Shown: positions 1 through 64,000 of the stretch, in pieces
Layout: the number at the start of each line of letters is the position of its first letter
How positions within the stretch are numbered: position 1 is the stretch's first letter
From: Cetorhinus maximus
Taxonomy: Eukaryota
Reading direction: 5' to 3'
Length of the DNA stretch: 64,000 nucleotides
NCBI RefSeq assembly: GCF_964194155.1
Contig: NC_135901.1
Location: forward strand, 2,852,001 to 2,916,000
Translations under genes and position numbers: made by a program
Notes under the pieces: model-generated
What the model was told of the DNA's origin: nothing
Databases searched by the model: none
Seen by the model: only the letters and a program-made list of their open reading frames with translations

Positions 1-323
1 GCATTTCTTGCTCATCCCTAATTGCCCTTGTTCAAAGGACATTTAAAGGTGCAGATCTGGAGTTACATGTAGGCCAGTCCAGGTAAGGACAGTAGATTTC
101 CTTCCCTCAAGGACATAGTAAACCAAATGGCTTTTTATGACAATCGGCAATGGTTTTGTGGTCATCATTAGACCTTTAATTCAAGATTTTTTTTATTGAA
201 TTCAAATTCCACTATCTGCCACGATGAGATTCAAACCTGCACCCCCAGGGCATTACCGGGGGAAAACCCTGGGCCTCTGAATTAGTCGTCCAGCGGCAAT
301 ACCACGAGGCCATCACCTCCCCC
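1..323 (-). mobile_element. tRNA-derived shark SINE, sharing its 3' tail with a LINE
   Basis: The reverse strand has an A/B-box-like head and the body ggaatttgaattcaata...tccttgagggaaggaaat. Its tail gggcaattagggatg is also seen on LINE ends at 48.7 and 57.7 kb. Homologous copies lie at 27.4 and 42.9 kb. Confidence 0.7.
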
Positions 324-947
324 TAAATCTCTCCCTACCTCTCTTTCGCATTTCTCTTAATGTCTCTCCCTCGGGTATCTCTCTCTGTTTACCTCCATCT
401 CTCTCCTTCACTTCTAGCCTTTCCTCCCATTTTTCTCTCTATATCTCCATCTGCTTTTATCTCTCTGCCTCTCACTCAGCCTTTCTCCCTTTTTCTCCAT
501 CTGTGTTTCTGTCATTGTCTCTCCCTCATTTTCTTTCTCTCTGTCTCTCAATGTGCTCCTCTGCCTGTCAATTAACGGGCACGTTTTAAGAACAAGTATT
601 TCGCCGCCCAGCGGCGCTCTAGTCCATCGTAATTATTTGATTAATTGAAAATATCCAAGTGTTGCTTTTACATTCCATTCCCTGGGGAGTCTTCAGGATT
701 AGAAGCCTGTTGCTGTTGTAGAAGAAGAGGTTAGTCAATAGGGAGCAGCAACAATACAAGCCATGTACATTCCTCGCCACAACAACTGGCCTCAAAAACT
801 CTCCAATTTATATCAAGGCCTTCGTTTTCAAAACCAATTGGGTCTCGACTCATTTTCTGGGCTCGAATTACATTCAGCAGAAATCGCAGCATCAAACCAA
901 TTGATGTGCTCAGTCCTCATCAGACACAATAGATGTCCATCCTTGTA

Positions 948-1086
948 TAAAAGTAAAACACTGTGGATGCTGGAGATCTGAATTAAAAAACAGGAAGTGC
1001 TGGAAAGACACGGCAGGCCTGGCAGCATCTGTGGAGAGAGAAACAGTGTTAACGTTTCGAGTTCAATGTGACTCTTCTTTGGAACT
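948..1086 (-). mobile_element. Penelope-like pLTR-derived short element
   Basis: The motif gctggaa...ggcagcatctgtggagagagaaacagtgttaacgtttcgag also occurs at the end of the GIY-YIG element at 24.7 kb. Confidence 0.6.
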
Positions 1087-1350
1087 CCGAGTTGGCCCAC
1101 CAGCACTTCCTGAGGTTTGGGAGACAGTTTTATCTTTTAGTGAAAAGAGAAAATGGGAAAACTGGCTCCAGAGGGCTTGTCAGTGGAAAAAATACATCAG
1201 CGTCGGTTTGCTCCCTTGCCCTCGTTGACGATATGAAAGGTATTTACCATAAAAATATCTTTGATTGTAAATCCCAATGACCCCAAATTAAACCAATTCT
1301 GCAGTAATATTCCTGATCCAGCGAGTGCAGAAACCAGGAAAACTCAATGA

Positions 1351-1731
1351 ATGGAATTACAGCTTCTGGTTTTGATTTTAGGTGAGGACTTTGTGGAGAA
1401 TCGTGTTCGCCATTAGAACATGTTTCTTCTCTTTTGTATCAGCCAATATCGGTGGAAAGGCTGTGATCCACCAGTCACAGCGGATCTTTACACAAGAGGG
1501 ACAACGATTGAAATGCGGTAAAATGTAATCACCAGAGGCTCTGAGAGAATTCACTGGTACAGAATACGACAGAACCGTGGCCCGAAATTTATCATATCAG
1601 CTGTTAGCACATTCTTCAACCTATTAATTTACCCAACAAGAAGTTATAACATTCCGGGCAGGGCAGCACCGTGGGATCAAAAACTGGGGTGTGTTGGTCT
1701 GGGGTGTATTACTGTGCAGTTAGGCACTGAG
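1351..1731 (+). pseudogene. TCR alpha/delta-type V pseudogene
   Basis: Leader MELQLLVLIL 1351-1381 with GT donor and AG acceptor at 1442. The exon reads ..VIHQSQRIFTQEGQ.., then frameshift/stop, IHWYR..GPKFII, GVYYCAVR. Heptamer cactgag at 1725-1731, nonamer not recognisable. Confidence 0.75.
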
Positions 1732-2084
1732 AGATAAAACAACCATTCCGAGCTGACCACCTCCACAGCGGCCTCTGCTCTCCACAATGTGCTGACTCCT
1801 TTGTGCACTACAGGTGCACAGACGTTATCCATTCTGCAGGGATAGGGTCAATAGGGCCGACTGGAGCTTGTTACAATTTCACTGCTATCGTTTTCTATTC
1901 ATGTTGCTAACCATCAGCTCTTGATTGTTGGGTTGGAAATGTTAAACCAAATTAAATTCATCACCGAGATGTTGAGGCAGGTCTGAACTGGTAACAATGT
2001 TCTGGTTCAGTTGGAGGTCGAGATCAATGAACCGGTACAGCAGAGGTGGAGTCCATCAAGACACTGTCAATCAGGCCAATTAAA

Positions 2085-2265
2085 GTTTAAACTGTCTCTC
2101 TAATCAAATGAAGATCCAACTGATTCAACGGGAAATTAGAGATCAAACTATCTCTCAGATCAATTAGAGAGCAAACTGTCTCTAATGTCAATAAAATTTC
2201 AAACTGTCTCTCAGATCAATTAGATATCAAGCTGTCTCTCGGGTCAATGAGAGGTGAAACTGCCT
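2085..2265. repeat. Degenerate ~28-30 bp tandem repeat
   Basis: About 6 copies of aaactgtctctcagatcaattagag-like units. Confidence 0.7.
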
Positions 2266-5200
2266 ATATTTACTTTTGTGTCCCTCTGATCAGCAGAGAG
2301 CGGTGTTAATGTCTCATTTCTCTGCAATAAACACTCCTGGTCTGGTTATGGAAATGGCATCAGACACCGCGAACGTCAGACACTGCGGCCTATCACTGTG
2401 CACAAAATCTCACAATGACTGAAAGCCTCGTACAATAACGGCCTCAGGTTTCTGGGTCACAGCTGCTGTCTGCTGAGGGATGTGTATAACAGCGGGTGAG
2501 ACACTGACATATGAATTCATTCCTGTGCGCGCAAAACCTGACCACAATCTACACAAACACAATGTAAAATCGTTCACATGGAATACTGACTCCGTCTGAT
2601 TATTACATTCACTGCGTGAGGGAAGAATTGGCTTCTGTTTATTTGAGGATTTCTGGGAGCTCGCCACTACCATTGAGAATGCAAACACCTGCAGTTGCCC
2701 TGGAACTAGCTATATCCGTGTATCGCTGTTTTACAATGAACACATGGAAAACGTACAAATAATTTTAGGTTTGAAATATCGGTTTTTAGCAGACAGATGG
2801 ATCAGGAGGAAGACGATCCTAATAATTTTAATAGCCTGATTAAAGACTTCTAAATAGTAAAGACGCTTTAAACATATTAAAACTAATCCATAATATAAAC
2901 AGGTACAAAGAGATTATTTTCAGGACACGATTAGATGCTGATGAACAATGTTTATTGGAGTATTAATCTATAAAGCCGGGCGTGGTGTATTCTGGACACC
3001 GGAACAGATGGTCAGAAACCGACTGAATACAAAAGCCTGATTGTAAAAGTTTCCGAACGGCTGCGGAAATGAGTTACAAACCAGGGAAAGGACAGTGCAC
3101 TAAGACTAGATAAGACCACGCACACTCACACAAGAGTGTGGTAAATATCCCAGAGATGTTAATGGCACTAATTATTTGTAACGAGAGCAGAATGGCATGG
3201 TGCCATTTTCGCAAGACGTTCCTAAAACTTAATTTAAAAAAAACACATATAATCTCCACATGTGAAAGGTGCGAGTTTGAGGCAGTGAAGAAACATCAAG
3301 GATATTTTCAAGGATGTAAATCACGACCCAGGACAAAAAGTGATGTTCCGGGATCCTTACAGGTACAAAAGAAAGACTGAACTCTTCATTATAACTGATA
3401 GTTTTCACATCGGGTCGGTATTTTTTTTAGATCGACTTTGTTCTAAGCGGCAACCTGTGCAAACATTTCAAACTTTAATCATTGCCGTAGCTGGCAAGGT
3501 TCTTAGCAATCTGATTCGTTAACTGCGCTTTATATTGCACTAAATGCAATTATTTACTTATCACAATCTTCTGAATGTCTTGCAAATGAAATTTGTAAAC
3601 AATCCTTCTCGAAGCTGATGAAAATATTGGTTGGGTGAAATTATAATTTACTCCGCCAGATGGCAGCAAACCCCCCAGGAATCACCTGCAGCCTCTGTCT
3701 GGAAGTGCCGATCTCTGTCAACATTAGACAGGTCACACATAGAGTCAGCCAATAACTGACAAGCTAAATTTCCTGGAGATAACTGCATCCATCCTGGCCT
3801 TGGACTTGTATATCAGAAGCTCAGTGGTTCAATTTTTCTTGCGCTTCTAGAACCAAGTTGGAGTAAATTGGGCAGGTCATTTCTCTTTGTCACACCCGTT
3901 GATCCACAGGTTAAAAATATAGATTTCTCTCACCTCAATCGATTCGAATGCCTATTCTGTCAATAACTTCGCAATCAGGTTTGGAATGATCTCGTGAGAA
4001 GTTGAAATCCATTCACGACACAAAATCTACATTTTGCCGAGTGATATTTCACATTTGCGTATGTCTCGATTATCAAGGCAATTATCTCTCTTGGTATTGC
4101 ACGAGAGCCTGTCTCATACTGCACTCGATAATTTCCCTGTTTTATTGCATCAAGTCCTGCCTTTATTTATATTACACAAGACAATATATCGTGAATTACT
4201 ATGCAATGCCCAGTCTGTGTTAATATTGCTCTGGGCTCTGTATTTGCTGCCGCTACACTAGACCGTGCCGCTGTTTCATTGTTACTGCATTGGATAATTT
4301 ATTTGCTTATGTCACACTATGCACTGATTAATTTATCAATACAATAGGCCGTGACTCTGTTCATACTATGCGAGGACATGCTTCAGCTACTGCTGCACTA
4401 AATATTATGTTCTTTCCTGTTTAAGTCATGATAGACCCTGTCTTATTTAATTCTCTGACGAGGAGCGGTACGAGACGGCTCCCCATGACAGTTCCTTTGC
4501 CAGTCTCTCCTCGATGCAGCAAATTCTCTTTCAGAGCAGAAATGCAGATCCCCGCCCCGCTGCACTGCTGATCTAACCAATGACTGGAACGGACCAGCGG
4601 CAGCAATCTCTCCGATAACACAGTCTGGTTAGAGCGAGAGCGGGAAGCGGAAGCAATGGCCGGGGAGAGTGCAGACTCAAAACTGGCAGGAGTATGCGGT
4701 GACTCTCAGCTGCTTCCGCGAGTGTTGGAGCGGAAATAGCGACGGTTGGACCTCAGGAAATCTATATTCATCCTGCTCATGCTCACTTTTCAAGGAACTG
4801 CGAACAAATAGTGCGGGAGGGGGATGAAGGCACCAGAAGAATTGAAAGCCATGGGATGGAGTGAGGATTCGGCTTACCGTACCTGAGCCTATTCGAAAGA
4901 GTTATGGCAATCATCTTACCCCTCTCTCATTTTTGCTCCCTCCCCCACCCCACCACCCCGCCCCACAACTCCAAGTTTGTAATTCCTTGAAGAAATTTAC
5001 CAATGAATCTCCTTCCCCCTATAGTTTAGCACCGTATTCTTGATAGTAAATTATCACAATGTAACAAATAAAATTTATCTTTCCCCATCCATTTTCTTCT
5101 ACGAAATCGGGACGATTTCGCTATTGAATCTTCTGCTAATGGAAACGATCACGTGCGGCCGGCTGTATCAAAACGACATACGTTTGAACACGTCAATTAA

Positions 5201-5554
5201 TTCGGCCTTGCACCCTGCTTGGTGTAGGGGCAGAATAGCAGTTTCCCTAGTCTGTTCACATTAATGCCCAACATCTCTGGCACCAGTTTGATGTGTAACC
5301 TCCATAGGTTCTCCTAAATCTTCACATTCTTTCAGATTTGTCCCGCCCAGGATTTGATAGGAGACTGCAGTGAGGGTTCTACGCAGTTTACGTCGCATTC
5401 TCACATAAATATGAAGAATTAAAGAAAGACTATGATCAAGCAGCTCAAGTTTAAATTTCACAGAAACATTGCGTGAAATAAATGTCGTGATCTGGATTTC
5501 AATTAACCCTGAACACACTGAATTGTCGCTTTCTCAAACGAACTGAAAAGAATC

Positions 5555-5650
5555 CGCCAGCGGAGGGCGCCAAGCCCACTCATGGTCATGTCAAGGTCAC
5601 GTGATGCGCAGCGTCAAAGCCAATAGGAGTGGTAGCCAGAGTGAGGTCAC
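5555..5650 (+). promoter_or_regulatory. V-gene promoter: CTCF-like site, E-box, CCAAT, CRE/decamer-like AGTGAGGTCA
   Basis: ccagcggagggcgcc, cacgtg, gccaata and agtgaggtca lie upstream of ATG 5776. The same order is conserved upstream of the paralog at 9381-9475. Confidence 0.55.
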
Positions 5651-5775
5651 AATGGGCCTGGCCCCCTGCAGTGTGTGGGTGGAACAATGAGCTGAACAGA
5701 GCCCGGGTTCCGTCTCTCCTGCTCAATCTCTGACCCATTCTATCACCATTTACTGAGAGAGAGATTCAGTCAGAC

Positions 5776-6303
5776 ATGTTTCTGATAATACTGGCTGCGC
5801 TGTTCGACAGTAAGTGCTGAATTAATTTAATCAAGGCGGATTAGCAGATTAATGCAAATGTTCCTAATAACGTTTAATATAATTATCCATCATAAATTGC
5901 CATATTATTGACAGCTGTTATACGGAAGCTTCGACACGCTCACACAGAAACACATAAGGTTAGGCCACCTCTTCTTAACCTTTTGACACTTTGTTCCTCT
6001 CCCCTCACAGGTGGACTATGTGAGGACCCAGTAACTCAGGCCCCGGTGGCAATAACGATGTTAGAAGGTAGTTCGGTGCAGTTACACTGTGCATATACAG
6101 ATCGGAATATGGGCTACATGCAATGGTATCGGCAGCAGACGGCACAGCCACCAAGTTGGATTATTACCAATGCCTTAGCACTGAAGAAGAATAAAATCTC
6201 AGGACGATACCTGGCGGCTGCTGACCAGTCTGAAAAGAACGGTTACCTCAATATCAGCGAACTGAGTGTGGAGGACGGGGCGGTGTATTACTGTGCAGTG
6301 AGG
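5776..6303 (+). CDS. TRAV: TCR alpha/delta V gene segment, intact (leader 5776-5809, V exon 6011-6303)
   Basis: MFLIILAALFD|SGLCEDPVTQ..VQLHC..MQWYRQQ..SGRY..EDGAVYYCAVR. Phase-1 GT-AG intron, open frame, followed by a 23-RSS. Confidence 0.9.
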
Positions 6304-6342
6304 CACAGCGTCAGATCACAGCGAGAACCCCGTACAAAAACC
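6304..6342 (+). other. 23-bp-spacer recombination signal sequence
   Basis: cacagcg + 23 nt + acaaaaacc. Confidence 0.95.
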
Positions 6343-7394
6343 TCAGCGAGCATTTGCAGCTCCGATCAGCTTTCTTTTGTGCCTTGTCGGCGGGAAGTAT
6401 TTGATCCGAGTTCACAGCAGGCAAAAGCTGGTCTGTTTTTCGCACTGTTATATTACTGTCGTTGCCCCTGTCAAATCAACAGACGGGCAGCTTGGAAAAT
6501 CTTGGGGCTTATCACCATTCCGCCTTTTTTATGCTCAATATAAACCCGGAGTATTGATGTGCCCGCAGAGGTGATTAAAGCTCACAGATTCTAGTTGCTG
6601 TGGCTGAAAATTACCCGGAAAGAGATCCACATTGAGAATTCAAATTAGTTCTGACAAAGCGGTAAAGAAGAACAGCACAAGTGATTCAACCACCAGAGCG
6701 AGAGTCACCTGGCCCTTGTTAACGAGACAACAGAACAAAGCGCTCAACATAACTCACACCAGATGCATCAGCACAAATATATTACTTGACATTTTCAACT
6801 TCCGTTTCCAGTACAAATCAACTTCGCAAATTCATCAGTGGCGCCTGAGCTCATCTATTCTCCATCGATTCCCTTTGCATGCTTGATGGTCTCATCTTTT
6901 CCCTGGGCCCCACACTTTATCTACAATCCTATACATTCCCTCATTCTAGTCCTTGAAGTAACGATGCAAACCCTTTCTTTCTGAGCTGAATATCAGACAA
7001 GTGCTGTAAAAACAGAGCTTCTTTAAAGAGGAACTGCAGACAGAGGATTGAACACAGAGACAATTTCTCACACCCTGCCCACCACATCTGGTCATTCCTC
7101 AGAACAGGCAGCAGGGGGCAGCGGATATGAATGTTTCTTCTTTGGATCAGACCCTGGACGATAAGTAAAACGTTATTTCTCTGACAATTGTCTCTAAATT
7201 GAATTATCTCCGAATTATCTCAAATACATCGGACAACAATCATTACATGTACGGCTTTATTATATCTAACGCATTCCGTCCAATATTAGGCAATGGCAGC
7301 TGAGCATGAGGCAGCTGAACACTGGGTGTGGAAGATAGATAAAACAGTAAATGGTGTAAACAGAAGACACACACTGATGTCTGACATCACAGAA

Positions 7395-7625
7395 ATAAAG
7401 AATCACAGAATTATTACGGTGTAGAAAGATGCCATTTAGCCCATCGTGTCTTCACCGGTTCACTGAGCATTTTAACTTACTGCCAATCTCCTGCCTTTCC
7501 ATCATAACCCTGCACATTGTTTCTATTTAAATAATCATCCAATGCCCTCTTGAATGATTCGATTGAAGCTGCCTCCACCAAACTTCCAGGCAGTGAATTA
7601 CAAACCATAACTACTCGCTGTCTGA
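7395..7625 (-). mobile_element. CR1 LINE 3' fragment
   Basis: Resembles the CR1 3' ends at 28.1-29.1 kb. Confidence 0.5.
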
Positions 7626-8392
7626 ATATTTTTATTGCAAATCGCATCAACTGTGTCTTTGCTGAAGGTCAAAGTTAAAATGGAAAGTGATAAATTGACA
7701 CCGCCCTGCATTTGGTTTCTTTCCCTGAATCAAATCCTTGACTAATTTATGTTAAAGCTGCGAGGGAAGACCTTCATGCTCAGTTTTCACTCTCTTCCAG
7801 TTATCTAGACCCCACCCTATCCCTCGCCCTAGGTGGGTTTGAACCAGCTCCACGGGCAATGCTCCCAGGAGCTCTACACAGATGTATGATAAATCACCAA
7901 AAAGCGCCAATGCGTTTCTCCTTCAATTCAGTCCCATGCAGATTCAGGAAACTTACAGTTATGGGAGTTTGAACGTACAATTCCAGCGCGAGAGCTCACA
8001 AGATAGGATTTTAACAACGGGCTGCATTCATTCCTTAAGACAATCTTTCTACAGAATTTCAAATGGTTACAAAGACCCAGAGCCCAAGCTTGTCCCTTTA
8101 GAGAGTCAGTGCCGCAAAGTTATTGCGTTCCACTCACATCTCGCCACAAGGAAGGAAGGAAATTCCTGGCGTTTCGACAATTGACACGTTCTGATGGGAA
8201 CCGATGGAGAAACGACATCCTTACGCCACGAGAACAAAGTCTATTTCTAACCAATCCAAGAGCAGCAAAACCACGTGAATGGAACATTATCCCTGCCTGT
8301 CACATTAACCGACTATTGACTTCGCTCAGACGAACCGTGCTCTGCAGATGTGAGCTGTGCTTCCTTTTCTTACTGATACTTTAATTGCAGGA

Positions 8393-8826
8393 ATGCTTTA
8401 CGCGACACAACTGAATCTACTCCCTGTCATTCTAGTGCTACTAACTTGTAAGTATTGGCGATTTATTCAGTAACCTGTAGCGAGTGTCTATTTATACTCA
8501 CGCAGCTTCAATGTCTCATTGTCTAAATTTTTACAGGTCGATGTCGCCCGGAACAAGTGTCCCAGTTTCCCACTGCGAGAACAGTCCAGGGCGGGGATGT
8601 CGTGCAGATAAACTGCAGCTATGACATGTCGAGCATTTACGGAATGTATTGGTACAAACAGCAGCCCGGTCAGGGGCTGGAGTGGATAATGAAGAGAATA
8701 ACGGCTGGCAAAGATAGAAAGGGCCGATTCGAATTGGAACTTTCCACTGAGGACAAACGGGGCCAATTGGTTATTGAGAAGACGGAGAGCGCGGATACCG
8801 CTGTGTATTACTGTGCGATAGAGCAC
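8393..8826 (+). CDS. TRAV: TCR alpha/delta V gene segment, intact (leader 8393-8447, V exon 8537-8826)
   Basis: MLYATQLNLLPVILVLLT|CRCRPEQVSQ..VQINCSYDMSSIYGMYWYKQQPGQGLEWI..GRF..DTAVYYCAIEH. Phase-1 intron, open frame. Confidence 0.88.
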
Positions 8827-8865
8827 CACACTGAGAGGAAAGGCGGCAGTCACTGTACAAAAACC
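8827..8865 (+). other. 23-bp-spacer RSS
   Basis: cacactg + 23 nt + acaaaaacc. Confidence 0.92.
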
Positions 8866-9595
8866 TCCCTCCTGTTTACAGTCCCGGAACAGCTGCAACG
8901 ATCTCTCCAATAACACAGGGCAGGCCAGACGGTTCAGAACGAGAGCAGCAAACGGAGGCTGCCGCTAGCTTTATCAAACCCTTCAAATAGCGGCTTTGAT
9001 CAGAGATTGTGACAGTCACAGCATAAAATATCTGATAGGAGAAATAGTCATTCATTGAGAGCAGTCTTCGTTGTGAAAACATCTTCAGCATTGATTAATT
9101 GTAGGATTATAATCAGTTGAGTCGATTCAGACATTTTACTGAACATGTCTACATGTGAATCTGCTGTGTGACGGCTGACCGAAGGTTTTGGACAGAGAAC
9201 TTCAGCGATGATTCCTACAGATTTAACATCACGCTCCGACATAAACATCAGCAGCAACGATGATTGTTTCTAATCAGCTCCAATTTTGGCTTCTAGGGAA
9301 CATTGGTGTCTTGATGTGCATTTCAATAAACCCTGAATCCAATCAACGGCCGCATCCGAACACGGATTGAACCGTAATCACCAGCGACGGGCGCCAAGTT
9401 CAAGCATGGGAGTCACTGCGTCACGTGGTGGAAAGGCCAAAGCCAATAGGGATGGTTTCCTGAGTGAGGTCACAATGGACTTGGCCCCTGCAGTGTGTGG
9501 GTGGAGCAATGAGCTGAACAGAGCCCGGGTACCCTCTCTCCTTCTCAATCTCTGGCTCATTCCTTTCACATTCTCTGAGAGAGATTCACTCAGAC

Positions 9596-10126
9596 ATGTT
9601 TCTGATAATAGTGGCGGCGCTGTTGGACAGTAAACACTGGATTAAATTCATCAAGGCAGATTAGATTAATCTGCGGTTAAGAGGTTGCGACAATATTTAA
9701 AACAATTAACGATCAGAAATATCCATATGATGGACAGCTAGGTAGATAGGAGGTTCCACAAACTCACACAGCTACAAACAAATTTTGATCAACACTGCTT
9801 AACCGCTTGATATTTCAATTCTCTTCCTCACAGGCAGGCTATGCGCAGATCCAGTAACTCAGTTCCCGGTGGCAATAATGGTGGCAGAAGGGGGTTTGGT
9901 GCATTTAGACTGTGAGTATACAGATCGGAATATGTACTGCATGCAATGGTACCGGCAGCAAACTGCACAGCCACCAAGATGGATTATTACCAATACCGTA
10001 GTACTGAAGGAAGATGAAATTTCAGGACGATATCTGGCGACTGCTGACCAGTCTCAAAAGAACGGTTGCCTCAATATAGGTGAACTGAGTGTGGAGGACG
10101 GGCCGGTGTATTACTGTGCAATGAGG
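9596..10126 (+). CDS. TRAV: TCR alpha/delta V gene segment, open frame (leader 9596-9629, V exon 9834-10126); paralog of the V at 5776
   Basis: MFLIIVAALLD|SRLCADPVTQ..LDCEYTDRNMYCMQWYRQQ..NGCLNI..EDGPVYYCAMR. Flanks at about 9290-10410 are similar to about 5480-6620. Confidence 0.87.
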
Positions 10127-10165
10127 CACAGCGTTAGATCGCAGCTAGAATCCAGTACAAAAACC
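10127..10165 (+). other. 23-bp-spacer RSS
   Basis: cacagcg + 23 nt + acaaaaacc. Confidence 0.95.
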
Positions 10166-10554
10166 TCAGCGGTTTTTGCTCCCGGGTTCCAGGGAAGGAA
10201 AACAGACAGGTCTACGCACCGCAGTTTTATTGCCCTGTTTGTCCTTGAACAAATCCACAGAGAAGCAGTTTTGGGAAATATGTAAACTTAACTCCATGCC
10301 GCCATTTATAGGGTTAATAGCTCCGAGCTTATCCGGAATATCGATTTGCCAACAGAGGTAATGAAATCTCTCAGAACTGCAGTTCCTCTAGCTGATAATT
10401 ATGGGCTGTTCTTACAGAACCGTTCACTCAGGTGGACCAAGGGTGGATAGGCGGATGAGTGGATTGATGAGTTTATTCTACCTATTTCCACAATCACTTT
10501 ATTTAATTTCCCTTGTATATATCATTATGTTAATTTTCTTCTTATTTTGAAAGC

Positions 10555-10872
10555 TACTCGCTCCCACTGAGAAAAAAAATCAGATATTGGTTTATCGGGA
10601 ACGCAAGGGAAATAATTTTGCTTCACCATAACTCTACTTTCGCTGTAAATGAACTTATATTCTTGTACCGGCAATTCTGCAATCGAGCTCCGCAGCATCC
10701 CGGCTCCATATTCAGTGACGAAAGAGTTAAGGGAAGATTTAAAGTATCTGTGGACGGTGAGAAAGGCTCTGCCACTCTCACCGTTCACTCAGTTAAGTTC
10801 TCAGATGCTGCGGTTTAGTACAGTGCGGTGAAACACGGGAAGGCAAGGAGGCGAGGAGACTGTGCTAGAACT
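10555..10872 (+). pseudogene. TCR V pseudogene
   Basis: ..FLYRQFCNRAPQH..VKGRFKVSVDGEKGSATLTVHSVKFSDAAV*YSAVK has lost the core Cys/Trp residues and carries a stop in YYC. Degenerate RSS: cacggga 10834-10840 + 23 nt + gctagaact. Confidence 0.75.
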
Positions 10873-11059
10873 CACTTGACTTGGGGACTCGGGAGACAAT
10901 CAGAGCATGTGTTTTAGAAGCAAGAACAGTGATACAAGTCACTCCTGCAAAAACAGCAGTTCATCATCCAAGTAATTTAATGGAATGAAATTATTTTTAT
11001 TATTTATAATAACATGTAAGTATAACATACAGATTAACCCTCTGTACAAATAAAAATCA

Positions 11060-11395
11060 AACGTGGAAAGGATCTTCCCTCTTGTGGGAGATTCTAGAAC
11101 TTGAGGTCACTGTTTAAAAATAAAGGGTCTGGCATTTAATACAGAGATGGGAATTCATTTTTCACTCAGAAAGTAGTGAGTCTTTGGAACTCCCTTCCAC
11201 AAAGGGCAGGGGAAACAGAGTCTTTGAATGTTTTCAAGGCAGAGGTAGATCTATTTTTGATAAACAAGGGAGTGAAAGGTAACCTGGAGTAGGTGGGAGG
11301 TTACAATCAGATCAGCCATGATCTTATTGAATGGCGGAGCAAGCTCGAAGGGCCGACAGGCCTACTTCTGCTCCCATTTCCTATGTTCGCACATA
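11060..11395 (+). mobile_element. CR1 LINE 3' fragment
   Basis: End of ORF2 (..SRT*GHCLKIKG..) and the 3'UTR gatcagccatgatcttattgaatggcggagc. Confidence 0.75.
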
Positions 11396-12005
11396 CTTGG
11401 CATCCTGAAATTTAGTTGACATACTTCTTTGATGGTTAGGGTGCTCGCAAGCCTTACATTCTTCCGAAATGAACAATCATAACCTCATCGGTTGCGGGTT
11501 TAAGAATTTATGAACAAGAAATTCATCTATTTCTGCAAATGAACACGTACTGTCTGAGTGACGTAGGCGCGTCAGAAAACAGAGGCAAATAATCTAGGGC
11601 TAAATATTAAATAGTAAAAGTAGCAGAAGCAAAAGAATGGAAAGAGAAAAGTTACAGTGATAATAAAACCAAAGCCATAAAATCCATAATAATGTGGCAG
11701 TATAAGATGCCGCAATATCATGAAGCAATTTTCGAGATTAAATTGAGAGTCGTTGTTTTACAGACAAGATTCCACTAGATGGAGCTCCAGGACCTTAACT
11801 TTGGAGAAAACGCACCAAATCGTCAGTTCACCGCTCTGACAGGTGACAGCTGGGGATTACAGGAAATATGTTGGCGCCGTGACACGTCACTATAAACAAT
11901 TGTGTATATAGGTCAAGAATTAATAGATTAACTATACAAGAGACTTAGAAATGGAGCCCTATAAATCATTGTATTTCATTGCCCGAAGTAAAAGGTTATC
12001 ACAAT

Positions 12006-12097
12006 GAGAGAGAGAGAGCGCGAGACAGAGAGACAGAGATCGAGACCGAGATAGATACAGAGAGAGAGAGAGACAGAGATAGGGAGAGAAACAGAGA

Positions 12098-12129
<32 letters not shown>

Positions 12130-12140
12130 CAGAGAGAGAT
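12006..12140. repeat. (AG)n/(AGAC)n microsatellite
   Basis: Direct reading. Confidence 0.9.
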
Positions 12141-12849
12141 GAGTCCATCTTTTCCTGACCGAATATTTTGGTTACTATTGGCCACAACTTCAAAGTATCC
12201 AGAAAATACCTGGACACTCAAATCTCTTCCCTCCACTACAAGGGCCAGAGTGACAATCGTTTCAGGCAGAGAATTAAACATTCCCACTGCCCTCTGTGTA
12301 AATCATATTTCTAACATCACAACAGCGACTACACTGGAAATAAACTTCCTTAGGATGGAAAGTGCTGACTGACATCCTGAGTCTGTAAAAGGCGATTTCT
12401 CTTTCCGAGGGTGATTTAATTCCGGGGTAAAATTTAATGGCCCCCTGTTTCCAGGGGGACCGGTACGGTTTTTTTTTTAAATTTCCTTCTCTTTATTTGA
12501 ATTCTTTTTCCTGGCTTGTGTTGTTAAGGGGTCACCACGCCCTGGGATTGCCAGGATTCTGTCTCCAGTCTGTTCACAGATTCTGTCCTCTCAACGGGAC
12601 ACCCGTAATCTATCGGAAACAACAATCCGAGAATTTACTGAGGAGCCCCTGACGGAAACTGGATTCCTGTTCAGGGAGGGCCAGTGATCGAGGCGTCGAG
12701 AGGCCACTGCGCCCCGTATGAAAGATTTGTACTTATTTACCTGAACGTGTATATGTAAACTATGTATTCATTTTCAGAAAGGTGCACATGCAGAACAACA
12801 TAAAGGCAATTCTGCAAACACTGCTCCTCAGCCGAGGCTCAGTTATTCT

Positions 12850-13105
12850 CCCTATCTCATCTGAATAAGGCGTTTCAGGATTCCGTCCCTCCCTGGAAAC
12901 TTGACCCCCAGGATCGATAACGATACTTCAGTTCAGTCCTCAGGGAATGGTGTACCATCAGAGGGGCCGGATTTCGGATGAGATGTTAAATCGAGGACAC
13001 CGCCTACTCTTTCAGGTGGATATGATGGCTCACATGAACACTGTTTTGAAGGAGAGATGGGGAATTGTTCTGGACAATAATTCTCCACCAATCACCGTCA
13101 CTGAA
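12850..13105 (+). mobile_element. Deu-domain SINE (SacSINE/AmnSINE-like), decayed
   Basis: tttcggatgagatgttaaatcgagg..tcaggtggat.. matches the Deu core as recalled. A related copy lies on the minus strand at 37.84-38.11 kb. Confidence 0.55.
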
Positions 13106-13700
13106 ATAGTTATGGTTGTTGAAGGTCAATCATCTGAGCTCCAGGACATCACTGCAGGAGTTCCTCAGGGCCAAAGTTTGTCCTAGGCCAAACAATCTTC
13201 AGCTGCTTCATCAATGACATTCCTTCCATCATAAGGTCAGGAGTGGGGATATTTGGCTGATGATTGCACAATGTTCTGCACCATTCACAACTGAACAGAT
13301 ACTGAAGCAGTCCATGTCCAAATGTAGCAAGACCTGAACAATATCCAGGCTTGGGCTGACAAGTGGCAGATAATATTCACGCCACACAAGTGCCAGGCAA
13401 TGACCATCTCTAACGAGAGAGAATCTAAGAATCGCCCCATGACATTCAGTGGCTTTACCATCACTGAATCCCCAACTATCACCACCTTGGGGGCTATCAT
13501 TGACCATAAACTGAACTGACCTAGGCATATAAATACCGTGGCAAAAAGACCAGGTTAGAGGCTAGGAATCCTGCGGCGAATAACTCACCACCTGACTCCC
13601 CAAACCTGTCCACCATCCACAAGATACAAGTCAGGGGCTTGATTAAATATTCTCCACTTGCTGCATGAGTGCAGCTCCCACAACACTCAAGAAGCTTGAC
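13105..13700 (+). mobile_element. LINE reverse-transcriptase fragment
   Basis: ..QDITAGVPQG.., ..FADDCT.. and ..AWADKWQIIF.. motifs with frameshifts. Confidence 0.75.
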
Positions 13701-15475
13701 GCACACCGACGTCCACGAGACTCCCTCCACACCCCGCCTACGCCACAGTGGGTCAGCCCTACACTTTATACCGAATGTTGAAAACCTGAACAATATTCCG
13801 GTGACGGTGAGTGGAACCCCCTCCTTCCGCCACCGCCTCCATCATCACCGTCGTACATTGGCTCAGTGCCTGTCTGGCCTCAACGGTTAAATACCTGAGA
13901 GATTTACCTGTGAAGATCAGCTCCCCATGCCGTCTGCTCTCACTCGTTAAAGATTTGAAACATTGAGCTGTGACAGGCGAATAGATTAGCTCTGTGTCTG
14001 TCTGTATGCTTTAAGACACCTGCACAATGCGGAATATTAAGTTGAGGCTAAGAACGATGGGTGATGCAGAGGGAGTTTGATAAAATTGAGGCTCAGTATG
14101 GTGCCTATGGAGAGAAGCACTAACAGAGGGGCATAGGTGAAGGTGGGATTGAAAACATTGAGTGGCAGAGACACATAAACAGAGAGAGATGCAGTATGCA
14201 GAGGTGAGGACAGTTAGTGGTGCAAAGAGAGGACAGCAGAATGATATTGATGCGGATATGTGTTGATAAATATAAATGCACAGAAAGTGAACAGCTGATA
14301 ATTATTGTTCTCCCTTCTGCCCCTTGGTGCAGTGAACTGCGGTGAAGGAGTCATCACTGCTCTGTGTAATACAAATGGACAAGAGAGACTAAAACTGACT
14401 GAAGTTCTGGGACACACAGATAGTCTATAGACTCCTCAGTGACACCAGGAGACATGAGAATTGGTGAAACCTGGAGATTTTAATCAGGAAAATGGGAATG
14501 ACGCTGGAGGAAACAATGGGAAACAAAGGCAAAAATTAACAAACAGCAATGTAGATGGAAGTTTATTCTTCCATGTTCTGTACTGTTCAGGCCGTGGTAG
14601 GGCAGAGCTCAACTCTTTCTTAGAACTTGACATGAGACAGTAACAGCCCATAATATGAGAGAGACTCGCCAAGATTCCCTAGTCGCTGTGCGCTCATTCT
14701 GCCTTTGGGGTTTGACAGAAAGGGGCAAAGGTAAAGGTCTCTTTATTGTGATGTGACAATGGATGACGCAATGGTTCCTTCACCAAGGGGCCTTGAGTTT
14801 AAACTCAAACCAGCCAGGACTGCCGAAGAAACCCTGTCAGGGAAAGGGGGAAAATCCATGCTATTGCAGCGGTGTGGAGGAGCCTTGGAGAAAATAATTT
14901 ATCAAAGTCCAAATTAGTTCTTCGTCATTCAACATTTGTTAGCAATTTCACAGAGAATATTTTACAGTATTTTTCTAATAATTGACAGAAAGTGTTTATG
15001 ACAACTGGGCATCACCTTGAGAAAATAAGCACATGGGAGCAGAGAACAGCGGGGTTCAACATAGAGAGAAGGGAGCAATTGAGAATAGAACAAGGGACAC
15101 TTTACTCTTGGACTACTGGAATATTCAACCAACGATGAAAATCTAAGATACATTTCTATTACAGCCACAACCATCTCACAAACTTCAAACAGAAAGACCA
15201 AATCGCGTTTTTCGGTTTCCTCTGTTTAACTGAAGACATTTTACTTTGAGGATCGTCAAGAGGACATATTTCATTTTCATTTTCATACCATAGTGATCTT
15301 GATAAACGGATGTGGAAAATGCATGGCGTTGGCCATTCAACGGGCCATCTGATAAAGGGATGAAGCAAAGTTTATGGCCTGGGTAATTTATCTCGGGGTT
15401 ACTGTCCTCGAAACATTTGGGGATTTTTCCAACCGCTTCAGCCAGCCTGAAATGTGAGTAGACTGAACTTCTCAC

Positions 15476-15602
15476 TTTCACCAGAGTGACGGCAGCATTG
15501 TGGGAAATGATGAAGAGGAACGGGGTGATGAATTTAGAAGCGGTTGTCTATATGTTGCCAGCCTCTTCCTCATTGCTTTAATCCAGGTGTGGTCTGGGAA
15601 AT
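15476..15602 (-). pseudogene. Orphan, decayed IgH transmembrane exon (TM1), with TM2/3'UTR relic extending to about 14870
   Basis: DFPDHTWIK-(frameshift)-NEEEAGNI*TTASKFITPFLFIISHNAAVTLVK with AG/GT ends. It is 127 nt versus 128 nt for TM1 at 44355-44482, and the flanking intron and UTR also align by eye with 43.7-44.6 kb. Confidence 0.85.
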
Positions 15603-16827
15603 CTACGAGAATGTGGGGGAGAAAATCTAATCAGATGGTTTATTAATTCAGAGCACGATATTATTATTGTAGATTCTCTTCTTTCCTCCTAAAGGCACAT
15701 GTTTCTTCTCTACTTTACTTTTCAATCTGCATCTTGCGGCATGTTGATCACTCAGCAATATCTCTCTCTGTTTCTATCTCCACTGCCACTTTTCCTGAAT
15801 GATCTTCAAAGTCATATTGGAAGATTAAATTCTGATACTAATCACTGGGCAAGGCGAGTGAGTGAAAGTTTTGGGAGATTGGGAAAGGGATACTAAACTG
15901 TGGAGGAAAATGCACCCTGAGATCTGACTACTGAAGCCATTTACCGTACGGAGGCTGGATATGGGTTATCAAGAAGCCAACGACAATTCAAAGCCTCTTT
16001 ATATTGTTTCTTGTTCTGTACCACATCTTTCTCTAATCTGAATGAGATTTGTAAGGCCAGTATTTTATGCACTGCTAGCCTTAAGCTCTTGTCAGTGTAT
16101 ATTATCCCTGCAACTCGCCCTGGGGGCGTTGATCCTGCTTCCCGCACTCTATTAAACAGAGGAGTGTGAACAGCTACAGAGAATCGATGTGGCACAATCT
16201 CCTTTCTGTCTCTTTTCAAATCCAAGGTCCTAAGATGATGGGTGTTTCAATATATCCAGACTGTCACAAAGAAGGACAGAGCTAACCACATAGTTATAAA
16301 CACATGTTTTAAATGCAAACCTCAGACGGGTCGGCTCTCGAAACATTGTTTAAATTAGAGGGAGAGTTGTTTCTCTAGGTTAGTTCAACTGTTTGTTCAA
16401 TAACAACAAATATCTCGTTCTAATATCACGGATCTATAAATCACTGAGACAAAATACAGAATCACTCTTAGCTCTATAGTTAACTGACGCTTGATAGAAA
16501 TCTCACTGGAGTTACTGTTCCCACTCTCATGACAGTCAGACCAATTTTGTGTTTCCCGGTTACAATAAACACCCAAGGTTTTTTCTTTCCCCACCCCGGT
16601 CTCTAAAGCTGAGTCATTCCCTCTATCAAGACAATGACTGCCGTCCAGCTCGGGATGTGTCCATTCAGTTAGAGGCAGCTCACCACCTGTCGCTCTCACA
16701 ACAGCACTGAGAACAGAAGGAAGTGAGGTGAGAACATCCGGAGACACGGCAGCAGGTTATTGAGGGCGGGGTTTAGAACGGGTGGCTTCAAATATCCAAT
16801 TTCCCTTGTACAGAGCGGATAGTGACA

Positions 16828-17276
16828 ATGCATCTGGGTTGTGTGGGGAGCATTTTTCACAGGTAATTGTGGGCTAAACTCATTTCATCATCTCTCGAAC
16901 TTCTCGCACACGTTTTGAATTTTAAACAGCCGCTGGTCTGACCTTTCATTGTTTGAAAATGTTTTTCAGATCTGAGTCACGGAGATCCTGTCACTCAACC
17001 GCTGTCCTCAGATGTTAAGACAGAAGGAGAAGCGGTGACTTTAAGCTGTACCTATGATACTAGACAGAACAGCTATAATTTATTCTGGTACCGACAACAC
17101 CCAGACTCGCAGCCCGAGTTTATATTGAGGAAGAATTCAGCCGGTTATGAAGATAAAGCAGATTACGCCAAAAGCCGTTTCTCTGTAGAGCTCCAGACCT
17201 CGAATAAATTCACCAGTTTAACCATCTCGGGTCTGCGGCTGACTGACGCTGCCGTGTATTACTGCGCTCTCAGACT
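16828..17276 (+). pseudogene. TRDV: TCR delta/alpha-type V: intact V exon (16970-17276), frameshifted leader (16828-16862)
   Basis: V exon DLSHGDPVTQ..VTLSCTYDTRQNSYNLFWYRQHPDSQPEFIL..SRFSVELQ..DAAVYYCALR is open. The leader is 35 nt (phase 2) where phase 1 is required. Confidence 0.8.
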
Positions 17277-17315
17277 CACAGTGATGGAGAGCAGTATGAC
17301 CCCTGTACAAAAACT
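17277..17315 (+). other. 23-bp-spacer RSS (consensus heptamer)
   Basis: cacagtg + 23 nt + acaaaaact. Confidence 0.95.
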
Positions 17316-18204
17316 GTCGCTAGATTGTGGATTGGAGCTCCTGTCGGCTGGGGTTTGTATCGAACCTGGGGCAGATGCAACCACAATGTTCAGCGGCGCT
17401 GTCAAGCTCTCAAACACAAACCGAGCGTAAACCAAATTAACCTCGATTCAAACCGTCACAAAACTGTTTCCAGGAGCCGCCGACAAAACAAGCTGCAGAA
17501 TCCAATTGGACCGATTCAGCACAATATCATGTTTGTTGACACCAATTCTAATCCTCAATAATCTGTTGCTCTGTCTCAGGAAGCTCCCCAGTTCATTTCC
17601 CAGAGGCGGTGCTGAGCTGGGTGTTAGTGAATGGAAACACCCCGAGCTGAGATACAGTATTGAAAGGGGAGTCGTTGCTCTTTTAGAGGCCAGGCCTGGG
17701 TAGGGAATTAAATCCTTGTTTGCTAATTATCGCCAGCGAGCTCCGGGTTGTTGGTGGAGAGAGAAAATATTCCAACATTAAGGAGACATCCTGAAGCAGG
17801 GTACAATGGAGGACTCTGCGTTTTGGGCTTATGAACATCTGTCCATTGTTCATGAGCTGTCCCTGATCCAGTAGCACACTCTGACCAGGCCGAGGTCAAA
17901 GGCTGTGGGAAGGTTACAGGGGAGATGGGGACAGAGCTGCTCAATATCACAGGCAGGGACAGAAAGAGCCCAAAGGACAAAAATATGTTCATGCTCCGCA
18001 AAAAAACTTATGCAGATCATTTTTAGTATAAATGCGAGCTGAAACCAACTAATTTAACTCCCAATTCCCCTCGTTTGTTCTTGTTAAGTGTTTTGTTTCA
18101 TGACCTTTTCGGAAGGTCCCGGCGAATCTGTGGTTAAATTATCGCTTCCGATTAGCAGCGTGAGAGCGCCCACTGGTGGCCACCAACTGGGACTGCCAGT
18201 GTGA

Positions 18205-18522
18205 GTTTTTCGGCTTTGTCCGCTACATCTCTGCAGTCGTGTGGGCTCCATGACACACGAACAAACGGCGGTGTCGGAGAGACAAGGAGACCAGCGACAT
18301 TTAAATGGACCGTTTCGTTTCCTTTGTGCAAACCAGCAGAGAATCCGTCTGGAAAATCTGGAGACTTACCTCCCGTGTCTGAGCTATATCTGCTCAGTAA
18401 ATATCTCGGAGATTCCCCGGGATTGAGGATGTGGTACAATAGAGTTGGACAGTTTATGTTATCAAGTAGCTACAGCCCAGTGTTGTGTTTTGTCCTTGGA
18501 GAGCAGTTAATTCAGACTAACC
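18205..18522 (-). pseudogene. Inverted TCR V pseudogene with degenerate RSS
   Basis: Acceptor tttcag, then TTLGCSY..PGESPRYLLSRYSSDTGGKSPDFPDGFSAGLHKGNETVHLNVAGL..SDTAVCSCVME with stops and frameshifts. RSS remnant cacacga..gaaaaact. Confidence 0.75.
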
Positions 18523-19384
18523 CTGAAAGAATTGATCCACAGCACTAGTTCCGAAAATGTAAATGCAGAATGTTTCAAAAATCAGAGTAATCATGATCCG
18601 TGGAAAACACACCGACTATTTAAATACAGGCTAAACGAACAGGAAGATTATTTTTATCAATAATGAACATAGAGTGTCTGCTTTAGAGTAATAGAAAATA
18701 GCAGAGTTCCAATTATGAACTATGGAGTTGAAATAGCGATGGTTAAACTTTCACAAGTCGATGACCATCCTGTTCTGCTCACCGTTCAAGTGACTGAGGA
18801 CAAATAAAGTGGCAGGGACATGATAATACTTGAATCTTGGAATCATAGAGCACGGAATGGGGCCATTCGGCCTATCATGCCAGTGCCTCTTTGAAGGAGC
18901 TATTCGGTTCGTCTTTCGACTCCTGCATTTCCACATCATTCGGATTTTCCCCATTTCCAGTTTCACACCTTCCTTTTAAAAGTTACGATTTAATCTTTGC
19001 TTCCACCGTTTTGGGCAGTGTATTCCAGATTTTAAAAAATCGCCGGGTCATAAATGAAGTGAACCTTTCCCTATGTTTTTCTCTCTTACTCCGGGTGATT
19101 GGATTTTCCAATTTTCTTCTTGTGGTACTGGCTGCTTCTGATGCATTCTATCAAACCATTGATAATTTTGAGCAACTCAACTAAGTATTTCCTCTAAATT
19201 CTTTGAAATCAAGTGAACAAACCCAGTTTCTCCCGTCTGCTCACATAAAAGCCCCTCATCCCTCTCTCGGGTTTACAAATAGTCATTTGCTAGTACAGAA
19301 CTTGAGCATTTGTGAAAAAAGAGACATGTCGAAGTATTTCGTCTTGCACTCATCGGGACAGTTTTGCAAGACATCTACGGCAGG

Positions 19385-19950
19385 ATACGAAAAAGCTGGA
19401 CAAACTCATCATGTCAGGCAGCTTTGTGGACAAGGCAACAGATCTCACCTTTCACCTCCAGATCCTTTCATTGAAACTGGGAAAGGTTAAAAATGTAGGA
19501 AGTTTTAAACAAGTGAAATGGAGATGGGAGGAAACACAACCACAGGAAAGGGCTCTGATAGGGTGGAAGTCTGGAGAGATTCAATGAGAAAAGAGTTTGG
19601 GTGCGTGGCATCAGAGTGAGGTAATCAGACTGATAGAATGATTACACCACAGGATGAGACGATTCGGACCGTCGGGCCTGTGCCAGCTCCCTGTACGAGC
19701 AATGGAAGACACAAAAGATGTGGCTGGAGGAGCAGTCAATGACAACTGCCGCCTGGAAACAAAACAAAAACAAGTGTAATCGAGAGAAACCGCAAATCTG
19801 CAGTGTAGAGGAAACAAAATGGCGGCAGCATTTACAGTGTGAAATTGTTGAGCTCAGCCTGAGTGTGAAGGCTGTAAAGAGCCCAGTTGAAAGATAAGGT
19901 TCTGTTCCTCGAGTGTAGGTTGAGCTTATTTCGAACACTGCGGGAGGTCG
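19385..19950 (-). mobile_element. Penelope-like element relic
   Basis: pLTR-like end plus LEEQNLIFQLGSLQP on the minus strand, matching the C-terminus of the 25.1-25.7 kb ORF. Confidence 0.6.
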
Positions 19951-20074
19951 AGGGGCGGGAGATCATGGTTAACATCCAAGTCACCGGTCATTCCAATTCT
20001 CCACTTTGACTCTGTGGATTATTTCGTTCGTTAGTTGGATGTGGAGGGGATGTTCGTCCTTGTGACAGAATCAA

Positions 20075-20372
20075 GAAGTGGGCCGCCCTTTAAAAATATG
20101 GGATGGCCCATTTAAAACAGAGATGAGGTGACTTTTTTTCTCTCGGAGGGTCCTGAGTCTTGGGAACTCTCTTCCTGAAAAGGCGGTGGAGGCAGATTCT
20201 GTGAATATTTTTAAGGCAGAGGTGGATAGATTCTTGGTAAGCAAGGGAATGAGAGGTTATCGGGGAGTAGGTGGGATGCAGATTTGAGGTTACTATCAGA
20301 TCAGCCGTGATCTTATTAAATGGCGGAACAGGCTCGAGGCCCGGATGGCTTCCTCCTGCTGCTTGTTCGTCT
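20075..20372 (+). mobile_element. CR1 LINE 3' fragment
   Basis: Similar to 11.1-11.4 kb and 41.8-42.1 kb. Confidence 0.75.
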
Positions 20373-21109
20373 GTACCTGTGAAGTTAACGTTGATCTTGG
20401 GCATTCAATCCTATACAAACAAACCTGTGCTCAGACACTATCTCTCTTCACAAAGTTCCACTCAATCATACACTCACCAAAGACTCTGGCACTTTGATAC
20501 TTGTTGCCCAGCAATTGGCCTCAGTCCTGTCTGACTTCCCTGCGCCTTAATTCTCTATGAAGTGGAATGCTGAAGTGGGTGAAATGATTCACACTCTACT
20601 GAGTGTAACTCCTAGAATACAAATAAACGCTGGTCAAATGAGAAGGAAGCTGTGGGATTCCAGCTCTGTCAGTCCTCCTGTTGTCTCAGACGGGATTACA
20701 ATTGGAGACACACAGCCAGCTGCCTGAACCCGCCAGCGTGGGGCCACCTGAATTGGCGAATACGGAGAAGGTGAAGGTCCATTTACATGGTCAAGCCTTT
20801 CGAAAACGTATCTTAACTTTCTTGCACTTGGGTTGTGCTGATAGATTCCCTGCAGCATGTGCTCAGGTTCTTAAAACCAAACCCCATGTAAACCAATCCC
20901 GCCGTAGACACCGCAACCAAATGAACAAAGCACAGCTTGTGACTATGCCAAAAGGAAACAAGATCAAAGGGCCCGTCCAAGATCTCACACATTTTTGGCG
21001 AGAGAAACACCAAAATCGAGAATCACTCCCCAAGACCAACGATCCTTTAACAATCAGCCACCTCAACCAAAAGATACTTCCACTGCCAGCCAAAGCTGAT
21101 CACACATCT

Positions 21110-21390
21110 GCAGCGAAAGCTGTAAGCGCTGGAAAAACTCAGGCGGTCAGGCAGCATCTGTGGACAGGGTAAGGAAGTTCATGTTTCACTTCCATGACCT
21201 TTCATGAAAGCCTGGGAAGGTTGGAAATGTGGGAAGTTTTAAAGAAGCGGAATCGTGGAAGGAGGAAGCATTAAAAACAGGAAAGGGGTCTGATCGGTTG
21301 GAAGTCAGGGGAGAATATGAACTCTGTTTTTCTCTCCACAGATGCTGCCAGATCTGGTGAGTTTTTCCGGCATTTTATGTTTTTATTACC
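21110..21390. mobile_element. Penelope pLTR-derived element with inverted ends
   Basis: ctggaaaaactcagg..ggcagcatctgtgga at the left end, and its reverse complement tccacagatgctgccaga..gagtttttcc at the right. Confidence 0.55.
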
Positions 21391-23581
21391 CTATCCAACG
21401 CGCCGGAGGAACAAAGAATCCTAAACCAGAATATCATTTAATTGCAATGCAAAGCAGATCAGGCATCTCCGGCAAAAGCCGATAGTGCTGGAAAAGCTCA
21501 GCACGTCAAACAGTATTTATGCAACTGGGAACAAAGCTCATCTTTCACTTCAATGGCCTTTCAGCTTCGTTTGAGACCATTGACGGACGAGGCCTTCGTT
21601 GTTTTCCGCCCATCACCATTCTTTGTCACATATTGGGCTGTCAATGGGACTTAAAGATCCAGAGCCCAACATTGCCGGCTCTGCTATTTGACCCGGGGTC
21701 CGTTTAAGCAAACATTATGACCACTCCACCACACAAACAATGCCCAGCGCTGAACTGAACGAGCTAGAATGTCAAACCGTGCAGTTTCGCTGTACTTCAG
21801 AACCTTTGTGGAAATACAATTCGGCTGAAATACAGCCACGTGGCAGAGAAATTGATCTAACATTAGAATCATAAAATGTATTACCAGATTTGGAGACTAT
21901 TCAAAAGTTCCCACATTTGCGAACTACCTTCCTCCAATGCGCCCCAACTTTTTTCCATTTGGCCTGTCTATAATGTTCAGCTGTGCTGTCATTCAGACCC
22001 ATTTGGGGTCTTTGTTTGGAAGAAATGGAATTCTGCTGCTATAATAAATAATGCTGGAGACAGAATCATCTAACGATGTAATCATAACTTGGCATGGCAC
22101 AATAAGAGGCCCTTCGACCCATCGTATTTATGCCTGCCTTTTAAAAGACCTACCCAATTAGTCTCAATTTCCTTCTCTCTCCCCCTAAATCTGAATTTCC
22201 CCTTTTCGAATCATTGTCCAAATCCCAAATGAAGCAGGGGTTTCTGCAGAACCCATGCACAGATTGCCCTATTTAACAAAGTTTCCCTGACCCAATGACA
22301 TGAAGAGTTGGACTTGGGTTCCTTATACAGTTCTCGATACAGGCATTATTTATTTATGCAAAAGATTTCATATCGAATTTACAAAAGGCGTTTCTTCTTA
22401 TCAAGCAATTCCTCACTATGCTTGAGTTGATATACACAAACTAATGACATTTACTCTACAACCTGTTAACCGAGGGTGTTATATAACAAAGAGTTACAAC
22501 TTAAAACCGTGCTGCAATCACATGCTGAAATGGTTAATTTAGTTTATTTGGTTGAAAACCATTTTGTTCCATGAACAAAATCTTACGCAAGATAAATATT
22601 TGTCTTGGAAACAGGACGGTGCTGATGTACCAGAATGTTTGGAGGATTCCAATGGTTAGATGAGAGGCCATGCCACTTGTTCCAGGGAGACAGTTGTTGG
22701 TGTCAACCTGATCCCTCAGCTTGTTTCGAATATCAAAATGTAGAAGTGTCCTCCAGCAAATATCCTAGGGTGCAATTCTTTCTGCTCAATCATTCATAAC
22801 TTCAGTTTCTTAGCTGAACTACCTTCTAATATTTTCAACTCAATATTTTTTTCCAGGATTCAATATTGAATATTAATATTTTTATCATCATCATGAAACG
22901 AGACTCTCACAAATATCCAACAAAATTCACTTATAAACATAAAAGGCAAACAAAGGAAAACGAGTCATTGGGCAATAGAAATGACTAGGTGTTCATTTTG
23001 AGATTCACATCAGGCAGCCTTTAAACAAAATGAAAGAGATGGTGGTGCTATTTGGATTTGAAGTTTTTTGTTCTAGGTCTGAAACATTATGGTGCTTAAA
23101 TTCCGTTCGTGAACAGGAAATGAGGGGTTTCAACAGATTTGCACTGATCCTCGGTTTCCTCATCCCCTGAGTGGTTTTTCCTAGTCCTCTATTATGAAGA
23201 CCGATAGAAAGTGATTCTGTACCATCTCTGTCATGTCCTCTGCCTCAATTACAGCATCGCTTGCGTCTGACTGAATGAGCACAAATTACTATTAGACATC
23301 TTTGAGACGGAGTTACTATGTTAATCTGCAACTGTATACCCAGTAATTTCTGTTGTTGACTGAACGAACTGCTGATGTGTGTGCCGAGTCAAAATATAAA
23401 CACCCTTTCCTGCTCAGTGTGTCATGAAACTTCACCCCTTCCGGTTTTTCCAAATACATTTTGTGACATAGGGCAAGGGTAAATGTAATACAGCTGTAAG
23501 CAACTCCATTCACTTCATATTCAACAACAAATCAAAATTATCGAGTTTCTCCTCACATTTGGATGAGCAAGCTTTGCTAAC

Positions 23582-23651
23582 GTTTCTGCTCGGTTTCAAA
23601 CCGGGACCTTTGGCTTATAAAGGAAACTGTTCACCGCCACAGTAGAGAAGC
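23582..23651 (-). pseudogene. tRNA-Val relic
   Basis: The reverse strand retains aaggtcccggtttgaaaccgagcagaaac, and the 5' half is decayed. Flanks are homologous to those of the relic at 38.6 kb. Confidence 0.55.
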
Positions 23652-24344
23652 AAGTTGGTGGCAAAGCCCCAATGGGGCTGTCTACAATGTTAAGCTGTGC
23701 CGTCATTCAGGAGCACTTTGGGTCTGAGATGGAAGGAATCGAATTCGGATGCTATGATCAGGAAAGATGCAGGCAGGCTGACCTAACAATGTCATCACAA
23801 AATTGCACAGCACAATGAGAGGCCATTAGACCCAGCACATATATGCCAGCTTTTTTTTCTCAATAGCTAATCAATTCGTCTCAATTTCCTCTCTCTTTCC
23901 ATTAACCTAACTTTACTCCCCGTTCCATGAACATAGACACCCAGGTTTGGACATCAAAATTTTCCAATCTCTCACAACTGAAGCAATGCTTTGCGTTTCT
24001 GTCTCTGACCGAACTGTCAAACGTGCTGGGTTCAAAACACACTCTCTACAGAAGTTAGGGTTTCAATCTGGTCGCTGCCAAAGGTTCAGTTGATTTGCCC
24101 CTGGGGCTACTTCAGCACATGCTTTAGGACGAACAAGTGACAGCTCAAAATGATGCAGCGGAGATAATTTATTTTGACAGAAAGACTGGGGAGAGGCAGT
24201 ATAAACATAAATTCCTGGGGGAGAAGGTGGATATGTGAAGTTCGTTCAGTTGCACTTCCAGAGAGTCAGCATGAACACGACAGGCCGAGTGACCTCCTTC
24301 GGTAGTCATCAATGATTTTAGACGAACAACAGTCTATAGGACCT

Positions 24345-24425
24345 ATAGTCGTGGCCGAGAGCTTAAGGCCATGGACCTTAAATCCACTGGGGCCTCAGCA
24401 TTATATTTTAATCCCGAAGGATGCA
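24345..24425 (+). pseudogene. tRNA-Ser relic
   Basis: atagtcgtggccgagagcttaaggccatggaccttaaatccactgggg resembles the 5' part of vertebrate tRNA-Ser. The T arm is decayed. Confidence 0.6.
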
Positions 24426-24724
24426 CTTCTCATCATTCCTGATCTTAAACAAGTGCACACAGAATTAATTATCGATTAAATGGAATAAAAGGTCATCCAA
24501 ACCCTCCAGCGTTTTTTCCTGTTTCCTTTCATCAGCAAGAATTCAACAAATTTCTAATCTGAAGTATAATAAGTATGAACCAGGCTGGTGGCAGTCTTGG
24601 TTTCTTGCTGTTTGTCTCTCCTCAGGCCTCTCTCACTTTCGGCCTATAGGTCTGTGTGTGTTCCTCTGTGATTGTCAATGCGGTTCAGGTCCCCATTTTT
24701 GCACGTTAAAACTTTATTCATATT

Positions 24725-35986: not shown

Positions 35987-37839
35987 TTATGAAAACTTAC
36001 TCATTAAATATCGAGGATAATTTGCGTCGTTGAAGCTTACCTGAATCTCCCGTGTTGCAGGCAATTTTGCATTTGCTCTCACCGAGATCACAAAATGAAT
36101 GCAGCAAAATCAACACGTGCTGAGATTCCATGACACACTTGAGTGGATAGATGTTCGTATTTCACTGCGCTCACATTTTAGCAGCTCGTTTAGTCAACAA
36201 GATAAATCAATGGATCTTTCGATGCAGCTTAAGAAAGTTACTCACCATGTCAAAGGTGTCTCAGTGTGATGTGTGCTCATAAAGACAGACAAAGAGGGAT
36301 CAGATCTAATTAACGCATCATTCTCAAGCCTGTTCCCTGTAAAATCCTTTGATTTTGTTGAAATGCTGACTGTTGTGCTACATCTCAAATCAGACCCATA
36401 TCAAATGCATTACCTGGTGACTTACATTCTTTTGTGTGCCAGTCAAGTTTGCAATTCGATGTTGTCTATTTCAGAGAGCCTCATGCCAACCAAGGGCATC
36501 AATATCAAATACATTAATACTGAATGGTGAATAAGGTAAAAAATTGCTGAGAAATGTTTGTTGAATTTCTTCTGCTGAGGAGCAGAAGTGTGTTCATAAT
36601 AATTGAGCAGAAAGCATTGCTGCCTAAGACATTTGCTGGACCGAGCCTTCTGCATTTTGAAATTCAAACAAACTGAGGCACCAGAGTTGTCTTCCTGTAA
36701 CAAATGACATGACCTCTCAGTCTAACTATTGGAGTCCTCCAAACATTCTGGTAGATGAGCACTTTTTCCTAAACAAATATGTATTCTGTAAGATTACCTT
36801 CCCAGAACAAATGCATTTTAAAACAAATGAACGAAACAAACTGTGCCAGCCTTTGATCTTGGCAGAGCTCTGTTGAACTGTAACAATGATTTCCCACTGT
36901 GATATAACACCCTCGATTAGCCGTTTGTGGAGCAAATGTAATTAGATTGTATAAATCAACTCAGAAATAATGAGATGTTTGGTCAGAAAAATACGCACTT
37001 TTGTCAATTCGATATGAAATCAATAGAAAAAGTAAATAATGTTCATATGCATAGCTATGTAAGAAGCACTAGTCTAAATCTTCATGGCATTGGGTGAGGG
37101 AAACAGTGTTAATTAAGGTAAACTAGGCATGGAATCTGCAGAATCTCCTTTTTCAAAAGGGAATTGTGCAATTAATTGATATTCAGAATAATAACAGGTT
37201 TACTAAAAGAGGGAAGGAAACTGAGGTTAATTCGTTTGCTCTTAAAAAAGCTGATCGAGACAGGATTATGGAAGGGCCCCTATGCCATTGAATAGATACA
37301 TGGTGCTTTGCCGTTTTATGATTACATTGTTATATGAATCTTTCTGCAGCATCCCTGATTGTACCAGCTGAATTCCATTTCACCGAAACAGAAACCCAGA
37401 GTGCTGCTGCATGACAGCATGGCTTAACATTCCGGATAGGCCCTGGTCAGTCGGACAGCTCACCCTTCATTCTCCCCTGATCCGTTTCCTGAAAAAGTTT
37501 GTAATTATTCAAAGAACTGGAGACTGGGTTTCCTGTTTTGGTTCCTCCTCCATTTTTCCACCTGCCAACTAACAACATTTTCCAAAATCTCGTCACAATG
37601 TTCCGCCTTGCACCATGTTCAGGGGTGAACACATTCAGTTTTGTGGAGAGACTTTAAAAGCTGGGATCGTTTTCTTTAGAGTAAAGCAGGTTAAACCGAG
37701 TTTTCATGGTGTTGTTTAAAATTATTGGGCTGAGGAAGGGATCGGCGGCGGGCGGTTTGATAGAGCAGTTAGGGAGAAACTGTTTCCACTCTCGAGGGTC
37801 AGTCGCCAGAGGACTGGGGTTTATGATAATTAAATAAGG

Positions 37840-38110
37840 ACAGGCTTGCATTTATATAGCACCTTTCCCGACCAGCGGACGTCTCAAATCGCTTTCCAGT
37901 CAATGAAGGACATTGTGAAGTGTCGTCATTGTGGTAATGTCGGAAACACGGCTGCCAATCACCGCTCAGCAAACTCCCACAAACATTAACGTCATAATGA
38001 GCGGAGAATGTGTCTTTGTGACGTTGATTGAGGGATAAACATTGACCAGGAAGCGGGGAGAACTCCCCTGCTCTTCTTTCAAATAGGCTCATGGCATCTT
38101 TTACATTCTG
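37840..38110 (-). mobile_element. Deu-domain SINE fragment
   Basis: The reverse strand reads gaagagcaggggagttctcccc..tttatccctcaatcaacg..gctatataaatgc. Confidence 0.65.
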
Positions 38111-38589
38111 GCGCGTTCATGTCTCTTTTTTCCGTACTGAACATGAAAGGAGGGATGTCACCAGACCTGCACCGAGTCGTGGCTTCCTCGGTTCCATGGT
38201 AGTTTTTCCTCTTCCTCTATTCTGAAGACCGATACAAAGTGATCCTGTGGCATATCTGCCATTTCCTCGATTTCAATTACAGTATCGCTTGTCTTGCTAG
38301 TCTTTAGGAGCACTCATTGCTATTAGCCATCTTTGAGACGGAGAGTAATTATGTTAATCTGCATCTGTAAACAAACTGCTAATAGGTCTACCGAGTGACA
38401 GCTGAAAATGATTCATAACCTTTACTGTTTCGTGTATCATGAAATGTGCTTCTTTTTCGTTTGTGGGATGTTTTTCAGCGCATCTGGAAGAGCAATTGCC
38501 ACGTGGCTGTAAGATACTGTATTTAATATTTAACAACACAAGTGAATTATCGAACTTCTCTTCACATTTAAATGTGCAGTTTTTGATCA

Positions 38590-38662
38590 TGTTTCTGCCC
38601 AATTTCAAACCGGGGTCCTTTTGTGTGTTTGGCGAACGTGATAAGCACCACACGACAGAATC
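38590..38662 (-). pseudogene. tRNA-Val pseudogene
   Basis: Reverse strand gattctgtcgtgtggtgcttatcacgttcgccaaacacacaaaaggaccccggtttgaaattgggcagaaaca is full length with many stem mismatches. Confidence 0.75.
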
Positions 38663-40095
38663 ACTCGGCTGCCGAAACCCAATGGACCTGTCCGCAATGT
38701 TAACCTGCGCGGTCATGCAGCAGCACTTTGGGTCTTTGTTTGGAAGAAATGGAATTCAGCTGCTACAATCAGTAATTCTGGAATCAGACTGATTTAGCAA
38801 TGTCATCTTCAAATGACACAGCGCATTAGGAGACAATTCGGCCCCTCGTGTCTATGTCAGTTTTTTTACAAAGAGCTTTCCAATTCGCCCTAATTTCATT
38901 CTCTTTTTCCATAACCCTGATTTTTCTCCCTTTTCAGTTCCCTTTTGAAAACTCTGAGTGAAGAGAAACAATATTGAAAGAAGTGCAGGAGTTTCTGCGG
39001 TGCCCATGCGCACTGTGTGATCAGTAACAAAGTTTCCCAGAACCAAAGACATCAAAAGTTGGACTTTAGATTCCGATATAATTTTTGAAACATAAATGTA
39101 TTTATGCAGCTGATTTCATACCGAATTTTCCAAAGAGATTGATTCAGATCCAGCATGTCCTCGTTTTTCTCAGTCGCTCTATACAATCTAATTCCCCTTG
39201 CTGTACAAACTGTTACAGAAACTGTTTTAGAAAAGAGGAAAAGGTTTGCTGCAGCGATACAAAGCCCTGGTTAGGTCACACCAGGAGGACTGTGGATAGT
39301 TCTGGGAACGGCACCTTATAAAGGATCAATATTTGCCTTGAAAGTTTCAGAGGAGCCGCATTGATTGTGTTGGTGGGTTTGGAAATTGAAAGTTGTCCAT
39401 CCGCAGCTTGTGGCACAATTTCCCCTCACTGTTCACGTCATGTTCATGTCGAACACGCTCGATGCTGTTATTGGCTGAACAAGTCTTCTGTGTTTTAACT
39501 AAACGCTGTTATTCGGCGCTCCCGCTCCTGCCGCCCGGGGTTGGCCCTCATCAGGGAATGTTGTTTTCTTGTTGCTGTGTGAACTGTCACAATGAACTGA
39601 TCCCGGAGTCTCTTTCCTCCGGGATCTACAAAACCCGTCACGTCTCTTCCTTCATTCTCACTCTTTCATTCCCAGTTTGAGTCGGTTCTCCTTTCGGGTT
39701 CTTCAACAAATCCATTTGGACGGACAAGTGGCAGCTGAAATTTAATGTACGGAAGTGTGAAATGATTCATTTTTGTCGGAGAGGAGAGGAAACAGAAAAT
39801 TAAGGTTACAATTTTAAAGGGGCTTCTCTGTTGCACAGCGAATGGTTCGGATCTGGAATATATCAATTCGGTTCAGTTCCACGAGGCGATGGACGCATTT
39901 TTACCATCGCAAACTTCATTCACATTAGTTGTGTAGATTCACGTTAAAAAGGTTCAGGGAGAAAAAGCAGGTTGGGAAGCAGCAAGAGGAGATTGTTTTT
40001 TTCTGTATGTTTTTACATTGGAGGCCGTTCAGTTACTGAGCGTTACAAAGTGGACGGCGTTTGAAATTTCCAGTCAAGGCAATGACAATTTTAGA

Positions 40096-40178
40096 CGTCG
40101 CAGTGGCCGAGCGGTCTAAGGCGCTGGATTTAAGTTTCCGACTCTATGGAGGCGTGGCTTGAAACCCCATCGCTGCCA
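40096..40178 (+). pseudogene. tRNA-Leu pseudogene
   Basis: gtggccgagcggtctaaggcgctggatt..tctatggaggcgtggcttgaaaccccatcgctgcca has a damaged anticodon arm and B box. Confidence 0.7.
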
Positions 40179-40239
40179 GAGTTTCAGACTGTCCGTATTT
40201 TGAATCAATTTTGCCACACCCTTCAGTCATTGAGTTGGA

Positions 40240-40530
40240 AAGGGCTGCAGCACAGAGAAAGGCCCATCGGCCCATCGAGTCTGCGCCGGTCAAACAAATA
40301 CCTAATTATTCCAATCCAAATACTTCTTAAATGTTATGAGGGTTTGTGCCTCGACCACCCTTTCAGGCAGTGAGTTCCAGATTCCCACCACCCTCTGGGT
40401 GAGAAAATTCTTCCTCGCATCCCCTCTAAACTTCCTACCCTTTACCTTAAAATCCGTCCACCAAGGGGAAAAGTTCGTTCCTGTGTGCCCTATTGTGCCC
40501 CTCATAATTTTATGCACCTCAATCATGTCC
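40240..40530 (-). mobile_element. CR1 LINE 3' fragment
   Basis: RGDMIEVHKIMRG..RKNFLTQRVVGIWNSLPERVVEA. Confidence 0.8.
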
Positions 40531-41439
40531 CCCCTGTGTGCGCTCGGTGTGCAGTGCTCCATTCTGGCGGAAAGATCGAGGAGAGGTAGCAGAAATTGCA
40601 GGACAGCCAGGAATAGATGGGGCTGCATTTCTTCATTCCCTTCTGTAACCCCTCTGTCGTTTTATGTACAAAACATTAAAAGGTACATGGCGACGATGTA
40701 CGGAACTGACTTGCTTATGTAATGGGTTTGAAACCCTTTAGAGTTTCCTGATACAGGTGAAAATCCGACATTTTGAACCTGCAATCTACATTTAGTAGTT
40801 TACATTTCTCACTGTTCCTGTTTTAAGAATGAGTTACAGAATTGATTATCTATTAAATGGACTAAAACACCTTTCAAACGCTTCCCTGTATTTTTCATTT
40901 TCGTTCATCTGTTGGCATTCACAAAATTTGCAGTTGGAAATGGAACAAAAGCGGAGCCAATTTGGTGACGTCCTTGATTTCTGGATGTTTGTCTCTCCTT
41001 AGGCCGCTGTCTCTATCGGTGTCTATGTCTGTGGGTGTTCCTCTGCGTGTGTCAATGTGATTCAGTTCCCTGAGGGAGATGAATGCATTTTTACCATCAT
41101 AAACTTTACTCACTTTCGTTGTGCATCTTAATGATAAATGGCACAGAGAATAACAGTAGGTTTAAAAGTTGGAAGAGGACTTTAGCCTTCCTGGTGCTGT
41201 TGGCGTAACCCTTGGTTAAAATAGTGGACTTATCAAACTAGATGCCGTGAGTTCGATCCCTGCTGTTGCCTGTGGATAAAGCTTAGCTGATGGAAGCGGT
41301 GGAAATGTAAACTGTGGGGAGGAGTATCTCGGTTGTGAAGAGATTTAGACACGTCAGGGTAACAAGGATAGAACATGGGAGAATACTTTCCAGATGTGCA
41401 AAGCTATTAAGAAGGTCTGACAGAAATTGAAAAAGTGCT

Positions 41440-42100
41440 GAACCATTTAGGCACAACAAGTAATTAGGAAAGCTAATAGAACGTTATCATTTGCTGTGAG
41501 GGGGAATTGAAGTAAGAAGGTTATACTTCAGTTGTACAGGACAGTGATATCAGGAGTACAGTGTAGAGTATTGGCCTCCTTATTTAAGGAAAATGTAAAT
41601 GCGTTAGAAGCAGTTCAGAGAAGGCTTACTGAACTAATACCAAGAATGGGCGGCTTGTCTTATGAGGAAAGGTGGCAGGCTAGGCCTGCATCCCATGGAG
41701 TTTAGAAGGTTAAGAGGCGATTTGATCGAAATCTTTCAGATCCTGAGGGGTCTTGACAGGGTGGATGTGGAGAGGATCTTTCGTCTTGTGGGAGAATTTA
41801 GAACCATGGGTCACTGTTTCAAAATAAAGGGTCGCTCATTTAAGACAGAGATGAGAGAAGTTTTTTTCTCAGAGGGTCGTGAGTACTTGTAACTCTCTCC
41901 TTCAAAAGGCAGTGGAAGCAGAGTCTTTGAATATTTTTAAGGCACAGCTAGATTGATTCTTGATCAACAAGGGGGTGAAAGGTGATCGGGGTAAGCAGCA
42001 GGTTTCAATCAGATCAGCCGTGATCTTATTGAATGGCGGAGAAGGCTTGAAGGGTCGAGTGGCCTACTCCTGCTCCGGGTTCACATGTTCACATGTTCTT
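41440..42100 (+). mobile_element. CR1 LINE 3' fragment
   Basis: LGLHPMEFRRLRGDLIEIFQILRGLDRVD.. followed by the 3'UTR. Confidence 0.85.
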
Positions 42101-42384
42101 TGAGTCCAGAGTGCTTCCTGGCTCAGTGCGAAAATGCCAAAAAGTCAAGGATGATTGAAATTTTCACTGAGCAACATGTAAACTGACAGTGGATTCACTC
42201 GGTGCGATGGTGTGTTCCAGTTCTATATGTGCAATCATAGAAACAATTTATATTTGTTGTTTTGAACCCAATATTTCTAATGGGCTGGATGTTATGCACA
42301 TGTTTGTTCTAATTTATCCCATTTACAAAAATAAATATTCGAAAACTATTTGTGTGGGAGGTTACTGGATAACAGCAGGCCTGG

Positions 42385-42560
42385 AAATAGAGCAGAGAGA
42401 GAGGATCCCTGGGGTAATCTTCAGTGAGTTCAGGAGGATGGTATCAGGGTGAATGGAGAAGGGAGAGAGTATCCCTGGGGTGATGTTCAGAAGAAAGGTA
42501 TGAGAGAGAATGGAGCAGGGAGAAAGGATCCCTGGGGTGATGTTCCGTGAATTCAGTTGT
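42385..42560. repeat. Three ~55-65 bp tandem copies
   Basis: a(t/a)ggag(c)agggagaga..atccctggggt(g/a)at..ttc appears three times. Confidence 0.65.
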
Positions 42561-42864
42561 TTGTTGCGCCTGGCAGGCCGCAGTGCTTGGGAACTTACAC
42601 GATTTGTGCTCCCTGGTGTTCCTAATAAGCCCCAAACTGTGGTAATAATTTGCAGGATTATTGCTCGATAATGTGTCTGTGTCAGATCGGCCCTAGCCTC
42701 TAGGAATCTTCCCATGGTTTGTGTCAACGGTTCAGTCTGCGGTATTTGTGCATTTTTTGTTATTCATTTATGCGATGTGGGCGTGGCTGTCTGGGCCAGC
42801 ATTTATTGCACATCCCTAATTGCATTGGATTGTGACGTCTCTGCCTTGTGAGTGTTTAATTGGA

Positions 42865-43190
42865 CAAGGTGGAGAGAGTCCAGACGAATGCTCTGGGCGC
42901 ATGGGTTCAAATCCCAACATGGCAGCTGCTGGAATGTGAATTCAATTATTAAAACCTGGGATTGAAAACTAGCCTCAGTAATGGTGTCCATGACAACTGT
43001 CACCGATTGTCGTAAAAACCCATCTGCTGCACTAATGTCCTTTAGTGAAGGAAATCTGCCATCCTTACCCAGCCTGGCCGACATGTGATTCCAGGTCGAC
43101 AGCAATGTGACTGACACTTAACTGCCCTCTGAAATGGCCTCGGAAGCCGGGCTGTTCTGGGCGGCCTTTCCAGCGACACCCACCACATCA
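42865..43190 (+). mobile_element. tRNA-derived shark SINE
   Basis: gggttcaaatccc B box, with a body like the copies at 1-323 and 27.4 kb. Confidence 0.65.
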
Positions 43191-43516
43191 TGAAAGAGTA
43201 AAGAGATAAAAAAACGTTTACTCTCTCTCTCTAACCCCTGCTACACCGACACTGGGAGTGTTTGATGGGACAGTGTAAAGGAAACATTCGTCCTCCATAT
43301 ACTGTCCTGTATGGGCCTCTGATGAAGCAGATCCCTGCTGTTTACAATTACCTGACATGTAACTGTGACAGGCCTGAGTATGAGTGAAATCACCGAGGCT
43401 CCCCTCGCTGTGCAATCATCCTGGCTCTGGGGTTTGCCATAAAAAGGTAGAGGTAAAGGTGTATTAACACCGATGGGTCGCTGGATGGCGCAGTGACTCT
43501 TTCACTGAAGGACCTT

Positions 43517-43618
43517 GGGCTCTGAAGAAGAGTCATGAGGAATCGAAACGTTAACTCTTTTTTTTCTCCACAGATGCTGTTGGGCCTGCTGAGTTTTTCC
43601 AGCATTTTCTGTTTTTGA
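43517..43618 (+). mobile_element. Penelope pLTR-derived short element with hammerhead-like core
   Basis: ctgaaga..gaaacgttaact..ccacagatgctg..ctgctgagtttttccagcatttt. Confidence 0.6.
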
Positions 43619-44207
43619 TTCACATCCCAAACAGGAATGGTTAAAAAAAATCTGGGAAAGGTGAGGAAACAGTGTAATAGGGGAAATGGAGCGGTGTCGA
43701 TGGGCCTGGGGGAAAGGAGTTCAGCAAAGTCAGTTCGTTTCACATTCATGATTTATTAACAATTTCGGAGAACATTTTACAGAAAAGTTTATTTTAAAGT
43801 CAACTGGACTGAATATGATGACTGAGTCACACTGAGAACAGAACACATTCGCTCTGAGCTGCCAACTGTATGTACAGCTGTAACAGAGACCAGAAAGAGA
43901 AAACAGGAGCTCAACATAAAGGGAAGGGAATAATTGTGAATGAGGAATGAGAAAAGCTACTTATTTACACATGGAATTTAAACTACTGGGGAATTATAAG
44001 CTACAATTACAACACAGCCATAATTATCTCGCACATTTCAAACAGAGAAGCGGAAATACCGTCCATGACTGTCTTAGTTACAAATTCGGAAACATGAACT
44101 GAAGGTATTTCATTTTTAGATTCACCGAGAGGACATATTTTAAATTCGTAATACAGAGATCTCAGTAAATGGCTGAGGAAAATCTACGGTGTCCAAACTT
44201 CAACTGG

Positions 44208-44216
44208 TCACTTGAT
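44208..44216 (-). CDS. IGHM: IgM TM2 exon (Ile-Lys-stop)
   Basis: ctcttttgcag|ATC AAG TGA. Confidence 0.8.
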   Translation of the reverse strand: MK

Positions 44217-44354
44217 CTGCAAAAGAGGATAAAATAATGAAGCAGATGTTTAGAATGTGGGACATTTATGTTAGTGTTTTAATCAATGAAACATTGAGAG
44301 ATTTTTCAAACCGCTTCTGTCAGTTTGAAGTGTGAGTGGATTGAATCTTCTGAC

Positions 44355-44482
44355 CTTCACCAGAGTGACGGCAGTGCTGTAGAAAATGCTCAGGAAGAAC
44401 AGGATGATGAATGTGGAAGCAGTTGTCCAGATGTTGCCGTTATCATCCTCAGAGTCTTCAATCCAGGTGCGATCTGTGGAAT
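44355..44482 (-). CDS. IGHM: IgM TM1 exon, intact
   Basis: [43 protein letters not shown] carries the conserved antigen-receptor TM motif and AG/GT boundaries. Confidence 0.93.
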
Positions 44483-45049
44483 CTGCGAGGATATAACCGA
44501 GGAAATATAATTAGGTTGTTTATTAATCTTGGATATCTTTTAAAAAATATACTCTTTACTCGTTCCTAAGTTATTAATGTATTCTCTAATTTAATGTTCA
44601 ATATATATCTACTGTTAAGCTCGTGAATTTCAGCAACCTAACTCTGTAACTATCTCCACAGCTGTTCTTCCTTTGCAATCCTCGTATAGTCCGAGACGGA
44701 AAATATAGAAAATTATCTCCAATATCAGTTTATTTTCGAACAATTTCGTACGATCTATTATTGGAGAATATTATTATGGATATCGAGAGAGATTCACTGA
44801 GCAACTTATTTGGAAACTGTGAACGTTGCTTTTTAAAATCTCGGATGTGAGTTCCCATCTTGGTTGTCTATTTGTGATGGGAATGTTTGGTGCATCATTA
44901 ACTTAAATCAGATTCTCAGTAAGAACATTGTTTCAGTGTGCTTTTCGGATCATTATGTAATAGGGACAATTGCCGGAGAATACATCGGTTAAAAAAGTGC
45001 ATTTGAATTATACCTTCTTCAATAGCCTGGCGTTTGTGTCTTGCTTTAG

Positions 45050-46055
45050 CTTTTATATATGTGTGCATGAGTATATCGTGCCTTGCATCACTCTTTGTTT
45101 CTGTGTCCATATGTGTGTATGAGTATTGAGGTGTGTTCATTTGCCAATGAGTGCTGACTTGTGCATTTCTGTGTCTGCGTCTGCATGTATATTTTGTTTT
45201 TTTGCCAATGTGTATGTATGAGTGTGTTATTGTGTGTGTTTATGTATTGATGTCTATGTTTATTTATCACTATCTGTGTTAATGTGTGTTTATGCGTTCT
45301 TGTCTGCTAATATGTGTTAATGTTTCTTTTTGTGTTCCACGTATGTGTCAGCATATTAATGTCTGTGTCACAGCGCGTGTGTGTGGGAGAGAGAGTTTTT
45401 AATGTGTGCATTTGTGTCTTGATGGATATTTAAAACTATGTATCAATGTGTGTTTATGTTTTCATACGTACTAACGTGTGTTTTTTGTGTTCTCGTGTGT
45501 ATATGCGTGTTTCATGTTTGTGTCTACATGTGTGCCTGTGAATGTGTTAGTCTGTTCCTCTATGTGTTTGACTGTCTGGGTGTCGTCTACTCATGTGTGT
45601 GCATGTGTTCATGTGTATCCATGTACTTGTTTTAATGTATATGATAGTGTGTGCCTTTTTGTCTGTATTTCTGTCATTGTGAATGTGTGATGATGCATAT
45701 TTGTGTCCTTGTATGAGTCTGCTTGTCTGGTTTTATTTGTTTGTGTGTGTGAGATTGTGTATATGTGTGTTAGTGTGTGTATATGTGTGTGCACGTGTGT
45801 ATTTGTGTGTGTGTGTGTGTGTGATTGTGTATATATGTGTTCCTGTGCCTGCATTTATGTGTGTATTTGTGTTTATGTGTGATTGTGTGTGCGCGTGTGT
45901 GTGTCTGTCTGTGCGTCTGTGCCTGTGTTTGTGTGTGCGCGTATGTGTATTTGTCTATGTGTGTGTGTTTGTGTGTGTGTCTGTGCCTGTGTGTGTGTGT
46001 GCCTATGTATGTATGTGTGTATGTTTGTGTGCGTCCACTTGTGTCCCTTGTGTGC
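45050..46055. repeat. Degenerate (GT)n-rich low-complexity tract
   Basis: Direct reading. It is the source of spurious Cys/Val and His/Thr ORFs. Confidence 0.9.
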
Positions 46056-46654
46056 ATTTTTACTATTTTTCAGAGTTTCACCAGGTCCCAACGATCGAGT
46101 CTGACCCTGATAGTGAAAATTTTGGTGAATATTTTTAATATTCTGTATAAACGTGTTTTCTGTGAGATGCAAGGTGATATCAGGTGAACGAATGCAGACA
46201 ATCAACCATCTGCCTCATAAAATTCAGGGGCAGAACCGTGAACAACCCAGGGAGGATTTAATAACCAGTTTAGATTCGGATTATGGGAAATCAATCTTAG
46301 CATAAGATTAACTGGAACAGAGTGTGAAAACTTCTTAAAATTATGTTGCATAAATATATATTTTACAACATTTTAAGCATGATGGGACTTTAAAATTTGT
46401 GGCCAGTAAGCTAGAAGCCGACTTCTGCTGTTGGTAACTGGGTCCTTACAGTAGAGGCCCGTTCCCTTCCAGATTCTCTGCTCAGGGACTGACAGTCCAG
46501 TGAGTTAATAGTTTTGCTCCGTCTGGTTGGCTAAGCAATTTCCCTTTCGGTTCTCTCTGCTGAGAAGGTGGAGACACACCGGGTTAACCAATGACCTTCC
46601 TCGTCTTTCTGTTTAGGAAGTGGAAGTAAAATTGGCTAAAAATTTTCCTTTCAG

Positions 46655-47600
46655 TTTTCTCTGTTGGGGAAGTGGAGGTACAGTGGGTTAACAATTTCCC
46701 TTCCCCACTCTCTGTTGGGGAAGTGGAGGTACAGTGGGTTAACAATTTCCCTTCCCCACTCTCTGTTGGGGAAGTGGAGGTACAGGGGGTTAACAATTTC
46801 CCCTCCTCCTCTCTCTGTTGGGGAAGTGGGGGTACAGTGGGTTAACAATTTCCCTTCCACCCCTCTCTGTTGGGGAAGTGGAGGTACAGTGGGTTAACAA
46901 TTTCCCTTCCCCACTCTCTGTTGGGGAAGTGGAGGTACAGTGGGTTAACAATTTCCCTTCCCCACTCTCTGTTGGGGAAGTGGAGGTACAGTGGGTTAAC
47001 AATTTCCCCTCCTCCTCTCTCTGTTGGGGAAGTGGGGGTACAGTGGGTTAACAATTTCCCTTCCACCCCTCTCTGTTGGGGAAGTGGAGGTACAGTGGGT
47101 TAACAATTTCCCTTCCCCCTCGCTCTGTTGGGGAAGTGGGGGTACAGTGGGTTAACAATTTCCCTTCCCCCTCTCTGCTGGGGAAGTGGGGGTACAGTGG
47201 GTTAACAATTTCCCTTCCCCCTCTCTCTGTTGGGGAAGTGGGGGTACAGTGGGTTAACAATTTCCTCTCCCCCTCTCTCTGTTGCGGAAGTGGGGGTACA
47301 GTGGGTTAACAATTCCCCCCCCCCCCCCTCTCCCTGTTGGCGAAGTGGGGGCACAGTGGGTTAACAATTTCCCTTCCCCCTCTCTCAGTTGGGGAAGTGG
47401 GGGGTACAGTGGGTTAACAATTTCCTCTCCCCCCCTCTCTGTTGGGGAAGTGAGGGGGTGCAGTGGGTTAACAATTTCCCTTCCCCCTCTCTCTGTTGGG
47501 GAAGTGGAGGTACAGTGGGTTAACAATTTCCCCTCCCCCTCTTTCTATTGGGGAAGTGGGGGGTACAGTGGGTTAACAATTTTCCTTTCCCCTCTCTCTG
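46655..47600. repeat. ~51-bp minisatellite, about 18 copies
   Basis: Unit ctctgttggggaagtgg(a/g)ggtacagtgggttaacaatttcccttcccc(a/c). Confidence 0.95.
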
Positions 47601-48049
47601 ACGGGGAATTGTTGAGACATGTTTCTGTGTGACCTTCACTTCAATTCCCAGTGGGTGCGATGCAGCAACTTAAAGCTGATATCCATTTTAAAGGAATGGA
47701 CAATAAGAGAAGCAGCAACACCGAGATCTAAATGTGCTGAGTTTGTTTGCTGGAAATAGGAAATTGTTAGATTTCCCCTCAGTGGGAGGAGAGTTGGTGA
47801 TGTTATTTTGCAGAATCCCGTGATGAATGAGCTTTACTCTGTCTCTAACCCAGGGTGTATCTGAGCTGGGAGCACTGGGTGTACAAGACTTGGTTCTGAG
47901 CCCTGGAAATATCCGATTTTAACTAAACAGCTCTAACATTAGCAAAAGTGGAAAACAACATTAATTAAGCGATTGTGCATTTAAATCACAATTGGAGAAA
48001 AGGACTTTATTTTTTTATTATTGAAGTTTGAAACGTAACGGAGAGATTC

Positions 48050-48441
48050 TCATTGACATGAATTAACGGTGTCCATCAGTGCAAGGGAAATATTCACAAA
48101 ACTCGGTTTACCGCTGGATTTATCAACCGTTCTGTTGATGATCTTCAAGGGGATCGCTTCATGTCCCACCACACAGGAGTAAGAAGCGCCGCTGGCTCAC
48201 TCCTCCGCTGCAATGGATAACAGGCTGTACATGAAGAAGGAGCGATTGCCGTTCTCCGCCACCACCTCGGTGTTCTTGTAGTTCCCGGGATCCACCGGCT
48301 TGTCATTGACGGTCCACTTGACGAAAATCGCTCGCGGGGAGAAACCTCTCACTAAGCAGCTGAGGGAGACGAATCTCTGAGCGGAGACATCTTCTGCCGA
48401 GGGTAGGAGGACAGACACGGACGGTTCCCGCAGGTCTTTAT
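48050..48441 (-). pseudogene. IGHM: IgM Cmu4 exon + secretory tailpiece, with nonsense codon
   Basis: [98 protein letters not shown] replaces the conserved Trp at 48197-48199. The internal donor is at 48111 and AATAAA at about 48006-48019. Confidence 0.93.
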
Positions 48442-48579
48442 CTGCAGAAAATGTACAATAAATGTCAATAAACTGATTACTTTCGTAGACAATGAAACCG
48501 CTGGTTAGGTGTGAGAGAAACGTGTTTTGTGATGAAAATTAAGGGTTTTCATTATCCACTTATTGGAAATATTTCACCG

Positions 48580-48770
48580 ATCCTTCACTATAGCTGAATC
48601 AAAATCCTGGAACTCCCTCCCTAACAGCACTGTGGATGTATCTACACCACATGGACTGCAGCTGTTCAAGAAGGCAGCTCACCACCACCTTGTCAAGGGC
48701 AATTAGGGATGGGCAATAAACTCTGGCCCAGCCAGCGACGCCCACATCCCATTAATTAATAAATAAAATA
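48580..48770 (+). mobile_element. LINE 3' end in the Cmu3-Cmu4 intron
   Basis: tggaactccctccctaacagcactgtg..gggcaattagggatgggcaataaa. Confidence 0.7.
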
Positions 48771-49157
48771 CTTTGGGATCTGTCCGGTTTTCCAGCTCGG
48801 AGCACAGGTGGACACAATCCTTTTCCCTGAGAACTTATGGGGTTGGACGAGAAAGTTTCTCAAAGTTTACAGCACATAAACAGGCCATTCTGCCCAACTG
48901 GTCTATGTTGGTGTTTCAGCTTCGCACCAGGCTCCTCCCATCTTGCTTCATCTAAACCCAATGGCACAGCCTTCAATTCATTGTTCATTCATCTACTTAT
49001 CAATTTCCCCCTGAAAGTCCACAGGTCCAGAGCGTTTAGTTGGCGAAATTGCTGATCAGAGTAGACCATGAATACACTGAATAGTAAATATTGATCCTTA
49101 CACTGACACTGGAAATAGACACATTGAACCACTTATTGCTTCAATTTCACCACTCAC

Positions 49158-49466
49158 CTTGTTCCTTGTGGATGGAATTTCTTAAAGGAGTCGGCAGATC
49201 CTGATTGCTCACCACGCAGTAGAACTCAGCCCCACTCAGCCAGGCTTGTTTCGAGATGTTTACGTTGCTGACCACGCTGTCGGGATCCGCTCCCGGTTGC
49301 ACGGCGATCTCTGATTTCAAAGGCTTCTTCTCTTGGGTCCAGGACACGAGGACTCCATAAGGAGCATTAGAAACGATGCAGGTTAAGGTCACGGTCGCCT
49401 CCAGTAAGACCTGTTCTATTGGCGGTGGCAGTAGAGTAATTGTGGCATCTCTGCAGTTGGAACATT
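49158..49466 (-). CDS. IGHM: IgM Cmu3 exon, open
   Basis: [70 protein letters not shown]. 309 nt, phase 1-1. Confidence 0.92.
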
Positions 49467-49828
49467 CTGTGAGACAGAAATGAAAATCAACCAAAGTTTC
49501 ACCTTGAGAATCAGGACAGCAGCATTCAGTCTTCACTCTCCAAAGGAGAATAAACGACCTTCGACATATCAACCTCTAACTATCGTCTGTAATGGTCTTT
49601 ACACAATGCAAAACCAGCTTGGTCTGTGTAAATTGTTCTCATAATTTCAGTCGTTCAGCCCGGGAAACATTCTAGTGAATCTGCGTTGCCCCAGTCCCAA
49701 GACAAGTATACCATTCCTGGGCCCTGGAATGCAGTACTGAACGTCGCTTTATGAATAGGGTGGACACACTTTCCAGCACTTTATTCCGAAGCTGTTACCA
49801 GTTACTGTAATGGGTTTATATCTCTTAC

Positions 49829-50116
49829 CAGACGCGGTGGTGTTTTGACTTTGGGTGACCCCTTGATGAGTGACCTGACAGGTATAGACCGCGCCGGTGA
49901 ACAATTCCCCAGCGGAGACTTTCAGCCGACTGGTCGCCGAGAAGTTCCCGTTCATTTCAAAGGCGGGAGAGGTGACAATTCCTGAATTCATGGGTTGTCC
50001 ATTCTTCAGCCACTTCACGGTGATTGAATTTGGACTGAAATCGATGATTGAACAGACGACGGTATCTTCCCGGCAACTCACGGTGAGGAGAACAGTTGGA
50101 GGGTGGATATCAGGAC
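49829..50116 (-). CDS. IGHM: IgM Cmu2 exon, open but apparently shortened
   Basis: [66 protein letters not shown]. 288 nt, with an A-B segment shorter than in typical C1 domains and a Trp-to-Leu change before the F strand. Confidence 0.88.
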
Positions 50117-50329
50117 CTTCAAAAAACACAGGTTAAACATTTCTTGCAGAAGAAATTGATAACAGATACAATGAGATCGTATATTTTAACAGGCTTTTTC
50201 CGTTAATACACACTAAACTGGGTTTTCCAGGGATCAGAACTATGCAGAGCACTATAAATGCGTTATAATCAAGGCCCTATACAGGTCAATCACAGCCTTT
50301 ATGTTTCTCACAGGTTCCCCAACACTTAC

Positions 50330-50627
50330 ATGTCATTCCAATGCTCTTGTCTGAGCCGCTGTGTTGAACCTCAGTTGATTTTGCTGCATTCTCCCTCTGA
50401 CTCGGTGATGGTTAACTGGCTGCTAAGGGTGAAGGTTCCCTTCTGGTTTCTCACTGACGGATAAGTCTTAAATCCAGTGGTGATCGGCTGCCCATCTTTC
50501 TTCCAGGTCAGTTTGGTGATTTCTGGGGAGTAGTCCATCGCCAAACAGCCGTAGGTGACGGAGCCGTCGGTGTTGAGTTGCTGACAGGAGGAGACCAGGC
50601 TGTAGAGAATGGGCGAAGACGGTGTCA
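50330..50627 (-). pseudogene. IGHM: IgM Cmu1 exon with 2-bp deletion
   Basis: [41 protein letters not shown]. The exon is 298 nt with a stop at 50371-50373 where the second domain Cys should be, and EVQHSGSDKSIGM continues in a shifted frame. Confidence 0.92.
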
Positions 50628-51184
50628 CTGGGAAAGAATGGCCGATTGAACAAGTTAGACTCTGTGATTTGTGATCATTAAGCAACCAAACAATATAGTC
50701 AAAATTTGACTATAACTATAAACATATCCAAATATATTCCCACTAAAACCCACACCCACATTTGTTCATTTATTATTTCCATCCTTTGGTGATCCTCATC
50801 TGTCGGTTCCCGCTTTAGAAACCCACACCTCTTTTTCCGCTTCTATCCCATTACTAAAAGAGAACATTCTAATGTCATCTGAATGACGTACCTTCATTGG
50901 ATTAAAATGGAAGAGCAGAGGATTTTCCCCATTATTTCGCCACCATTTATTTCTCAAACAACAGCACTTGGTGATAGAGAAATTGTCTCGTCATTTATAT
51001 CATTGAAGCTTTGGAAATTGGCTCTGTTCAAATTGAGTGAAGACCCCTTCCCTATCCACGTCCCCCAAAACAAAGAATAGCAACAGCCCTTCGAAAGTAC
51101 CTTTGTAATGGTACCTTTATAATGACCAGTGAACTCTAAATTGAATGCCAGTTACAGTAATTACGACATTTTCCAATCGTGTGT

Positions 51185-52270
51185 ACATGTGAACATGCGG
51201 ATCAGTAGCAGGAGTAGGCCATTCGGCCTCTGAGGCCTCCCCCAATGTGGGGAACTGTGTTCCCTATCGTTAGTCTCTCCCACAAGGGGAAACGTACTTT
51301 CAGCATCCATTCCCCTCAGGATCTTGTATGTTTCAATAAAATCAGCTCTCATTCTTCTAAACTCCAATGGATACAGGCCCAGCCTATCGAAACTTTCCTC
51401 ATGAGATAACCGACAACACCTCCCAGTACCATTGGAACATTCTCTGAACAGCTTCTAATGCTTTTATATCCTTTCATAAAGAAGAACAAATCTGTACACA
51501 GTAATTCAGACAAGGTCTCATCAACGCCCTGTTAAACTGCAGCAAAACATCCTTATTTGTATATTCTATTCCCCTTGTAATAAATGACAACACTCCATTT
51601 GCCTTCCTCATCACTTGCTGTTCCTGCGTTATAACGTTTTGTGATTCATGCACGAAGGGATCCACATCCCCCTGTACCTCAGGGTTCTGCAATCTCTCTC
51701 TTTTTCAATAATATGCTGTTTTTGTATTCTTCCTGCCAAAGTGGACAAGTTTATATTTTCCCACATTATACGGCATCTTCATTTGTTTGCTCACTTACTT
51801 AACCAATCGATATCCCTTTGTTGACCCTTTATCCCCTCTTCACCACTTACGTTTGTATCTTTCTTTGTGTTATCAGCAAATTTAGCAAATTAATTCAGTC
51901 CTTTCGTTAAGTCATTGATATAAATTGTAAATAGTTGAGGCTGCAGCATTGATCCCTGTGGCACTCCACTTGTCACATCTTGCCAATCTAAAATAACCAA
52001 TTTATCCCTACTCTCTGTTTCCTGTTTGCTAACCAAACTTCTACCCGTGCTGAAATGTTACTGCCGACACCATTATTTTGTGTAGTAACCTTTGATCTGT
52101 CACTTTGTCAAATGCCTTCTGGCAGCGCAAGTACAGCACATCCTCAGGTTCTTCTTTATTCATGTTCCTTGTTGCTTCCTCGAAGGGCCTCAAATAAATC
52201 AGCCAAACATGATTTCCCTTTCACAAAACCATGATGGATCCACATATTTGCAATTGGATTTTCTAAGTGA
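51185..52270 (-). mobile_element. Decayed CR1 LINE ORF2 3' half in the JH-Cmu1 intron
   Basis: HGFVKGKSCL.., KANGVLSFITRGIEY.. and MEFRRMRADFIETYKILRG fragments. Confidence 0.8.
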
Positions 52271-52559
52271 CCCGTGATAGACTCGATAAAAATAGATTCC
52301 AGCATTTTCACTCTTTCAGCAGTAAAAGTGGGAGACAAACAGGTTGCGATTGGAGGGGCAGTGAACACCCGCTGGAGAAAGGCGCAGGGAGTCGGGGGGG
52401 AAGCGCACAGAGACATTGTCTCCCTTCTATCCCAGGCACTTGACACCTTTCCCCGGGAATGGAAAGGATTTCAGGAGGAGGAGAGACAATGAGGGAGAGA
52501 GAGAGAGAGAGAGTTAGAGAGAGTGGAGCCCAGGGTGCCTGGGGCCTCATCTCGCAACT

Positions 52560-53920
52560 GCTTTCACCCGGCTCTCCCCACTATAGCCCGGCTCTCTGCG
52601 CTTTCGCGTGCCTCTCCGCCCTTCCCCCACCGCCTCTCTGCCCTTTCCCCCACTGGCTCCCTGCCCCTTCTCCTTCCCGCCTCTCAGCCCTTTCCCCCTC
52701 CCGCCTCTTTGCCATTACTACCCCCCTTTTCTGCCCTCCCCCTCCCCCCCAGCTCTCTGCACAGGTTTGTGTGCTTTCGCCCGGCTCTCCCCGCTATAGC
52801 CCGGCTCTCTGTCCTTCCCCCGCCCTCCGCCTCTCTGCCCATTCCCGCCACCCCTCTGCCCTTTACCCTCCATCCTCTCTGCCCTTTCCCCCATCCCCTC
52901 TGCCCATTCACCCCACCCCTCTGCCCTTCCCCCCCGCCTCTCTGCCCTTTCCCCCCCACCGCTCTGCCCTTTACCCTCCATCCTCTCTGCCCTTTCCCCC
53001 CTCCCCTCTGCCCATTCACCCCACCCTCTGCCCTTTCCCCCTCCCCTCTGCCCATTCCCCCCCTCCCCTCTGCCCTTCCCCCACGCCTCTCTGCCCTATG
53101 CCCCCGCTTCTCTGCCATTTCTCCCCCAGCTCTCTGCACTTAATCCAAGGTTCGCTGCCCTTTCCCCCGGCTCTCTGACCTTTCCCCCATCTCTCTCCCC
53201 TTTCCATCACCTCTTTCTCCTTCCCCCCACGCCTCTTTGCCTGTCCCACCCCTCGCTTCACTGCCCTTTCCCCCCCTCCTCTCTGCCCTTTCCCCACCTC
53301 CTCTCTGCTCTTTCTCCCCCCACCTCTCTGCTCTTTCCCTGCCGCCTCGCTGCCCTTTCCCCCTCCCGCCTCTCTGCCCTTTCCGCCTACCGCCTCTCTG
53401 CCCTGTCACCCTCCCGCCTCTCTGCCCTGTCACCCTCTCGCCTCTCTGCCCTTTCCCCCTCCGCCTCTCTGCCCATTCCCCCTCCCGCCTCTCTGCCCAT
53501 TCCCCCTCCCGCCTCTCTGCCCTTTCCCCCTCCCGCCTCTCTGCCCATTCCCCCTCCCGCCTCTCTGCCCTTTCCCCCTCCCGCCTCTCTGCCCATTCCC
53601 CCTCCCGCCTCTCTGCCCATTCCCCCTCCCGCCTCTCTGCCCATTCCCCCTCCCGCCTCTCTGCCCTTTCCCCCCCGCCCCTCTGCCCTTTCCCTCCCAC
53701 CTCTCTGCCCTTTCCCTCCCGCCTCTCTACCCTTTCTCCCACGCGTCTCTGCACTTAACTGCACGGATCTCTGCCCGTTCACCGGTTCGCTGACCTTTGC
53801 CTCATCTCTATGCACTTTCTGCTGGATCGCTGCCCCTTTCCCCGACTCTCTACCCTTCCCCCCCACCTCCCTGCCCTTTCCCCCAGGCTCTTTGCGCTTT
53901 GGCCCCGCCTCTCTGCCCTT
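52560..53920 (-). repeat. Purine/G-rich tandem repeat tract on the IgH sense strand (~24-bp unit GGGCAGAGAGGCGGGAGGGGGAAT)
   Basis: The plus strand is almost pure C/T, with near-perfect units at 53455-53670. Confidence 0.9.
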
Positions 53921-54049
53921 TCCACCGACGCTCGTCGCTCCCTTGGGCCATGCTCCACTTTCCGGAACTGCTAGGTCTCAGGCCTCGCTTTCAGGTCTCT
54001 CTTCCCCGCAGTTCCCGCTCTCCCACACACCGATTTAGGAAAAGTGATC

Positions 54050-54712
54050 GAGTGAGTGAGCGTGTGCATGATTGACAAAGTGAGGGTGGCTGAGTGACAG
54101 AGCGAGGGCGGGTGGCTGAGTGAGTGAGGGTGAGTGGGTGTGTGAGGGTGGGGAGGATGAGTTACTGATTGTGAGTGCAGGTCGGTGTGTAAGGATGGGT
54201 GGATGAGTGAATTTGAGTGAGGATGAGTGAGGGTAGGTGAATGAGCGTGAATGAGGCTGGGTGTGTGAGTGTGGGTGAGTGAGGGTGGGTGAGTGAGTGA
54301 GGGTGAGTGAGTGTGAATGAGGCTGGGTAGGTAAGGGTGACTGAGGATAAGTGAGTGTGAGTGAGGGAGGGTGAGTGAGGGAGGGTGAGTGAGGGTGGGT
54401 GAGTGAGGGAGGGTGGGTGAGTGAGTGTGAATGAGGCTGGGTAGGTAAGGGTGAGTGAGGGTGAGTGAGAATGAGTGAGTGAGGGTGAGTGAGTAATTGA
54501 TGGTGAGTGAATGAGGGTGAGTGAGTGAAGGTGGGTGAGTGAGGGTGAGTGAGCGAGGGTGGGTGAGGGAGGGAGTGAGGGCGAGTGAGTGAGAGATTGT
54601 GCGTGATTGTGGGCAGTGAGGGTGAGTGAGTGAGTGAGTGAGGGTGAGTGATTGTGGGCAGTGAGGGTGAGTGAGTGAGTGAGTGAGGGTGAGTGATTGT
54701 GGGTAGTGAGGA
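54050..54712. repeat. (GAGT/GAGG)n low-complexity tract
   Basis: Direct reading. Confidence 0.85.
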
Positions 54713-55274
54713 TGCCCAGGTGATGCAGGCTCATCAAGGCGATGTTTCTCCGGATGATTTTCCGCTCCGGCTCAGCTTTCCATTGTCTGTTGTCCACAGC
54801 CGAGCTGGGGGCTCCTCCATTCGGCTCCACCACCTCCACCTCCTCCTCTTCCTCTCCATCGATCCTGTCCCGATTCTCCAGATTGATCAGGCTGTGTAAA
54901 GTCAGGCAGCAGTGTCGATCGCTGGCCAGCTGCTTTAATGCGGATGTCTTTCTTTGAGAAACCCGTGTCAGTGCGAGAATAGGCAGACTGAAGGGGCTGG
55001 AGGGGACGGTTACAGCAAAACCAGGATGGGCCGTGCAGGCACCTTGCACCAAGTGTGCACCATGTTGGGGATCCAGGCGGCCGTGGTCTCCACCACATCC
55101 CTCCCTTTTCCTTGTTCCTTTGTGTTTGGTTCAACACTTGAAAATTCTCCACATATATAGTGATGTCACCTGTGTAATTTCATTTTACACAAAAAGACAT
55201 CAGAAATGGAACAGTGAACAAGCATGCAGCTTAACGGATTTTCATTCAGCAATTAATATTTTCAGCCCACTTCT

Positions 55275-56360
55275 GTATGTGAGAATGTGTGTGTGTGTGC
55301 GTGAGAAAGAGAGAGAGATTGCATTCAAGTGTATGTGTGTTTTTCAGAGAGAGAGACAGAGACAGAGAGAGACAGAAAGTGTGTATGTGAGAGAGTATGT
55401 GTGTGAGAGATAGGGAGTATAAGTGTGAGAGTGTGTGAGATAGAGAATCTGCGTGTGTGGGAGAGAAAAAGTGTGTGTGTGGGAGAGAGTGAGAGAGCGT
55501 GTGTGAGAGTGTGAGATTGTCTGAGATGGAGAAATGTGTGTGTGTGAGAGAGAGCGACTGTGTGTGTGTGTGAGAGAGAGAGAGAGTGTAGGGGTGTGGG
55601 TGATAGGTAGTAGAAGTCTGTGAGAGTGAGTGTGTGAGAGAGAGAGAACGTGTGTGTGTGGGAGAAAAAGTGTGTGAAAGAGAGAGCCAGTGTGTGTGTC
55701 AGAGGGAGAGAAAGAGAGTGAGAGAGAGAGTATGTGAGTGTGTATGAGAGAGAGAATGAGAGAGAATGCATGTGTGAGAGAAACAGTGTGTGTGTGTGAG
55801 AGGGAATGTGTTTGTGTTTCTGCGTGTGCAAGAGAGAGAGATCGAGGATGCGTGTGTGTGAGAGAGAATGTTATGTATCTATATGTGAGAGAGAGAGAGA
55901 ATGGAGAGTGTGCGCATGTGTGAGAGTGTGTATGTGTGTGGGAGAGAGGGTGCATGTATGTGAGAGAGAGTGGGTGTGCATAAAAGAGAGGGAGTGTGCG
56001 TGTGTGTGTGTGTTTGTATGCGTGAGAGAGAGAATGTGTGTGTGAGAGTGCATGTGTGAGCAAGAGTGCATGTGTGTGTTGGAGAGACAGTGTGCACGTG
56101 TGTGAGAGTGTGTGTAGTTGAGAGAGTATGTGTGAGAGTGTGTGTGAAAGTGAGAGGCAATGTTTGAGACAGAGTGCATGCGTGTTAAAGAGAGTTTGTA
56201 TGTGAGAGGGAGAATGTGAGAGTTATGTGTGTGTGTGTCTGTGTGACAGAGAGAGAAAGAGACAGTGTGTGTCTGTCAGAGAGAGTGCGTGAGAGGGAGA
56301 GAGGGCACGTGTGTGAGAGAGAGCGTGTGTGACAGAGAGAGTGAGCGAGTGAGGGTGTGT
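55275..56360. repeat. Mixed (GT)n/(GA)n tract
   Basis: Direct reading. Confidence 0.9.
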
Positions 56361-57124
56361 GGTAAAGAGACTGAGTGTCGAGGTAGATGAACCATGATCT
56401 TACTGAATGGTGGGCAGGATAGAAGGGCCTCTCCTCATGCTCTCATTTCTGTAATTCACTTCTCCCCCAGCAGGCGGCAATCCAATGACTCAGTTTTTGA
56501 TGGCGGCTCCTTTTCCCCAAATCCCCCGCGGCTGGTTATTTGGAGCCGGAGCCTGGTCATTGTCCATTTCAATCGTTTAAATAACTCACAGCCTCTGATC
56601 AGATCAGAACAGGCGCTGCTCTCTGGAACCTCACTGTCACTCCCTGATTCTGTTTGTTCTGAAATTGTGCTCAAGTTCAGGTCACTCACATTCAATGATT
56701 TTCTCATACTCAAAATGCTTGAACATAATTAATTCATTAAAATTTATACATGTTCTCTCCAGAAATATTGTTAATAACAATTAACGTGCGTCATTTCAAC
56801 CGAGCAATGGAGCAATTTATTTTCACAGATCTGGCTCGAGAACCCACAGCCAGTTAGTTCGATGCTGATTCAGTTTGTTTGACCTCTGCATGGAAAAGAC
56901 TCAGGTAAGGAACAGGACAAGTTAAGATATGGATTAAAGCCCCCACTCCTCCCCCAGTACACTCCTGTCATCAGCTGCAAGGGTGGGATTCAACAGAAAG
57001 CCAACTCTCCACTGAACTGTCAAACACTCCGGGTCAGGTACAGCATCGGTTTGATATAAAATAAAACTCTCTCTACATTGTCCCATCAAATATGCCCAGG
57101 AGAGGGTTCAATCCGGTTTTGATA

Positions 57125-57735
57125 TAAATGCTGTGGCTGCAAGAGCCAGTCTGAATCTGGGAATTCTGTGGTGAGTAATTCAACTCGTATCACCCAAAGA
57201 CAACTCACCATCTACAAGGCACAAGTCAGGACTGGGATTGAATAGTTTCCACTTGCCTCAATGAGTGAAACTTCCAAAAAACCCCAAGAAACTCAATACT
57301 ATCCAGGACAAAGCAGTCCACAGAATTGGTACCCCATCCACTGCCTCAAACATTCACTTCCTCCCCCACCGCTGCACACTGACAGCAGTATTTACCTTAT
57401 ACAAGATGCACTGCAGGAACTCGCCAAGGCTCCTTCAGCAGCACCTTCAAAACCCGCAACCTTTACTAACTAGAAGGACAAGGGCAGCAGTATGCTTGTA
57501 CCGCCACCTGTACGCTCCCCTCCAAGGCACCCACCATCCTGATTTCGAATTATATCGCCGTTCCTTCACTGTGAATACGTCAAAATTCTGGAACTCCCGA
57601 CCTAACAGCACTGTGAGTGTACCTGCAGCTATGCAAGGAGGCGGCATTTCAACACTTCCTCAAGGGGTAATTAGGGATGGACAACAAATGCTGGCCTTGC
57701 CAGTAACCCCAACATCCTATGACAGGATTAAAAAT
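57125..57735 (+). mobile_element. LINE 3' fragment
   Basis: TIYKAQVR.., KKLNTIQDKA..FWNSRPNS and the tail ggggtaattagggatgg. Same family as 13.1-13.7 kb and 48.6 kb. Confidence 0.75.
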
Positions 57736-60468
57736 AAGATACAGGCTAATTTCTTACTCCACACTGTCCAACCAAATAGGTCAAGGACTGCTACAGCACG
57801 GATTAAAATAGGATAAACCTCTCTCTGCATTGCCTAACCAAACACTCCCAAGACTGATTTATCACTGATTTAAAGTCAACCAAATCTCCCTCGACAGTCT
57901 GTCTGTCGTTTCTGAATTGCCCTTTCTGACTGTCACAATGGGTTGGGTATCTCATTCCTGAGGCGCCTGGTCAAAAAGTCAAACTTTCACATTTCTCACA
58001 GATACAAGTTTTTTGAAGAAATAAATCAAATTGCACTTCCTGAAATCCAGGAGAGCGAACCAGAAGGTTAACAACCAGTCAGGAAGATTCCTGGTCCCAG
58101 CACAGTTACCATGCACACAGAAACAGAACAGACACAAATGATGCAACAAACGAGTTCCCAGCAGATAGATCTGTTCAATCTGTCCATTTCATTCAAGCTG
58201 TTTGATTCTAATTGATCAATGGTCAATTTATGACAATTATTCTATAACTTCTTTGAAATTAATCTGATTTTTATTTCAAAACTCCCTTTGAACTCCATCT
58301 AATCTGGCTAATCTGTCTCAAATCTCCACAGTGTAAGATTTAAGTTACCCTGAAAATGAGCACAGCAAATATGACAGATTCAGGATAATTTGGTGCCCGT
58401 AACAGAGACTCAATGACGGGGTAAGAATTAAACAAATCAGGAAACACTCACATTGAAACCCGATTACCCACTGATTTGATTTGATTTTAGGGATAAATAG
58501 AACCAATAAAATCATCGAGGTGAAACACCTTATCGAGCTGAGCACAGCTGAGTAAGAAAAGTATTATTTTCTAAAATCAGTTTGGATACAAGTAACAATT
58601 CTCTCCACGCTGAGATTTTGCATTCACTATAATGACCAGGAAGCTACTTAATTGTTGGAGTTCATTTATGTTGAATTAATTATCCCTAATATTTTATTGT
58701 AAGTTAATTATGTTGTTATTGTCAATTCATTTTCTTCGCCTTCGACAATGAAATATAATCAGCAAATTGATTCGAGATTTTGTTCTTCAATTTAATATTT
58801 AATAAGAATTAAACTTGAAGCTCAGATATAATCCGTTCTTCTCCTACAATTCTATCCTGTGTACAGCACAACTATGGGAGACAGGATGTTGTTATTAAGT
58901 TCAAAACTAATATTAATTTTTGCAATTAAATTAATCTGTTCGAATTTCAAACTCTTACTTGTCAATCTCTAATCATATGCAGTTTGAACCTCCTGACAGT
59001 TCCAGAAACATGCAAGAACAATTCCTTTACTGCCCGCAAATTCCACCCCCAGAAAATTGCTTAAGACTAGATAAGTGACAATTATCTCGCTATCCAAATC
59101 CCAATGACATTGAAGGAATAATATGGTTACGACTACACAGAAAGAATGTAATAACCGGATAGACATATTGCCAAACTGCAATGTCAAACTCCTCTTGAAG
59201 TAAATGCGAAGGTTATCAGGGATATAAAAAAGTAATTCAAAATCTCTTGTGAATCTGAACAATTCTGTAGAATCAGTATATTCTTCTTGAAATTTTTACA
59301 TGCATAATCACAAAATGTTTCCAGCCTAAAAACTTTCCCGATCATGTTAATAGTGCGCAGTGCACAGCAGAATTGTGAAAGGCAATTAATGATCAATTAT
59401 GTTAATATGAAATCTGTTCAGTCAATATGGAGAAATATTACATTATAATTGTTTGAATTATATAAATGTTACTGTACAATTTGAAAACGTGTTAATTATT
59501 TAGTTTCTGATTGCAGTAACGAATTGTGTTCTGAATGAGCGCCGTAATCCATGGCTTAGTTTAATCTGCAGTTATCACTTAAAATAAAAAAAACAAAATG
59601 TTCCAACACATCTTTAAATGTTTTTGCTTTTTTTGAAACCTGTCTGTTTTCTGCCTACAATCGCGCTTCAAGCACATGCAACCGCGTAGACTGTTTCCAT
59701 TCAATCACAAAACGTACAACAGCTGAATGTCACCGAGTTTAAACAATGCAGAAACAATGCAGAACCGCCAAACCGTTTCACAAATTCTACTTGTTCAAAG
59801 TCACCCAGACACACAATCTCCTCAGGAGAAAAACACCAAATCATATCACTGAGGGGCTGAAACCCGTTTCATGGAGAAGCAACTCAATTCGACAAACACT
59901 TCCAACAGAATCAAATGTAACATTGCAATAAAATCTCAATATTGAATCCAAACAACCTCTCGTCACCAAATTAATGAATAATTAAATTAAACATAAATAT
60001 GGAATAATGTCAACAGCATTGTGAGTAGGAACATATTCAATAAATTAACATTTAAACTTAAGCATATTTTGTTAATATTGTGTTTGATTTCAAACATATT
60101 TAAACCCTTGTGCAGTAGATGGTAAAACCCGCAGCCATTAGACGTCACCGAGATTAAACATTGCAGATACGTCAAACTGTTTTAACAGACGTTGGGCATT
60201 TCAAGTAACCCGGCCACACGGTATCCTCAGTAGATAAACACCAAATCTCAACCACCAGGGACTGAATTCCTCAGCAGCACTTTTTTGTCGAGAAAAAGCC
60301 AAATTATAAAAACCTTTTTCAGCAGAATCATCTGAAATATTATTAAAAAATCTCAATACAGAATCCACCAAACCCACATTTCAGTGAACGAATGAATGAT
60401 AAAAATAGTCAAAAATATAAAACAAAGGCTCAAATAAAACAATTACCAAATCAGTGCATGGTTCTTAC

Positions 60469-60516
60469 CTGCAGTCACCGTCACCATGGTCCCTTGTCCC
60501 CAGTAGCCCATGATGT
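60469..60516 (-). CDS. IGHJ: IgH JH segment
   Basis: IMGYWGQGTMVTVTA followed by a gtaag donor. RSS: heptamer 60517-60523, 23 nt, nonamer-like 60547-60555. Confidence 0.95.
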
Positions 60517-60870
60517 CACAGTGTTACATTCCATGGGCTGTGCCATACAATAAGTGTCCCTGCACGAAAAAGACAGAAATCCACCATTATTTTAAATGTT
60601 GATAACTCAGAGGCAAAGGAAGATCACGATGAATCTTCACTAAATTATATTTGCGTTGTAGATATCTTTAGCTATTCATCAATGGCCCTCATGTTTTACA
60701 TTTCACAGAGTAACACATGAACATGTTATTGAAATCACCAACTGATGAATGGATAATTATCACAGCTTTTCCATCTTAAACCATGTTTTTTGGGCAGTGC
60801 TGGACATAAAAAAATACTTCACTGTAAATATAGTTGGATTGTAAAAGCGAGCACTCAATTAGTGCTGAGG

Positions 60871-60939
60871 TGTTTTTGTATTGACAGTAACTGCTGTGCC
60901 ATCCAGTATATCACAGTGAGACACACCATGTCAAATACT
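60871..60939 (-). other. IGHD: IgH D2 segment (60899-60911, atatactggatgg) with 12/12 RSSs
   Basis: Plus strand reads tgtttttgt-12-tgctgtg | D | cacagtg-12-tcaaatact. Confidence 0.92.
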
Positions 60940-61252
60940 GCGACAGACTGTTCACTGTAAAATACAGAGATTTAATTTCACTGCGCTTTCCAAAAACCTG
61001 ATTCCGACTCGCTTAAGAGTGAATCAGTGAGACATTTCAGCTTGTGCTGGTCATTATATTTATAAACGTGAATGAAATACTTTTAAAATCTCTTTGCAGA
61101 TTTAGCGTGTCCGTCAACACGAACAAAGTGGAAGACTTTTATATCTTATTACAGACCAATATTACCTCTCCCCATTATTTTATTTAAATCTCATTTTCTT
61201 TGACGTTCCTGCTGTATTGGTGATCACCAATTTGAACAAACTCCTTCTCTGA

Positions 61253-61331
61253 GGTTTTTGTATGAGGATGTCGCTGTGCACAGCACTGTGGCCCCCGCAG
61301 TATCACAGTGGAATACACCCGCACAAAAACT
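61253..61331 (-). other. IGHD: IgH D1 segment (61291-61303, atactgcgggggc) with 5' 12-RSS and 3' 22-RSS
   Basis: Plus strand reads ggtttttgt-22-cactgtg | D | cacagtg-12-acaaaaact. Confidence 0.93.
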
Positions 61332-61702
61332 GCACCCACTCTCTGTTCAGTGCTGCCTCTCAATATTCACTTCAAATAGACGTTTACTTCTGATACAGTT
61401 TAGCCTTTATGCAACAATTTACAAAACTAAATGAACAGAGACCCTCCTCCATGTATCAGACATGTTAAAATGAACATTATATCCAGGTCTGTAATTGCGG
61501 AAACTGTTAACAGTAAATATAAACACAGTAAAATCTCAGCCCATTATATCGATTGGTTTGTTAGGTTTTACTGTTAAAATTTCTCTGTGTTAGTTTTGTC
61601 AGAGCTGCTTGTTGTCTGGTTCTGATCATTACAGTTAATATTACATCTAAAACAAGTACTGACCGTCAGGTTATGATGGAAGTTGCTGAGTCCCTCTCGA
61701 TC

Positions 61703-61741
61703 TGTTCTTGATCGGGTCCAGCCCTGGATCCTCTCGCTGTG
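61703..61741 (-). other. VH 23-bp-spacer RSS
   Basis: cacagcg + 23 nt + tcaagaaca (variant nonamer). Confidence 0.85.
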
Positions 61742-62220
61742 TTCTGCTGCACAGTAATAGATGGCGGTGTCTTCAGTCTTCAGGCTCGTCATGTCCAAGG
61801 AGAAGATGTTCCTTGAAGTGTCTTTGGACGCAGTAAATCGATTCTTAATTTCTGGGGCGTAGTTGTTGTCCGATGAACTATAGTAGTAAACCAGCCACTC
61901 CAGCCCCTGTCCGGGAACCTGTCGGACCCAGTGCATCCAGTAGCTGCCAAGATCGAAGCCACTGGTTTTACAGGTCAGTCTCAGGGAGCCTCCGGGACGC
62001 CCGGTCTCTGCCTCTGGCTGAGTCAACACAACCTCCGACTGGACACCTGTAAAAATATATCAAAAACCCAGGGGATTAATCCTGGTGAACCGATTCCTGA
62101 CTCTGTAACATTCCAGAGAAAGACTAACACTGAGACAGTAACAGTGAGAGACTTGGACAATAAAAACTACTCACGGGATAAGAAAGTCAGCAACAAACTG
62201 AGAGAAATCGCCGACCTCAT
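61742..62220 (-). CDS. IGHV: IgM-type VH gene segment, intact (leader 62175-62220, V exon 61742-62046)
   Basis: [15 protein letters not shown]|[70 protein letters not shown]. Confidence 0.96.
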
Positions 62221-62304
62221 CCTTCTGGTCATTTGGGGAAAATGGTTCTGTCCAGAACTCAGTGAACAAACCAGCTCCCGGACTGTTGGATTCCGGTCCC
62301 AGTG

Positions 62305-62365
62305 AGCGGCATTTAAATACCAGGCAGAAGGGGGCGGGTTTCCAGGCGCCGCCTGTTGATTCCCT
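62305..62365 (-). promoter_or_regulatory. VH promoter: TATA-like tatttaaat, GC box, CTCF-like site
   Basis: tatttaaat at about 62311-62319, gggggcggg, and tcaacaggcggcgcc at 62345-62359. No octamer was seen nearby. Confidence 0.5.
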
Positions 62366-62981
62366 GGTGGAGGCGGCGACTGGATCCACGCCCCACCTTC
62401 CACATCCCCAACAGAATGGACTCAGATATTTACAATGGGTTATTGTTAAAAGTGGACATTATATCTGTATCGGGATATTTGGCTGAATGGATTTATTGTA
62501 ATGTCTCCAGTGGTTCTAATGGTGAAATTACAGTTGAGCATCTGTTAATAAAAATATAATTCCATTGTAAATTAAGTCCATTTATTTCTACACTACCTCA
62601 CAAGGGGCTGAACCTAAAACAATAAATTACATTATCAGGGAATAAAGGGACTGTCAGCCTTTGTTGCAGCAACTCCGGGTCTCTATCTCATTCCAGCAAT
62701 AAAGTATCATCAGTCATAGGAATTATTATTGATTTATGTAACTAAATGCGGGAGATGAACAAAGTGATTTTATTAACAATGTGGGTGGTTATCGCTGTAC
62801 AATTTGGGTCCGGAGATAAGAAGAATCTCCTCACATTGTACAATGTCTCTCATTGCATTTCCCGAACTGCCCCTGACCCTATGACAGCCCTTTGAAAATT
62901 AGCGGTTTAAGAAACCCGCCTTCCTGATAATTAAACAGTAAGTTTACACAGAAACGTAAAATTTACATCAACTCTTGACAG

Positions 62982-63264
62982 AGAAGTTAATGAATCAGGA
63001 CGGACACGGCGATCAACAAAGTTATCCTTCAGCATCCAAATCACTGCAGATAATTCTATTGACCACCGGCTGTCTACCATTCACTGGTATTGGGAACACA
63101 GGGTATCAGGGCTTTACGGCATATTACACAATATCACAAGAATAAATGTTTTATCTTCCACTGAAGCGGGTCATGAACTGGCCATTTCTCCACTCATTGG
63201 CAGCTATGAGAGGGACTGTTAAATAATCGAAATGAGCACAAATTAAACTGTACAGTACACGGTG
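62982..63264 (+). pseudogene. Possible heavily decayed TCR-type V relic
   Basis: gtaagt donor at about 62938 and acceptor ttgacag at 62981. IQI..C..STIHWYWEH is read across frameshifts, then a YYC-like aattaaactgtacagta and cacggtg at 63258-63264. The length is V-exon-like, but there is no nonamer. Confidence 0.3.
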
Positions 63265-64000
63265 CTAATCGGGTATAAGAGACTCCTCAGGTTAAATGAG
63301 GTGCAGAACTCTGAGAATATTCAAGGAATTCCTGCGGGTTCGAGACAATTCTATGATTTTCTTTTAATTTAATTTCTTTTCTTTTTTTGTCATTCTACTC
63401 AGCTCATTAGACTGGGGGATTGGGACCATCAACATCGCTCTCTCGCACTTCATGAAGTTCTTAATAAACCGGCTTTAATAACTGGAATGTCCTTTACTTA
63501 GAAATAATATAAATTAAATAGTATACGGCCAATTTCCTGATCGTGTTTAACCTCAGCGAACACGGCATTCATTAAAATGTTTCCTTAGATGAAATGCCAT
63601 TTAAAATGTGCCTTTCGTGTGCGACAGAAACATTTATTGTTTGAATGGCTAAATCCCATTTTCTTCATTCATATCCAGGCTAATCTGCCCCACACAGTAT
63701 TTGGCAGCAAGCCAGCCGGCTGCAGTCAGGGAGGCTCGAATGTCCAATGTTATTTACAGGAAGCATCTGCGGGTTTGTGCAGTAAATGAAAGATCTGTTT
63801 CCTCAGTACTGACCGCTTGGCTGCCAGCCAACTTCAAACCCTTAACATTGTCAACAAGGCCTATTTATAACAAATCTACCCAGCAACAACACTGGAGTCA
63901 GCTTTATTTTTTAAATTGTGAACTTATGTGGACTGTGCCCAGCTCTCAGGAAAGAAAAGTTATCCAGCTTCTCTGACACTCTGTCAGCATCAATGGCTCA

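Follow-up and report, generated by a model that had tools for sequence, protein, structure and literature searches.

A decayed TM-end relic, most likely of IgM, among TCR V genes in an antigen-receptor tract of Cetorhinus maximus

We analyzed a 64-kb stretch of DNA (here, the window) that originates from an antigen-receptor tract of the shark Cetorhinus maximus. Between its TCR V genes lies a decayed block (here, the relic), which is probably a nonfunctional fossil of an IgM 3' end that arose by genomic duplication, died near its birth, and was later recopied passively. It is apparently an uncatalogued case of a TM-only IgM fossil in a tract already known to mix IgM and TCR V genes; a literature search for a TM-only IgH fossil, in which few subscription journals were covered, found nothing.

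A collinear copy of an IgM TM block

The relic (positions 14,547 to 15,796, minus strand) is a collinear copy, 64 to 68% identical, of the TM1-intron-TM2-3'UTR-3' flank region of an IgM cluster in the same window. BLASTn aligned 14,865-15,796 with 43,687-44,672 (63.9% identity, E = 4e-87) and 14,547-14,795 with 43,271-43,517 (67.6% identity, E = 3e-28), both on the same strand and collinear, and six sub-segments of the relic each reached a z of 12 to 21 against 100 shuffles (best shuffle, z of 3.2 or less). These values bear out the initial annotation, which had aligned a decayed TM1, an intron, a TM2 remnant, and a 3'UTR with the 44-kb region on the minus strand. The limits given there, 14,870 to 15,720, enclose a real block, but the block is larger: the upstream intron accounts for about 190 bp and the 3' flank for about 400 bp (Table 1).

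Homology to the 44-kb copy ends at the limits of the relic. The sequences past the two relic ends gave z values of -0.2 and 0.3 against that copy. No homology was found past the 5' end (24 of 200 shuffles scored equally high), and the sole match past the 3' end, a 48-bp stretch within repeat-rich DNA, was rejected as lying off the relic's diagonal. Because introns and 3' flank are kept, the relic is a DNA-level copy; the two intron segments and the 3' flank exclude a processed (retro) pseudogene. A scar of germline RAG recombination was also rejected, as a lenient RSS scan of 14,300-14,700 and 15,600-16,600 revealed no heptamer- or nonamer-like site at the breakpoints.

Table 1. Antigen receptor features of the window and parts of the relic
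Feature	Position	Strand	Basis or remarks
Decayed TCR V	1,347-1,731	+	Sequence comparison/profile search
Three TCR V genes, each with a 23-RSS and an open V exon (at 6.0, 8.5, and 9.8 kb)	5,776-10,165	+	RSS scan, comparison
Decayed TCR V, closest V left of the relic	10,648-10,836	+	V profile, 16.5 bits, E = 4e-4
Relic: genomic 3' flank past the polyA signals	14,547-14,932	-	69-72% identity, z 12-21
Relic: 3'UTR remnant	14,933-15,336	-	70% identity, K2P 0.40
Relic: TM2 remnant, stop codon lost, chance AG inside	15,337-15,353	-	Alignment
Relic: TM1-TM2 intron, 14 nt shorter than that of the 44-kb copy	15,354-15,475	-	73% identity, K2P 0.35
Relic: decayed IgM-type TM1 exon	15,476-15,602	-	Alignment, profile
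Relic: 3'-terminal remnant of the CH4-TM1 intron	15,603-15,796	-	68% identity, K2P 0.42, z 12
TCR alpha/delta V facing the relic head-to-head, 23-RSS present	16,828-17,315	+	Matches, RSS
Probable decayed TCR V, degenerate RSS	18,200-18,530	-	11.1 bits versus 8.7 for reversed control
Paralogous TM block of the IgM cluster	43,271-44,672	-	TM1 at 44,355-44,482 intact, TM2 from 44,216
Remainder of the younger IgM pseudo-cluster	48,005-62,232	-	Exon comparison
CH4 and secretory tail	from 48,441	-	Trp-to-stop near 48,197
CH3	from 49,466	-	
CH2	from 50,116	-	7-residue gap
CH1	from 50,627	-	Frameshift near 50,375
JH	60.5 kb	-	
D segments	61.3 kb and 60.9 kb	-	
Leader/VH	61.7-62.2 kb	-	

In layout, the relic follows the TM exons of shark IgM (horn shark P23088 and the predicted IgMs of bamboo shark and catshark), in which a phase-1 TM1 of 42 codons with an acidic spacer and a hydrophobic core is followed by a short intron, a tiny TM2, and a 3'UTR. 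The relic TM1 likewise has a phase-1 acceptor and about 42 codons; it shares 77% DNA identity with TM1 of the IgM cluster and is matched by the C-mu profile with 25 bits (E = 3e-7). Its AG acceptor (15,603-15,604) and its GT donor (15,474-15,475) are intact. Unlike the shark IgM TM exons, however, the relic has a frameshift and a stop, lacks an upstream CH4, and has lost the TM2 acceptor and the polyA signals. The frameshift and the Trp-to-stop change of the initial annotation are both present, the former as a 1-nt deletion near 15,576 (127 nt, versus 128 nt in the 44-kb copy) and the latter as a TGG-to-TAG change at 15,548-15,550. The polypyrimidine tract and the acceptor of the TM1-TM2 intron are gone (14 nt missing near 15,353), and a polyA scan showed that both AATAAA signals of the 44-kb copy are mutated. 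The conserved Tyr-Ser pair known from solved IgM receptor chains of human and mouse is His-Asn in the relic. We also weighed a working alternative TM2 that would use the remnant's chance AG, but discarded it, as nothing of the TM core is left in working order. Judged from its sequence, the relic is unable to encode a membrane anchor; it has neither the open TM1 nor the TM2 acceptor nor the polyA signal of a functional IgH minicluster.

The paralog of the relic belongs to one IgM minicluster on the minus strand, which runs from 62.2 to 43.3 kb in the order VH-D-D-JH-CH1-4-secretory tail-TM1-TM2. Its domains share 61 to 94% identity with five shark IgMs from the databases, including P23088 of horn shark (the P23088 cluster contains a named mu chain), and its TM1 is 87% identical to the IgM TMs of bamboo shark and catshark. 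To judge by its exons, this cluster is a young pseudogene in the C region, with a CH1 frameshift, a CH2 gap, and a CH4 stop, and with TM1 intact.

TCR V segments flank the relic on both sides, as initially annotated. The left neighbor is the decayed V at 10.65-10.84 kb rather than the V at 9.8 kb; in the profile search that identified it, the best score on reversed sequence was 8.7 bits. On the right side, the V at 16.8 kb had been named as the next gene. A V is indeed present there (16.8-17.3 kb), but it lies on the opposite (plus) strand and its leader (16,828-16,862) has no in-frame ATG: the sole ATG is out of frame, and two in-frame stops lie upstream. This V shows 63 to 76% identity to shark and ray TCR alpha/delta-type Vs and is probably a pseudogene, although its V exon and RSS appear intact. 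For the probable minus-strand V at 18.2-18.5 kb, Pfam and pairwise searches returned no support.

Isotype and missing upstream exons

The initial annotation had regarded the isotype as unassignable by eye. IgM is now much the most likely isotype of the relic, given the noncoding homology, the spacer, and the TM tree. The intron, UTR, and 3' flank of the relic are 68 to 73% identical to those of a proven IgM cluster. Its spacer agrees with that of horn shark IgM in 8 of 13 positions and with those of other shark IgMs in 6 or 7 of 17, with five matches to skate and two to chimaera. In a tree of 21 TM sequences, which contained no IgW or IgNAR, the relic groups with elasmobranch IgM (bootstrap, 91). 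The sampling reflects the databases, in which queries for the TM proteins of shark IgW and IgNAR yielded, for cartilaginous fish, IgM alone; a search of the supplement of PMC8692893 likewise gave no such sequence.

It is very unlikely that the relic derives instead from an IgW or IgNAR cluster, or from UrIg2. Such an origin could be entertained, as the isotype comparison covers IgM TMs only, a diverged second copy of the relic (see below) fails to align over the extracellular spacer, and all three isotypes are described as linked in the complex in the available part of PMC12227049. The alignable introns, UTR, and 3' flank, the horn shark-like spacer, and the position in the tree all argue against it, as does published gene order: in white shark and stingray, IgM is interleaved with TCR Vs, and IgW and IgNAR occupy separate blocks (PMC12227049, Table S1). 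As for UrIg2, its TM is only 50% identical to IgM TM according to the portion of the same paper that covers it.

No remnant of CH or VH exons was detected by BLASTn, tBLASTn, or profile search in the 1- to 43-kb interval, where the V, D, J, and CH exons of a functional IgH minicluster would lie upstream on the same strand. The C-mu profile recognized TM1 as its sole match across this interval, with the next-best score at 3.4 bits. The earlier remark that no C exons lie upstream of the relic therefore holds. In a detection test with simulated exons (CH1-4, VH, and JH) decayed by 30%, CH1-4 and VH were recovered in 10 of 10 cases each and JH in 4 of 10; thus, a trace of JH or D could be missed. 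Between the end of homology and V-linked sequence there are at most about 770 bp, whereas TM1 and CH4 are 3.6 kb apart in the intact layout. Near this boundary, 15,985-16,145 weakly matches sequence upstream of the V at 8.5 kb (score of 19, against at most 18 in 200 shuffles; BLAST E = 0.05; out of a set of five comparisons), which hints that V-linked flank may reach close to the relic; this match is not relied on.

Decay, age, and later copies

The relic is not a recent duplicate, because its noncoding K2P distance to the 44-kb copy is 0.35 to 0.42 and because an old repeat is inserted in the 44-kb copy only. For comparison, the noncoding distance between the V units at 6.0 and 9.8 kb is 0.23; taken across exon, intron, UTR, and flank, the distance of the relic to the 44-kb copy ranges from 0.28 to 0.42. 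The inserted repeat is a multicopy element at about 43,518-43,633, 70 to 85% like its relatives and absent from the relic, whose 3' flank is collinear across the insertion.

Across the 25 codons of the TM core, the relic shows 11 nonsynonymous differences in 56 sites (dN, 0.23, or 0.20 if one difference is assigned to the other branch; 95% range, 0.09 to 0.47). Core residues unseen in 11 database chondrichthyan IgM TMs number 7 of 25 in the relic and 0 of 25 in the 44-kb TM1 (P = 0.01). Likewise, among residues invariant in five shark IgMs, 6 of 16 are changed in the relic versus 7 of 208 in the 44-62 kb cluster, with six misaligned columns at the CH4 edge dropped (Fisher P = 6e-5). The latter difference supports the proposal that the relic is older as a pseudogene than the cluster. 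Because dN amounts to about half of the neutral distance between the relic and the 44-kb copy, the relic seems to have lost constraint near its split from the 44-kb lineage. Both a stillborn partial duplicate and a whole cluster that died early predict the observed dN, and a long-serving cluster would fit the decay less well. As the range of dN is wide, however, the relic could have been functional for as much as about half of its history.

Part of the 14.4-17.4 kb region is contained in 20 of 24 listed runs, which carry three species labels; X1 may come from the source of the window itself, so that two of the labels denote other species. No RNA run was among those listed, which has no bearing on expression. 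Four runs (X1, X5, X9, and X13) were aligned to 12.4-18.9 kb at 80% likeness, with short contigs only, each covering less than the whole interval. X5, X9, and X13, chosen from sixteen small-share runs, represent organisms B and C; paralog-like pieces of X1 with a depth under 5 were left out. Depth over the relic is 91 to 696, similar to that of unique flanks, compared with about 10^6 over a repeat at 13.05-13.7 kb. A 25-base TM1 pattern had no match in the metagenome contigs.

These data, together with the K2P values above, contradict both readings under which the initial annotation was to be abandoned, namely, that the block is a dispersed repeat or that it is a recent small duplication of the 44-kb region. 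The window is repeat rich (for 52% of 18.8-43.3 kb, it contains a second copy), which would be in keeping with a repeat. Nevertheless, the relic has only one paralog in the window, that at 44 kb, and its depth is low; for a recent duplicate, the noncoding divergence is too great, and the old repeat interrupts only the 44-kb copy. The chance that either reading is correct is close to negligible.

In organism C (run X9), there is a 93% copy of the relic with 51 differences in 725 bases, and a contig of X13 spans 15,576-16,084 and crosses the end of IgM homology. Three flanking pieces of the same run have 93 differences in 1,441 bases, so that the relic (7.0%) shows no conservation beyond that of its flanks (6.5%; P = 0.65). 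Retention by co-option, for example as a regulatory element or as an alternative 3' end for nearby TCR V genes, is extremely unlikely. Its presence in runs of three species labels, its intact TM1 acceptor and donor, and a probable minus-strand V 2.6 kb upstream might suggest such a role; yet it diverges at the rate of its flanks, its polyA signals are lost, its TM1 is frameshifted and stopped, and an Rfam search of 10-20 kb gave no match.

A second copy, about 12% different from the relic (here, the 88% copy), was found in X9 and X13, with the same joint in X5. It continues beyond the limit of IgM homology, as far as 15,909. Among the listed contigs, none spans the relic and a V together. The 88% copy has only 8 gap letters over 15,226-15,545, and the 93% copy has 4 or 5, too few for an extra 14 nt; hence, both lack the TM2 acceptor. 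The 88% copy does not align over 15,546-15,661, where the frameshift and the stop lie, and the lesion seen to be shared is the loss of the acceptor. If decay had begun only with the duplication that produced the 88% copy, about 3.8 core changes would be expected, versus 10 or more (P = 0.006). Since the 88% copy is without the same acceptor, the later copies probably reflect passive duplication of dead DNA rather than new invasions. We infer that the relic, already dead, was recopied together with its flank.

The decay of the relic amounts to about 0.2 substitutions per site, versus about 0.04 per lineage since the species split. IgM DNA would have been present among TCR alpha/delta Vs for several times longer than the time since the split from the other sampled species.

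Origin and relation to known antigen receptor tracts

In elasmobranchs, the setting of the relic is familiar. TCR-type V exons lie between IgH clusters in four species, in a region described as undergoing rapid expansion and contraction (Flajnik et al. 2025, PMC12227049, as far as its available text goes). For other elasmobranchs, Table S1 of that paper already records IgM clusters, whether intact, pseudo-, or partial, that are interleaved with TCR alpha/delta Vs. The white shark sheet (8.2-17.1 Mb, 40 rows) lists 9 C-bearing IgM entries, of which 3 are marked "pseudo?" and 2 "missing V," along with 2 VH rows and 29 TCR/NARTCR rows. Like the window, this elasmobranch antigen-receptor complex (AgRC) has IgM clusters, some of them pseudo, "missing V," or "C only," that alternate with TCR alpha/delta and NARTCR V segments in mixed orientation. 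It differs in that Table S1 is built from NCBI gene models, and its four sheets have no TM-only fragment; the relic is too decayed for a gene model.

Against this background, the relic would be the product of a genomic (not retro-) duplication within the interleaved tract of IgM and TCR alpha/delta Vs, perhaps by unequal crossover or a similar duplication-deletion event between related genes in repeat-rich DNA. Constraint would have been lost at about the time of the split from the 44-kb lineage, the block being either a stillborn partial duplicate or the stump of an early-dead cluster that was stripped of everything 5' of the CH4-TM1 intron. Later, one or more rounds of copying would have carried it along as a dead passenger, and it would now drift neutrally, doing nothing, as a by-product of birth-and-death turnover in the tract.

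The initial annotation had proposed that at least two IgH clusters of different ages occupied the array, pointing to recurrent invasion. That a whole second cluster stood here, or that it invaded, does not follow from the data, since a dN of about half the neutral distance fits a partial duplicate that was dead on arrival as well as a cluster that died soon after duplication. There are several points in favor of a complete cluster that entered the array independently, functioned for long, and eroded to its TM end: (i) the two IgM-derived blocks have clearly different decay ages and share one strand, with 28 kb between them; (ii) the lower bound of dN (0.09) allows a functional period; and (iii) shark IgM genes exist as whole miniclusters, as described in the accessible part of PMC5192425. 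However, the point estimate of decay accounts for the whole branch, CH and VH traces are missing despite their recovery in every simulation, and the space before V-linked sequence is short relative to an intact TM1-CH4 interval. Moreover, the available portion of PMC12227049 interprets the genes as primordially linked and as having expanded and contracted in situ, so that no invasion is needed. We consider repeated invasion unlikely, although it keeps some weight.

Another explanation, which we judge to be quite improbable, is that an IgM cluster was severed in the CH4-TM1 intron by an inversion or another rearrangement, which stranded the TM block here and left the V-D-D-J-CH1-4-secretory half, without TM exons, elsewhere in the tract. 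The break does fall in the right intron, partial IgM entries ("C only" and "missing V") occur in related genomes (PMC12227049), and local inversions are suggested by the probable minus-strand V at 18.2-18.5 kb and by a 61% inverted copy at 17,529-17,728. On the other hand, the window contains no TM-less IgM partner cluster, and the relic ends without an RSS-like site. If this explanation were true, a partner cluster able to make only the secreted form would be expected at another site in the tract. The fossil, common to several sharks and duplicated along with TCR V units, would then date the interleaving of IgM and TCR V and indicate that the two families are copied as one mixed unit.

The relic has partial counterparts among known systems. 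IgH-derived Vs of TCR delta (TAILV; trans-rearrangements with IgM or IgW V) are IgH DNA in TCR alpha/delta territory too, as described in the parts of PMC12227049 and PMC5931798 that were available; TAILV-type segments, however, are usable Vs with RSS, whereas the relic is a nonrearranging 3' end that makes no contribution to the repertoire. The nurse shark IgM pseudogene groups G6-G8 and G2C (Malecek et al. 2008, PMC2435157, available in part) similarly show clusters dying in family turnover, but they were found through VH segments, and the relic keeps its TM end only. We also drew on the accessible parts of PMC4279169, PMC6795676, PMC3964593, PMC4034164, and PMC8692893. The relic represents a layer overlooked by gene-model surveys and has no function of its own; the published picture is unchanged. 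As a neutral, low-copy marker common to several sharks, it could help to date duplications in the tract and to distinguish an entry of IgH clusters into the TCR V array from a mixture that existed from the start.

Some further structures of the window were noted. The V units at 6.0 and 9.8 kb (5,483-6,348 and 9,307-10,171) are a tandem duplicate pair with 79 to 80% identity. The inverted 61% copy mentioned above reproduces 16,564-16,795, the region just upstream of the 17-kb V, and sits just downstream of it; this V therefore has old inverted repeats on both sides. The layout may be old, as the horn shark gene model P0050 reads through a similar downstream flank. The 24-kb stretch at 18.8-43.3 kb is without V or C segments and has many LINE-like fragments; from translations, we take its elements to be LINE and Penelope types. 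A frame at 25.1-25.7 kb had no match in a Pfam search, and a 1-kb repeat family has five copies at 22-39 kb.

In the 44-62 kb cluster, the rearranging part (leader, VH, the two D segments and their RSS, and JH) appears intact, and the VH might for this reason still serve in rearrangement, including that of TCR delta; the JH-side RSS was not picked up in the RSS scan. The 44-kb TM2 (44,208-44,216, minus strand) reads Ile-Lys-stop and gives a KIK tail, where database shark IgMs mostly have KVK. The cluster is lengthened by tandem-repeat expansions in the CH4-TM1 intron (45.2-47.6 kb; about 20 copies of a 52-bp unit) and in the JH-CH1 intron (52.5-56.4 kb; 24-bp and short units).
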